This document shows positions 1-45,977 of a stretch of 45,977 bases of DNA, piece after piece. Source of the stretch: an uncultured bacterium (GTDB lineage: Bacteria; Zixibacteria; MSB-5A5; UBA10806); assembly GCA_965555375.1 (NCBI GenBank), contig CBEWDL010000002.1, positions 1 through 45,977 of the forward strand, given 5' to 3'. Each line of letters starts with the position of its first letter. The stretch's first letter is position 1. Under the pieces are notes generated by a model. It did not search any database and was not told where the DNA came from. It worked only from the letters and a program-made list of their open reading frames with translations. The position numbers were made by a program, and so were the translations under genes.

Positions 1-1
1 G

Positions 2-1906
2 CGCAGGAAGAAAAAAGAACGCGTCGTCGATATAAAGGCCGTTCGCGCCAGTTTCAAGAAAACCATGTCAAGCCTCGATCCCGCCAAACGCAAAAGATAT
101 AGAAGGCCGGATGGGAAGATCGGGGTGGCCGCTGCCGAAAACGCCGATACAAAAATTTTGAAGGTAACTGAGTTTATGACCGTCTCTGAGCTGGCAGGTC
201 TAATAGAGGTAAAACCTGCCGTTCTCGTAGCCAAGTGCATGGAACTGGGTATGATGGCGACTATCAATCAGCGGCTCGATATGGATACCATCGGAACCCT
301 GGCGCTGGAGTTCGGTTTCGGTGTGGAGGAATCCAAGCTCGTCGGAGAAGAAGAAAAAGATATAGACGACGCCGCCGAGATGGAAAGCCGTCCTTCCGTA
401 GTAACAATTATGGGGCACGTGGATCACGGAAAGACTTCGCTCCTGGACCATATACGCGAATCAAATATCATCGCCGGCGAGTCGGGCGGCATCACCCAGC
501 ACATCGGCGCCTACGAAGTTGAGCTTCCCGGAGGCAAAATAACTTTCCTGGATACGCCCGGCCATCAGGCGTTCTCATCCATGAGAGCCCGTGGCGCCCA
601 TGTTACCGATATTGTTATTCTGGTGGTGGCCGCTGACGACGCCGTGATGCCCCAGACTGTCGAAGCTATCGATCATGCCCGGGCTGCGGGCGTTCCAATC
701 ATGGTCGCCATAAATAAAATAGATCTCCCGACCGCCAACGTAGATAAGATAAAAGAACAGCTCTCCAAACATAATCTCATCCCGGAGGAATGGGGAGGCA
801 AAACCGTGATTGTTGAAATCTCCGCCAAAACGGGTCAGGGAATTGATAAACTGCTGGAAATGATTTTGCTTCAGGCCGGCATAATGGATCTTAATGCCAA
901 TCCCCATAGAAATGCTCGCGGCGTCATCATCGAGGCTAATCTCGACCGCGGCAAAGGTCCGGTTTGCACCGTCCTTATACAAAAAGGCACGCTCCGGGTT
1001 GGGGATTCATTTGTGACCGGCACTTACTATGGCCGCGTGCGAGCCCTGCTCAATGAAAGAGGAAATACCGTGAGTGAAGTGCCGCCGTCGACTCCGGTCA
1101 GAATTCTCGGCTCGGGTGGAGTGCCCCAGGCCGGCGACTCTTTCACGGTGGTAGATGGTGAAAGTGAAGCAAGGGAAGTCGCCCGGAAAAGATTCAGGCT
1201 GAAACGCGAAAGGGATTTCCGTCATCTTAGGAGATTCACGTTGACCGAAATATATGATAGGATAAAGGAAGGTGAGATAAGGGATCTTAATCTCATAATT
1301 AAGGGCGACGTAGACGGTTCGGTCGAGGCGCTTTCCGATACTCTGGCTGGAATCCAGCACGCCGAGGTAAAAATAAACGTGATCCACAGGAGCGTCGGTG
1401 CCATATCGGAGTCGGATGTGCTGTTAGCCGCTGCCTCTCAGGCTATCGTGATTGGCTTCCATGTCCGCCCTGAGTCAAGGGCCGCAGAGCTTGCAGCAAG
1501 GGAAAAAGTAGATATTCGGCTATATAAGATCATCTATGAAGTCGTTTCCGACATTAAGGCTGCACTCGAAGGCCTGCTGGCGCCGGAAATCATAAAAGTA
1601 GATGTTGGGGAGGCCGAGGTAAGGCAACTGTTCAAAATACCCAGGCTGGGATTCATTGCGGGAAGTTTTGTGAAGACTGGCAGCGTCAAGAGAGGCGCGC
1701 TGGCAGAAGTCTACCGCAACGATGTTCAGATTGGAGAGGGAAAAGTATCTTCGCTTAAACGCTTTAAGGAAGACGTAAAAGAGGTGTCCGCCGGTTATGA
1801 ATGTGGTATCGCGATCGAAACGCTCTCCGATCTGCAGGAGGGTGATATCATAAAGGTTTTTGAAGAAGTGGAAGAGGCTCGGCGGCTCGAACCGGAAGAA
1901 AATTGA
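2..1906 (+). CDS. infB: translation initiation factor IF-2 (5' end outside window)
   Basis: GTPase motifs [14 protein letters not shown] and NKID. The frame stays open upstream of the first Met back to base 2 ([21 protein letters not shown]), so the N-terminus is cut by the window edge. Confidence 0.95.
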
Positions 1907-2188
1907 ATGGTGGTGGCCGTCCTGAAAATAGCTCTTTCCATACCTCAGGCCAATTCCCTCAAGGATAAAAGGCGAGTCATCAAGAGCGTAAAGGATAGAC
2001 TTCGGAACGGATTCAATGTCTCCGTTGCCGAAATAGGAGATCAGGACATCTGGCGATCCGCCAGGCTGGGCGTGGCGGTTATATCGGAGGATTCATCTTA
2101 TGCAAACGGCGTTCTTTCGAGAATACAGGATATTATGAGTAATCTTAAAGACGCCATCATGACCCATTGCGAATTGGAGTGGCGCTAA
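1907..2188 (+). CDS. DUF503 (YlxP-like) protein
   Basis: A 93-aa ORF starting directly after the infB stop (TGA-ATG), in the usual infB-DUF503-rbfA position. The N-terminal pattern LxIxLxIPxxxSLKDKR is typical of DUF503. Confidence 0.8.
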   Translation: MVVAVLKIALSIPQANSLKDKRRVIKSVKDRLRNGFNVSVAEIGDQDIWRSARLGVAVISEDSSYANGVLSRIQDIMSNLKDAIMTHCELEWR

Positions 2189-2189
2189 A

Positions 2190-2546
2190 ATGGATTTCTC
2201 CAGAGTTGACAGGCTGCAAAGCCAGATGGTCAGGGACCTGGCCGCTGTGATCGCGGAGGATCTGAAGGACAGCATCCCTTATATGCTGACCTTCACCAGG
2301 GTCGAGATAACGAAAGATTTAAAATACGCCAAGGTATTCTTTTCGGTATTGGGCAAAGAAAAGGCTGTCGAGGAAAGCCTCGATTTTCTAAAGCGCCACA
2401 ACGGCATAATCAGAAAAATGCTCGGAAACAGGATGAGGATAAGACGCATCCCCGAGCTATTATTTAAATACGATGGCTCCACTGATCATGTGCTGCGGAT
2501 AAACGAACTCCTGAAGGAATCAAAAAAACGTGAAAACGATAATTGA
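2190..2546 (+). CDS. rbfA: ribosome-binding factor A
   Basis: A 118-aa ORF with an RbfA-like sequence (RVxxxxxxxLAxxI...VEITKDLKYAKVFFSVLG) in conserved synteny. Confidence 0.9.
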   Translation: MDFSRVDRLQSQMVRDLAAVIAEDLKDSIPYMLTFTRVEITKDLKYAKVFFSVLGKEKAVEESLDFLKRHNGIIRKMLGNRMRIRRIPELLFKYDGSTDHVLRINELLKESKKRENDN

Positions 2547-3510
2547 AATAGATCGAATACTCTCGACTATAGAAAAGAATAATAAATTTCTGATAACTTC
2601 CCACATGGATCCCGACGGAGATTCGATTGGGTCGCAGATGGGACTTTATCACGCATTAAGAGACAACGGTAAGGAAATTGTAATAGTCAACCAGGGTGTC
2701 ATACCAGCCAAATACAATTTCCTCGATCCCGAGGGCGTCATCAAGTCTCGACCCGAAGACATTGAATTTGAGCCCCGGGTCGTGTTCATAATTGAATGCC
2801 CGTCGTTGGAAAGAATAGGTTTCGTCCGAGACCTGATCCCCGAATCGGCAATTACGATTAATATAGATCATCACCCCGATAATTCTCAATACGCCGATAT
2901 CAATCTGGTAGATTCCGAAGGCTCCGCCGCCGGCGAGATCGTTTACTTCATACTGAAATCGGGTGGATATGAGATTAATCCGGAGATTGCCAGGCAATTG
3001 TATGCCGCCATCGCTGCCGATACCGGCGGTTTTCGCTTCAGATCGACTACCGCCCGGGGGATGAAGGTCGCCTCCGAATTGATCCAGCGGGGCGCCGATC
3101 CCAAGTTAATATCTGACCGCCTCTTTAACAACTTCTCCCCGGAAACGATCCGCCTGCTGGGTAATACTCTCGCCAGCCTGAAGCTCGAAGCTGATGGCAG
3201 AATCGGCTACGTGACGGTCACCCTTGATGATCTAAATAGATCGAGCGCCGAGCTGGAAAACTCAGAGGGGTTCGTAGATTTCACTCTGGCGATTTCCGGA
3301 ATCATGCTGGGCATCTTATTTAAAGAGGTCTCTGATGATATAGTCAAGGTTTCGGTTCGCTCGCAGAACGGCTTTGATGCGGCTGCATTCGCCAGGACGT
3401 TCAATGGGGGAGGGCATACTAATGCCGCGGGGTTCACGCAACGGGGCCAACTGAACAGCATCGTCAACCGAGTGATCTCTAAAGCGAAGGAGTTCGTAAT
3501 TGGCGATTAG
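2530..3510 (+). CDS. DHH/DHHA1 family phosphoesterase (NrnA-like oligoribonuclease/pAp phosphatase)
   Basis: Motifs HMDPDGDSIGS, NIDHH and a C-terminal GGGHxxAAG. GTG start at 2530. Confidence 0.85.
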   Translation: MKTIIEIDRILSTIEKNNKFLITSHMDPDGDSIGSQMGLYHALRDNGKEIVIVNQGVIPAKYNFLDPEGVIKSRPEDIEFEPRVVFIIECPSLERIGFVRDLIPESAITINIDHHPDNSQYADINLVDSEGSAAGEIVYFILKSGGYEINPEIARQLYAAIAADTGGFRFRSTTARGMKVASELIQRGADPKLISDRLFNNFSPETIRLLGNTLASLKLEADGRIGYVTVTLDDLNRSSAELENSEGFVDFTLAISGIMLGILFKEVSDDIVKVSVRSQNGFDAAAFARTFNGGGHTNAAGFTQRGQLNSIVNRVISKAKEFVIGD

Positions 3511-4447
3511 AGACGGCATTATGCTCATAGACAAGCCGGCCGGAATGACATCTCACGATGTCGTCGATTTTCTTCGCGGTCAGTTGAAGATCAGGCGTGT
3601 AGGCCATACCGGTATCCTCGATCCTAATGCCACGGGGTTGATGCTGATGCTTATAGGCAAAGGAACTAAATTTTCCAGCTTCCTTACTTATATGCCCAAA
3701 CGATACGTCGCTAGGTTTGCATTCGGGGCTGCAACCGATACATTTGACGCAGAAGGGAAAACCGTATCCCGCGCCGAACCCGGAGACCTGAAGAGAGCTG
3801 ACTTTGAAAGGATACTACAGGGCTTTCTTGGCGAGATCGAACAAGTCGTCCCGCCATTTTCGGCCGCCAAAAGAGATGGGGTCCCGCTGTACAAACTGGC
3901 GAGAAAGGGTAAGACTATAACTCCTCGCCATAAGATGGTAAAAATCGATAGTATCGAGATTGTAGAATTCGATTGGCCGGAGGTCGCCCTCGATATCTCA
4001 TGCTCCCCCGGAACCTATGTAAGAAGTATGGCACACCAGATGGGAGAGATAGCGGGATGCGGCGCCCATCTCAAAAACCTTCGCCGTCTCAAGGTCGGTC
4101 ACTTTCATGTCTCGGCCGCTTTGACACCTGAAGAGGTCTCCAGAACGGACGATCTATCCCGGATTATAAGACCTCTCAAAGATGCGCTGCCGATGAATCC
4201 GGCCATACATATTAAACCTCAATATTACGGCGCCGTGCTCACCGGCCGCCCGCTGGTGAAGAAATATATAGCGGAAAGCAATTACTCCGGCGACGGGGAT
4301 ATTCTTTCGATGCTGCTGGGGCCTGACGATAACGTCCTGGCGCTGGCCAGGCTGAATATGCTCTGGAGGGCAATCGACAGGCTTGGCCCCTCTGAAATTA
4401 TGGGAACCTATGTGAGGGTGATTGATGAAGGTCATCTCAGGGCTTGA
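3500..4447 (+). CDS. truB: tRNA pseudouridine(55) synthase
   Basis: LIDKPAGMTSHDVV and GHTGILDPNATG motifs. TTG start at 3500 lies 7 nt after GAAGGAG. An alternative ATG is at 3521. Confidence 0.9.
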   Translation: MAIRDGIMLIDKPAGMTSHDVVDFLRGQLKIRRVGHTGILDPNATGLMLMLIGKGTKFSSFLTYMPKRYVARFAFGAATDTFDAEGKTVSRAEPGDLKRADFERILQGFLGEIEQVVPPFSAAKRDGVPLYKLARKGKTITPRHKMVKIDSIEIVEFDWPEVALDISCSPGTYVRSMAHQMGEIAGCGAHLKNLRRLKVGHFHVSAALTPEEVSRTDDLSRIIRPLKDALPMNPAIHIKPQYYGAVLTGRPLVKKYIAESNYSGDGDILSMLLGPDDNVLALARLNMLWRAIDRLGPSEIMGTYVRVIDEGHLRA

Positions 4448-5351
4448 TAAACTGGAATCAACGAGCCTTTCCAATGCCGCCACAACCATCGGCACTTTCG
4501 ATGGCGTGCACCTGGGACATAAGAGGATCGTTGAGGTCTTGCTGGAAAAAAGCAAGAGTATGAATCTCAGATCGGTATTGGTGACCTTTCACCCGCATCC
4601 GCAAATGGTGCTTGGCAAAAGAGGGCCGACGGAGATCCTGACGACGCTGGATGAAAAACTTGAGCTTCTGCGCGCTGCGGGAATCGGGATTGTTATAGTC
4701 CTGGATTTTAATCGACAGCTTGCTTCTTACCCGCCGGAGGATTTCGTTCGGGAAATCTTGATCAAAAGACTCGGTATGAAGGCTCTGGTTATAGGATACG
4801 ATCACGGTTTTGGGAAGGATCGCGCCGGCAATAGCGCGCTTCTGGAAAAAATGGCAAGAACCGAGGGTTTTCATTTCACCGTGGTGCCCGAATTTAAGGT
4901 CGACGGTCGGACCGTGAAATCAACTGTCATTAGAAAAGAATTAAAATCGGGCGATTACCGGAAGGCCAGAGACATCCTGGGATATAATTACTTGATTTCC
5001 GGCAAAATCATCAAGGGGCATGGCGTCGGTAAAACACTCGGCTTCCCGACCATCAATCTTGCCGTACCTCCCGTGAAACTCTTACCAAAAGAAGGAGTTT
5101 ATGCCGCCCGGGCGCGGTTCGACGACAGCGAATTCGACGGTATGGCCTACATCGGCGGGCGTTTGACTTTTGGCGATACGGCGCTTTCTGTGGAGATAAA
5201 TCTTTTCGATTTTTCCGGTCGGGTCGAATCCGATAAGATCCTTTTGGAGTTAAAAGAGTTTATCAGACCGCCGGCGAAATTCGAATCGTCCGAAAAACTC
5301 GCTGAAAAAATGAAAAGTGACGAAATGGAAATAAAAAAGAGGTTCGGATAA
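4422..5351 (+). CDS. ribF: bifunctional riboflavin kinase / FAD synthetase
   Basis: GTFDGVHLGH motif, a C-terminal riboflavin kinase region (GKTLGFPTINL), and its position after truB. Confidence 0.9.
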   Translation: MMKVISGLDKLESTSLSNAATTIGTFDGVHLGHKRIVEVLLEKSKSMNLRSVLVTFHPHPQMVLGKRGPTEILTTLDEKLELLRAAGIGIVIVLDFNRQLASYPPEDFVREILIKRLGMKALVIGYDHGFGKDRAGNSALLEKMARTEGFHFTVVPEFKVDGRTVKSTVIRKELKSGDYRKARDILGYNYLISGKIIKGHGVGKTLGFPTINLAVPPVKLLPKEGVYAARARFDDSEFDGMAYIGGRLTFGDTALSVEINLFDFSGRVESDKILLELKEFIRPPAKFESSEKLAEKMKSDEMEIKKRFG

Positions 5352-5363
5352 GGAGGCAGTTAA

Positions 5364-5633
5364 TTGGCTCTGGCGAAAGATAAGAAACAGAAATTAGTCG
5401 GCCAATATCGGTTGCATGATACCGATACGGGTTCTGTCGAGGTACAGGTGGCCCTTCTGACAACACGGATCGAGGAGTTGACCGAGCACCTGAAAGCTCA
5501 CAAGAAAGACCTTCATTCTCGGTACGGGCTCTTGAAGATGGTTGGAAAACGGCGCCGGCTTCTGGAATATTTGAAGACAAACGATCTGGAAGCTTACAGG
5601 GCTTTGATTGAAAACCTCGATCTGAGGAAATAA
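5364..5633 (+). CDS. rpsO: 30S ribosomal protein S15
   Basis: An 89-aa ORF with the [35 protein letters not shown] signature. AAGGAGG lies upstream of the TTG start. Confidence 0.95.
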
Positions 5634-5659
5634 CAAATCGCATTGGCGGAGGATAGACT

Positions 5660-7786
5660 TTGGAAGTTTTTGAGTTTCAATTAGATGATGGTCGCGTAAT
5701 AACAATCGAAACGGGCCGGGTGGCCAAACAGGCCGGTGCCTCGGCGCTTGTCCGCCTCGGAGATACTATGGTTCTCGCGACCGTTACCAACGCGCCCTCA
5801 CAGCAGGAACGTGATTTCTTCCCGTTATCGGTGGATTACAGGGAGAAATCATACGCCGCCGGGAAAATACCGGGCGGGTTTTTTAAGCGGGAGGGAAGAC
5901 CCAGCGAAAAAGAGATCCTTTCAGCTCGCCTGTGCGATAGACCGTTGAGACCGCTTTTCCCCGACGGTTTCACCGATGAGGTGCAGGTCATGATACAGGT
6001 TCTCTCCTCTGACCAGGAAAACGACGGTGACGTCCTCGGGATTATCGGAGCCTCCACGGCCTTGTCGATCTCCTCAATTCCTTTCTTCGCTCCCATAGGA
6101 GCCGTCAGGGTCGGCAGGATCGATGGTAAGTTTGTGGATTTCCCACAGTTTTCGGATCTGGAACGATCCGATATGAATATCGCCATAGCCGGTACCTCCG
6201 AATTTATCAACATGGTGGAAGGCGGCGCGCAGGAAATCACTGAAAAAGAAATGCTCGATGCCCTGGCTTTTGGACATGAGAAGATTAAAAAAATCGCCGA
6301 CATCATTGAAGAAATGAAAACCAGATTGGGTAAGCCGAAACTGGAAGTTCAGCAGGTCGAGTTCGATCCCGAGCTAATCGCCGCAGTAACCGGGATGGCC
6401 GAGGATAGGATCAAACAGGCTAACAGGAGAAGAGAGAAGGCCGATCGTAGCGAAGCCGTGAACAACATCAAGGCCGAAACCATCGAGGCTTTATCCGAGA
6501 AATTCCCCGAATCTGACACAGCCATAAAGGCCGTCATCGAAAAAATCGAAAAAGAAGATCTCAGGAAGATGATTCTGAGTGAGAGTATCCGTTCCGATGG
6601 CCGCGCTCTTGAGGATGTTCGGGATATTTCGATAGAGATCGGAATGCTCCCCAGGACTCACGGTTCATCCCTGTTTACCAGAGGGCAGACTCAGGCCCTG
6701 GTCGTGCTTACTCTGGGAACGAAGATAGATGAACAGAAGATCGATGATCTTCTCGGTGAGTCGTTTAAGAGTTTCATGCTCCACTATAACTTCCCACCGT
6801 ATTCCGTCGGCGAAGTCCGGCCGATACGGGGGCCGGGAAGGCGCGAGATAGGCCACGGAGCGCTTGCAGAGCGCTCTTTGGAACCGGTCATACCCGCGGA
6901 GGAGAATTTTCCCTATACAATTAGAATCGTTTCCGACATTCTGGAATCGAACGGCTCATCCTCTATGGCAACCGTATGCGGCGGCTCCCTTAGCCTGATG
7001 GATGCCGGCGTGCCCATCAAGGCTCCGGTAGCGGGGATCGCTATGGGGCTGATCAAGGAGGAGGATCGGATCGCCATCCTGACCGACATACTCGGCATAG
7101 AGGACCATCTGGGGGATATGGATTTCAAAGTAGCCGGCACGGCTGACGGCATCACCGGCTTCCAGATGGATATCAAGATCTCCGGTCTCACCCTGGACAT
7201 TATGGCAAAGGCCTTAGAACAGGCGCACAGGGCGCGGCTTTTCGTAATCGGCAAGATGTGTGAGGCGATATCGAAACCTCGCGGTGAGCTCTCGCCATAC
7301 GCTCCGAGGATCATCACTCTCAAGGTTCCCGTTGACAAGATCGGGGATATAATCGGCCCGGGCGGCAAGATCATCAGAGGCATTATCGAAGCCACCGGTG
7401 CCAAGATCGATATCGATGATGACGGCACTGTGATTATCGCTTCCGTGGATCAGCTCGCCGGCGAAGCGGCACGCGATAAGGTTCTCGAGCTTACTGAAGA
7501 ACCCGAGATCGGAAAAATCTATACGGGCAAGGTAAAACGGATTACCGCCTTCGGAGCATTTGTGGGGATTTTGCCGAACGTCGACGGCCTTCTGCACATT
7601 TCGGAAATCGACAATTATCGGATCGCCAGGGTAGAGGATGTCATAAATATCGGCGATGAAATCAAGGTCAAGGTAATCAATATCGATGAAGAAGGTAAGG
7701 TGCGTCTTTCCAGAAAGGCTCTCCTGCCAAAATCCGGTTACGAAAGCAACGCCAAACCCGGGCGACCGAACCGTTCACGGAGATAA
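5660..7786 (+). CDS. pnp: polyribonucleotide nucleotidyltransferase (PNPase)
   Basis: A 708-aa ORF with two RNase PH domains, a KH domain (GPGGKIIRGI) and an S1 domain (GKVKRITAFGAFV), located after rpsO. Confidence 0.97.
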   Translation: MEVFEFQLDDGRVITIETGRVAKQAGASALVRLGDTMVLATVTNAPSQQERDFFPLSVDYREKSYAAGKIPGGFFKREGRPSEKEILSARLCDRPLRPLFPDGFTDEVQVMIQVLSSDQENDGDVLGIIGASTALSISSIPFFAPIGAVRVGRIDGKFVDFPQFSDLERSDMNIAIAGTSEFINMVEGGAQEITEKEMLDALAFGHEKIKKIADIIEEMKTRLGKPKLEVQQVEFDPELIAAVTGMAEDRIKQANRRREKADRSEAVNNIKAETIEALSEKFPESDTAIKAVIEKIEKEDLRKMILSESIRSDGRALEDVRDISIEIGMLPRTHGSSLFTRGQTQALVVLTLGTKIDEQKIDDLLGESFKSFMLHYNFPPYSVGEVRPIRGPGRREIGHGALAERSLEPVIPAEENFPYTIRIVSDILESNGSSSMATVCGGSLSLMDAGVPIKAPVAGIAMGLIKEEDRIAILTDILGIEDHLGDMDFKVAGTADGITGFQMDIKISGLTLDIMAKALEQAHRARLFVIGKMCEAISKPRGELSPYAPRIITLKVPVDKIGDIIGPGGKIIRGIIEATGAKIDIDDDGTVIIASVDQLAGEAARDKVLELTEEPEIGKIYTGKVKRITAFGAFVGILPNVDGLLHISEIDNYRIARVEDVINIGDEIKVKVINIDEEGKVRLSRKALLPKSGYESNAKPGRPNRSRR

Positions 7787-7789
7787 TTT

Positions 7790-9058
7790 GTGAAGGCCAT
7801 CGAGTCGGCAACCTATCAAAAGACAATTCTGCCCAACGGCGTCAAGGTTATAACGGAGACGATACCGTATGTCCGCTCTGTATCGCTCGGCTTATGGATT
7901 GATGTCGGTTCAAGGGACGAACCGAATCAATCGTCCGGGATATCGCATTTCATCGAGCATATGGTCTTCAAGGGAACTCAAACAAGAAGCGCATCCGAGA
8001 TCGCCTCCTGCCTTGAATCTGTTGGCGGCGTGCTTAACGCTTTCACCGGTAGGGAGCAGACCTGCTACTACGCTAAATTCCTCGATGAGCATCTCGGAAA
8101 AGCGGTGGAGATATTATTCGATCTGACAAGCAATCCCATTTTCGAGAATTCCGACATCGAAAAAGAAAAGAAGGTGGTTTTAGAGGAAATCCGCGACATT
8201 GAGGATTCCCCCGGCGACCTGATTCATGATCTGTTTGCCGGCGCCATATTTGGCAGCCACCCTCTCGGTCGCTCTATACTGGGCAGTAGAGGCACCGTGA
8301 TGGGCATGAATCGCTCGAAGGTCCTCCGGTATATGGGAAGGTCTTATAGTCCGAATAAAATCATTGTCGCAGCCTGCGGAAATCTGCAGCATAAACGCCT
8401 GGTACAGCTAACCAATAAATATGTCGATCCGAGAATTCTGCCCGACTCTCCCGATGGTCGAAAGAAACCGACATTCAAGCCAAATCGGAAAATCTGCAGG
8501 AGAAAAACCAACCAGACGCACGTCTGCCTTGGCCTGCCAGCCAGAGAGTTCACCCACAAATCGAGAACGGCTTTATTGCTACTGAACTCAATCCTGGGCG
8601 GAGGGATGTCATCGAGACTCTTTCAGCGTTTAAGGGAGGATCTGGGCCTGGTTTATAACGTCTTTTCATACCTCGATTTCTTTGCAGACAACGGCATTTT
8701 TGGCATCTATCTTGGTACAAGTAGAAAAAATGTCAAGAAGGCGTTGGCGGCGGTCAGAAAGGAAATAGACGATATCACCGGCAGCAAATTATCCAGGATG
8801 GAAATCGAAAAAGCTAAAGAGCAGTTGAAGGGAAACCTCATGCTGGGATTGGAGAACACCTCCAACAGGATGACCCGTCTGGCCAAGCACGAGCTTCTGG
8901 CCAATCGTTATATCAGCCTGGATGAAACGGTTACCAACATAGACATAGTCAAGCCTGAAGAGGTCACAGAAATCGCTGGTGAGATTTTTCAGAATAATGA
9001 ATTTTCAGCGGTCACTCTCGGCCCGGTAAAGGGCAATATATATTCCGCTCTGGAGTAA
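7790..9058 (+). CDS. M16 family (pitrilysin-like) zinc peptidase
   Basis: Inverted zinc motif HFIEH followed by MVFKGT. 422 aa. Confidence 0.9.
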   Translation: MKAIESATYQKTILPNGVKVITETIPYVRSVSLGLWIDVGSRDEPNQSSGISHFIEHMVFKGTQTRSASEIASCLESVGGVLNAFTGREQTCYYAKFLDEHLGKAVEILFDLTSNPIFENSDIEKEKKVVLEEIRDIEDSPGDLIHDLFAGAIFGSHPLGRSILGSRGTVMGMNRSKVLRYMGRSYSPNKIIVAACGNLQHKRLVQLTNKYVDPRILPDSPDGRKKPTFKPNRKICRRKTNQTHVCLGLPAREFTHKSRTALLLLNSILGGGMSSRLFQRLREDLGLVYNVFSYLDFFADNGIFGIYLGTSRKNVKKALAAVRKEIDDITGSKLSRMEIEKAKEQLKGNLMLGLENTSNRMTRLAKHELLANRYISLDETVTNIDIVKPEEVTEIAGEIFQNNEFSAVTLGPVKGNIYSALE

Positions 9059-9167
9059 ACGAAGCATTCCATAAGGCTTTCGAGAGTGAATCCAATATTG
9101 CCGTCTATTAACCGGGGTGGTATAATCATGAGAGTTAGAAAATTATTGCTTCACGAGGGAACTCTCG

Positions 9168-9533
9168 ATGAATAATCTTTCTTTTAAGCGATTCTTAATC
9201 AGGATGCTAATTACCAGCGCGGCCGTTCTCGTAGTCGTTAAGATACTGCCCTGGGCAGAGGTCAGCGATCCGGGCGCGCTAATAGTCACAGCGCTGCTTC
9301 TGGGCATATTCAACTCCGTTCTCAGGCCGCTTCTCATAATTCTTACTCTGCCGATAAACATATTAAGCTTCGGTCTGTTTTTATTCATTATCAATGGGCT
9401 GATTCTTTACCTGATCGCAATCCTGGTTCCGGGATTCGAGATAAGCAGCTTCGGCGCGGCTGTGCTGGCATCGATACTAATCTCAATCACCGCCGGGACA
9501 ATCAACTGGATGATACGGGATAAGAGGCATTAA
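9168..9533 (+). CDS. small 4-TM membrane protein, DUF360 / phage-holin-family-4-like
   Basis: A 121-aa ORF with four hydrophobic segments and the NSVLRPLLxxLTLP motif, as I remember this family. Confidence 0.7.
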   Translation: MNNLSFKRFLIRMLITSAAVLVVVKILPWAEVSDPGALIVTALLLGIFNSVLRPLLIILTLPINILSFGLFLFIINGLILYLIAILVPGFEISSFGAAVLASILISITAGTINWMIRDKRH

Positions 9534-9549
9534 AAGAGCGAGTTGGCTA

Positions 9550-12048
9550 ATGTCCAATATTAATACAAGGCCTGCGGCTTCCGGTTCGTATCCATTCAAT
9601 GAAATCGAGGCCAGATGGCGAAAATACTGGGAAGAGAATAATCTGCATACGACTGATTTCTCAAATTCCGAAAAAAAGCTCTATTCCCTCGTGATGTTCT
9701 CATATCCGTCAGGTGAAAAGCTTCACATCGGCCACTGGTATAATTTCGGCCCCGCAGACACATGGAGCCGCAAGAAGAAGATGGAAGGATATAATATATT
9801 CGAACCGATGGGATTCGATTCTTTCGGTTTGCCCGCCGAAAACTACGCCGTCAAGACAGGGATAAACCCAATCATCTCTACCGCGGAGAATATCGATATC
9901 ATACGAAAACAGCTCAAGCAGATAGGAGCCATGTACGATTGGTCCAGAGAACTGGCAACAAGCGACCCCCGCTATTATAAGTGGACTCAATGGCTTTTCT
10001 TGAAATTCTTTGAACGTGGTATGGCAGTCCGCAAAGAAGCCCCGGTTAACTGGTGCCCATGCTGCATGACTGTGCTGGCCAATGAGCAGGTTATCGATGG
10101 CAAATGCGAGCGATGCGATGCCCGAATAACCAGGCGAAATCTGAAACAATGGTTTTTGAGGATAACAGAATACGCCGATCGCTTGCTGGCCGGACTCAAT
10201 AAACTCGACTGGCCCGAGAAAACAATCGGCATGCAGAGAAACTGGATCGGTCGCTCCGAGGGCACCGAGATCGTCTTCGCGGAAGAAAAGACGGGGGAGA
10301 AGATCCCTGCCTTCACAACCAGGGCCGATACCCTATTTGGCGTAACCTACCTGGTTCTGGCACCAGAGCATCCGCTGGTGGCGAAATTCACTACGCCCCA
10401 GCACAAAAACAACGTCGATGCTTATATCGATCAAAGCCGCAGTCTCTCCGAAATCGAGAGGCTTTCAACCACCAAAGAGAAAACCGGCGTCTTTACCGGG
10501 AGCTATTGCGTAAATCCGATTAACGATGTCCGCGTCCCCATCTGGATCGCTGATTATGTTCTGCTCTCATACGGCACTGGCGCGGTTATGGCCGTGCCAG
10601 GGCATGATCAGCGGGATTGGGAGTTTGCCAGGAAATTCGGATTAGAAATCAAACAGGTGATAAAACCTTCCGACGAATCTGAGGCCGATCTCGATTCCAG
10701 GGCCTATGTCGACCACGGAGCCATGGTTAACTCCGGCGAATTCGATAATCTAAGCTCTGAGGATGGTATTATAAAAGTGACTGAAAAACTCAAGAAAAAA
10801 GACGCAGGGGACTTTAAGGTCACTTTCAAGCTCAGGGACTGGCTTATTTCACGTCAGAGGTATTGGGGAACGCCAATTCCTATTATCCGATGTCCGAAAT
10901 GCGGCGATGTAGCGATCCCTGAAGAAGATCTGCCGGTCTTGTTGCCGGAAATCGACGATTTTAGGCCTATGGATAACGGTAAATCGCCATTGGCAAGAGT
11001 ATCCGAATTCGCAAATGCCAGATGCCCGAAATGCGGGGGAGAGGCCGAACGAGAGACAGAGACCATGGACACTTTTGTTGATTCCTCATGGTATTTTCTC
11101 CGTTATGTCGACCCCGAATACGAAGATGGCCCCTGGAACCCGAATCTGGTTGAGAAATGGCTTCCTGTGGATATGTATATTGGCGGGGCCGAGCATGCCG
11201 TAATGCATCTTATGTATGCGCGTTATTTCTGTATGTTCTTGCACGATATAGGGTTAATCGCTTTCGATGAACCCTTTCTGAAATTGCGCCACCAAGGGAC
11301 CATAACCAACAGTGGAGCCAAAATCTCCAAATCCAGGGGCAACGTCATCAATCCTGATCATTTCCTCGATCAGTATGGCTCGGATACTCTTCGAATCTAT
11401 CTAATGTTCATGGGCTCTTACGAGCACGGCGGCGACTGGGACGACTCAGGCATTAATGGCGTCGCCAGGTTCTTAGCCCGTGTTTATCGATTGATAATTC
11501 AAAACGCTGACGGAATCAAGGAACGTCTGTCTTTATCTTATTCTGATTTAACCAACAAAGATCCTACCTTAAACCATCGCTTGAACCTAACAATTAAAAG
11601 AGTCAGCGACGATATTGACGCTCTTGAGTTTAATACCGCCGTTGCCTCCATGATGGAGTTTCTAAATCATCTATATAAATTCGATGAGGACGGCCAGGCA
11701 GAATCGGATCTTTTCCATTTCGCTCTACGCCAACTCATACTGCTTCTTGCACCCATGGCGCCCCATCTGGCCGAGGAGCTATGGCAGGTAGTTGGCGGCA
11801 AATCCAGTATATTTAACCGGAGTTGGCCTGATTGGGATGAATCCGCCTTGGTATTGAAAACCGTCACCATCGTAGTCCAGATAAACGGTAAACTGCGCGC
11901 CAGCTTCACCGTCCCAACCGGCATAAGTGAAGATGATTTCTATAAATTAGCAGTTAAGGACGAAAAGGTGTCCCGACATCTCGACGGGAAACGGGTATTA
12001 AAAAGGATCTTCATAAAAGGAAAATTGCTAAACATAGTGGCCAAGTAG
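9550..12048 (+). CDS. leuS: leucine--tRNA ligase
   Basis: An 832-aa ORF with a HIGH-type motif (HIGHWYN), a KMSKS-type motif (KISKSRGN) and a CxxC zinc cluster. Confidence 0.97.
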   Translation: MSNINTRPAASGSYPFNEIEARWRKYWEENNLHTTDFSNSEKKLYSLVMFSYPSGEKLHIGHWYNFGPADTWSRKKKMEGYNIFEPMGFDSFGLPAENYAVKTGINPIISTAENIDIIRKQLKQIGAMYDWSRELATSDPRYYKWTQWLFLKFFERGMAVRKEAPVNWCPCCMTVLANEQVIDGKCERCDARITRRNLKQWFLRITEYADRLLAGLNKLDWPEKTIGMQRNWIGRSEGTEIVFAEEKTGEKIPAFTTRADTLFGVTYLVLAPEHPLVAKFTTPQHKNNVDAYIDQSRSLSEIERLSTTKEKTGVFTGSYCVNPINDVRVPIWIADYVLLSYGTGAVMAVPGHDQRDWEFARKFGLEIKQVIKPSDESEADLDSRAYVDHGAMVNSGEFDNLSSEDGIIKVTEKLKKKDAGDFKVTFKLRDWLISRQRYWGTPIPIIRCPKCGDVAIPEEDLPVLLPEIDDFRPMDNGKSPLARVSEFANARCPKCGGEAERETETMDTFVDSSWYFLRYVDPEYEDGPWNPNLVEKWLPVDMYIGGAEHAVMHLMYARYFCMFLHDIGLIAFDEPFLKLRHQGTITNSGAKISKSRGNVINPDHFLDQYGSDTLRIYLMFMGSYEHGGDWDDSGINGVARFLARVYRLIIQNADGIKERLSLSYSDLTNKDPTLNHRLNLTIKRVSDDIDALEFNTAVASMMEFLNHLYKFDEDGQAESDLFHFALRQLILLLAPMAPHLAEELWQVVGGKSSIFNRSWPDWDESALVLKTVTIVVQINGKLRASFTVPTGISEDDFYKLAVKDEKVSRHLDGKRVLKRIFIKGKLLNIVAK

Positions 12049-12159
12049 GGTAGCCGATCAAGGGAAAGAGTAATCTGGCGGGATGCACAGTTTACATAAT
12101 ACATCTTATAGGATTCTGATGCGGCATATATCTTCATCCTAATATCAGCAAATTACTTA

Positions 12160-14310
12160 CTAAATTATCCAGGGAATCTTATCGGAGCCCGCTTTCGGCA
12201 ATTCAATCCGCAGGGCCTCCGATGGAGGCCAGACCTCCAATAATCTACCCTCCTCCTTGACCTCAAGCCTGAAAGAGATTATTTCCTCCGGTCTTAACCT
12301 GAATTCTATGAGCTCAAGAGAAATTTCTAACAGGTCCTTCAGCTTATAACTAAAGCCATGTATCTCCCTGTCACCGAGATTCATCCTGGCCTGCGAGCCG
12401 GATATGACGAGGCTGCCTTCTCTCGGCTTCAAAAATTCTATTTCAAAGGTAAGCCGACTGAATCTTTCACTATCTACACCGGCAGCCCTGTCAACACGTA
12501 TGTACAGTTTCCCCTGATCGAAGCCGAACCAGATGCCGGATACTACGACCTCGGATCTATGCATGGTTGAGCCGGCCTTTAAGCAGTCGAAAAATCCAGC
12601 TTGTTGCCATTCAAAGTAATGAGTCAACATGCCATCGATGGTGGGAGTTATATATTCAATCGGGACCGCCAGGTATTCAGGTTCGAATCTGGAACGCACA
12701 GGTTCGAAAAGTTCCGGTGGCGGTTCGCGGTCAGTGAGTTTGTAAACATTGGTTAGATGGGAGCGAAACAGGCGATCGAAATCATCGTTATTCGGCCCGA
12801 CGTGATCATCGCCAAACCACCAGCACCAATCGGAACCCTCCGCTATATAAATTTCCCTCCAGGCTCTCTCGAGCTTTTCCTTGTCGAAATCCGGGTTCGA
12901 TTTCTGAAATTCCAGAAGCTCGCCTCTCGCCTTTGAGAGCAGATCCCAGGCTTTATTGTCTTCCCGGTGCCCAATCCAGATACCGAAATTGTGATTGATC
13001 CAGCTGCCTGGATGGAGTCTTTTAAGCTGCGCTGACTCCGGTTTATCGGATAGATACTCGCTGAAGGTCGTCGTCTCTAACCAGTCCGCCGCAGAAATTT
13101 TCGAGTATAATGAGTTTAAAAAATCGTGACCATCGTTAGGATAATATTCCCAGGCGTTTTCGCCGTCGAGGATGACCGATACGATTGGATCTTTAATATT
13201 TTTAGAAATCAGGTTTCTATGAATTGCCTCTAACCTGGTCAAAAAATCATCGGCGGCTCTTTCCGCATCCCACTGTGAATAAACGAACCCGATATTGTCA
13301 GACAGCGCATGATCGCGAAAGAAGATTGATAGCGACGCCCCTTCCTTGCTGAAACAATAACTCCTGTACAGGTCTCCGGACGTTACCAGTCTATCAACTC
13401 CGCCAGTATCAGTCAAGCTGCGGGCTAGAATTTCCTCGTCTGTGGCGATCCACTGGATACCCTCTTTCGAGATCAGGGGGATAATATCCTCGGAGACCGA
13501 GCCCTCTGACGGCCACATACCTGTCGGCCGTTTACCGAAAAGCTCGATGTAAAGGTCGATAGCCATGGTCACCTGTTTCCGCACGTCCTCCGGATGCTGA
13601 AATCTTTTTTGCGGCAACTCCACATCCGGCATGGCAACTTTCGCGATCGATGAATCATATAATAGGGGCATTATGGGATGGAAATAAGGGCTGGTGGAAA
13701 CATCGATCTGCCCCGTTGTCATCATCTCCTTCAACTCCGGGATTATCCTCCCGATTATCTTTCGCTGCTCGGACAGAATTTCCTGCTTCTCCTCTTCGGT
13801 ATACCTCTCCCCTTTTTCGGATAGCTCCAAAAGCCTGCCGCTTTTCTTGAATATCGGATCGATCCATGCCAGGTTGGATAAACATTGCAGATCGCGCCAA
13901 TCGGTCTCCTTCCAACTGTCTAAAGCCCTCCTCCGATCGTTGAATAGCTGTCTATATCTGCGGTTCGGTTGGATCATGTGATCGTAATTAGCCTGAAAAT
14001 GCAGCTCCAGGATTTTTGGTTTATCTTCATCTGTCAGGTCCGACGCCTTTTTTAAACTTAATTCGAGATGCGGATCGGTAGCCACCCCCCTGGCATAGTC
14101 GTCCAATTGCTCCAGCAGCGATGGGACCATATTGAATGTCTGCTTTATGCGCGGAAAGCGACGCAGGATCTCCACCATGTCGAGGTAATCCTTGACGCCG
14201 TGAAGCCTGACCCAGGGCAAATGATAATAGCCCGTCGTGAGATCTTTATAAAAGGGCTGATGCTGATGCCAGAGAAACGCTAATTTCAACACAGGTTTAT
14301 ATGCCTGCAT
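12160..14310 (-). CDS. glycoside hydrolase family 57 protein (alpha-amylase / 4-alpha-glucanotransferase-like)
   Basis: The N-terminal WHQHQPFYKD...LPWVRLHGVKDYLDM pattern is typical of GH57. 716 aa with a long C-terminal extension. Confidence 0.88.
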   Translation of the reverse strand: MQAYKPVLKLAFLWHQHQPFYKDLTTGYYHLPWVRLHGVKDYLDMVEILRRFPRIKQTFNMVPSLLEQLDDYARGVATDPHLELSLKKASDLTDEDKPKILELHFQANYDHMIQPNRRYRQLFNDRRRALDSWKETDWRDLQCLSNLAWIDPIFKKSGRLLELSEKGERYTEEEKQEILSEQRKIIGRIIPELKEMMTTGQIDVSTSPYFHPIMPLLYDSSIAKVAMPDVELPQKRFQHPEDVRKQVTMAIDLYIELFGKRPTGMWPSEGSVSEDIIPLISKEGIQWIATDEEILARSLTDTGGVDRLVTSGDLYRSYCFSKEGASLSIFFRDHALSDNIGFVYSQWDAERAADDFLTRLEAIHRNLISKNIKDPIVSVILDGENAWEYYPNDGHDFLNSLYSKISAADWLETTTFSEYLSDKPESAQLKRLHPGSWINHNFGIWIGHREDNKAWDLLSKARGELLEFQKSNPDFDKEKLERAWREIYIAEGSDWCWWFGDDHVGPNNDDFDRLFRSHLTNVYKLTDREPPPELFEPVRSRFEPEYLAVPIEYITPTIDGMLTHYFEWQQAGFFDCLKAGSTMHRSEVVVSGIWFGFDQGKLYIRVDRAAGVDSERFSRLTFEIEFLKPREGSLVISGSQARMNLGDREIHGFSYKLKDLLEISLELIEFRLRPEEIISFRLEVKEEGRLLEVWPPSEALRIELPKAGSDKIPWII

Positions 14311-14328
14311 CTACCGATTGGAATGGTT

Positions 14329-15000
14329 CTAATAATTGATCTCCGCCAGCGATCGACGCGCTTCTTTGGCCTGCATAGAATTCCCATAAGAACTATCGAT
14401 TTCGCTATAGGCTATTCTTGCCGATGCCGTATCTCCCGCCGCCACGAAACTTACGCCGGCTCTAAGCAGGTTATCGGGCGCCCATAATTCATCCGGGAAT
14501 ATCCTGGCTGCCTCCTGATAAAGCCTCCCGGCCTCAAGCCTGTCGCCATCGATCTCTTTGCAGGCAGCGGCCCCGGCGATCGCGTTCGATAACATCATCC
14601 TATCTTTATCATATCCCGCGATGATCTTGTTATAATAGTCGAGCGCCTCGGTGTAATTCTTCTCCTGAAAATAATAGTTGGCCAATAAAAGGGTCCCCCG
14701 CGCGGCGGGCCTCGTTCCGGAGTAGTTCTCGGCCAGGGCTCTTAAATCGCCGATTCCAGCATCCACCTGGCCCGTATCGAATGCCAGGTGCGCCCTGGCA
14801 AGAAGAGTGGTGGCCTCGTTTTTCTTTCGATCAGCACTCCACATCATAAGCACTATGGCGATAAAAACGACCGCCACCCCCACTCCTCCTATGACAAACG
14901 GCGTCCGATTCTTCTGAATATACTCGCTGGCCTTGAAGGCTGTCGTAACAAGTTTATCTTCTTTGATCTGCTTTTTTGTAATCCTTCTTGCCGGACTCAT
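14329..15000 (-). CDS. membrane-anchored tetratricopeptide repeat protein
   Basis: One N-terminal TM segment (FVIGGVGVAVVFIAIVLMMW) followed by TPR-like A/Y/L repeats. Confidence 0.75.
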   Translation of the reverse strand: MSPARRITKKQIKEDKLVTTAFKASEYIQKNRTPFVIGGVGVAVVFIAIVLMMWSADRKKNEATTLLARAHLAFDTGQVDAGIGDLRALAENYSGTRPAARGTLLLANYYFQEKNYTEALDYYNKIIAGYDKDRMMLSNAIAGAAACKEIDGDRLEAGRLYQEAARIFPDELWAPDNLLRAGVSFVAAGDTASARIAYSEIDSSYGNSMQAKEARRSLAEINY

Positions 15001-15110
15001 CCCAACTACTCCTTAACCTCGAATTCTGTTCCAAATCTGGCTGTGCAATCTACAATTATATCGTCGTTTCGGCAAGCGATATTTAGTCATATATTATCGG
15101 CATTAACTCT

Positions 15111-15154
15111 ATAAGAAAAGCGAGCCCGGGAATCGATCCAATATCCGGACTCGC
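15111..15154 (-). terminator. intrinsic terminator downstream of the outer-membrane protein gene
   Basis: On the - strand the stem GCGAGTCCGG/CCGGGCTCGC pairs at 9 of 10 positions and is followed by TTTTCTTAT. It lies 23 nt after the stop codon. Confidence 0.55.
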
Positions 15155-15176
15155 CTGAGAGTTCAAATCGGAATAA

Positions 15177-16520
15177 TTAGAAGTACATGCCCGCCGAAAT
15201 GAACAGCCGGCTGTAATCCCGCTTGATCTCGAAACCCATTTCCGTTCCTAAATCGACGGTGCTGTTGTATGAACTGCTTCCAAACTGGTACGCCAGGTCG
15301 AACCAAATCCTTTCAAAATAGAGGCCTGTGCCGAAAGCGAAGATATTAGTGGAAACCTGATCCCCAATATCTACACTGTCAACAGTAACGCTTCTTACTT
15401 CTTTAGCGACAGATGGCTCGTTTCTGAATCCGGCTCTCACAGGGATATCCGCAAAATCGGCATCCAGAATATACTCGGCGCCGACTCTGAACTGGTTGAC
15501 ATCCTCCCATCCAAGATTAAAGGTGCTGTCGGGAATAATAATTTGCTCCCAATCGGTATGAACGTCGACTTTTGACAGCGGACGGCTGTCGAAATCAAAA
15601 GCCAGGGTCAAGTTCTCCTCGGGAACGATAGCTATCCCGATGGAATAGCTAAGAGGCATGTTATATGTATATTCCACGCGGTCAACGATACCGATAGGCT
15701 CAGGAGGGATTATGAAGTTCAATGTCCGTTTGCCGTCCTGTTTCAGGTCATAGGGAGTATGGATAACAACACCACCCTTTATCATGCCGAAATCGGCGGA
15801 AATCCCCAGATCGAGATTGAACCCCGAGAAGTGAGAGTTTGAGTTGTACCACGTGTCTATTATGCTCGTATCCTGCCCTGTAGAGATGAATAGTTCCGAG
15901 GCGCCCCGGTAATAATTGTACTCGCTGTTTCGGATATAGGCGTTTACCGTTAGCCCGACACCAATCCCTTCCATCACCTTATTAGCCATCGCAACGCTTA
16001 CAGCGTCGATCCCGCGATCCTGCATTACTGAGTTTTCAGAACCGGCGAAACCAGGAGTACTGTATTCGATAATCATATCATAGACATTCCTGTAACCACC
16101 GCCAATAGCCCATTCTCTTTCCATAAAGTCAAAAGGTGCAGCGAATCCTCCGAAATTCAAGCTGAAATGCTCTCGTTTAAGTTCAACGGGCTGGATGTTT
16201 GGCTCCGCGTATAACCAAGAAACATCAACGGCTACCGAATTGAACTTATCTGCGATGGATACAAGCTGGACACCAATTTTGGTCTTATCAGTGTAAATCA
16301 TGGCCGCGGGATTCCAGGAATAAGCCATAGCGCCCTCGCCAATTGCCAAATAGGCGCCCCCCATCCCGGCTGCCCTCGCTCCTCCTCCGATGCTGTTAAA
16401 CTCAATAAAAGTGGGATCAATCCCCACGTATTCATAATAATTTAGTTGAGCGTTCGCCGGCATGGGAAATAAGACGAGCACTAAGAACAAAAATAGTCCC
16501 CTATAATGCTTTCTCATCAT
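15177..16520 (-). CDS. outer-membrane beta-barrel protein (FadL/PorV-like)
   Basis: Signal peptide ending in ANAQ, a GARAAGMGGAYLAIGEG...WNPAAM motif, alternating beta-strand pattern and a C-terminal aromatic residue (MYF). Confidence 0.75.
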   Translation of the reverse strand: MMRKHYRGLFLFLVLVLFPMPANAQLNYYEYVGIDPTFIEFNSIGGGARAAGMGGAYLAIGEGAMAYSWNPAAMIYTDKTKIGVQLVSIADKFNSVAVDVSWLYAEPNIQPVELKREHFSLNFGGFAAPFDFMEREWAIGGGYRNVYDMIIEYSTPGFAGSENSVMQDRGIDAVSVAMANKVMEGIGVGLTVNAYIRNSEYNYYRGASELFISTGQDTSIIDTWYNSNSHFSGFNLDLGISADFGMIKGGVVIHTPYDLKQDGKRTLNFIIPPEPIGIVDRVEYTYNMPLSYSIGIAIVPEENLTLAFDFDSRPLSKVDVHTDWEQIIIPDSTFNLGWEDVNQFRVGAEYILDADFADIPVRAGFRNEPSVAKEVRSVTVDSVDIGDQVSTNIFAFGTGLYFERIWFDLAYQFGSSSYNSTVDLGTEMGFEIKRDYSRLFISAGMYF

Positions 16521-16742
16521 TCCTCCAGGGTTCGGAAAACAAGTCCGTAATTTCCTTCATCGGGTTTCCAGGGCTGCTAAACCGTCAAGCCTGCCTGATA
16601 TACATTTCAAGCCGACTGTTTATTCCCCAAAACGGAACAAATTTAATGTCTTGAGCAATCGTTTGCAAGCTTTTTTTTCGCAACATGCTGGATATAAATT
16701 GATCGTGGAGGACGGGGAAACCGGCCATGCACCATAAATAAA

Positions 16743-16790
16743 TACCCCCGGCCCGACTCGAACGGGCAACCTTCGGTTTAGGAAACCGAA
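16743..16790 (-). other. orphan 3' half of a tRNA-Arg(CCU) gene (att-site remnant)
   Basis: The - strand reads TCGGT-TTCCTAA-ACCGA (anticodon arm, CCT), then AGGTT, then GCCCG-TTCGAGT-CGGGC (T arm), then CGGGGGT-A. No matching 5' acceptor strand (ACCCCCG) or D arm follows on the 5' side. Confidence 0.7.
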
Positions 16791-16805
16791 ATACTTGACC
16801 AAAAC

Positions 16806-17108
16806 TTAAATCTGCCGCTTTTCCCTCAAAATAGACGCGTATTCTTCAGCGTCCATTGGGCATTCCAGTAAAAATTGCACATCCTCAAGTTTATCCAGAT
16901 ACAGCCGAATTTTCATTCGTTTCCAAAGAGCTTGAGGATAGGTCTTGTAGTGTGAGCCTCGAGATATTCGGGCCTGAATGTGCGTATGCCATCTATTGTC
17001 ATAGAAATAGCAGTATTTATCGTGCCCGCTTTTCTTTGATTGTTTCCTATATTTAAACCCTTTGCTCTTAAGTGACGCTATAATAGTTGTTCTTTCTATA
17101 TCACTCAT
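16806..17108 (-). CDS. hypothetical protein, weak HicA-like resemblance
   Basis: The third gene of the coupled cassette. The ATG at 17108 overlaps the upstream stop (ATGAGTGA). The ORF track offers a TTG start at 17126. The string SLKSKGFKYRKQ..SGHDKY...RGSH loosely recalls the HicA/YcfA fold. Confidence 0.6.
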   Translation of the reverse strand: MSDIERTTIIASLKSKGFKYRKQSKKSGHDKYCYFYDNRWHTHIQARISRGSHYKTYPQALWKRMKIRLYLDKLEDVQFLLECPMDAEEYASILREKRQI

Positions 17109-17616
17109 TCGATTTGAGTGTAGCAAACGCCATTAAAGTCTTCTTGAACTCTAATGTGCTATTGCCTAACTCTTCTGGAGGACTCTCCACGATGTCTTTG
17201 TAAAAGTCTATGAAAGAAGCATTAAACTCAAGCAGGGCTTTTTCTTCATTCTTCCCAAAACCATAGATGCCGAACCGCTCATTGAAAGCAATAGCATAAC
17301 CTTCTTCAAAGGATATATCGACCCGCAGAGTTACGCCTTTATCAAATAGAAGCTCCATATTGTCATATGTGATTTTGCTAAGATGGCGTGTCATAGAAGC
17401 ATCAACTTCGGACGTTGTATGAACTTCTCCACCGCTCCACGTACAAACGAAATGAAATGAGTGAATAACCATGGGTATTGCGGGAGCAGTCGTTGAAACT
17501 AATTCACGAGGCCAGCGCTTGGTTTTAGGGACGAATTTACCCTCCCCCCTGTCTACGTGGATGCTTGAGCCATAATCATTTTCTAGGATTCGAGTAATCT
17601 CTGATTCCATATCCAT
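17101..17616 (-). CDS. hypothetical protein with a HicB-like C-terminal segment
   Basis: EGYAIAFNERFGIYGFGKNEEKALLEFNASFIDFY fits the HicB/UPF0150 pattern (G-Y-x-A...G-x-G-x-x-x-E-x-A-L...Y). The N-terminal ~100 aa are unassigned. Its start shares a TAATG with the upstream gene. Confidence 0.6.
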   Translation of the reverse strand: MDMESEITRILENDYGSSIHVDRGEGKFVPKTKRWPRELVSTTAPAIPMVIHSFHFVCTWSGGEVHTTSEVDASMTRHLSKITYDNMELLFDKGVTLRVDISFEEGYAIAFNERFGIYGFGKNEEKALLEFNASFIDFYKDIVESPPEELGNSTLEFKKTLMAFATLKSNE

Positions 17617-17921
17617 TAGGTCTGTTTGCCTTCCTTTATTTCAAGGAGTCCTTTATCCACTAGGTCCGCAATTTGCTTTTCGATTACATTTTTCAAGGCA
17701 TCTGCAACATCAAATGGCAAGAGAATCTCTCTAAACAACCCAAACTTCTTTTTATCGGGATACCACTTTCCAAATGATAGCTTGATGCCTCGAGGGAAAG
17801 CATCCAATTTTACAAAATCGGAATAATCATAGTTCCCTACGCCTTCATCAACATAGAAGTATTTCTGCTGATCGGCTTTCTTCTGCGAACTTTTAGTCTT
17901 TTGGCCTTTTTCCCCACTCAT
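17616..17921 (-). CDS. hypothetical 101-aa protein (possibly DUF3467-like)
   Basis: The first gene of the cassette. A Lys-rich N-terminus is followed by YSDFVKLDAFPRGIKLSFGK...ILLPFDVADALKNVIEKQI, which weakly recalls DUF3467. Confidence 0.55.
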   Translation of the reverse strand: MSGEKGQKTKSSQKKADQQKYFYVDEGVGNYDYSDFVKLDAFPRGIKLSFGKWYPDKKKFGLFREILLPFDVADALKNVIEKQIADLVDKGLLEIKEGKQT

Positions 17922-18024
17922 AATCTAACTTATCGGTGAAAATTCACGGCCTTTTTAGTTTTATAGTCGAAAAGCTTAAACGGGCGGGGTGCTGTCCCCC
18001 GACTCAATTTTATCCACCAATTGC

Positions 18025-18052
18025 ATAATATACTGTTAAACCCCTATGTCAA
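18025..18052 (-). promoter_or_regulatory. sigma70-type promoter for the 3-gene cassette
   Basis: The - strand reads TTGACA, a 16-nt spacer, then TATTAT. This lies about 100 nt upstream of the ATG at 17921 and just downstream of the excisionase-like gene stop. Confidence 0.6.
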
Positions 18053-18067
18053 GGAAAATGTTTCATG

Positions 18068-18319
18068 TCAACCCCACAACCTCACCGGCTTCTTCCTCTG
18101 GATAAACTCATCTATGTCCCAGGGATGTAGGAGAAAGCGCCTCCCTATCGGCTGATAATACCGCAGGAATCCCCGCTTCATAGCCTGCCGGAGCGTCCTT
18201 TCGGACAGCCGGGAATATTCAGCCGCTTCCCTGACGGTCATGTATTTTCGGACGGACGGCCTCGGTTCCATGGCCACCTCTCCCCCATCATCCGCAGTCC
18301 TTCGGCTGGATCCCGGCAT
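18068..18319 (-). CDS. excisionase-family / MerR-like helix-turn-helix DNA-binding protein
   Basis: MTVREAAEYSRLSERTLRQAMKRG...LLHPWDIDEF matches the excisionase-type HTH pattern. The real start may be Met27 (18241). Confidence 0.7.
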   Translation of the reverse strand: MPGSSRRTADDGGEVAMEPRPSVRKYMTVREAAEYSRLSERTLRQAMKRGFLRYYQPIGRRFLLHPWDIDEFIQRKKPVRLWG

Positions 18320-18349
18320 CAGGCAGCCCCTCCCGCCATAAAATGGGGT

Positions 18350-18835
18350 CTACAGCTGCCAGAATTGCCGATCCCTGCCTCGGCCATAGTTCTGGGTCGA
18401 ATCTTCGGAGATCGCCCCGTTTCTGGCCGTTTTGGTCGCATTTATAGCCGTAGAATTGGGCTTAAAAAGATGGCCTCTGCCGATTTCGGCCAGCCGATCA
18501 CGCTCCTTTTCTGAAATCCGCCTTTTCCGCCTCGGTTTCGCATATTCCGCCACCAACTCAATCTGATCCGGTCGGAACAGGAATATCGCTTCCCCGTCAT
18601 CCGACAAGTTCCGAACCTCAATCTCAGGATGGTCTCGATGCAACCTGGTCCGGATTCCCCGGGCCGTACAGTGGAAGGCCAGCAGGCGAGCCGAAAACGG
18701 ATATATGCTGCCATATCTGCAAAGAAGCATAAAATACCAAAGATCCTTCTTCGCCCCCGACTCATGCCTGGCTGATTCATCAAGGGCAACGCGGTACCGA
18801 TCGCCGAATAGGTCTTTCAAATCAACGGGCAACAT
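18350..18835 (-). CDS. hypothetical protein (161 aa)
   Basis: A long ORF co-directional with its neighbours. I recognise no motif. It ends in TAG, in frame with the next ORF. Confidence 0.6.
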   Translation of the reverse strand: MLPVDLKDLFGDRYRVALDESARHESGAKKDLWYFMLLCRYGSIYPFSARLLAFHCTARGIRTRLHRDHPEIEVRNLSDDGEAIFLFRPDQIELVAEYAKPRRKRRISEKERDRLAEIGRGHLFKPNSTAINATKTARNGAISEDSTQNYGRGRDRQFWQL

Positions 18836-18891
18836 CCGTCCTGTTCCTACATCCCCCTCATTTTTCTGTTCTGGTTGATTATCTTGTTCAT

Positions 18892-18913
18892 CTTCATAGC
18901 CTAAGATTTCCTA
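18892..18913 (-). repeat. 22-bp repeat, copy A (TAGGAAATCTTAGGCTATGAAG on the - strand)
   Basis: It is identical over 22 nt to 24738-24759. It lies 56 nt upstream of the 161-aa gene start. Confidence 0.85.
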
Positions 18914-18946
18914 CTTTTTCTGACTGCTGGTTTTGACCTATTTCTC

Positions 18947-18975
18947 GTTGCCGCTAATGGGATGTTAGCGGAAAC
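18947..18975. repeat. 29-bp palindrome family, site 1
   Basis: GTTGCCGCTAA-TGGGATG-TTAGCGGAAAC. The arms pair at 10 of 11 positions around a 7-bp spacer. Confidence 0.8.
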
Positions 18976-19015
18976 GCCCCCTGTTTTATTGCCCAATTTT
19001 CTCTAATAATTGCAT

Positions 19016-20356
19016 CTACCATAGCCCCGGCTCCCAACGGATTCGATCCTCGATAAAGTGAAATTTCACCGCGCACTCGGCACCCTTGCGCTGCTTTATC
19101 AATAATTCTGCGTTGACTCCGGTCGGAGGATTATGCCGGGGCGGTTCATTATTCTCATCGCTTTCCCCTGGATAGACCCTGTGAATGAATATGATCGTAT
19201 CTGCGTCTTGCTCCAGTGCCCCGGAATCCCGTAAATCCGAAAGCTTCGGTACGGCCCTTTCGCCCCTTTTTTCGATATCGCGGCTCATCTGCGATATCGC
19301 GAGAATCGGGATATTAAGTTCCCCGGCGAGAACCTTCAGGGCGCGGGAGATCATCCTGACTTCTTCATTGCGGGAACTGATATTCCTCCCAGCACTCATC
19401 AATTGCGAATAGTCGATTATCAAAAACTCGATTTTATGGTTCAGACGCATCCGCGTCGCGATTGATTTCAGCTTTGTGATATTGACATCAGAATAATCGC
19501 AGATATAAAGCGGTTTCGATTCAAACTTATCAATGGCCTCATCAATTTTCGCCCAGCCTATATCACTTAGGGTTTCATTCGGCGTTTTGGGAATCGGTGC
19601 GTCAGCCCAATAGGAGACAATCCGCTTAGCATTCTCCAAGGCTTTCATCTCCATGCTTATGAAGCCAACAGTGATGGATTTCTCGATGAGGTTTTCGGCG
19701 ATGTTCAGGGCGAAAGCCGATTTCCCGGTTTTGGGGCGGGCCGCCAGAATGATTAATTCCCCGGCATGGAGTCCACCAATGCTATTATCCAGATCCGAAT
19801 ATCCTGTCATCAAACCTGTTCTTCTTCCAGCTTTCAAGCTTTCGATCTCTTCTTTCATTTCCGGAGCGATATCGGCCAGAGAAACAATGCTCTGCTTTCC
19901 GTTCGAAGACATCAGGCGCAATAGAGCCTTTTCGCATGATTCGATTATTTCATCTGTCGATCGCTCAGTACCGGCACAGGTGGAAACGATCTCTTTTCCA
20001 ATCGATTCCAGTTTCCTTCTGGTAGACGCCTCGATTATCAGTCTGGCGTGGTCGGCGGTGTGTCGATAGCTAACAACCGATTGGACAATATCCAAAAGAT
20101 AACGCATCCCCCCAATATCATCGTAGGCACCCATTTTCTTGAGCTCATCGGGAACGGTGATGAGATCTACGGCCTTAGATGAGCCATAAAGGGTTTCCAC
20201 GGCGGTGAAGATTTTTCTGTGTCGTGCTGAGTAGAAATCGTCCGGCTGCAGCATTTCCAGGACTATATGCCGAGCCTCCTCATTCTACAGGATTGCTCCC
20301 AAAACTTCTTGCTCGGCCTCTATCGCTTGTCGCCTGTCGAAGTCTGCCTTACTCAT
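19016..20356 (-). pseudogene. dnaB: replicative DNA helicase DnaB with an in-frame TAG at codon 24
   Basis: The ATG at 20356 overlaps the loader-gene stop (ATGA) and encodes MSKADFDRRQAIEAEQEVLGAIL. A TAG follows at 20285-20287, then NEEARHIVLEMLQPDDFY continues in the same frame into the 412-aa ORF. That ORF has Walker A GKSAFALN and a RecA-like core. Confidence 0.8.
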
Positions 20357-21060
20357 TTCGACATCCTGTAGTCTTTTCCATCGAGCTTAATGATCAAAGC
20401 ATCGTGCAATAGGCGTGAAATCAGCCTGTCGCCCAGCTTCAGAGCAAGATCCCGATAACTAAAATTTGTGGTTATGATCGTTGGCAGGCATCGATTATAG
20501 CGTCTGTTAACAATCAGGTAAAACACCTCACGAACCCATTCCGTCGCTTTCTCCACACCTAAATCGTCGATTATGAGATACGGAACGCGTGAATGTTTGT
20601 CGGTTATCTCTGCTGTCGCAATCTCGCAATCGGGATCAAAAGTCTCTTTGATCTGGTATAGAAGATCTACTCCGGCTATGAATAACACTCGTTTCAACGA
20701 ATCCCGGATGATTCGCTTTGCCAACGATACAGCCAGGTGTGTTTTGCCGACTCCGACCTTGCCGGATATGAATACATTCCTCGATTCGTCAGCCTTTTGG
20801 CTGTAATCGATAAGATCCCTTACTGCCTTCTCTTGCGAACTTGTATGCGTTTTATAATTATCAAACTCCATTGCGAGTAGCCGCTTCTCAAAGCTGCAAT
20901 CTCGAATTAGATCCCGAATGAGCCTGTTTTTCGAACATTCCGTGCAATACTCCGGTGGCTCCCGCCAAACCTTGTGTTGCTCATCGAAAACTGCGGCGAT
21001 AACGCTTCTGCAACCTTTGCACTTGCGATCCTGATATGGATTTGACTCAGATTTGGTCAT
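20353..21060 (-). CDS. DnaC/IstB-like AAA+ helicase loader with an N-terminal Cys4 cluster
   Basis: Walker A GKVGVGKTHL, Walker B LIIDDLG, and CKGC...CTEC near the N-terminus. Confidence 0.85.
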   Translation of the reverse strand: MTKSESNPYQDRKCKGCRSVIAAVFDEQHKVWREPPEYCTECSKNRLIRDLIRDCSFEKRLLAMEFDNYKTHTSSQEKAVRDLIDYSQKADESRNVFISGKVGVGKTHLAVSLAKRIIRDSLKRVLFIAGVDLLYQIKETFDPDCEIATAEITDKHSRVPYLIIDDLGVEKATEWVREVFYLIVNRRYNRCLPTIITTNFSYRDLALKLGDRLISRLLHDALIIKLDGKDYRMSK

Positions 21061-21886
21061 ATTTATCTAAATCTCCATCGTCGCCAGCAGCCTTGATTTC
21101 TTTCTGGTTTAGGTAACCTTCGAATTTTTCTGAGTACAGGGTTGCCGGTTTGAGATTTCCCACCATCTTAGGATTATTCCCCCATTCCCGAATCTTCTTT
21201 GAATTCACTATTAAAAAATTTTCAAGACAGAATCCCTCTTTGAATCTGGCCTTGATAAGCCTTTGGGTTAATTTCGCAGTTGGTGAGAATCGGGTCCCCA
21301 GCTTTTTATTCAGATCGTCGATAATTGCTTTGAAGGGAATTCCATTGTCGGAACGGACTGCATGTTTTTTGCCCGACAATAATCCTTCGTTAGAAGAATT
21401 AATTAATGGAATAGGAATAGGAATAGGAGAAGGGGCATTGCGGATTTCCGATTTCCGCATTGCGACCCGCATGCCGTCCGCATTGCGACCCGCATTAACT
21501 CCTTGTCCTCGTTTCTTTTGCCAGCGTGCTTTCGCAGCCTTTTGAGCAGCTTCTTTTCTTTCGGGTGCAAAATAAGCAAACGGATTGTGATCTTTCCAGT
21601 CGTGTAATGCCAAATCTCCGTTTTCAAGCTTGTCAAGAAGTCTCAGTTCAATCAGAAAATTAATTAGATCAGTACATTGCTCAGTTGTTCCGTCCGGGAA
21701 ATTCATGGCGATCGCAATATCGTCCATGTCCATATTGGTTAGAATCCCCTTGGGCCTGTTCTCCGCCGTCCAACCCCAGAGACGAAATAACCGGATGAAT
21801 CCTTCCTCGTAGCCTTTTTTGCGGATCAGCTTTTTTATTTTCGGGTGATCGAGGACTCCCGTATTTATCCTGAAATCGGCGGTCAT
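21047..21886 (-). CDS. phage replisome organizer / replication initiation protein (Phg_2220_C-type C-terminus)
   Basis: The C-terminus IIDDLNKKLGTRFSP....LIKARFKEGFCLENFLIVNSKKIREW......LKPATLYSEKFEGYLNQ matches the conserved phage C-terminal domain, as I remember it. Confidence 0.8.
   Translation of the reverse strand: MTADFRINTGVLDHPKIKKLIRKKGYEEGFIRLFRLWGWTAENRPKGILTNMDMDDIAIAMNFPDGTTEQCTDLINFLIELRLLDKLENGDLALHDWKDHNPFAYFAPERKEAAQKAAKARWQKKRGQGVNAGRNADGMRVAMRKSEIRNAPSPIPIPIPLINSSNEGLLSGKKHAVRSDNGIPFKAIIDDLNKKLGTRFSPTAKLTQRLIKARFKEGFCLENFLIVNSKKIREWGNNPKMVGNLKPATLYSEKFEGYLNQKEIKAAGDDGDLDKYDQI
21405..21497. repeat. iteron-like repeat cluster inside the organizer gene (candidate origin)
   Basis: (GGAATA)x3 at 21408-21425 and GATTTCC x2 at 21443-21456. 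A 19-bp perfect direct repeat TCCGCATTGCGACCCGCAT occurs at 21454-21472 and 21477-21495. A third GCATTGCG is at 21435. Confidence 0.6.
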
Positions 21887-22191
21887 TTGGGGGCCTCCGA
21901 TAACTCTGGCGAATGATGAGCCAGCACCTCTTCCTCCGGTTTATCTGGCCGGATAATTCTATAGCCCTGACCAGTTGACGAACTGTAGCCCTCTCCTTGC
22001 CAGTCGATTAGCTCGCCGATTTCACCAGCAATGTCAACGATACGACGCCCACTCGACTCAAGGCCGCCAATCCAATCGCGCTCGAGGACAATGGTAGCCC
22101 TGTGAAGTCTTTCGGCGAGAGCTATAGAAATTGTTCTAAAAGACTCTTTGAGTTTTTCTTTTTCCGATGTCATGTTCCCCTCCGATCTCAT
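21883..22191 (-). CDS. hypothetical protein (102 aa)
   Basis: An ORF coupled to the organizer gene by an ATGA overlap. The start may be Met7 (22173). No motif recognised. Confidence 0.6.
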   Translation of the reverse strand: MRSEGNMTSEKEKLKESFRTISIALAERLHRATIVLERDWIGGLESSGRRIVDIAGEIGELIDWQGEGYSSSTGQGYRIIRPDKPEEEVLAHHSPELSEAPK

Positions 22192-22434
22192 CTAATTTCT
22201 TAGAACCTCGTTAAGGCTCCCTTTTAATTTTCTTATGGATGATTGATAGTTGCCCGGTTCTACTCTGGCCTGGCCATTCAGAAACTTGATTGGGTCGTCG
22301 CCAATCTCAGCCCTACTGAAGACAAAAACCCCCTTATGCCCCTCGAGGTCTATGCGAATAAGCCTATGGCCGGATGTTAGTAGGAATGCAGATAGTGCCA
22401 GGTCGGTGGATCTGAATTCGCCGTTGTCTTTCAT
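22192..22434 (-). CDS. DUF5659-like small phage protein
   Basis: FRSTDLALSAFLLTSGHRLIRID..GHKGVFVF....DPIKFLNGQARV......IRKLKGSL fits the DUF5659 pattern. GGAGATGATTAG precedes the ATG. Confidence 0.7.
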   Translation of the reverse strand: MKDNGEFRSTDLALSAFLLTSGHRLIRIDLEGHKGVFVFSRAEIGDDPIKFLNGQARVEPGNYQSSIRKLKGSLNEVLRN

Positions 22435-22565
22435 CTAATCATCTCCAATTTCAGGAGCCGGGCCAGCCCCCGCCATCCCGGCTCCAGGCGATCGCTAAAA
22501 TTCTCACCCAAAGATCAGGGGCTGTCACAACTAACAGTTTTTCGGGGTAATGATAGGGCAGGCAG

Positions 22566-22614
22566 TTAAGCGTAAGGAATTGAATCTTTTTTAGGTCTAT
22601 TCCATTACGCTTAA
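22566..22614. repeat. 15/16-bp imperfect inverted repeat in a 297-nt non-coding gap
   Basis: TTAAGCGTAAGGAAT, an 18-nt spacer, then ATTCCATTACGCTTAA, with one bulged base. Confidence 0.7.
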
Positions 22615-22731
22615 TACATTGGCCCCGAGCGCAGAAATAAACGGGCTGTTATCATTGCGGTAAGGCCAGTTACGGGCATCATTCCGCCAACTTATTTTAT
22701 AAGGGGAAATAAAACTTTTCTTTGTAATATA

Positions 22732-24714
22732 TTACGTTTTCGAGGCGTAATGATTACCGGCACAACGGCATTGAAATAAAATTTTTGAATTTTCGTCACT
22801 ATCTGGGACAATTGGTTTAATTTCAGTCTCCAAAAATTTCTGCAAATACTTATTCAAATTACGCCGTTGTTCTCTATACGTCAATTTAAAGGGAGCATTC
22901 GGCCCATTTGGCCTGCCAGTTTTCCTTGCAATATTCAATAGAATCGTCCATTCCTTCCGAGGTTTTATCTCTTTTTTATCCCGCCTATTATTAAACCCTG
23001 CTTCTCGATAGGTTCGGGTTTCCAGTTCATCCATACCCGGAAGATATAACGATATTGATTCTTCAGATATAAAAGCCCACTCCAAGTCCTCAATCTTCCT
23101 ATCGCAGAGCGGAAATGGTTTAAATTCAATATTTTCCTCATCCTCTAAAACGTCTGCACGTTCTTCGCGTGGCTTAACCAAGTCTCCTTTTTCGCCCTGA
23201 AGTTCATCAAGATGTTTCTTTACCATGCGCGGCAAAACAAGCACGCTTTTAATGAATTCTGAAATATAATTGCTTAGCTCCCCACAGCAAGATTCGAGAT
23301 TTAAGTTGCTGTATTCTGGGGGCCCGCCAATCCAATCCTGATTCACTTTTACCGGCCTGAATTTAAACACTTCATGGAATCTGTCTTCAAATTCGTTTTT
23401 CAATTCGATAAGCAAATCGAAGAGGGCAATATAATATTCCCCCCCTTCTCCTATGAAGTGTGGGTTGACATCAAATACTGGGTATTTTGTGTGTTCCCGG
23501 GATATTCCTGCAATGCTAAATATCAAGTAAGAGGCGCCATTGCCACGCATATCGATTCCAAGAAGACTCGATTGATTAGCAATCGTGGATAACGCCTGGA
23601 TCGGCTCAATAATATACTTTTCAAGCAAAATAAAACGAAGATCACTGCCATATTTCTTGAGGTATTGAATCCTCTCCGATAGATATTCTACTTTATATTC
23701 TAATATTTTTTGAAATTCCTTGATAGTTCCATTTCGATGCGCGCTCCACTGAGAATCAAGCTCTTTGCCCGACATTGTTTTTTGGTGTTCTTGAATACTC
23801 CTTTTCCTGAAATCCTCGACATTTTGGTAGGGTTTGTAGGAAAATCTCTCGTTGAGTCTAAATGCCTTAACGTATATTTCACTTTTATATATTTTCGCTA
23901 TTTCGTTATGAGTATCTTGTACAAAACTCTCCGCCCCGGAATTGATTTCCCCGTATAAATTGTCGTTAATGAGCTCAGAATTTCGTAATTTCTCAATCTG
24001 GGCGATCAACTTGTCGCCTCTATTTTTGCTTTTACTTAACTTCTCTATCTTGTCATCAACTGAAGCTTTCAGAGAATTCTGATCTGTGGAGCTGTTTTCT
24101 GACATCGGGGTTGATTTGTTCTCTATCTCCTTTTGGCCCTCAGGTTCCAGAGTGGCGGGTTGAACGTCGCCAAACGCCTCAAGTTCACGGCGGAAAACAT
24201 CCGGTATCTTCGGGCAATTGCGTTCGATGCAAAGAGCAGCCTTGCGGTCGATCTGCTTTATCTTAAGTCCCATTTCATCATATTCCGATTCTGTAAGAGA
24301 TTCATCGGAATTCACGTCATGAAGCATAGGGTGTTTCATGTTGAAAAATAGGTTTACCATCTCATCACGCGCCTTAAGTCCCCCACCTTGTTCTGACTCT
24401 TTTTTTTCTCCATAATAATATGCAATGGGGGGGTCGGTGGCATTGATGGCATTTTTGAATTTCTCAGGTTTACTCTCAAAAACGGGAGCGCTCAATACAG
24501 ATATATACTGGTCTCTGAATGCAAACATGCTATCTACAAATGTCTTTCTTTTATGCCCATGAGGATCATAAGGATCGGGAGCCAGCGGCTTGCCGCGTTT
24601 GCCGCTATCCCCGACGCGATACCATTCTATGATTGAATATATGAATCCGACTCTTTCACTGACTAATTTAGCGAGATAATGCTTCGATTTTCTCGTTACT
24701 TGGGGGCTGTTCAT
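22732..24714 (-). CDS. orphan 660-aa protein of unknown function (low-GC cargo)
   Basis: An uninterrupted ORF preceded by AAGGAGATATTTAGCCCCC-ATG. I recognise no family motif. The central region is Lys/Glu/Ser-rich. Confidence 0.85.
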   Translation of the reverse strand: MNSPQVTRKSKHYLAKLVSERVGFIYSIIEWYRVGDSGKRGKPLAPDPYDPHGHKRKTFVDSMFAFRDQYISVLSAPVFESKPEKFKNAINATDPPIAYYYGEKKESEQGGGLKARDEMVNLFFNMKHPMLHDVNSDESLTESEYDEMGLKIKQIDRKAALCIERNCPKIPDVFRRELEAFGDVQPATLEPEGQKEIENKSTPMSENSSTDQNSLKASVDDKIEKLSKSKNRGDKLIAQIEKLRNSELINDNLYGEINSGAESFVQDTHNEIAKIYKSEIYVKAFRLNERFSYKPYQNVEDFRKRSIQEHQKTMSGKELDSQWSAHRNGTIKEFQKILEYKVEYLSERIQYLKKYGSDLRFILLEKYIIEPIQALSTIANQSSLLGIDMRGNGASYLIFSIAGISREHTKYPVFDVNPHFIGEGGEYYIALFDLLIELKNEFEDRFHEVFKFRPVKVNQDWIGGPPEYSNLNLESCCGELSNYISEFIKSVLVLPRMVKKHLDELQGEKGDLVKPREERADVLEDEENIEFKPFPLCDRKIEDLEWAFISEESISLYLPGMDELETRTYREAGFNNRRDKKEIKPRKEWTILLNIARKTGRPNGPNAPFKLTYREQRRNLNKYLQKFLETEIKPIVPDSDENSKILFQCRCAGNHYASKT

Positions 24715-24737
24715 GGGGGCTAAATATCTCCTTACAA

Positions 24738-24759
24738 CTTCATAGCCTAAGATTTCCTA
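24738..24759 (-). repeat. 22-bp repeat, copy B
   Basis: It is identical to 18892-18913 and ends 23 nt upstream of the 660-aa gene ATG. Confidence 0.85.
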
Positions 24760-24829
24760 TTCTTCACCTTGCCAAAATCATGCCCTTTTTTTGAGTCCAG
24801 ACAATTTCGTTTATACCCGTTTTCACCCG

Positions 24830-25051
24830 TTATTTCCCCTTCCGGACATGCTCCTTCAGTTGGTCAATAATGTCCTCGACTGAGTGTACCTTCTTGGTGT
24901 TGATGCGGGCAGATTTGAGGAGGTGGACAAGATTCACGAGCAACTCGGTTTTAGTGATTTTTACGCCGCTATCCAAACGAATCCGCGCCGGTAATTCTTC
25001 AAGAACGTTATTGATTTCGTCAGGTAAAAGAAATGTAGCCTTAACAGCCAT
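24830..25051 (-). CDS. small DNA-binding protein, ribbon-helix-helix-like (73 aa)
   Basis: The N-terminal beta-strand-like KATFLLPDEI followed by helices (NNVLEEL...KTELLVNLVHLL) fits an RHH pattern. GGGGGATTAACGC precedes the ATG. Confidence 0.55.
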   Translation of the reverse strand: MAVKATFLLPDEINNVLEELPARIRLDSGVKITKTELLVNLVHLLKSARINTKKVHSVEDIIDQLKEHVRKGK

Positions 25052-25074
25052 GCGTTAATCCCCCTAAAATTACG

Positions 25075-25103
25075 ATTGCCGATAATGCGTAATTAACGGA
25101 AAT
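25075..25103. repeat. 29-bp palindrome family, site 2
   Basis: ATTGCCGATAA-TGCGTAA-TTAACGGAAAT. The arms pair at 9 of 11 positions. It lies 24-52 nt upstream of the RHH-like gene start and overlaps a second inverted repeat, AATTACG-N13-CGTAATT (25068-25094). Confidence 0.75.
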
Positions 25104-25193
25104 GGCCGGAATAAATAAGATCAGGAAGGCCTCCAAATTTCCCACAGGCGGCTGAGCCCGGGAGACCGTATTTGATTGATCGGTAAGTTCGGG

Positions 25194-25226
25194 CAAAAAG
25201 AAAGGGGAGTCGGCAAGGCTCCCCTT
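25194..25226 (-). terminator. intrinsic terminator after the PepSY-like lipoprotein gene
   Basis: An 8-bp stem AAGGGGAG/CTCCCCTT with a 9-nt loop, followed on the - strand by TCTTTTTG. Confidence 0.65.
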
Positions 25227-25280
25227 CGCTATTATCCTTATGTGGATTGGCCTACATTTGAATTGACGGAAGGTGTCAGG

Positions 25281-25856
25281 TCAATTTGTGTCCCACTTGA
25301 GTGGCTCGACAATATTGCCGTCATCATCGATGGTGATCTCACCCGTCTGATCATCTTCCACAAGTTCCGCTTCATAGACATACCGACGAGTGTCGAGCTT
25401 GAAGATGATGACTTTCCCTTTTTCCTTTTTGATCTCAGAAAGAACCTCGGACTCTTCAAGCCGCCTGATCGTGATGCCCTCTGTAGCCTTCTTGATCGCC
25501 TGGGCTGCCGCTTCGGGAAGCTCCTCCATCGTGATGATCGTGACAATATCGATGACCGTGCCGTCCTCGGCCACTTCAATCTCTCCCCTGTCTTCTTTGA
25601 ACTCAATGTCGTAGAGAGTGATCCCGTCTTCCTCAACCACTTCCACAAAATCTATTTCAGCATCTGGAACGTTGGCCTCAATCGCCTCCAAGACTGCGGC
25701 CGGGAGTTCCATTTCGGGCTCTGCTTTCTCAGATTCTTCCATCTCCTGCGTTTCGGCTTGTTCTTTGGATTCCTTCTTGTTACATCCTGCTGGCAGTATC
25801 AATCCAAGGGCCAATAAGACAACAAATCCTAATAAAATCCACTTAGTGCGTTTCAT
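25281..25856 (-). CDS. PepSY-like domain lipoprotein
   Basis: Signal peptide with lipobox LPAGC. Two acidic beta-rich repeats (ITLYDIEF...GEIEVAEDGTVIDI and YVYEAELV...GEITIDDDGNIVE). The antisense 213-aa ORF was rejected. Confidence 0.75.
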   Translation of the reverse strand: MKRTKWILLGFVVLLALGLILPAGCNKKESKEQAETQEMEESEKAEPEMELPAAVLEAIEANVPDAEIDFVEVVEEDGITLYDIEFKEDRGEIEVAEDGTVIDIVTIITMEELPEAAAQAIKKATEGITIRRLEESEVLSEIKKEKGKVIIFKLDTRRYVYEAELVEDDQTGEITIDDDGNIVEPLKWDTN

Positions 25857-26080
25857 CCTAACCTCCTCAAGAAGGTTAATATGGCTACAGATCGGAAAAA
25901 ATCAAGACACAAATGATTGAAAAATACGGATTATGAGTATCCGATCATATGAGCACTTCTTATTGGACAACTTTAGAACTTTTTTGATTGAGTAGTCTAA
26001 TCATCATCAGTTCGAGGATGGACTCGATCTGACAGTTACTGTCTGGATAAATGTTGGTCAGCCCACCTTATGGCTACCTC

Positions 26081-28369
26081 TTATGCGGCTTTGCTGAACG
26101 CAGCCTTTCTCCTCCTCACAACCGCAACGGTCCCAGCGGCCAACAACAACAACCCCATTATCAGCATGCCCCATTCGGAGAGAGTGGGGATCTCCATGGT
26201 TTCGCATTCTATGATTTTAACTGATACAGCATCAATACCGGCCTCGACAACTGATCCCTCACCGAGGTCGGAAGCCTCGAAACGGATTCTAACCTGGCTT
26301 GTTGGAATTATGAAATTGGCAGCCGCGAAAGACTGTTCTGTCCAGCCCGACGTAGTATGGGGACCATATGTTTCAACTAATGTCCAGTTAGCCCCATCGT
26401 CGTTCGAGATATGCACGTTGAAGACATCACTGTTAGGGGCATTACAAGCATTGTTTGTGTACCAAAGGGCATAGTCAATAATGGCATCACTTCCGCTCAG
26501 ATCAAAGTCAGGGGATATAAGCCATGTATAACCGTCATCCACGTCTGAATTATCGTCGGCATTATCTGTAATAAAGCAGTAACCTGAACCATCGAAATCA
26601 GCGGGGGGGTCGCCCCTATCGCCGCCGCCCGCCGGTATACCTCGTTCCCATTGGCCGTCGCTACAACTATTCTCAACGACCCAACCCTGATCGGTGTTGA
26701 AATCGTCCTCGAATATGGAAACGAGTTCATCAGCGCTTAAGGCCGAATAGCTGACATCCGGAGCAGTGGGGGGATCAGTAACAAGTGTGCCCTCTTCAGT
26801 CTCCGCACTTACATAGAACGATACCTCCACGCCACATTCCAGAGCAGGGAAGACAGCGTCGTAAACATTAGGTGCTACAATCTCCATCGGAATAGTCGTG
26901 AAATCCCCCCCGCTGCTGTAGTGTAGAATTCCTGTGCCTGGTTGAGGATTCGATGCCCCGGGAATAACCTCAACGCGGAATGATGTCCCGCCAGCGGGTG
27001 CAATCAGGTCCGGCAAACCCGCCGGATAGTTAAATTCAATAAGCAGCGGTGACCATAATCCAGCCACGGTCGCCAGAGTTGCTATGGCTCCTTTTACAAC
27101 TTCAGTCGCATAATCGAGATCAAGGTTTGTTATAACATCGTTAGTAGTATGATACCATGGATACCAATCCGGCGCATCCCATAGCTGGGCATCGATTGAA
27201 AAAGGGGCGGGAAAGCCATAATACGAGAAATAATAATGGTCGCTGCCATATTGCGGACCTATTGTATTGACACGTATTGAATAGGCGCTTGAGTAATCAT
27301 CCGTCAGGAAAGCGAGAAGATCTGCAAGAGCCACTTCAGCCAGGAAGGTTTGATCACTGTAAATATTGGTGTCCCACCCAAATCCCCCAGCGTAGGCCAC
27401 CATATCGAAATTCAACACTCCGGCAACGTTACGGTTGTTGAGAAAACAGAATTCAGCGTAAGCCTCTGAGCCGTACAGACCCTGCTCCTCACCGGAGACG
27501 AGAACAAACTCGATGGTGCAATTAAAATCGTACTGGCTTAAAACCCGTGCCGCTTCCACAACGCATGCTGAACCGGAGCCGTTATCTTCAGCTCCAGGGG
27601 CGGAATACTCAGGATTCTCTGAAGTCGCATCTATGTGCCCGATGATTATATATATCGAGTCAGGATAGACCGCGCCCACTTTTCTGCCGATGGCGTCATA
27701 CCAGGTCTCATCATAGTAGGTATATGGAAAAAGTTCAGTTTCGAATCCCAGGTCTGTGAACGTGCTGATACCCCACAACTCGGCCGCCCGGCACGAGTCC
27801 ATATATGAGTAGCGGGTCACAAAATCCTGCAACCTTTGAACATATGCCGTGTATTCCGCCTGGCTCACATGGCTTACAATCTCCTCAATCTCGGGATCGG
27901 TCAGAAGGTTAAACGACGGTTTGACCGGCTTTCCCTCCAGCCTCGGCTTGGCCCTGAAAGAAATATGGGTTAGCCCCTTCATCAATAGAGTTGATTGCGA
28001 ATCAAGTATCGTTTCCGTCATTGCTATGGCCTCACCATCTCCGTAATAGACGACATCGATGCCAGCGGCAAGCCTTTCGATATCCTGACTGCTTATCTGG
28101 AAAAGGAAATACTCACGATTCTCCTCACGTTTGCCTATGTTTTCAATAGCATAGCCTTCAACCTTAAGATTTCTTAATCCTGCAGGTGTTGTTCCTACAA
28201 GAACGCCACTTTTCATAATTGCATAGACGTTGACTTCTTCCAACGCAACGACAGCCCCCACATCCGCCGATCCGTCCATGACAATGTATAGATCCTCAGC
28301 AGGAGCAACCGAGAAACTGGTGAAAATTGCCCAAATCAACACCAACATGCCTTTGAAGCTAATGAACAT
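26081..28369 (-). CDS. secreted M28 family metallopeptidase with an IPTL-CTERM-type sorting tag
   Basis: Signal peptide, then GHIDATS, GAEDNGSGSA and SGEEQGLYGS (M28 metal ligands). The C-terminus is IPTLSEWGMLIMGLLLLAAGTVAVVRRRK. Confidence 0.85.
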   Translation of the reverse strand: MFISFKGMLVLIWAIFTSFSVAPAEDLYIVMDGSADVGAVVALEEVNVYAIMKSGVLVGTTPAGLRNLKVEGYAIENIGKREENREYFLFQISSQDIERLAAGIDVVYYGDGEAIAMTETILDSQSTLLMKGLTHISFRAKPRLEGKPVKPSFNLLTDPEIEEIVSHVSQAEYTAYVQRLQDFVTRYSYMDSCRAAELWGISTFTDLGFETELFPYTYYDETWYDAIGRKVGAVYPDSIYIIIGHIDATSENPEYSAPGAEDNGSGSACVVEAARVLSQYDFNCTIEFVLVSGEEQGLYGSEAYAEFCFLNNRNVAGVLNFDMVAYAGGFGWDTNIYSDQTFLAEVALADLLAFLTDDYSSAYSIRVNTIGPQYGSDHYYFSYYGFPAPFSIDAQLWDAPDWYPWYHTTNDVITNLDLDYATEVVKGAIATLATVAGLWSPLLIEFNYPAGLPDLIAPAGGTSFRVEVIPGASNPQPGTGILHYSSGGDFTTIPMEIVAPNVYDAVFPALECGVEVSFYVSAETEEGTLVTDPPTAPDVSYSALSADELVSIFEDDFNTDQGWVVENSCSDGQWERGIPAGGGDRGDPPADFDGSGYCFITDNADDNSDVDDGYTWLISPDFDLSGSDAIIDYALWYTNNACNAPNSDVFNVHISNDDGANWTLVETYGPHTTSGWTEQSFAAANFIIPTSQVRIRFEASDLGEGSVVEAGIDAVSVKIIECETMEIPTLSEWGMLIMGLLLLAAGTVAVVRRRKAAFSKAA

Positions 28370-28698
28370 CTCTCTAACTCCTCCTTTGTGAAGCCGGACT
28401 TACCGTTTTTGAAGCACCCTCCGGCCTAACCAAGCGTATCAGGTTCTATCTCGACGTTGCAAGCGCGCAGAAGGAAGAAACCATTGAAGTAAATTCTGGC
28501 TGTAATTGCCACTTTAGAAATATACAGCGTATTTTCCTTTCGTCAAGCGTACAGAATAGCGGTATGATCATGATGGTATCCCCTGGGCCGGTTGCAACAG
28601 GTTATTCAAAGGTCTTGAGTGCAGCGTTTCAGCTATGCCGAAGGAAGGCTTTCAGATCCTCCACAGATGGCTCTCTCCGGGGGATAGGACATAGCTGG

Positions 28699-28738
28699 AT
28701 AAACAACAAAGGGGCTATCGTGATGGATTAAGCCCCTT
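28699..28738 (-). terminator. intrinsic terminator after the BNR-repeat gene
   Basis: A stem AAGGGGCT/AGCCCCTT followed on the - strand by TTGTTGTTTAT. It lies 28 nt after the stop. Confidence 0.6.
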
Positions 28739-28765
28739 AGTTTTCCACAAATATCATTTTAAGGC

Positions 28766-30391
28766 TTAGATGCTTCTGTCTAAGGCAATCTTCCTCCTCC
28801 TCACAACCGCAACCGTCCCGATAGCCAACAGCAGCAAGGCCAGCACGATCATGCCCCATTCGGAGAGAGTGGGGATCTCCTGAATTTCACATGCATCATC
28901 AATTCCGTTCTCGTTGCTGTCTCCGAGACACTCGGTTCCGGCACCCAACCATTCATGACCGGCCTCAATGCAATCCTCCTCGGTTATTTCCTGGCAGGCA
29001 CCCTCGGCTGAGCAACATGCCCCGGTGGAGGACAGCCTGGCGGAAAAAACATCCTGGTTGCCGTTTCTGGTGTCGGTCCAGACCATCTGAACCTCCCCCT
29101 GCCAGGCGGATAGACCGATATACTCCCCTATCAAGCCCGCGAGACGGGCATCGCTGGGGTTCGATGATACCGTGGTAATTCTTTCGTTTACCGACCACGT
29201 ATCGCCGCCGTCGGTAGATTTCGTGTAATAAAGATCGAAAAGCCAATTATTCTGGTCCAGACGTCTATCGTAAAAGATGGCATGGATTACGCCTGTTTCG
29301 TCAATTGCTATCCAGGGATGAAACTGATCGGCGCCATTATGTTCCGGATCATCGTTGATCCTTATGGGCTCTGACCATGTGGCCCCGTTGTCTTCGGATT
29401 TCATAAAGAAGATATCCATATCGGTAACGTTCTCGTCCATAAAGGCTAAATAGAGATTGCCCGTATATGGCGATAAAGAACTGACGTCAGAGGTCAGGGC
29501 AGGATAGGGAAAAACCAGGATGCCGCCGTTGATTTCACCCGACGAGGCGTTGGTTTCGGTAATTACCTGGTCATTTCCAAAGGTCATTCCCTGATCGAAG
29601 GAAACATCCATCAAAATCCCGCGGGTCGGATAATACTGGAACCAGGCCACAAACACCTCACCCGATACGCCAACCGCCGGAACCGACCACTGAACGCCCT
29701 CGTCGTCCGATACGGAAACCGGATCCGAATAGGTTTCTCCGCCATCGGTGGAGGATACAAGCAGGATCGTGGTACTAAAAAACCTTGTCCAGCTAATGTA
29801 TATATTGCCGTTGGTGGGACCGCTGGTTCTATCGAGGGTTATCCATTGCTTGTCCTCAAAGACTCCTTCGACTGAATCAATAGCGATGACGGGCTCCGAC
29901 CAGCTCATCCCGCCGTCGGTTGATTTCTGTACATAGATCCCGGACGGCTCGTCAAACGTTCCCTCATACGCCAACGTGCAGGCGAAATAATTGCCGTCAT
30001 CGTCTACAGTCAGCACCGGATCAGAAACCCAAGGACGATAGGGAACATCCAGCAGGGCATCGTACCAGGTCTGGCCGCCATCGAAAGTATATCCGGATGC
30101 CACCTGACGGTAACCGAGACGGAAATCGCGCCAGACGGCGACAGCGTTAGCCGTATTGGTGGGATTGATGCAAACCATCTCTTCATTCTGCAGCTGAGTT
30201 GTATTGTCGCTGTTTACCTGGATATTGTCCACATCGAGGATAACCGGGGGGACATAGGGTGCATCCGAGATTGGATACTCCAGAGGCGATAACGGAAATG
30301 GTTCGGAGTGGTCAATATCGCCTGCCCGGATATTACTTTGCAGCAAACAGACTATTGTGGCAAAAATAGAAAATATTAATTTTCTCCGCAT
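28766..30391 (-). CDS. BNR/Asp-box repeat (sialidase-fold) protein with an IPTL-CTERM-type sorting tag
   Basis: Signal peptide and Asp-boxes STDGGMSWS, STDGGETYS, SEDNGATWS and STDGGDTWS. The C-terminus is IPTLSEWGMIVLALLLLAIGTVAVVRRRK. Confidence 0.85.
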   Translation of the reverse strand: MRRKLIFSIFATIVCLLQSNIRAGDIDHSEPFPLSPLEYPISDAPYVPPVILDVDNIQVNSDNTTQLQNEEMVCINPTNTANAVAVWRDFRLGYRQVASGYTFDGGQTWYDALLDVPYRPWVSDPVLTVDDDGNYFACTLAYEGTFDEPSGIYVQKSTDGGMSWSEPVIAIDSVEGVFEDKQWITLDRTSGPTNGNIYISWTRFFSTTILLVSSTDGGETYSDPVSVSDDEGVQWSVPAVGVSGEVFVAWFQYYPTRGILMDVSFDQGMTFGNDQVITETNASSGEINGGILVFPYPALTSDVSSLSPYTGNLYLAFMDENVTDMDIFFMKSEDNGATWSEPIRINDDPEHNGADQFHPWIAIDETGVIHAIFYDRRLDQNNWLFDLYYTKSTDGGDTWSVNERITTVSSNPSDARLAGLIGEYIGLSAWQGEVQMVWTDTRNGNQDVFSARLSSTGACCSAEGACQEITEEDCIEAGHEWLGAGTECLGDSNENGIDDACEIQEIPTLSEWGMIVLALLLLAIGTVAVVRRRKIALDRSI

Positions 30392-30625
30392 GATATCTCT
30401 CCTATCTTCAATTCAACACACGGGCTTTTTGCGTAATCGATCCATATATAATATAAAATAGCCTGGAATTAATTCGCGTCAATAGAAAAGCCCGCCAAAC
30501 CACCGGGGCTTACGCCCCCGCTCGCCAGGCTCAAGCCCGAGGAAGGACTACCACCGTTTCAACCAATTCCCCATTGATAGCAAGACTCAAATAGCCATAG
30601 TTGCTGATAAACTCTGTTGATTGCC

Positions 30626-30654
30626 GTTTCCGGTAAGTGGGGATTAGCGGAAAT
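30626..30654. repeat. 29-bp palindrome family, site 3
   Basis: GTTTCCGGTAA-GTGGGGA-TTAGCGGAAAT. It extends to 13-bp arms if CC/GG is included. It lies 14-42 nt downstream of the 93-aa ORF stop. Confidence 0.75.
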
Positions 30655-30667
30655 GGAATGATCGATG

Positions 30668-30949
30668 CTATTCCTTCGTCTGCCTATTCTTGATCTTAAT
30701 CTTCGTCTTCAGCGATGGAATAACCGGGAGTCTCTCTTCGTTGCCAGGGAGCAATCTGAGCGAACCCGGATAATCCGGACACCCCGAGGCAGTGGCTGAA
30801 CCCCTGTAAGCGCCTATTTCGGTGACGACGTCGCCCAATTCAAAAGCGATGCAGTTGCCGTTGGGGTCGGCGGTTGCAGCGAAGTCCAAGGCGTGGTCGC
30901 GGCAATCGCAGAAAAAGTCAAAGACATCAGCGGCTGAATGCCATGTCAT
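30668..30949 (-). CDS. hypothetical 93-aa protein with 4 Cys and a Lys-rich tail
   Basis: An ORF co-directional with and 51 nt downstream of the 237-aa gene. There is no clear SD, so its coding status is uncertain. Confidence 0.35.
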   Translation of the reverse strand: MTWHSAADVFDFFCDCRDHALDFAATADPNGNCIAFELGDVVTEIGAYRGSATASGCPDYPGSLRLLPGNEERLPVIPSLKTKIKIKNRQTKE

Positions 30950-31000
30950 TCAGACAAATACGGTCCCAACCTGGATCTGATTCTGATTTACCTGCCCTTG

Positions 31001-31714
31001 CTAATAGCCAAACCTACGCAGCACGTTCGCTATTTCGGACAGCACATCCATCGGCTGATCGCGGCGCGATCTGGCCGTGCCACGGGGAACCTCCTGAACA
31101 GGTTCTCTTACATCCGGAAAAACATCTTCACGATTTGCTTTGCGATGAGCGGCGATCTTATCTGCAATCTGCAACTCAGGATAGACCTCATCAATGACTG
31201 AAATCAAAACACTCTCTTCAGCTTCAATCCGGTATCCCGGATCGAACCAGTGAACGGGTTCTCTAACGTGGGGCACCACCATATCCTGCCTGCCATAGCG
31301 ATCCGACCAGCTTCTGTAGAAATGCACCGGTTCACACCAATCAGTACGAAGTTTGACCTTGAGAGCATCAAACCACAGAAGCTGAAGTTTATAGCTTCCG
31401 GGTGACGGAAACGGAAATGGGTCATCCTTAAGAGCAGCCATAGCGTTAAATAATTCCTTTTCAAAAAGAGTACCCTTAAGGTTCTCAGCGCCCATCGAAA
31501 GCTCTTTGACCTTTCCTCTTTCGCCGATGTCAAAAACCACGGGCAGGCTTGTGACCACCACAAATCCGATCTGTTTGGAAACCTTATCAAACGCCTTATC
31601 GATCTTGTTCTGATATTTTTCACGAAGCGTTCTGTATATTATTAAAAGATCATCATGAATTTTTAACCAATGAACAGGTTCATCCGGTTCATGGCCGGGT
31701 TTCAGCCTATACAT
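31001..31714 (-). CDS. hypothetical 237-aa protein with four (R)EPVH[WF]-type motifs
   Basis: A strong SD (AAGGAGG, 5-nt spacer, then ATG). The motifs are DEPVHWL, CEPVHFY, REPVHWF and REPVQEV. No known family recognised. Confidence 0.75.
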   Translation of the reverse strand: MYRLKPGHEPDEPVHWLKIHDDLLIIYRTLREKYQNKIDKAFDKVSKQIGFVVVTSLPVVFDIGERGKVKELSMGAENLKGTLFEKELFNAMAALKDDPFPFPSPGSYKLQLLWFDALKVKLRTDWCEPVHFYRSWSDRYGRQDMVVPHVREPVHWFDPGYRIEAEESVLISVIDEVYPELQIADKIAAHRKANREDVFPDVREPVQEVPRGTARSRRDQPMDVLSEIANVLRRFGY

Positions 31715-31835
31715 TTTTTCCTCCTTTTTTTCCGATTGAAAAGAATAAATCCAATTTCACAGACTGTTGCGTAGCCGGGAAGCCAAAGCAAGAATACTCT
31801 GGATTCTGTTTTATTCCATATTGCCTCCTCAATAT

Positions 31836-33599
31836 TCATTTCTGATTCAGACTCTTCTTGAAAGTATGATAGGGGATCGGTTGCTGCTCAACGCCGAATA
31901 TGTCAAGGGCATTTCCTCGTTTCCCTCCGTCGGTGGTTTGATTCTGCGATGAGAATCCATTACTGCCGTAATACTCAGAGGTTCTGCAGGGCCATAGCGG
32001 CAATCCGGATGCAGAAAAATCCTCAGCCGTATGTCGTTCCTGTCGCCCCCGTTCCCCATAGGTATTTTCCAAAAGCTGAAGTACATATTTGCCGCGTTCG
32101 TGCAATGCCTGACTTCTCTGATCGACCTGTTCTCTCATGCGGCGAGCAAAACCCTTGAGCCTTACCTGATCGACAGGATCGGTTATCTTCACAAAATCAT
32201 ATATCTGACAGAGACAAGCATAGGTATCAAGATTCGTTTCCTTGATAAAATTTCGGGCTGATGCCCGCAGACTTTGAGTCAGAAGCTCTGGATGGAAGCG
32301 GCGTAATAGTTGAAAACAGAAATCAACCTGCATATTGAAGTAATGCAGGCCGAAGTCGCTGAAATTGCGCTCGAAAAAGGCATAGTTGGCTATCTTGTGA
32401 AAAGCCTCGGAGTAGGGATCTTTGAGCCTGTAATCATGCCCAAAATAATCTCCCAGAAGCCTCCCCTCGGCTTTCAGTTTGTTCTCCAGCCCGGTTCCTG
32501 TATGAACCTCCGCGCGGCAGAAATTAAACGGATTTTCGATATGTTGTTCAATGAACCGCAGGTTGATGAGGATATCATCCAGTATGGTATCCGGTTCGAA
32601 CATCAGAAGGTTGAAAGCGACATGTACATCGAAAGAGTTGAGAATCTCAAGAGAATTGAGAATCTGTTCATAGCTGCATTTCCGGTTCAGATTTCGCAGT
32701 CCTCGCTCGGAAGCGTTCTCCACACCCAGGAATACGCGAAACAGACCGAGATCATCAAGAACCTCCACCGACTCTCGCGTTATGCTGTCGGGACGCGCCT
32801 TGATTGCTATCGCCATTTTATCCACGCCCGCCCGTCTCAGGCCCTCTCTCAATTCCTTAAAGCGGCTAAGCGCTATGTCCGGTTTGGGATGAAAGAAGTT
32901 ATCATCCTGAAAGTTGAATACGCGAACGTCGTAATCAAAATAAAGCTCTTTCATCTCAGCAATGATATTATCAATACTTCGCAGCCTGAATTTCCTGCCG
33001 CCGCCTCGTTCATACCATGCGTTGATACTGCAAAAGGCGCAGTTACGCCAACATCCCCGACCGGAAAGAATGCTGGCAATCGGCTTGTCGAAATAATCAT
33101 GAAATGAAGTCCGCTTGGGAAATGGCAGCAGGTCGAGCTTTTCGGGATTGCTGATGGATGGATTTGTGGCAATTTGGCCATCAGAATCGCGAAAACATAA
33201 TCCCGGTATTTCCGAGATGTTGTCAATATTCTCCGCCAGCTTACATATCAACTCTTCGCCCTCGCCAAGCCCTATTGAGTCGAACACGGGATAATCCTTG
33301 AGAAGTTGTTCGCCATTGAACGAGGCAAACGGTCCCCCTGCAATAATATGGTTTCTGTAGTTATCATCACGAAGCGCCTTGGCGAGATCGATAAACTCCA
33401 TGGCGCGGGAAGTAAAAACCATCGAAAGGCCTACTATTGCCGGTGAGGTTTCTCTTACATGCTTTACTGCTTCAGGGATATCATTTTGATTGTTGTATGA
33501 AATTATGTCTACCTGATGACCTTTGACCTCAAGGGCTGATGCCATATAACGAAGACCAAGATTTTCTTCCAGTTCCGCGCCTATAAGTGCAATGTTCAT
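31836..33599 (-). CDS. B12-binding domain-containing radical SAM protein
   Basis: An N-terminal cobalamin-binding-like Rossmann segment (IALIGAELEENLGLRYMASALEVKGHQV...IVGLSMVF) followed by the CWRNCAFC (CX3CX2C) cluster. 587 aa. Confidence 0.88.
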   Translation of the reverse strand: MNIALIGAELEENLGLRYMASALEVKGHQVDIISYNNQNDIPEAVKHVRETSPAIVGLSMVFTSRAMEFIDLAKALRDDNYRNHIIAGGPFASFNGEQLLKDYPVFDSIGLGEGEELICKLAENIDNISEIPGLCFRDSDGQIATNPSISNPEKLDLLPFPKRTSFHDYFDKPIASILSGRGCWRNCAFCSINAWYERGGGRKFRLRSIDNIIAEMKELYFDYDVRVFNFQDDNFFHPKPDIALSRFKELREGLRRAGVDKMAIAIKARPDSITRESVEVLDDLGLFRVFLGVENASERGLRNLNRKCSYEQILNSLEILNSFDVHVAFNLLMFEPDTILDDILINLRFIEQHIENPFNFCRAEVHTGTGLENKLKAEGRLLGDYFGHDYRLKDPYSEAFHKIANYAFFERNFSDFGLHYFNMQVDFCFQLLRRFHPELLTQSLRASARNFIKETNLDTYACLCQIYDFVKITDPVDQVRLKGFARRMREQVDQRSQALHERGKYVLQLLENTYGERGRQERHTAEDFSASGLPLWPCRTSEYYGSNGFSSQNQTTDGGKRGNALDIFGVEQQPIPYHTFKKSLNQK

Positions 33600-33721
33600 A
33601 TTATCTCCCTGCTAATCCCATAAAAATGAATACAACAAGCCCATTGATGCATAAATTCTTTCAACCGAGATTTGCCATATAAAGGTTTTGAAAACACGGT
33701 TTATCCCTTTCAGTATTTTGA

Positions 33722-33916
33722 TTATACAAAAATCTCCTCGAATGGACAATAATTGCCTCGTTTCTCTGAGTGATCATTTCTATTAGCACAAAAACGACGG
33801 TGTTTTGCTTTTGCCAGTCTTGCGAAACCTTCCTGATGACGATAGGTCGGGCTGACGGAACCATCCATATCGAGGATAATCTGCCTTTGCGACCGGTTCT
33901 CCCGCTTACGATGATC
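33722..33916 (-). pseudogene. possible DDE transposase remnant (IS1380/IS4-like first-Asp region)
   Basis: One - strand frame reads RQIILDMDGSVSPTYRHQEG, resembling the LDxDxS....G.QEG block of IS1380-type transposases. It is flanked by stops and no intact ORF is present. Confidence 0.3.
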
Positions 33917-34274
33917 AAAAGTCCATCAAATCCCTTTTCATGGGCCATATACTAACTAATCTCAATTCCCGGGCCCGGATTCAAATGGGAAATCCGGGAT
34001 CCCTATTCTGTTCTTAACATCCACAATTCAGACAGTCTCATATAGCCGGCCTAATCCAGGCCGGTATTTCACTAACATTCCCGGGGGGATGGGAAACTTG
34101 TTCTATAAAAAGGGATTCTCGCCGAGGTATGTCAAGGACTTTTTATCGAGATCTTAGTTGCCGCCATCGACCACTTTCTTGGCTAAAACGGTATTCTAAT
34201 TCAACTCCTGATTGGCCCGGAAGGCTTTGAATCCGGTAAAACAATCAGGGAATCCTGGGAAAATGGTATCCCTC

Positions 34275-34303
34275 GTTTCCGCTAATATCCGGTTATCGGA
34301 AGT
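34275..34303. repeat. 29-bp palindrome family, site 4
   Basis: GTTTCCGCTAA-TATCCGG-TTATCGGAAGT. The arms pair at 8 positions plus 2 G-T pairs out of 11. Confidence 0.7.
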
Positions 34304-34487
34304 GAAAAGGATTGTCGCAAGGCCATCCATGATAGGCTTACCTGGGCAAAGGCGTTAGTCAAGAAAGGCGGACAGGAACTCATTTCATTGAATTCCTACT
34401 CCACCACGTGCTTCGACATGCTGGAGAATATGCGAGATATGGCATATTAGACCCAGACGGTAGAGGATTTCAGTTTCTACGCGGCCT

Positions 34488-34739
34488 ATGCAAAGCACAT
34501 GCTCGAAGAGTGGGTTGCTTTTTGGTACGAATATCTTGGACATGGGCGCTGACCCAAACTCCGGTTTGGCGAAAAACGATCTCCAAGACGGATTGGCAAA
34601 TGTGAGAATAGAAATGGGAGACATATCTGAGCATTTCGCTTCCGCGCATGAAAAGCTCTTCCAAATGGGTGCCCTCGCTCCGACAGTGGAGATCTTGAAG
34701 GATTTCATAAAGGATCATTTGACTGCGAATGACGAGTAG
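34488..34739 (+). pseudogene. 3' portion of a frame-disrupted gene of unknown function
   Basis: Protein-like segments lie in three + frames: ..ISLNSYSTTCFDMLENMRDMAY*, TVEDFSFYAAYAKHMLEEWVAFWYEYLGHG, and ADPNSGLAKNDLQDGL....LTANDE*. A strong + strand terminator follows. Confidence 0.3.
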
Positions 34740-34746
34740 CAAGAAG

Positions 34747-34788
34747 ACCTCCTGGCCGTCATTATTTGGCGGCCGGGAGGTGATTTTA
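34747..34788 (+). terminator. intrinsic terminator (+ strand)
   Basis: A 12-bp stem ACCTCCTGGCCG/CGGCCGGGAGGT (one G-U pair) with an 11-nt loop, followed by GATTTT. Confidence 0.6.
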
Positions 34789-34825
34789 AGATGAATTTCT
34801 GGAATAAGAAATATAGAATGTTAAC

Positions 34826-35047
34826 ATGCCCCGCCCTCGCCGCAAAACTCCTGATGAATTGATGGAGGAAGCCTTCTGGACCAGGCGGGATATTTGTCGT
34901 CTGTTCCGCCGGGATCCCCGAACTATTGATAAAAACATCAATCATACAAACCCGAAAAAGCGACTAAAAGGGTACATGATAAACGGTGAGTTCATGGCAG
35001 AAAAAAAAGTCGTGCTGGCGTACTTTCGTTATATGCCATTCAAGTAA
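34826..35047 (+). CDS. small HTH DNA-binding protein (excisionase/AlpA-like) upstream of the integrase
   Basis: FWTRRDICRLFRRDPRTIDKNI....LKGYMINGEF fits the excisionase-type HTH pattern, and the gene sits next to int. Confidence 0.5.
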   Translation: MPRPRRKTPDELMEEAFWTRRDICRLFRRDPRTIDKNINHTNPKKRLKGYMINGEFMAEKKVVLAYFRYMPFK

Positions 35048-35096
35048 AATCATTTGCCAAGTCACTTCTAAGGTACGAAAGGAGAAATAGAAATAC

Positions 35097-36125
35097 ATGG
35101 TTTCGCTTTTTTCAGAAAGACGGTTTATGGTGGCTGAACTATAGATATAACGGTGAAAGGTATCGTGTTTCAACCGGGACTCGAAATGAGAATCTCGCTG
35201 AAAAGAAGCGGCAAGAGTTTGAGGTCATGCTTTTCAAAGGTATTCGCCCAACCGAAGAAAACCCAAGAAGCAAAAGGACTACAATTTTCGATATATTCTG
35301 CCGGTTCTTAATTCACTCTGAAAAATCTAAGGCCAAAACCACCTGGAAAACTGAAAGAGTATTTCTTAAATTCTGGCAGGAGTTTTTCTCCCGAAAGGGA
35401 ATAAAATATGCCGAGCAGATCAACCATACCGTGATAACTGATTTCCAGATAGAATCCGATATTGGTCCAAGGGGTTTCAACAATGCTTTGACATTGCTAA
35501 GAACCGTGTTCAATAGGGCGATTGATTGGGGAATGCTTGACAAAAATCCTACTCATGGATTCAAGAAAATCAAGATCCCCAAAAAGTTGAAATACTATAC
35601 AGATGATGAACTTGAAAAGTTGTTGTCCGCAGCATCGCCCCGCCAACAAACGATCATCGCGCTCGGTGCTTTTGCAGGTCTTAGAAATGCCGAAATGGTA
35701 AACCTAAGATGGCGCGATATTGATTTTCAAAACAGAATCCTTGAAGTCAGATCGGACGATGAGGTCACCCCAAAAGGCAAACGTCCTCGCTCTATACCAA
35801 TGCACGACCGGCTGATACAGACACTGATGGCATATAAGAGCAATGATACCAACCTAAATGTATTTCCGAGAAATGACTGTCGAGGACCAAAATGTGGCAT
35901 AAATAGCCCGTCTAATGAGTTCAGAGTACTACTACGCCAGGTCGGATTAAAAGGAAGCCACCATACCCTCAGGCATACTTTTGGAACCAGGCTGGTTAAA
36001 AATGGTGTGCCTTTGCCTGTTGTGCAAGCACTCTTGGGTCATGCCGACATTGAATCCCCACCATGATTTATGTACATCTGGCACCTGGGCAATTCAGGGA
36101 TGCGATAAATCAACTGTCACCATAG
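35097..36125 (+). pseudogene. int: tyrosine recombinase/integrase with two homopolymer frameshifts
   Basis: AAGGAG lies 12 nt before the ATG at 35097. The frame changes in the T6 run at 35107-35112, continuing as QKDGLWWLNYRYNGERYRVSTG.... The main ORF 35227-36066 has RNAEMVNLRW and HTLRHTFGTRL...LLGHADIE. After the C4 run at 36056-36059 the catalytic-Tyr segment TMIYVHL is in another frame, ending at 36125. Confidence 0.8.
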
Positions 36126-36254
36126 TGTCACCAAAATCCGCCATATTTAAGTATATCTATGCTAATCTATGCATTCCAGGCGATGTAGGATTTCCCTGCG
36201 CAAAAACCCTATATTTCAACCAATTAACTCAAAAATAAGGGGATATAAAAACAC

Positions 36255-36347
36255 CGGAAGGGGGAGGAATCGAACCTCCCGCGGCCGGGAACACCGGCCG
36301 CCAACGGCTTTGAAGGCCGCAGGGGCCACCGGACCCCATCCTCTTCC
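36255..36347 (-). tRNA. selC: tRNA-Sec (anticodon UCA)
   Basis: The - strand reads GGAAGAGG-AT-GGGGTC-CGGT-GGCCCC-T-GCGGC-CTTCAAA-GCCGT-TGG-CGGCCGG-TGTTC-CCGGCCG-..GGAGG-TTCGATT-CCTCC..CCTTCC-G. It has a 6-bp D stem with a 4-nt loop and a long variable arm. It resembles E. coli selC as I remember it. Confidence 0.88.
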
Positions 36348-36486
36348 AGAATTATTATAGTCATCGCCATCCAGCGAATCAAGGCAAAAGGGATGGGGCG
36401 AAACGGTGTTTTGCCCCTATAGATATGATTTCTTAATCGATTTGCCCGTGGTGGCAGAAGTTACTTCTGCCACCTATTGCCAAATA

Positions 36487-36523
36487 CGAAAACTAAAAGC
36501 CGTCGGATGCAACATCCGACGGC
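36487..36523 (-). terminator. intrinsic terminator after bshB
   Basis: A perfect 11-bp stem GCCGTCGGATG/CATCCGACGGC with a 3-nt loop, followed on the - strand by TTTTAGTTTTCG. Confidence 0.75.
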
Positions 36524-36546
36524 ACCAGTTGCCTATCAAAAATACG

Positions 36547-37272
36547 TCATATCGATTTGCCCGGCAGCTTCAGCGGATCATCGATTTTGAGGTTTTCCTT
36601 CTGTATGAAACATTCTCCGTAGCGTACGCCGATTATATATCCATATTGCCTGTTTCTGATCTCCATGTAATCGAATATGTTGCGAGCCGGTGGATAGACC
36701 TCGCGCTGGCCCGGCTTCTCCTTAAACTGCGTTTTATAGCAGGCCACCGCCTGGCATTTCCGCTCGAATTGCTCGGTGATATCGACCACGAATGTGGGCT
36801 TTATATCGTGAAAGGATGTGGCATATATGATTTTTCTGGGACGATGCGCTTCGCCGGGGATTGGCATTTTATCAAGCCCGGCGAGAAAACAGGCCCGGTA
36901 GCCGATAAGGCTGGCGGCGGCATGGTCGGGGTGACGTTGCTCCCAGTATGGCAATATCACAAGCTCCGGCTCGGTCTGCCGAACAACCTCGGCCACTTTC
37001 AGGGCATTCTCCTGTGTGTCGTATAGGCCGGCATCGGGAAGGCCCAGATTGTACCTATATTTCAATCCCATCAATTCTGCGGCGCATTCAGCCTCTTTCG
37101 TCCTCGTATCGGTATTGCCGCGGGAGCCCGATTCTCCGGCGGTCAGATCGAGGATACCCACGCCATATCCCAGATCGACAAACTTAATTACGGTCCCGCC
37201 TGAAACAATCTCGGTATCGTCGCAGTGGGCCGCAATGGCCAGAACGTCCAGTTTGATGGTCTCAGAATCCAT
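36547..37272 (-). CDS. bshB1: bacillithiol biosynthesis deacetylase BshB1 (PIG-L/LmbE family)
   Basis: AHCDDTEIVSGGT and RHPDH motifs and overall BshB1-like sequence. The ATG at 37272 overlaps the bshA stop by 11 nt. The ORF track allows a start at 37338. Confidence 0.85.
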   Translation of the reverse strand: MDSETIKLDVLAIAAHCDDTEIVSGGTVIKFVDLGYGVGILDLTAGESGSRGNTDTRTKEAECAAELMGLKYRYNLGLPDAGLYDTQENALKVAEVVRQTEPELVILPYWEQRHPDHAAASLIGYRACFLAGLDKMPIPGEAHRPRKIIYATSFHDIKPTFVVDITEQFERKCQAVACYKTQFKEKPGQREVYPPARNIFDYMEIRNRQYGYIIGVRYGECFIQKENLKIDDPLKLPGKSI

Positions 37273-38389
37273 TTCCCATGACCTCTTCATAGAACCTGTA
37301 ATATTCTTTGACAATATCTCTGGTATTGAACTTCTCAATCGTCAACCTGCGCGCGTTTTCGGACATCGACCGGCGAAGGTCATCATCCGAAAGGATCTCG
37401 ATCGACCTTCTCGCCATCGCCTCCACATCGCCGATCGGCTCGAGATACCCGACCTCGCCATCAGTGACCAGTTCGGGCAATCCTCCCACGATAGAGCCAA
37501 CCACCGGCACCCCGCAGGCCAAGGCCTCCAGGGCGGCCAATCCAAACGCTTCCGAGGCCGAAGGCAAAAGGAATAGATCGGCCTTGCAGAGAACCGATTC
37601 GACCATATCCTGTCCGCCAAGGAAGATGGTTTTTTCTTTCAATCCCATCCGTTCGGCAAGCGACAGCACATTGGGCGCCTCCGGGCCGTCACCCACCAGA
37701 ATCAGTTTTGAGGGCATCCTCTTGTTTACGATCCTGAATATTCGGATGACATCGTCGGCGTTTTTAACGGGCCGGTAGTTGGACATATGCACAATGATTT
37801 TCTCATCGGGCGATGCCAGCTCCGAGCGGTCGCAGCCTTCCTGATCCGGCTTGAACCTCGTTATGTCCACGAAATTGGGGATAATCTTTATCGGCTTTTT
37901 AATCCCGAATGACTCGTAGGTGCAATCGTAGATATACTTGCTGACTGTGGTGAGGGCATCCGAGACCTCCATCGAAAATTTGGTGACAGCCCTGAATGAG
38001 GGATCCTGGCCTACCAGGGTTATGTCGGTGCCATGCAGGGTGGTTATCAGCTTCGGTCCGCCGGGCCCTATGATCTGTTTGGCAATATAGCCGCTGATGG
38101 CGTGAGGAATGGCGTAGTGAACATGAATTATGTCAAGCCCCACCCTCTTTGATTCCTCGGCCAGCCTTGTCGCCAGCGAAAGCGTATATGGAGGATATTT
38201 AAAGAGCGGATAATTTGATACTTCTACTCCGTGAAAGATAAACTTCGAATCAAATCCGGTGAGCCGAAAAGGAAGCGCATACGAAAAAAAATGAACCTCC
38301 ACGCCGGCCGACGAAAGCGCCAGTCCCAGCTCCGAGGCCACGACGCCGGAGCCGCCTTTGACGGGATAGCAGACTATTCCAACTTTCAC
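37262..38389 (-). CDS. bshA: N-acetyl-alpha-D-glucosaminyl L-malate synthase BshA (GT4)
   Basis: MKVGIVCYPVKGGSGVVASELG, TLHGTDITL, VGDGPE and EAFGLAALEALACGVP closely follow B. subtilis BshA as I remember it. Confidence 0.9.
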   Translation of the reverse strand: MKVGIVCYPVKGGSGVVASELGLALSSAGVEVHFFSYALPFRLTGFDSKFIFHGVEVSNYPLFKYPPYTLSLATRLAEESKRVGLDIIHVHYAIPHAISGYIAKQIIGPGGPKLITTLHGTDITLVGQDPSFRAVTKFSMEVSDALTTVSKYIYDCTYESFGIKKPIKIIPNFVDITRFKPDQEGCDRSELASPDEKIIVHMSNYRPVKNADDVIRIFRIVNKRMPSKLILVGDGPEAPNVLSLAERMGLKEKTIFLGGQDMVESVLCKADLFLLPSASEAFGLAALEALACGVPVVGSIVGGLPELVTDGEVGYLEPIGDVEAMARRSIEILSDDDLRRSMSENARRLTIEKFNTRDIVKEYYRFYEEVMGNGF

Positions 38390-40014
38390 TTTTTGATCTC
38401 AATAATTTGATGATCAACAGAATCGATATCGAGTTTGCTCTCTATCTCTTTGCAAATACCCGGGCCGAATTTATTGGCAAAATATACCGGCGATAATACT
38501 CGTTCCTGAAATTTTCCATCGGGAAACAGGAATTTCGCGGCACGATATATCTGCCCTTTAACCGTCTCGTGACGTTTCTTATGGGCGGCAAACAACTTCC
38601 TGGAGAGATGATTTAATTCATGGTCGATTCTCTTCCTGGTACGCTCGATCGCCTGGCCGCTTTCCGGATCGGAACTGCCAAGCGATTTCAACAGATCCAG
38701 AAGCGGCTTCTCTATCTGGGATCGCAGAGACTCGGCTTTCTGTTGAGTCTCCGGCGGGAAATTTTCCTTTATAACCCGGCTTATCTCATATCCGGCATCA
38801 TCGTATAACGAGGCGAAATCCAGGGAGAGTTTACTGAAAATCCTCTGTATCTGGGGTTCGACAATGGATGCGAACATTCTTGGTTTGACTACCGGCCAGG
38901 GAACATTCAGGTAATCGAAAAGAGGCTGAATCTGTGCAAAATATGCCGCCTCTGACGGCCCCACCACCTGGCAGACTGTGGGAAAGGCGAAACACTGGGC
39001 TACCGGCCTTAAACAGACATTCGGCGAAAACCTTTCGGGGGCTTCATCCAACATCTCTGAAATTTGTTCTCTGGTGAAAACATCACTGTGACCATCAAGA
39101 CGAAACCGATGGTTCTCGACTATGATGTTTCTCCTGCCGCTTTCATTGACAAACAGATTAAGACTATCACCGGTTTTGTGGACCTGCCTGTGGTATCCCG
39201 TTTTAACAATGTCCGACGATCGTTTTTCAAAACGTTCGAATGTCTCAGGATGATTTTCGATTTCGCCGAGAAACACCGGTGCCATGATCCTCTTTAGCCC
39301 GGGATAATTGGGATCGATTGGCACAATGCCGAAATCCTCCATCAGTTTATTGAATAAAGCGGCGAATGCCTCGGAAAGACGCCTGCCGGATATGTAGCTA
39401 CTCTCCAGCAGGTTCCTGATGTGGCCTGTGAATTCGGTTTCTAATAGATTCTCGTCCACCTGCCTTAGTAAATCCTCGATCCCGTCATCGAGAATAACAT
39501 CGGCCATCGGGACACCATCCAGGAGAGAAGCAGGTTCATAAGAAATATTTATACATTCCCCCGCCCGATTCAAAAGCCGAACGTTCTTAATCTCGGCGAA
39601 ATCATGATCGTCGGTGGCCATCCAGAAACATGGAACCACCGGCCGGCCCAATTCCAATTCCAGTTTCGATGCCTGCTTATAAGCGGTCATAGCCTTTATG
39701 ACTGTATACATCGGACCCAGAAGCATGCCGACCTGCTGACCGGCAAAGACGATAAGGGACTCGGGATTTGCCAGCTTATTTATGTTATCTTTTAATTTTT
39801 CGGCCGGATTTAGATGATGTATGGCATCTCGTATAATAGATGCCAGTTTCTCTCTCTGGTAGGATTTCCCGTCAATCTGTTCAGCGACTTTCTTATACGA
39901 TGAAAGATCTCTGAAATCATATTTGAAGTATTGCGAGGCGATTCCGGCAAAGTTTATAAAATCCAGAAAAAGCCTTGTGCTTCCGGAAAGCTTATCGAAA
40001 CCGACAGGCAACAT
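38386..40014 (-). CDS. bshC: bacillithiol biosynthesis cysteine-adding enzyme BshC
   Basis: A 542-aa ORF with GQQVGMLLGPMYTVIK, FWMATDDHDFAEI, ERFSPNVCLRP and GPSEAAYF blocks typical of BshC (YllA). Confidence 0.88.
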   Translation of the reverse strand: MLPVGFDKLSGSTRLFLDFINFAGIASQYFKYDFRDLSSYKKVAEQIDGKSYQREKLASIIRDAIHHLNPAEKLKDNINKLANPESLIVFAGQQVGMLLGPMYTVIKAMTAYKQASKLELELGRPVVPCFWMATDDHDFAEIKNVRLLNRAGECINISYEPASLLDGVPMADVILDDGIEDLLRQVDENLLETEFTGHIRNLLESSYISGRRLSEAFAALFNKLMEDFGIVPIDPNYPGLKRIMAPVFLGEIENHPETFERFEKRSSDIVKTGYHRQVHKTGDSLNLFVNESGRRNIIVENHRFRLDGHSDVFTREQISEMLDEAPERFSPNVCLRPVAQCFAFPTVCQVVGPSEAAYFAQIQPLFDYLNVPWPVVKPRMFASIVEPQIQRIFSKLSLDFASLYDDAGYEISRVIKENFPPETQQKAESLRSQIEKPLLDLLKSLGSSDPESGQAIERTRKRIDHELNHLSRKLFAAHKKRHETVKGQIYRAAKFLFPDGKFQERVLSPVYFANKFGPGICKEIESKLDIDSVDHQIIEIKK

Positions 40015-43000
40015 TATTTATCATCAACCACGAGACCTTCGGCCCCGGTTCCAGCGGCAAGCCGAGCTTTCGATTTCTTCCGCTTTCCGGTGATGAATGC
40101 TACCATATCATCCAACAATGTATAGACTATCGGGACGACGATCAACGTCAAAAGAGTGGACGATGTCAATCCGCCTATCACCGCCTGGGCCATGGGCGCC
40201 CTGAATTCGGCCCCGGGACCGACTCCGAAGGCCAGCGGCAGCATGGCAAAAATCATCGAAAGAGAGGTCATCAGGATAGGCCGAAGCCTTATCGCTCCCG
40301 CCCGAAGAATCGCCTCAGTGCGCTCCATCCCGCGGCGACGGGCCTGCTTGATGAAATCGATCAGCAATATGGCATTCTTGGTAACCAGCCCCATCAAAAA
40401 TACAATCCCGATCAGAGACATTATGGAGATTGCAGTGCCGAACATTAACAGTGCCAGAATCGCCCCGACGGGCGCCATCATAAGCGACATGCCCATGGCG
40501 AACGGGTCGATGAATGATTCAAACTGGGAAGCCAGGAGGAGATAGATGAAAATTATTGCCAGAACCAAAGCCATACCGATCTGGGCAAAAGATTCCGCCA
40601 TGATTTCCGACTCGCCGACGGGCGTTACCGAAAAGCCGACCGGGACATCTAAATCTCCCATTTTAGCACCGACCGCGCTGAGAATGTCGCCCAGTGTAAA
40701 GCCGGTCGCAGCGTTGGAACCTACTCTTATCTCCCGCTGGCGATCATAACGTAAGATCTCCGTGGGAGCTTTCTCCTCGAAAATCCGTGCCACCTGCCGC
40801 AAGGGAACATATAGATCCTCCCCCCTGACCTGCTTTTCAGAGGCGATATATATATTGTTTAGATTCTCGATATCGGTTCTGTATTGAGATGCCAGCTGAA
40901 CCCTGATATCGTACTCCTCGTCCCCCTCTTTGAACCTGCTTACAGGAGATCCGTCAACCATGTTTCTTACGCCGATGCCTATGTCTGCAATATTCAACCC
41001 CAGATCTTTGGCCAGATCTCTATCGACAACCACCTGCAATTCGGGTCTGGCCTCTTTTTCGCTGTTTTCAACATCGACCGCTCCCGGAGTCGTCTTCAGG
41101 ATTTGTTCAAGAGATGCCGCAAGACTCTTTATGCGGTCATAATCAGGACCCCTGACAGAATACTGGACCAGCCCTCCTCCGCCCCCATGACCCGGATCGG
41201 TTGCCACGCTGAACGAAACTCCGGGGACCGAGGAGAACTCATCGCGGAGCACATCAACAAAATCGAATACGGTAACGTCGCGCTTGTTCTTATCCACCAG
41301 CTTTACATATATCGAACCTTCGTTGATAGGTGTCAGCTCGCCACCAATTTTAAGCAAATTATACTTGACTATATCGTCATGCGAGGCGATGATGTTTTCG
41401 AGCTGACCGGCTAGATCCGACGTTCTCTCCAGGCTCGATCCGGGCATCGTCTTATAATTCACATACAACTCCGACCGGTCGGACTTAGGCATAAATTCGA
41501 ACCCCAGAAGCGACGCAAGAAAAAGCGAAAATACAAACCCACCGATAGCGATGGCTAATGTCGTAAACCTGTGTTTCAAGGTCCAGTCTAAAACAGTGCC
41601 GTAAATATCGCCGAAGCGTTTGAAGAAATAATTCCATAGATAGAGAATTATGGTTATGGGGTTCTTCGATTCCCGTTTTAAAGGTTTCTCTTTGTGCAAA
41701 AACCTGGATGATAGCATCGGAGTAAGCGTAAACGCCACAAACAGCGACACGATAACGGCCACGGCGATAGTCAATCCGAATTGATAAAAGAACCGTCCCA
41801 CAATTCCGGACATAAAGGCAACCGGTAAGAAGACCACGACCAGGGAAAAGGTGGTAGCCATCACAGCCAGCCCTATCTCCGCCGTCCCATTTCTGGCCGC
41901 ATCAGCACGAGGCTCGCCGGTATCAAGATGCCGGTAGATATTTTCAATCACGACGATGGCGTCGTCTATCAACAAGCCGACAGCCAGCGAAAGGGCCATC
42001 AGCGACATCATGTTCAATGTGAATCCTAAAAACCTCATGGCCGTGAATGTGGCGATTATTGACGTTGGTATGGCTATGGCGGTTATGATGGTTGAGGGAA
42101 TGTTGGCCAGAAATAAAAATATAGCCAGGATTGCCAGAGCGCTGGCGAAAATGATGGTTATCTGGACATCATGTAACGACTCCTCAATAAATATTGCGTT
42201 ATCCTGAGCGATCGTTGCGGTTACGTCTGCGGGAAGCAATTCGTTTATTTCACTCAGTCTCTGTTTCACTGCCTCTGCAACTTCCACCGTATTGGCGCCC
42301 GACTGTCGCCTGATCTCCAGCGTAACCGCTTCCTCGCGGTCGAAGCGGGCCAGGCTTCGCCTTTCAGCGATTGTATCAACGGCTGTAGCGATGTCGCCGA
42401 GCCGGATTACCTTTCCTTCTGTATTTTCGACAATAACATCCCTGATATCATCGACGCTTTCAAATCGACCCATGGTGCGAACCAGAATCTCGCTGGGGCC
42501 CTGATTCAAATGCCCGCCGGGCAGCTCGAAATTCGAGCTGGATATAGCATAGGCGACATCGTCGAATGTCAGCATCCTGGCGTTCATGGCATCAAGATTA
42601 AGCAAGACCTGGAATTCCCGCTCGCTGCCGCCCACGATCGACGCCGCGCCCACGCCCTCGATAGATTCCAGCTTCTCCTTGACCAGTTTGTCGGCAAGCG
42701 ATGTTAATTCTTTGGGAGGACGATCCCCTCCCATCACTATGGTTATTATAGGTTCGGATTCAGGGTCGTATCTCTGAACTACAGGTTCCTCAATATCCGC
42801 GGGAAGTTCAGGTCGTATGGAAGAGATCTTCTCGCGAACCTCCTGCGCCGCCTCAATACTTTTGGTTTCCAGTGTAAATTCGACGATGATCAGCGATAAT
42901 CCCTCGCTGGATCTCGATTCTATATGCTTGACCCCGGCTATCGGATTGACGGTGTCTTCGATTTTCCGCGTCACGTCGGTGGCTACGGCCTCGGGAGCCG

Positions 43001-43160
43001 CGCCCGGATATACCGTCGTAACGACTACATAGGGAAAATCGATATCGGGGAAAAGATCAACGCTCATCTGATGGTAAGAAACAAAGCCCAGAACGATAAG
43101 GGCTATGGTGACCATAGTCGTAAATACCGGTCTTTTTACTGAAACGTCAGAAATATACAT
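40014..43160 (-). CDS. RND efflux transporter permease (AcrB/HAE1-like)
   Basis: A 1048-aa ORF with 12-TM architecture and two large periplasmic loops. The N-terminus is typical (SVKRPVFTTMVTIALIVLG). Confidence 0.92.
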   Translation of the reverse strand: MYISDVSVKRPVFTTMVTIALIVLGFVSYHQMSVDLFPDIDFPYVVVTTVYPGAAPEAVATDVTRKIEDTVNPIAGVKHIESRSSEGLSLIIVEFTLETKSIEAAQEVREKISSIRPELPADIEEPVVQRYDPESEPIITIVMGGDRPPKELTSLADKLVKEKLESIEGVGAASIVGGSEREFQVLLNLDAMNARMLTFDDVAYAISSSNFELPGGHLNQGPSEILVRTMGRFESVDDIRDVIVENTEGKVIRLGDIATAVDTIAERRSLARFDREEAVTLEIRRQSGANTVEVAEAVKQRLSEINELLPADVTATIAQDNAIFIEESLHDVQITIIFASALAILAIFLFLANIPSTIITAIAIPTSIIATFTAMRFLGFTLNMMSLMALSLAVGLLIDDAIVVIENIYRHLDTGEPRADAARNGTAEIGLAVMATTFSLVVVFLPVAFMSGIVGRFFYQFGLTIAVAVIVSLFVAFTLTPMLSSRFLHKEKPLKRESKNPITIILYLWNYFFKRFGDIYGTVLDWTLKHRFTTLAIAIGGFVFSLFLASLLGFEFMPKSDRSELYVNYKTMPGSSLERTSDLAGQLENIIASHDDIVKYNLLKIGGELTPINEGSIYVKLVDKNKRDVTVFDFVDVLRDEFSSVPGVSFSVATDPGHGGGGGLVQYSVRGPDYDRIKSLAASLEQILKTTPGAVDVENSEKEARPELQVVVDRDLAKDLGLNIADIGIGVRNMVDGSPVSRFKEGDEEYDIRVQLASQYRTDIENLNNIYIASEKQVRGEDLYVPLRQVARIFEEKAPTEILRYDRQREIRVGSNAATGFTLGDILSAVGAKMGDLDVPVGFSVTPVGESEIMAESFAQIGMALVLAIIFIYLLLASQFESFIDPFAMGMSLMMAPVGAILALLMFGTAISIMSLIGIVFLMGLVTKNAILLIDFIKQARRRGMERTEAILRAGAIRLRPILMTSLSMIFAMLPLAFGVGPGAEFRAPMAQAVIGGLTSSTLLTLIVVPIVYTLLDDMVAFITGKRKKSKARLAAGTGAEGLVVDDK

Positions 43161-43163
43161 GGC

Positions 43164-44249
43164 TTATTTTTCCAGGGACGATTCCGGAGCTGAAAATCCC
43201 CCGTCCTCACCGATGTTATTTCCATCCACTATTTTAACGAGAGATCCGTCCTCAATCAGATTTCGACCGATAACTGCTACCGTATCGCCTTCCGTCAAAC
43301 CGGATACAATCTGAACCGATTTAAGAGTTGATTCTCCGATATAGACGGATTGTTCCCTGGCACGGTTACCCTGTATTTTATATACTTTATATACTCCTTC
43401 CACTGAGAAAACGGCCTCCCTCGGAACAATCAATACGGATTTAAGCCGGGTAACGACTATCTCGGCCCTGGCAAACATCCCCGGAGCCAGTGCACCACCC
43501 TCGTTATCGATGCTGATCTCAACCCTGAACAACCGGGTCTGAGGATCGGCGGATCTGGAGACTTCCGCTACGAAACCGATAAATTCCCTATCCGAATTTC
43601 CGATCGACTCAACCGTTATGGTGGCTTCCTGTCTTTTCTTGATAAAACCAGCGCTCCGGCTATCGACAAATAACGTTAACCTGATCTTATCTGCTTGGGC
43701 CACGGTGGCGATGGGGATACCTACGGGCGCATATTCACCAACATTTACGGACAATTCGGTCAGTATACCCGAAATGGGGCTGGTCAGCTCCACCTGCCGA
43801 CTGGCGGCCCTGAAATTGGCCTGGGTCACCTCGAAACCGGTCTTAGCGCTGATAAAGGCCTGTTCGGAAATGGCTCCCTGCTCCAGAAGCTTGGTCATCT
43901 TTCGATAATTATCCTTTGCCTCCAGATAGAGCGCATGGGCTTGATTGTACTGCGAAGCCGAGCCGTTTTTATCAAGCATAATAACCACCTGCCCGGCGGA
44001 GACTTTATCCCCTTCTGAAACTGGAAGCTCCACGACCGCCTCATGGATGGAAGCGACAATTTCGGCCTGCTTTTCTCCCTCCAGGGAACCGGAATAGGCT
44101 TTGACAATGGAAAGATCACCCGGTTCAGCCGGGAAAATAGTTATCGGGATCGCTTTTTCTTCGACCGCCACGTCGGCCTTCTTACCGCCGCAGGATGACG
44201 CTGCCAGCATTATGATGATTATCAAAGATAATTTTGGGATTTGGTTCAT
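43164..44249 (-). CDS. RND efflux periplasmic adaptor (membrane fusion protein)
   Basis: A lipoprotein-like N-terminus (AASSCGG), a lipoyl/hairpin/beta-barrel pattern, and its position upstream of the RND pump. Confidence 0.88.
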   Translation of the reverse strand: MNQIPKLSLIIIIMLAASSCGGKKADVAVEEKAIPITIFPAEPGDLSIVKAYSGSLEGEKQAEIVASIHEAVVELPVSEGDKVSAGQVVIMLDKNGSASQYNQAHALYLEAKDNYRKMTKLLEQGAISEQAFISAKTGFEVTQANFRAASRQVELTSPISGILTELSVNVGEYAPVGIPIATVAQADKIRLTLFVDSRSAGFIKKRQEATITVESIGNSDREFIGFVAEVSRSADPQTRLFRVEISIDNEGGALAPGMFARAEIVVTRLKSVLIVPREAVFSVEGVYKVYKIQGNRAREQSVYIGESTLKSVQIVSGLTEGDTVAVIGRNLIEDGSLVKIVDGNNIGEDGGFSAPESSLEK

Positions 44250-44267
44250 CTTGTGCCTCTTTTGCCG

Positions 44268-45680
44268 CTAATTAACAGGCTCGATTTCTCTACCCAGAGC
44301 CCTCATCAGGGCCGCATAGCTTACCGCTAAGTCATGAAAAGCCATGGCGCTATTAGTCTCCGCTTCTGCCAGAGCCAGCCGGGCATCAGATACCTCAAGC
44401 TGCGTGCCGACCCCGTTTTCATAACGGACGCTGGCGATACTCAAGCCCCGTCTGGCAAGCTCCACGGCATCCCCCTGAGCGGAGAGCCTTCTTCTCGCCT
44501 CGTTATATCTACCAAGACTCTGTTCTAAATCGAGGATCACGCTCTTGATCATGGATTCTTCTTTCAGCTTGCTCTGGATCACGTCCACCCTGGCTTGCTT
44601 GACCTTGCTGGGAGTCCTCCAGGAATCGAAAATAGGCACCGAAAGCATGACAATGCTGTTTAGCGAACGGTCCCATTTCTTCTCGAAGACGCTGCCCCTG
44701 TTAAACTGCGCCTGATACTGCAGGCTGGTTGAAAAAGAGATGGTCGGTCTGTAACGGGCCTTGGCGATTGAGACCAGATGCCTGCTGAGCGAAGTTTCGT
44801 TACGGCTGATCCTGATTTCGGGCCTATTTTCCCGCAACTCGGCTCTGGCCGACTCCGGATCGATTGGCGGCAGTGCAAATTGATTGGAATCGAAGTCGGC
44901 GACGAAATTAATCTCGACATTCATATCAATACCCAGAACGTTTTTCAAATTGCTCACCGCCACGTCAGCGTCATTCTCGGCTTTAATAACAAGCGGTTCG
45001 ATATTGGAGACGGCTACCTTTGCGCGCAACAAATCATACTCCGCGACCATCCCCTGATCATACATTTTTTGTGCTACATCGAGATTCTCACATGCCAGCC
45101 TGTAGGATTCGCGGTTGACCCTGCGTATCTCATTTGCCAGCAATGCGCCGTAGAAACTATTATAGACAGAGATCTTAAGATCCTGCCGTGACATGTTGAC
45201 TATCTCCTTGGCCATCCTCTTATAGACCCTGGCCATTTTTAACGCTGTGAACGTCCTTCCGCCCGAATAGATCGGCTGAGTAACCGTAAGATCCGCTATA
45301 TAGCTGTTTTCCGTCCCGAATCTGAAGGTGACGGTTTCATCACCCATTTGGAAAACCCCAACCGGGATTCGCCAATTCCTATTGTACCGCAAGCCGCCGG
45401 TTACCTGCGGCAGAGCGCCGGATACCGCCTCCATTATCTGACCATCCGCCCTGTCCACCTCTTTTTTCGCAATCAAGTAGTATTCATTATGCTCGAGCGA
45501 TATGTCAATTGCCGTTCTAAGGTCCAGATTTAAAGTTTCCCCGGCAACACTGCCCTTCAAGAACACTACCAATAGAGCCAGTATCAGAGGGCATCGCATT
45601 ACGGCAACATTTATGATATTTATCATATTTCTCAAATCACCCATAACAAATCGGGCTAATGCCCGTTCACACCATATCAA
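44268..45680 (-). CDS. TolC family outer membrane efflux protein
   Basis: Two OEP repeats with coiled-coil segments, at the operon-first position. The more likely start is Met28 (45599), just before the signal peptide MRCPLILALLVVFLKG. Confidence 0.85.
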   Translation of the reverse strand: MIWCERALARFVMGDLRNMINIINVAVMRCPLILALLVVFLKGSVAGETLNLDLRTAIDISLEHNEYYLIAKKEVDRADGQIMEAVSGALPQVTGGLRYNRNWRIPVGVFQMGDETVTFRFGTENSYIADLTVTQPIYSGGRTFTALKMARVYKRMAKEIVNMSRQDLKISVYNSFYGALLANEIRRVNRESYRLACENLDVAQKMYDQGMVAEYDLLRAKVAVSNIEPLVIKAENDADVAVSNLKNVLGIDMNVEINFVADFDSNQFALPPIDPESARAELRENRPEIRISRNETSLSRHLVSIAKARYRPTISFSTSLQYQAQFNRGSVFEKKWDRSLNSIVMLSVPIFDSWRTPSKVKQARVDVIQSKLKEESMIKSVILDLEQSLGRYNEARRRLSAQGDAVELARRGLSIASVRYENGVGTQLEVSDARLALAEAETNSAMAFHDLAVSYAALMRALGREIEPVN

Positions 45681-45712
45681 TGCTCAATTGTTAGAAAAGG
45701 TTCCAAGAATCT

Positions 45713-45976
45713 TTAAAGCAATCCCGATATAGTTGATCTTAGCTCTCCGGGATCAAAATTAGAGATTCCCTGGATTTCACTAATCCTATGCCGTATAATA
45801 AGTTCGTCGTCTATAATGAATATGGAAAAGTGAACCGAGGGCCGGAAATCATTCGAATCGGTGACATAATATCTGCTGGAAACAGCAAGTCGGGGATCCG
45901 ATAGAATAGGATAGGTCAGCTTTAATTCCTCAGCAAGTTTAACCAGCGAGTTGACGCGCTCCGGGCTTATGGCAGC
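45713..45976 (-). CDS. peroxiredoxin/redoxin-family protein, C-terminal part (5' end outside window)
   Basis: This is not in the ORF track. The - strand translation is AAISPERVNSLVKLAEELKLTYPILSDPRLAVSSRYYV....SIFIIDDELIIRH...*, which matches the AhpC/TSA-Bcp pattern (ISxD....FAE...L.FPLLSD, TFIID). Confidence 0.6.
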   Translation of the reverse strand, partial: AAISPERVNSLVKLAEELKLTYPILSDPRLAVSSRYYVTDSNDFRPSVHFSIFIIDDELIIRHRISEIQGISNFDPGELRSTISGLL

Positions 45977-45977
45977 T

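Follow-up and report, generated by a model that had tools for sequence, protein, structure and literature searches.

The replication modules of temperate siphoviruses include lambda O/P and the trio of organiser, loader and helicase of the SPP1 type. Among satellites, the SatelliteFinder model of PICIs comprises five core components, and the part of its description used here gives medians of 9.5 kb and 15 proteins and reports true PICIs from which the capsid-morphogenesis gene is missing (PMC10085698). Small integrative elements of marine bacteria are represented, in the available text of the reports, by PICMI (PMC10803314) and by virion-encapsidated integrative mobile elements (PMC9618062).

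The window analysed here, 45,977 nucleotides, is the entire contig C2 of a Zixibacteria MAG assembled in 244 contigs. Between a tRNA-Arg half and the side of a PepSY gene it carries a block of foreign, phage-derived DNA with a replication module and a tRNA-derived att site on one side. This block probably represents the 8.3 kb next to attR of a compact, phage-derived integrative replicon at the 3' end of tRNA-Arg(CCT), about 9.5 kb in full, which was split by a rearrangement.

Gene content and replication module

Twelve intact ORFs were found at 16,806-25,051, all of them (12/12) on the - strand as the initial annotation had stated, and they cover 89% of 16,790-25,090. The genes, repeats and promoter match of the block are as follows.

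16806-17921, - strand: three-gene cassette of 101 aa (17616-17921), 171 aa (17101-17616) and 100 aa (from ATG 17108) or 106 aa (from TTG 17126)
18025-18052, - strand: sigma-70-like promoter match TTGACA-16-TATTAT, 11/12 positions, a consensus match only
18068-18319, - strand: excisionase-family HTH protein, 83 aa (PF12728, 45.6 bits; phrog_66)
18350-18835, - strand: 161-aa protein, no family (Pfam, PHROG, PADLOC)
18889-18918, - strand: 30-nt repeat, copy 1, upstream of the 161-aa gene, 90% identical to copy 2
19016-20254, - strand: DnaB-family replicative helicase, 412 aa (PF03796, 237.9 bits; phrog_19)
20353-21060, - strand: DnaC/IstB-like AAA+ helicase loader, 235 aa (PF01695, 78.3 bits; phrog_50, E 3e-57)
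21047-21886, - strand: initiator or replisome organiser, 279 aa (PF09524, 66.5 bits; phrog_428, phrog_1163)
21454-21495, no strand: iterons, two exact 19-nt copies 23 nt apart within the initiator gene
21883-22434, - strand: 102-aa protein and 80-aa DUF5659 protein (Pfam match), head of the replication operon
22732-24714, - strand: 660-aa orphan protein; local GC content low (about 40%)
24735-24764, - strand: 30-nt repeat, copy 2, directly upstream of the 660-aa gene
24830-25051, - strand: 73-aa protein, first gene of the rightward set, no family

Of the 11 gene junctions, 4 overlap (1, 4, 8 and 14 nt, those of 1 and 8 nt within the cassette) and one abuts. The many ATGA and TAATG overlaps that had been described came down to one of each, and 6 junctions are gapped by 30-297 nt. 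The GC content of the block is 45.1%, compared with 49.4% for the genome.

The proposed replisome organiser, DnaC-like loader and DnaB were all confirmed by Pfam and PHROG families. Aligned with homologues, the initiator shows a PSPIPIPIP linker that joins its N-terminal domain to a Phg_2220_C domain. The block DnaB scored under the NCBIfam equivalog cut-offs, and its match to phrog_239, labelled 'primase/helicase', was limited to the helicase part; no primase domain was detected in the block proteins with Pfam or PHROGs. The host has its own DnaB on contig C186 with 39% identity to that of the block, which is thus an additional copy. For the protein at 22192-22434, the DUF5659 label was supported by a score of 24.9 bits, the cut-off being 23.6.

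A partial inverted copy adjoins the two 19-nt iterons, which are a candidate origin of replication. The contig of run X5 has one 23-nt iteron unit fewer. In addition, the X4, X5 and X1 contigs have one extra base at 21423, also in the initiator gene, which would shift the frame, so that the initiator may be broken in most cells.

No close relative of the initiator was found in the search of viral_contigs. A search for initiator loci, run from a 3-sequence alignment (an 8-sequence alignment being too divergent), gave 34 loci, one of which (L053) is a 1.1-kb piece of a marine-sediment assembly with identical sequence. The remaining 33 have at most the initiator N-domain in common with the block (26-44% identity); a DnaB- or DnaC-like gene is also present at 4 of them, and none of them shares any of the family-less block proteins.

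Seven of the 12 proteins (73, 660, 102, 161, 101, 171 and 100/106 aa) had no Pfam, PHROG or PADLOC family. Neither integrase nor capsid, terminase or lysis families were detected among the 12 proteins with Pfam and PHROGs, and in view of the seven family-less proteins, 'not detected' describes these genes better than the 'absent' of the initial annotation. The 660-aa protein is an orphan, as had been noted: it gave five matches among 1.84 billion representatives, the best non-self match having 41% identity, and a pattern scan of genome_contigs, which detects close relatives only, found no relative. The 73-aa protein lost its 'RHH-like' label, since it had no family match, a single-sequence model with a pLDDT of 68.9 and no fold match at E<=0.001. 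On the other hand, the excisionase-like HTH assignment held, the 83-aa HTH_17 protein scoring 41.5 bits against TIGR01764 'excise' (cut-off 28.8). Atlas look-alikes of the 161-aa protein and of the 171-aa cassette protein fell into unnamed clusters, half viral and partly viral, respectively. For the cassette proteins, NCBIfam gave no family and a PDB sequence search nothing meaningful. HicB/HicA identities for the 171- and 100-aa proteins, which we had considered on account of a motif resemblance, were dropped as unsupported by Pfam (E<=10), NCBIfam, the PDB sequence search and the Atlas. A DUF5659 identity for the 100-aa protein was also rejected (E 0.063 only; no BLASTP alignment to the DUF5659 protein of the block).

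The promoter match at 18025-18052 is the best sigma-70-like one in the block and lies upstream of the cassette. The 30-nt repeat is a candidate operator or promoter element shared by the 161- and 660-aa genes, and it may have a regulatory role. Rfam detected only tRNA-Sec over 14-38 kb. Elsewhere in the window, a holin-family gene at 9168-9533 belongs to core DNA outside the block.

Attachment sites, integrase and block edges

The edges of the block are as follows.

16743-16789, - strand: attR, tRNA-Arg(CCT) 3' part, anticodon stem through acceptor end (47-nt core)
25052-about 25092, no strand: left breakpoint of the foreign DNA, no att sequence; host-type repeat from about 25092
25092-25260, no strand: host-lineage intergenic repeat outside the element, with a conserved box and a terminator hairpin at 25204-25224

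The tRNA-Arg half is real: 16743-16789 of C2 is identical over 47 nt to 9497-9543 of contig C113, which carries the sole intact tRNA-Arg(CCT) of the assembly. An intact tyrosine integrase gene (345 aa, C113 9683-10720) begins 139 nt after this tRNA; its frame is open, its PF00589 score is 65.7 bits, and the catalytic-Tyr region is present. The integrase, which had been thought possibly lost, therefore exists on another contig, in a piece with a GC content of 45.4%. The search of genome_contigs gave only distant relatives of it (<=29% identity over the full length), and a homologue beside tRNA-Arg(CCT) in relative G013 is a pseudogene. An insertion hotspot is documented at tRNA-Arg(CCT), the G013 gene being a second copy of this integrase type in a decayed state.

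An empty site was found in all four relatives examined (G001, G003, G006 and G007), with FadL, tRNA-Arg(CCT) and metallophosphoesterase in a wider order of LeuRS, GH57, TPR, FadL, tRNA-Arg, metallophosphoesterase, HU, S49 and SLT. Of the empty site anticipated by the initial annotation, the OMP (FadL-type) gene and the tRNA-Arg were thus in place, but PepSY was not: metallophosphoesterase and HU stand there instead, and PepSY was found in none of five relatives. Homology to the sequence following tRNA-Arg in G001 was seen for the flank below 16743 and not for the flank following the tRNA on C113, and the alignment of attB, attL and attR with G001 showed the pattern expected for an insertion. 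Apart from DnaB fragments and the host repeat, block DNA was not found in any of the 40 relatives searched. The 47-nt core and the empty sites in relatives indicate that C113 holds attL with int and that the window holds attR.

No 11-mer from the att region recurs in the window. Because the host-type repeat begins near 25,092, the end of the foreign DNA can be placed between 25,052 and about 25,092. The hairpin at 25204-25224 is indeed the PepSY terminator at which the block had been delimited, but the foreign DNA stops before it. This hairpin is the only consensus structure in the host repeat, which has 11 matches in this genome and occurs in 6 of 14 family genomes (this one counted). Past 25.09 kb, the repeat is followed by host-like DNA up to tRNA-SeC. 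On C113, the same box was found 61 nt beyond the int start, together with a small membrane-protein gene that has four paralogues in this genome and copies in five of five relatives. The exact sequence common to the inner junction regions of C2 and C113 is no longer than 14 nt, so no assembly repeat explains them. A split through recombination of host repeats was also rejected: crossing-over within inverted copies keeps the outer flanks, and the host repeat could therefore not have parted int from the next gene.

Proposed origin of the split arrangement

The left end of the reconstructed element would consist of attL (the intact tRNA) and the leftward tyrosine integrase, both on C113. Rightward would follow the 73-aa protein, the 660-aa orphan, the DUF5659 protein, the 102-aa protein, the O-like initiator with internal iterons, the DnaC-like loader, DnaB, the 161-aa protein, the excisionase, the separately promoted three-gene cassette and attR. 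To judge from the named families, the integrase would recombine the 47-nt core, the excisionase-family protein would set directionality, and the initiator would bind the iterons, upon which the DnaC-like loader would load the element's own DnaB. A later rearrangement, most simply one inversion, would have broken the short spacer between int and the first gene, with its other breakpoint in host DNA. As a result, attL and int would have come to lie at one junction and the rest with attR at the distant other, presumably in inverted orientation. With its att sites split, the replicon would no longer excise as a circle, and Int/Xis would instead flip the intervening DNA. The element would then be immobilised and carried passively at single copy.

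The region at 36.3-45.9 kb of C2 is syntenic with the tRNA-SeC block of three relatives, in which this block then runs into other genes (selD and C90 orthologues in G001). The complete genome G008 has its tRNA-SeC block (+) and its FadL/tRNA-Arg block (-) in convergent orientation at a distance of 0.54 Mb, and an inversion between them yields the gene order of C2. In G008, which is from a different genus, 13 kb of core genes separate FadL from tRNA-Arg. The partner junction is incomplete, as C113 stops 400 nt past the integrase gene and C90 begins within selD. A second copy of the tRNA-SeC 3' end was found neither in the window nor in the assembly, and a 12-nt match of 36214 to 30557 was discarded as chance level. 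The host-like genes at 25.26-30.5 kb (PepSY, M28 and BNR) have no conserved neighbourhood, the G001 BNR orthologue lying in another locus, and there may thus have been more than one rearrangement. The searches gave no related element carrying this gene set; the 9.5-kb unit is therefore a reconstruction and not a recurrent type. An island-associated inversion in this uncultured sediment lineage is probable.

It is possible, though rather unlikely, that the block is the deletion remnant of a full-size temperate phage, never a satellite, whose late genes once lay between the replication module and attR and were lost, so that int, early genes and morons near attR were left. The initiator, loader and DnaB match the phage families phrog_428, phrog_50 and phrog_19, metagenome contigs contain relatives of the initiator N-domain, some beside DnaB or DnaC, and the possible frameshift and the iteron-number variant of the initiator suggest decay. 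The pseudogene state of the G013 integrase homologue also speaks for a remnant. However, all ORFs are intact in the MAG and nearly fill the block, neither Pfam nor PHROGs revealed a fragment of any structural, lysis or packaging gene, and the interval from DnaB to attR is just 2.2 kb and has its own strong promoter match. In addition, the excisionase is distant from int in this element, an arrangement unlike that of most temperate phages. We lean towards a satellite-type element over a deleted prophage.

An assembly artefact, with C2 chimeric at about 26.15-36.3 kb (or C113 chimeric) and the element unsplit, maybe larger and still mobile, is improbable. The C2 junction near 25.2 kb and the depth were checked on Logan contigs (k=31) of runs X4 and X5, which are assembled contigs rather than reads and come from one study that may be the MAG's own source. 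A single Logan contig in each run covers 16743 to about 26190, so that PepSY, the beginning of the M28 tail and the left junction of the block (25.05-25.26 kb) lie together. Depth was flat over all pieces (X4, 124 against flanks of 123.5 and 130-133; X5, 17.7 against 17.7 and 19), and the suspected chimera or coverage step at 25.2 kb was not seen. Between 26.15 and 36.33 kb, contiguity is given by the MAG contig alone, the Logan contigs breaking at repeats (26154-26194, 28851-28879, about 29320-29329, 30260-30289, 36253-36282 and 36301-36330), where branches arise from paralogous IPTL-CTERM tails and strain variants; these breaks and the fragmentation of the MAG speak for an artefact. On the other hand, the breaks can involve only short exact repeats (record 19 has 11 mismatches to 26103-26194), the left junction of the block is already with host-type repeat DNA, and the C113 integrase likewise runs directly into a host-type gene family. 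No circular junction of 16.79 to 25.1 kb, for which the initial annotation had suggested looking, was listed among the Logan contigs, from which rare circles could escape.

It is scarcely credible that the broken integrase at 35227-36066 serves the block, as had been proposed, or belongs to it: this gene lies 10 kb off on the same contig with all intervening genes on the minus strand, but it marks a separate island, faces tRNA-SeC and not the tRNA-Arg matched by the att core of the block, encodes 279 aa ending in ...LLGHADIESPP before the catalytic-Tyr region, is only distantly related to the 345-aa integrase (cross-matches of only 25-33% identity in other genomes), and is separated from the block by host-like DNA of genome-typical GC (49.0%).

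Significance and comparison with known elements

The preferred reading, a split phage-derived element at tRNA-Arg, places an ordinary kind of element in a little-studied uncultured sediment lineage. Little was found on mobile elements of Zixibacteria, 'Zixibacteria' and 'prophage' not being paired in a title or abstract among the papers searched. An 'integrase-less' element in a fragmented MAG can have its other end on another contig, and a tRNA half together with empty sites in relatives locates that end quickly. Phage-interference functions might be sought among the seven family-less proteins, first of all in the 660-aa orphan. It is doubtful that the element is the first seen member of an undescribed Zixibacteria satellite family. 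If it were, such satellites would replicate by an O-like initiator, a DnaC-like loader and DnaB in place of a primase-replicase, helper-hijacking or anti-phage functions would lie with the cassette and with the 660-aa protein and its small partner, and the separated attL and attR would let the integrase/excisionase pair flip about half a megabase.

The initial annotation had offered a satellite or PICI-like element or a prophage remnant; the size and gene order are satellite-like, but the PICI core is incomplete. As far as the available part of the PICI description extends (PMC10085698), the reconstructed element resembles PICIs and SaPIs in its insertion at a specific att, its terminal outward-reading integrase with the other genes opposite, its size of about 9.5 kb with 13 genes (close to the median PICI), its own replication module with an internal origin (a candidate here), and the lack of tail, holin or other structural genes in the block. 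The integrase component is present on C113, not in the block, and where the model has alpA, merR or stl for regulation, the block has the HTH_17/TIGR01764 excisionase-family protein. Unlike PICIs so described, it has an O-like initiator, DnaC-like loader and DnaB in place of a primase-replicase, no small terminase or capsid-morphogenesis gene was detected (a divergent terminase is possible among the seven family-less proteins), its host phylum is outside those reported, and it is split from its integrase. With two of the five core functions not found and a third of another type, the element is not a PICI in the terms of that description.

No alpha primase-helicase or psu-delta-sid matches of a P4-like satellite were found in the block with Pfam and PHROGs, and neither the block nor C113 beyond the integrase showed virion, packaging or lysis genes of a temperate prophage. 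As in lambda O/P and SPP1, a two-domain initiator with internal iterons is encoded in one operon with an AAA+ loader and a DnaB-type helicase; unlike in those modules, there is no adjacent lysogeny switch of a known family and there are no downstream late genes. By description only, and within the available text, the element is also like PICMI and the virion-encapsidated elements in its reduced gene content without capsid-remodelling genes, but those belong to Vibrionaceae or planktonic hosts. Finally, it shares with tRNA islands and cryptic prophages the 47-nt tRNA 3' duplication, a tyrosine recombinase beside the intact tRNA, uninterrupted sites in relatives and a lower GC content. In contrast to those, attL and attR are not contiguous on one foreign stretch but occur on separate contigs and adjoin host DNA at their inner ends, which indicates an island disrupted by rearrangement and not one decayed in place.

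Gene content and contiguity of the block

The window is C2, a complete contig of 45,977 bp belonging to a 244-contig MAG (G000) that is rated 95% complete. The phage/satellite-like block proposed in the initial annotation at 16743..25226 was confirmed as real: twelve minus-strand ORFs are located between 16,806 and 25,051 and fill 89% of the sequence. The packing is less extreme than had been described, with overlaps at 4 of the 11 junctions, one junction at which the genes abut, and neither arrangement at the remainder. Searches of Pfam, PHROGs, and NCBIfam identified known families for five of the twelve ORFs.

Block ORFs assigned to known families
21047-21886, minus strand, replication initiator / replisome organiser (PF09524, phrog_428, phrog_1163)
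20353-21060, minus strand, DnaC/IstB-like AAA+ loader (PF01695, phrog_50)
19016-20254, minus strand, DnaB helicase (PF03796, phrog_19)
18068-18319, minus strand, excisionase-family HTH protein, 83 aa (PF12728; TIGR01764, 41.5 bits, cut-off 28.8)
22192-22434, minus strand, DUF5659 protein

The DnaB of the block scored under the NCBIfam equivalog cut-offs and showed 39% identity to the host's own DnaB, which is encoded on contig C186. The other seven proteins (73, 660, 102, 161, 101, 171, and 100 aa) matched no family of Pfam, PHROGs, PADLOC, or NCBIfam, permissive thresholds included. The 660-aa protein is a near-orphan: 1.84 billion representatives yielded 5 matches, including a fragment of the protein itself. 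Inside the block, the searches detected none of the integrase, capsid, terminase, tail, or lysis families. Within the initiator gene (21454-21495), a 19-nt sequence occurs twice without mismatch at a spacing of 23 nt, with a partial inverted copy alongside, and these repeats look like the iterons of a replication origin. In addition, a 30-nt repeat is present upstream of both the 660-aa gene and the 161-aa gene, and the best promoter match of the block is located upstream of the cassette of three unassigned genes (101, 171, and 100 aa) at its attR end.

The contig was compared with Logan contigs (k=31) of the sequencing runs X4 and X5, which come from one study that is possibly the source of the MAG. 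The region from 16743 to ~26190 was covered by one contig in each run. The depth of the block was 124 vs 123.5 and 130-133 for the flanks in X4, and 17.7 vs 17.7 and 19 in X5, showing that the block is present at single-copy depth. Because the contigs were in one piece and the depth was even, C2 is not chimeric at 25.2 kb and shows neither a coverage step, which had been proposed as a check, nor any sign of an extra-chromosomal copy. The X4 and X5 contigs are interrupted at 16743-16772, which is what k=31 assembly of a 47-nt repeat would produce; support for the FadL/attR junction is therefore provided by the MAG contig and the homology of the flank. Further interruptions fall at several short repeats from 26.15 to 36.33 kb, where contiguity comes from the MAG contig. 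In X1, a marine-sediment run from another study, the block was recovered in short pieces with 0-1 differences, and an ENA marine-sediment assembly contained an identical 1.1-kb block fragment.

Attachment sites and integrases at two tRNA genes

The sequence at 16743-16789 reproduces the 3' part of tRNA-Arg(CCT) exactly over 47 nt; the sole intact gene for this tRNA was located by ARAGORN at 9470-9544 of contig C113. An open gene for a 345-aa tyrosine recombinase, reading towards the tRNA, was found 139 nt past it. The possibility, raised initially, that the integrase had been lost is thus not borne out. In all four relatives examined, which represent four genera, the gene order was LeuRS, GH57, TPR, FadL-type OMP, tRNA-Arg(CCT), metallophosphoesterase, HU, S49 peptidase, and SLT, and this order directly connects the left-hand flank of the C2 block with the chromosomal part of C113. 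An empty site consisting of the OMP gene, tRNA-Arg, and the PepSY gene had been predicted wrongly, since the relatives have the metallophosphoesterase after tRNA-Arg(CCT). A Phage_holin_4_2 gene (PF04020, 96 bits) at 9168-9533, between the M16 peptidase and LeuRS genes, lies in core DNA outside the element.

When the G001 site was aligned with both G000 sites, the C2 sequence beyond the tRNA half proved to be the ancestral downstream flank, and the C113 sequence beyond the intact tRNA proved to be new. As judged from this alignment, 16743-16789 is a true attR, and the sites show the classical attB/attL/attR pattern. The element is inserted at tRNA-Arg, and its block was not found in 40 relatives apart from DnaB fragments. 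The GC content of the integrase piece (45.4%) agrees with that of the block (45.1%) rather than that of the genome (49.4%). Of 40 relatives, only one (G013, 71% identity) had a close homologue of the 345-aa integrase, which is also beside tRNA-Arg(CCT) and contains two in-frame stops. This sporadic occurrence, again at tRNA-Arg(CCT), indicates that the gene for the 345-aa integrase is mobile and does not belong to the host set. At the G013 locus (L051, G013:C1:2551000-2570999), the pseudogenised homologue at 954-2208 precedes ORFs of 1240 and 505 aa, beyond which lie core genes; the FadL gene of G013 is 0.97 Mb from this locus in the opposite orientation.

The region at 30500-36253 is a second, separate island at tRNA-SeC. 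This low-GC stretch (30.5-36.25 kb, 45.7%) contains a B12-radical-SAM gene and a 279-aa tyrosine integrase (35227-36066) facing tRNA-SeC at 36254-36348. The integrase is truncated at ~36056, just before the catalytic-tyrosine region, and a version in run X1 continues through a TMIYVHL-type motif. It had been suggested that the block may depend on this broken integrase about 10 kb away; the integrase proved to be unrelated, and it faces tRNA-SeC. The cargo of the island includes the B12-binding radical-SAM protein (31836-33599), which weakly matches PDC-M51A of PADLOC, together with several unassigned ORFs.

The genes between tRNA-SeC and the end of C2 (PIG-L, GT4, BshC, AcrB, and two more) show synteny with those of three relatives, and none of the queried proteins from 16.8-36.1 kb was found after the PIG-L/tRNA-SeC block in those three genomes (E <= 1e-8). 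In G001, selD and orthologues of contig C90 of G000 appear 6 kb after the tRNA-SeC block. With position 1 of C90 inside selD, the assembly lacks ~50 of the gene's N-terminal codons, among them the Sec/Cys site, as well as the upstream DNA.

Host sequence at the inner ends and a putative inversion

No further copy of the att core was present anywhere in the window, and the other end of the block (~25,092) is, by its sequence, not an att site. DNA from ~25,092 onwards is part of a host-lineage repeat family composed of a conserved box, an A-run, and a hairpin (25204-25224), the last of which is the terminator of the PepSY-like gene. The repeat had 11 matches in G000 and copies in G001, G002, G007, G008, and G013, and occurs in 6 of 14 family genomes, G000 counted.

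Copies of the host intergenic repeat in G000
window, 25092-25260
C44, 13358-13506
C111, 148-264
C147, 2966-3066
C113, 10781-10824

In the repeat, a ~35-nt sequence-conserved box is followed by ~15 nt, the A-run, and the GC hairpin, which is the sole consensus structure and whose stem carries compensatory changes between copies. A hairpin-less form is found upstream of a small membrane-protein gene family, and the repeat may be a promoter or operator. Past the repeat, the PepSY-like, M28-peptidase, and BNR genes have a genome-typical GC content of 49.0%. The M28 peptidase (26081-28369) and the BNR-repeat protein (28766-30391) both end in C-terminal IPTL-CTERM sorting tails. Paralogues carry further copies of these tails and of the terminators that follow them, and this repetition gives rise to branching in k=31 assemblies. 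The G001 orthologue of the BNR protein (87% identity) is located in a different neighbourhood.

On C113, a hairpin-less copy of the host box was found 61 nt beyond the integrase start codon. It is followed by a gene of the small membrane-protein family, which has four paralogues in G000 and copies in 5 of 5 relatives, and the same box is present upstream of at least two of those paralogues. Only tens of bases thus separate host-type sequence from the integrase start on C113 and from the first rightward gene on C2. The repeat on C2, together with the box and gene on C113, indicates that the foreign DNA meets host-type sequence at its two inner ends.

Synteny on both sides indicates that C2 joins the FadL side of tRNA-Arg to the PIG-L side of tRNA-SeC. 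These chromosomal neighbourhoods are on separate contigs in G001, of the same genus, and are 0.54 Mb apart and convergent in the complete genome of another genus (G008). A single inversion would have had one breakpoint in the int/first-gene spacer of a ~9.5-kb element, reconstructed from 1.24 kb of C113 and 8.3 kb of C2, and the other in host DNA downstream of tRNA-SeC. As the simplest account, one inversion yields exactly both junctions and the gene orientations of C2. A repeat-induced misjoin at these junctions is unlikely, because exact matches common to the two junction regions do not exceed 14 nt.

Proposed working and comparison with known elements

Based on their families, Int would integrate the element at the 47-nt core, the HTH_17/TIGR01764 protein would direct excision, and the initiator would bind the iterons in its own gene and recruit DnaB via the DnaC-like loader. 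The layout suggests that attL and attR would be far apart and inverted after the inversion, so that Int/Xis would flip the intervening DNA, not release a circle, and the replicon would be immobile. The X4, X5, and X1 contigs have one extra base at 21423, in a (CCTATT)3 run encoding the PIPIPIP linker of the initiator, and X5 is without one 23-nt iteron unit (21454-21476). If the extra base is real, those populations would have an initiator with a frameshift between the two domains. The initiator of the MAG is open and aligns with homologues across 21423. If real, these variants would fit a stranded, decaying element.

Five core components are listed for PICIs in PMC10085698, where elements with three core genes are regarded as ambiguous. 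The element has an integrase and possibly a regulator; its replication module is of another type, and neither a small terminase nor a capsid-morphogenesis gene was detected in it. The collections searched yielded no relative of the element that shares its gene set, and on their evidence the element does not represent a recurrent family. The initial interpretation stands as regards a mobile, phage-derived element with no structural genes detected, and falls as regards the integrase loss, the broken-integrase link, and the predicted empty site. The reconstructed element resembles PICIs in size (~9.5 kb, 13 genes), in its outward int followed by rightward genes, and in its lack of structural genes. 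Judged by its predicted genes, the element is not assignable to a PICI, a P4-like element, or a prophage, and would behave like a small integrative phage-derived replicon.

Follow-up and report, generated by a model that had tools for sequence, protein, structure and literature searches.

The Rep protein of SaPI islands carries a C-terminal winged-helix domain that reads 6-12 hexanucleotide iterons located immediately 3' of the rep gene, around an AT-rich tract (PMC9371898). P4-like and other phage satellites (PMC9122126, PMC9618062, PMC6092414) are small integrative elements with a tyrosine integrase, a primase/helicase module, an AlpA/HTH_17-type regulator and a variable defence-gene slot beside the integrase. 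The element family described here is similar to these satellites in all of these features. Unlike phage satellites, however, it has no recognised capsid-redirection or packaging gene and no known helper phage, and P4, PICI and PLE have no counterparts of its small protein, large protein, DUF5659 protein and 161-aa protein. In the window, which is the whole stretch of DNA that was analysed (45,977 nucleotides), the family is represented by a decayed integrative, self-replicating element located at about 16.8-25.1 kb, and we conclude that the small gene and the large gene discussed below are the first backbone genes of this element.

Gene order and cassette exchange in the element family

The small gene (24830-25051, (-)) encodes a basic protein of 73 aa (pI 9.5), which is the conserved partner of the large gene (22732-24714, (-)), whose open reading frame of 660 aa was verified. 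A sequence-only reading of this DNA had described two co-directional genes of these sizes on the (-) strand, a 115-nt spacer and a good Shine-Dalgarno sequence for the large gene, and all of this was found to be correct, the Shine-Dalgarno sequence being AAGGAG, 12 nt ahead of the ATG. The large gene is also low in GC, as had been stated: the GC content is 0.39 in the part encoding the core and the C-terminal part and 0.45 in the first 609 nt, the same as in the small gene, compared with 0.483 for the whole window. The next gene after the large gene (22192-22434, (-)) encodes a DUF5659 protein of 80 aa, and a literature search for DUF5659 returned no paper. An Rfam scan of 16-26 kb of the window detected no family, and a scan of the region for sigma-70 promoters and terminators gave nothing above shuffled sequences.

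The pair had been regarded as cargo of the element. However, the order integrase, small gene and large (Pfam-less) gene was found in 8/8 other contigs identified through homologs of either protein, and the DUF5659 gene and the replication module came next in the 6 contigs that were long enough to show them. Because the pair is part of a fixed syntenic integrase-small-large module, and because its cis-elements are common to another backbone operon (see below), it is not accessory cargo. When the context of the homologs was inspected for defence islands, the pair was found in the backbone, and the recognisable defence genes, encoding a Type IIG restriction-modification enzyme, a GajB-like helicase, DpdB/DndB and Type I restriction-modification with GmrSD, were found upstream of the integrase, on its far side from the pair. 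In a PADLOC search of these upstream neighbours, REase_MTase_IIG, GajB and DpdB were matched; the window pair had no PADLOC match at E<=1, and the large proteins of L008, L010, L012 and L002 had none at E<=1e-3. A toxin-antitoxin-like gene, SocA_Panacea, is located at the far end of L008. The helicases of the family are encoded by separate genes that vary among elements (DnaB, D5_N, AAA_25, or an organiser with DnaC and DnaB).

Comparison of the elements at the DNA level showed where the large gene is exchanged. The genes flanking it are 88-95% identical between elements. For instance, L010 and L012 are 95% identical in the small protein and 90% in the DUF5659 protein, but only 22% in the large protein, and L008 and L010 are 92% identical in the integrase and 89% in the small protein, but only 24% in the large protein. 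DNA homology between the window and its relatives begins at 25103, which corresponds to 19 nt past their integrase stop codon, and homology ends within about 5 codons of the large-gene start. It returns at the DUF5659 leader for the pairs L010-L012 and window-L002 (at 22471 in the latter) and only at the leader of the 161-aa gene when the window is compared with L008, L010 and L012. The closest relative of the window's large protein is found in L004 (39% identity), which also has the most similar replication module, with an organiser that is 47% identical.

The window copy has lost its integrase and defence cargo, and no integrase remnant was detected beside the small gene by tblastn. As noted earlier, its dnaB gene is broken, by a single in-frame TAG at 20285-20287, while the large gene is intact. 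This intactness, together with the extreme divergence of the large gene between near-identical flanks, its low GC content in every element and the defence systems carried by the family, can be explained by helper-phage interference or anti-phage exclusion, in which a non-enzymatic, fast-evolving large protein would bind a phage protein and block or sense infection, and the host would have kept the gene after the element decayed. In favour of interference, the interference proteins known from satellites are non-enzymatic and encoded in the backbone. However, no PADLOC or PHROG match was obtained for any tested large protein, the gene has a fixed place in the replication/regulation backbone with the real defence cargo in a separate hotspot upstream of the integrase, and the repeat array 3' of the gene and the swappable, mostly basic C-terminal domains described below suggest DNA recognition; in addition, the hosts of these elements are uncultured, and hence no phenotype is known. 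The defence or exclusion module proposed earlier is thus weakened by the lack of PADLOC matches and by the backbone position, and kept alive by an orphan, non-enzymatic protein that stayed intact in a decayed element; we consider it unlikely. It is conceivable, though doubtful, that the large-protein family represents a new class of non-enzymatic, hypervariable proteins with which a satellite-like island senses or blocks phage, that the core evolves against a phage protein in an arms race, and that the swappable C-terminal domain couples this event to the DNA of the island. In that case the host would have domesticated the window copy once the integrase was lost, and the copy would have gained a new N-terminal module of 203 residues.

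The small protein and the upstream elements

The small protein, for which 24 homologs were found (the nearest four 88-90% identical), has the pattern KxTFxIP followed by two helices with a G-x-K-I-T-K-T turn between them, and its tail, NTKK..SV.D.I.Q.KEH.RK, is nearly invariant. Back-translated scans with its profile detected the L002 contig only. It had been described as ribbon-helix-helix (RHH)-like, and HMM searches did not support this: no RHH family in Pfam matched the window protein or any of 23 family members at E<=10, a Pfam profile search gave insignificant matches only (best E about 0.008-0.03), and a PDB profile search gave no RHH chain (best E 0.3, insignificant). What stood was a weak in-register match in a profile-profile alignment, in which hhalign placed KETFLIP and helix A in register with a hand-made alignment of eight RHH proteins (P 0.0015, probability 17%, 20 columns). 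The small protein resembles RHH regulators such as CopG, Arc, Mnt and omega in its sequence pattern, its basic charge and the palindrome upstream of its gene. In contrast to them, it matches no RHH HMM and has a conserved 25-residue C-terminal tail with no RHH counterpart. Judged from its sequence, it is possibly an RHH regulator.

The palindrome upstream of the small gene (25076-25102, (-)) marks a candidate operator/promoter region of the operon formed by the small and large genes. It is an imperfect 27-nt palindrome in the window, TTTCCGTTAAT-TACGC-ATTATCGGCAA, and a perfect one, TTTCCGATAAT-N5-ATTATCGGAAA, in L008, L010 and L012. The leader of the large gene contains a second element, TAGG-N6-TAGGCTATGAAG (24735-24764, (-)), which is also present in the leader of the 161-aa gene; this repeat is exact over 20 nt and matches at 27/30 nt overall, with a chance expectation of 0. 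These elements had been reported as a 29-bp palindrome and a 22-bp repeat, each private to one gene of the pair. Both are real at the sizes given here, but they are not private, since both occur again ahead of the 161-aa gene and the HTH_17 gene (palindrome at 18948-18974 and TAGG motif at 18889-18918, (-)), and both are conserved in related elements. L008, L010 and L012 all keep the TAGG motif ahead of the large gene, and L008 and L010 also keep it ahead of the 161-aa homolog. Neither the palindrome nor the TAGG motif co-varies with the large protein, and hence neither is its target. The small protein would be a conserved DNA-binding regulator, possibly of the ribbon-helix-helix type, that probably acts on the palindromes ahead of its own operon and of the 161-aa/HTH_17 operon.

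A small putative DNA-binding protein encoded first, a larger protein encoded second and a palindrome upstream of both could also indicate a toxin-antitoxin or abortive infection system, in which the small RHH-like protein would act as antitoxin and repress its own operon, with the large protein as the toxin, and similar genes are located at the far end of relatives, for example SocA_Panacea in L008. However, conservation of the small protein reaches 88-95% and extends through the entire C-terminal tail, compared with 21-24% identity for the large protein, which is the opposite of the co-variation of antitoxin and toxin. The large protein also has no toxin family match and no catalytic motif, and the same palindrome is present ahead of an unrelated operon. 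Therefore, we regard this explanation as very unlikely.

The large protein and the repeats 3' of its gene

The large protein is, by its sequence, close to an orphan. A search of 1.84 billion representative proteins gave 5 matches, one of which was its own fragment, and about ten family members are visible among 15 billion proteins. The sequence-only reading had assigned it to no family, and this was upheld by the absence of a family match in Pfam, PHROGs, PADLOC, NCBIfam and the sequences of the PDB. A word-indexed homolog search with the 660-aa protein gave no match, the same kind of search with the profile gave only its own fragment and P0005, and back-translated scans of genome, viral and metagenome collections gave nothing; an exact look-up of the protein returned no recorded contig.

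The N-terminal region was found to exist, as proposed, but it spans 203 aa (24106-24714, (-); GC 0.45) instead of about 170, and it is an extension that is unique to the window, being absent from all relatives and without a homolog in the search of 1.84 billion proteins. Its origin as a partial duplication of the core was ruled out (score 2.5 bits). The extension opens with the usual first codons of the family (MNSPQ), and a vestigial leader (AAGGAGAT..CCCCGATG) is located ahead of M204, which aligns to position 1 of the family profile, the normal start of the family. This second leader and start, the occurrence of the extension in no other family member and the degraded state of the element would be expected if a recombination accident had fused foreign sequence to a canonical gene, leaving a decaying chimeric open reading frame with no current function. 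On the other hand, 660 codons are free of stops in DNA of 39-45% GC, the extension has a coding-type base periodicity and 0 stops in frame compared with 11 and 20 in the two other forward frames, and the core and C-terminal domains of the window protein are complete when compared with the family profile, all of which make such an accident extremely unlikely.

Residues 204-506 (23197-24105, (-)) form the family-wide helical core, which was matched with an E value of 2.8e-49 by a core HMM that had been built without the large protein of the window. The core is about 300 aa long, is helical and is 21-27% identical among the large proteins, and its family alignment contains no invariant polar residue. 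No P-loop or Rep domain was found in the large protein, and at the sequence level it has no enzymatic signature. Two strings had been pointed out earlier as possible catalytic motifs, and neither is conserved. The PD-(D/E)xK-like PVFDV-x22-IELK becomes PDIRI..TSLK in the closest homolog (41% identical) and is unconserved in the family, and the Rx4H string RSIQEH becomes YSLREY in P0002, the closest homolog, at a place where the alignment has gaps and no conservation. A PD-(D/E)xK nuclease, for which there was also no Pfam or PADLOC nuclease match, and a HEPN ribonuclease, whose Rx4-6H motif is unconserved in the family alignment, were thus rejected as candidates. A single-sequence AlphaFold prediction of the large protein reached a pLDDT of only 33.7 and was of no use. 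With an alignment of 6 sequences, AF2 gave a model with a pLDDT of 61 overall and an all-helical core at 60-80 in parts, and Foldseek searches of this moderate model against the PDB and BFVD returned nothing at E<=1e-3, the best hits being generic helical bundles (E 0.15-0.23). The profile and predicted-structure searches that had been proposed as a check therefore gave no known family or fold for the large protein.

The C-terminal domains of the family are of at least three unrelated kinds, which are swapped among members, and they are mostly basic (pI 8-10), with the exception of the type B domain of L012 (pI 4.9). In the window, residues 524-654 (22753-23145, (-)) form a type A domain, which is basic (pI 9.2), is predicted in the model to consist of three strands, two helices and three strands, and is shared with L004, L014, L005 and L006/P0005, and also with other mobile elements. 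PDB and Pfam profile searches with this domain were empty. An OmpR/PhoB winged helix (Trans_reg_C) was not supported for it, since hhalign against six OmpR-family C-terminal domains gave P 0.25 and a probability of 0.2%.

Most genes of the family have hexamer or longer repeats directly 3', several of them beside AT-rich tracts. In L010, GCAACA occurs six times in both orientations around a tract of 73% AT; CCAGAA occurs in both orientations six times in L002 and four times in L012; L008 has four copies of TCACAC and a 29-nt direct repeat; and L004 has a 15-nt exact direct repeat. The fraction of shuffled sequences with such repeats was 0-0.02 in these five elements. Repeats also occur in an unrelated element, L006, in which a type A domain gene is followed by 3-4 copies of a 17-nt repeat. 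The enrichment was not significant in L014 or in the window (shuffle fraction 0.57), where the intergenic region 3' of the large gene (22435-22731, (-)) is structured (fold z-score -3.2) and contains only a perfect 10-bp inverted repeat, TTAAGCGTAA/TTACGCTTAA (22566-22575 and 22605-22614), also written TTAAGCGTAATGG...CCTTACGCTTAA. The part of this region nearest the large gene, about 22472-22731, is within the variable cassette, and a GC hairpin (22454-22485) is located in the conserved DUF5659 leader. L002 and L012 are alike in their type B domain and CCAGAA region (72% nucleotide identity over 873 nt), and their replication proteins differ, which suggests that the repeats are linked to the large protein and not to the helicase. 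Because domain and repeats are adjacent, however, their co-inheritance could be plain linkage.

The repeat array and the swappable, mostly basic C-terminal domains point to DNA recognition. Taking this together with the fixed gene order, the cassette exchange, the lack of an enzyme signature, the parallel with SaPI Rep and the similar replication module of L004, we tentatively favour, as a possible explanation held at somewhat less than even confidence, that the large protein is a non-enzymatic, element-specific DNA-recognition protein heading the replication block, where it would either recognise an origin or bind operators. The small basic C-terminal domain would bind the short repeats immediately 3' of its own gene, which lie at the head of the DUF5659-helicase/primase block, and the helical core would probably serve in oligomerisation or partner contact. 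The large gene and its repeats would then be a specificity cassette, for origin recognition or for operator control of replication, that is exchanged between otherwise near-identical elements. The data show the synteny, the limits of the cassette, the exchange of domains, the repeats and the lack of catalytic motifs; that the protein binds DNA, what its target is and that it affects replication we infer. Several points count against this explanation: no DNA-binding fold was found by Foldseek or by the winged-helix profile comparison; the repeats are not significantly enriched in the window or in L014; the type B domain and the CCAGAA repeats may be inherited together by linkage alone; the replisome-organiser gene of the window contains a 19-nt exact tandem repeat (21454-21495), which could be the origin and would make a second initiator unnecessary; and the conserved palindrome and TAGG motif vary independently of the large protein.

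Alternatively, the large protein could be a master repressor or sensor, comparable in function to Stl of SaPI islands or to the immunity repressors of phages, that binds operators before the replication operon and is released by an inducing phage protein recognised by its variable core. This alternative has the DNA-binding step in common with the specificity cassette, and its outcome would be transcription control instead of origin firing. The location of the repeats ahead of the operon that follows the large gene, the strongly structured, insulating intergenic region after the large gene (z -3.2) and the hypervariability, as expected of immunity or specificity determinants, are consistent with a repressor, which, if retained, would confer immunity to incoming related elements. 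However, no HTH or other recognised repressor domain was found in the large protein, its gene is co-directional with the presumed targets whereas Stl and cI are transcribed divergently, and AT-rich tracts between oppositely oriented hexamers resemble origins more than operators. We consider a repressor function quite improbable.

Comparison with known systems

The elements, which come from metagenomes of marine sediment, constitute a rare new family of integrative replicating elements with interchangeable defence systems beside the integrase, and their backbone includes a new protein family that has no relative in any curated library. They also provide a clear case of cassette exchange, in which a large gene encoding proteins that are 22% identical lies between flanks that are 90-95% identical. 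This has consequences for the mining of defence genes, since low GC, orphan status and hypervariability would here mark the element's own specificity gene, and the defence slot is elsewhere.

The lambdoid cI/operator and O/ori modules and SaPI Stl are similar in that a divergent specificity gene is located between conserved flanks and exchanged by recombination, and in that the gene adjoins its cognate DNA sites, which would also be the case for the large gene. Stl-like proteins are likewise helical and non-enzymatic. In contrast to these systems, the large protein has no HTH, its gene is co-directional with all of its neighbours instead of divergent, and there is no known inducer.

SaPI Rep differs from the large protein in several respects: the large protein has no helicase/ATPase domain, the helicases being separate genes, it has no detectable sequence or fold similarity to Rep, and the window copy itself has weak repeats. 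The likenesses concern the arrangement. Relatives of the window element have hexamers in both orientations directly 3' of the open reading frame, with an AT-rich tract; the gene is part of an integrase-bearing island, where it adjoins primase/helicase genes, and it is swapped between otherwise similar islands; and by analogy the large protein would be an element-specific protein whose C-terminal domain would set the DNA specificity. Since the large protein has no P-loop or Rep domain, it may work like SaPI Rep and is not a member of that family. Should the C-terminal domains prove to bind the repeats next to them, they would represent a new DNA-recognition domain common to several kinds of mobile elements, in an initiator/regulator design that keeps specificity and helicase apart as parts that can each be swapped.

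The gene pair within the element backbone

The small gene (24830-25051, minus strand; 73 aa) and the large gene (22732-24714, minus strand; 660 aa) are separated by a spacer of 115 nt, and AAGGAG is located 12 nt ahead of the large-gene ATG. The sequence-only reading regarded them as a cargo pair, which is contradicted by the gene order in related contigs. A profile search with the small protein returned 24 homologs, and the context was read for five of these, on six contigs besides the contigs of P0002 and P0003, two homologs of the large protein. An integrase (~325 aa), the small protein and a large protein lacking Pfam domains (427-873 aa) were found in 6/6 contigs and in those of P0002 and P0003, where the order is integrase, small protein, large protein and the small proteins share 52-68% identity with that of the window. 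Downstream, all six sufficiently long contigs contain DUF5659 and then a replication module of variable type (DnaB, D5_N/DUF5906, PrimPol-PriCT-D5_N, or replisome organiser; AAA_25 in locus L002). Contigs that extend far enough also encode a protein of 161-181 aa and a small regulator, which has an HTH_17 annotation in L002, the window and the contig of P0022. The defence genes recognisable in related elements (Type IIG restriction-modification, GajB-like UvrD helicase, DpdB/DndB-SLFN, Type I restriction-modification with GmrSD, and TIR/REase/PLD-SNF2) are located on the opposite side of the integrase from the pair, which is element backbone rather than cargo. In L002, an inserted IS3-family element (HTH_Tnp_1 and rve ORFs, 13035-14220) interrupts the DUF5659 gene (12837-14408).

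The window is a complete contig of 45,977 bp, and its homology to close relatives starts at 25103, 19 nt past their integrase stop. No integrase remnant was detected at this edge by tblastn; the integrase and the cargo end have therefore been lost from the window's copy, which spans ~16.8-25.1 kb. The L002 element occupies the same chromosomal site, beside FadL-like, TPR and GH57 genes, in a different metagenome; the accession prefixes of L002 and L010 are cited in deep-sea sediment metagenome studies. The dnaB gene (19016-20356, minus strand) is indeed broken, by a single in-frame TAG at 20285-20287 after codon 23 (MSKADFDRRQAIEAEQEVLGAIL*NEEAR...), leaving a 412-aa restart product; the original start codon of dnaB (ATG, 20356) and the stop codon of a DnaC-like gene overlap in ATGA. 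Either a genuine nonsense mutation or a mistake in the assembly could account for the TAG. Two overlapping genes at the opposite end of the element (171 and 106 aa; 16806-17616, minus strand) have no significant family, the 106-aa product resembles by eye a HicA-type toxin, and the equivalent end of L008 contains a SocA_Panacea gene; this end may be a toxin-antitoxin slot.

Elsewhere in the window, the 3' end of a tRNA-Sec gene (36254-36348, minus strand) directly adjoins a second, distantly related tyrosine integrase (35227-36066, plus strand; Phage_integrase E 3.5e-24), and a further integrated island is suggested to the left of this integrase. A gene for a B12-binding radical SAM protein is found at 31836-33599, and the neighbouring genes for two secreted proteins, an M28 peptidase and a BNR-repeat protein (26081-28369 and 28766-30391(-)), both with a terminal IPTL-CTERM sorting signal, are host genes that could inform taxonomic placement.

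A hypervariable large gene

Searches of Pfam, PHROGs, PADLOC, NCBIfam and PDB sequences gave no hit above a curated threshold for either protein, in agreement with the earlier failure to assign the large protein to a family. No match to the large protein turned up in a word-indexed search of 5.8 billion proteins. Exhaustive HMMER searching of 1.84 billion representatives yielded five proteins, none with a Pfam domain: one is a 272-aa piece of the query, P0002 (544 aa) is 41% identical over residues 209-619 (E 1.6e-73), P0003 (873 aa) matches residues 319-506 (E 3.8e-8), and P0004 and P0005 match only over residues ~520-652. None of the memberships tested was supported, namely an RHH profile (for the small protein), PD-(D/E)xK, HEPN, PADLOC, the OmpR winged helix, a Rep/helicase domain and toxin-antitoxin co-variation. 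The large protein family belongs to no described family. The PD-(D/E)xK-like and Rx4H (HEPN) strings pointed out previously are absent already from the 41%-identical homolog, and both readings were rejected; the family alignment contains no invariant polar residue and gives no hint of enzymatic activity.

The core common to all large proteins of this slot corresponds to window residues 204-506, and an HMM of the core from six relatives, excluding the window protein, matches the latter from profile position 1 (E 2.8e-49). Between any two large proteins, identity is only 20-27%, except for the window and L004 (39%) and for the type B domain that L002 and L012 share (57%). For instance, L010 and L012 are 67% identical in the integrase, 95% in the small protein and 90% in DUF5659 versus 22% in the large protein; the corresponding values for L008 and L010 are 92%, 89%, 53% and 24%. 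DNA homology between elements spans the small gene and the leader, stops within ~5 codons of the large gene, and returns at the DUF5659 leader (L010-L012 and window-L002) or only at the 161-aa leader (window versus L008, L010 and L012). Conservation of the small but not the large protein makes a toxin-antitoxin pair very improbable.

The C-terminal domains are exchanged between elements. Type A occurs in the window, L004, L014 and two unrelated mobile elements, L005, where its gene adjoins PrimPol and a serine recombinase, and L006 (the source of P0005), where it adjoins AlpA and HTH_17; type B occurs in L002 and L012 (57% identical over 220 aa), and L008 has a third type. These domains are mostly basic (pI 8-10), with the exception of the acidic type B domain of L012 (pI 4.9). 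AlphaFold with six sequences (pLDDT 61) predicted an all-helical core and a C-terminal domain of three strands, two helices and three strands; Foldseek found nothing at E<=1e-3 in PDB or BFVD. A type A OmpR/PhoB winged helix was tried and failed the profile-profile test (P 0.25).

The low GC content noted earlier holds, with 0.39 in the final two thirds of the large gene, compared with 0.45 in its first 609 nt, 0.45 in the small gene and 0.483 in the window, and every large gene is below its own locus in GC. M204 of the window protein aligns with the family start, and a degenerate leader copy (AAGGAGAT..CCCCGATG..AACAGCTCC) lies ahead of this methionine. Residues 1-203 have no homologs among the 1.84 billion representatives (HMMER); they show coding periodicity and 0 stops, where the two alternative forward frames have 11 and 20, and their first codons are the family's usual MNSPQ. 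We infer that a foreign coding segment recombined into the 5' end of the gene and was fused in frame, and a shorter product from M204 is possible. That the ORF is a functionless chimera is hardly credible.

Flanking DNA elements

A conserved palindrome is located upstream of the small gene (25076-25102; perfect in relatives as TTTCCGATAAT-N5-ATTATCGGAAA), and the leader repeat of the large gene is a conserved TAGG-N6-TAGGCTATGAAG motif. The earlier claim of private upstream elements stands as to a conserved element before each gene and falls as to privacy, since second copies of the palindrome (18948-18974) and the motif (18889-18918) lie upstream of the 161-aa gene, whose product is without family. 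The motif and the palindrome, in the form TTTCCG(A/C)TAA..TTA(T/G)CGG(A/C)AA, co-occur ahead of the 161-181-aa gene in the window (18889-18974) and in L008 and L010 (~14700-14800). This recurrence would define a small backbone regulon including the small-large operon. Both elements are unchanged across large-protein types, and they are more likely bound by the HTH_17 protein or by the small protein, which is conserved. The DUF5659 start is closely preceded by a GC-rich hairpin (GGAGCCGGG...CCCGGCTCC) in the window (22454-22485, minus strand), L010 (~12040-12120) and L014 (~4480-4570), with 85-88% identity between the latter two; lacking a T-run, it is probably not a simple terminator.

The variable segment runs ~260 nt beyond the large-gene stop codon and contains repeats, given here with the shuffle fraction of each locus except L004 and L006. 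GCAACA occurs six times in both orientations around a 73% AT tract in L010 (0.003), CCAGAA six and four times in both orientations beside 70-80% AT in L002 and L012 (0-0.013), and TCACAC four times with a 29-nt direct repeat in L008 (0.013); L004 has an exact 15-nt direct repeat and the unrelated L006 a 17-nt repeat in 3-4 copies. Two loci are not enriched: the window, with a perfect 10-bp inverted repeat (22566-22575/22605-22614; 0.57) in a strongly folded region (z -3.2), and L014, with a single, imperfect direct repeat of 16 nt (81% identical; 0.62). L002 and L012 have both the type B domain and the repeat region in common (72% nucleotide identity over 873 nt), whereas their replication proteins differ (AAA_25 versus organiser-like), which ties the repeats to the large protein and not the helicase; simple linkage could also explain this, because domain and repeats are adjacent. 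Within the organiser gene of the window (21047-21886, minus strand), the exact 19-nt direct repeat TCCGCATTGCGACCCGCAT occurs twice with a 23-nt period (21454-21495), in the linker of the protein, and may be an intragenic origin, as in SPP1 or lambda-type organisers.

Possible function and comparison with known systems

The hypervariability of the large gene and its retention in a decayed element could point to a phage-interference or exclusion factor, which we consider unlikely; an Stl-like repressor or sensor is somewhat less likely still. We tentatively favour an element-specific DNA-recognition protein heading the replication block, acting in origin recognition or operator control, whose gene and DNA sites would pass between elements as one specificity cassette. 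However, structure and profile comparisons gave no DNA-binding fold, evidence from repeats is weak for the window's own copy, and the tandem repeat of the organiser gene could be the origin. We regard the locus as a mobile-element specificity cassette made from an undescribed protein family: its cassette behaviour and novel domains are solid findings, its function is deduced, the family is tiny and the hosts are uncultured.

The DNA-recognition reading is favoured because the large gene and its 3' repeats follow the arrangement logic of SaPI Rep, whose C-terminal winged-helix domain reads 6-12 hexanucleotide iterons located directly 3' of rep and flanking an AT-rich tract (PMC9371898). No gene for packaging or for redirecting capsids was recognised in the element, which as a whole is similar to satellite-like islands whose defence hotspot adjoins the integrase (PMC9122126, PMC9618062).
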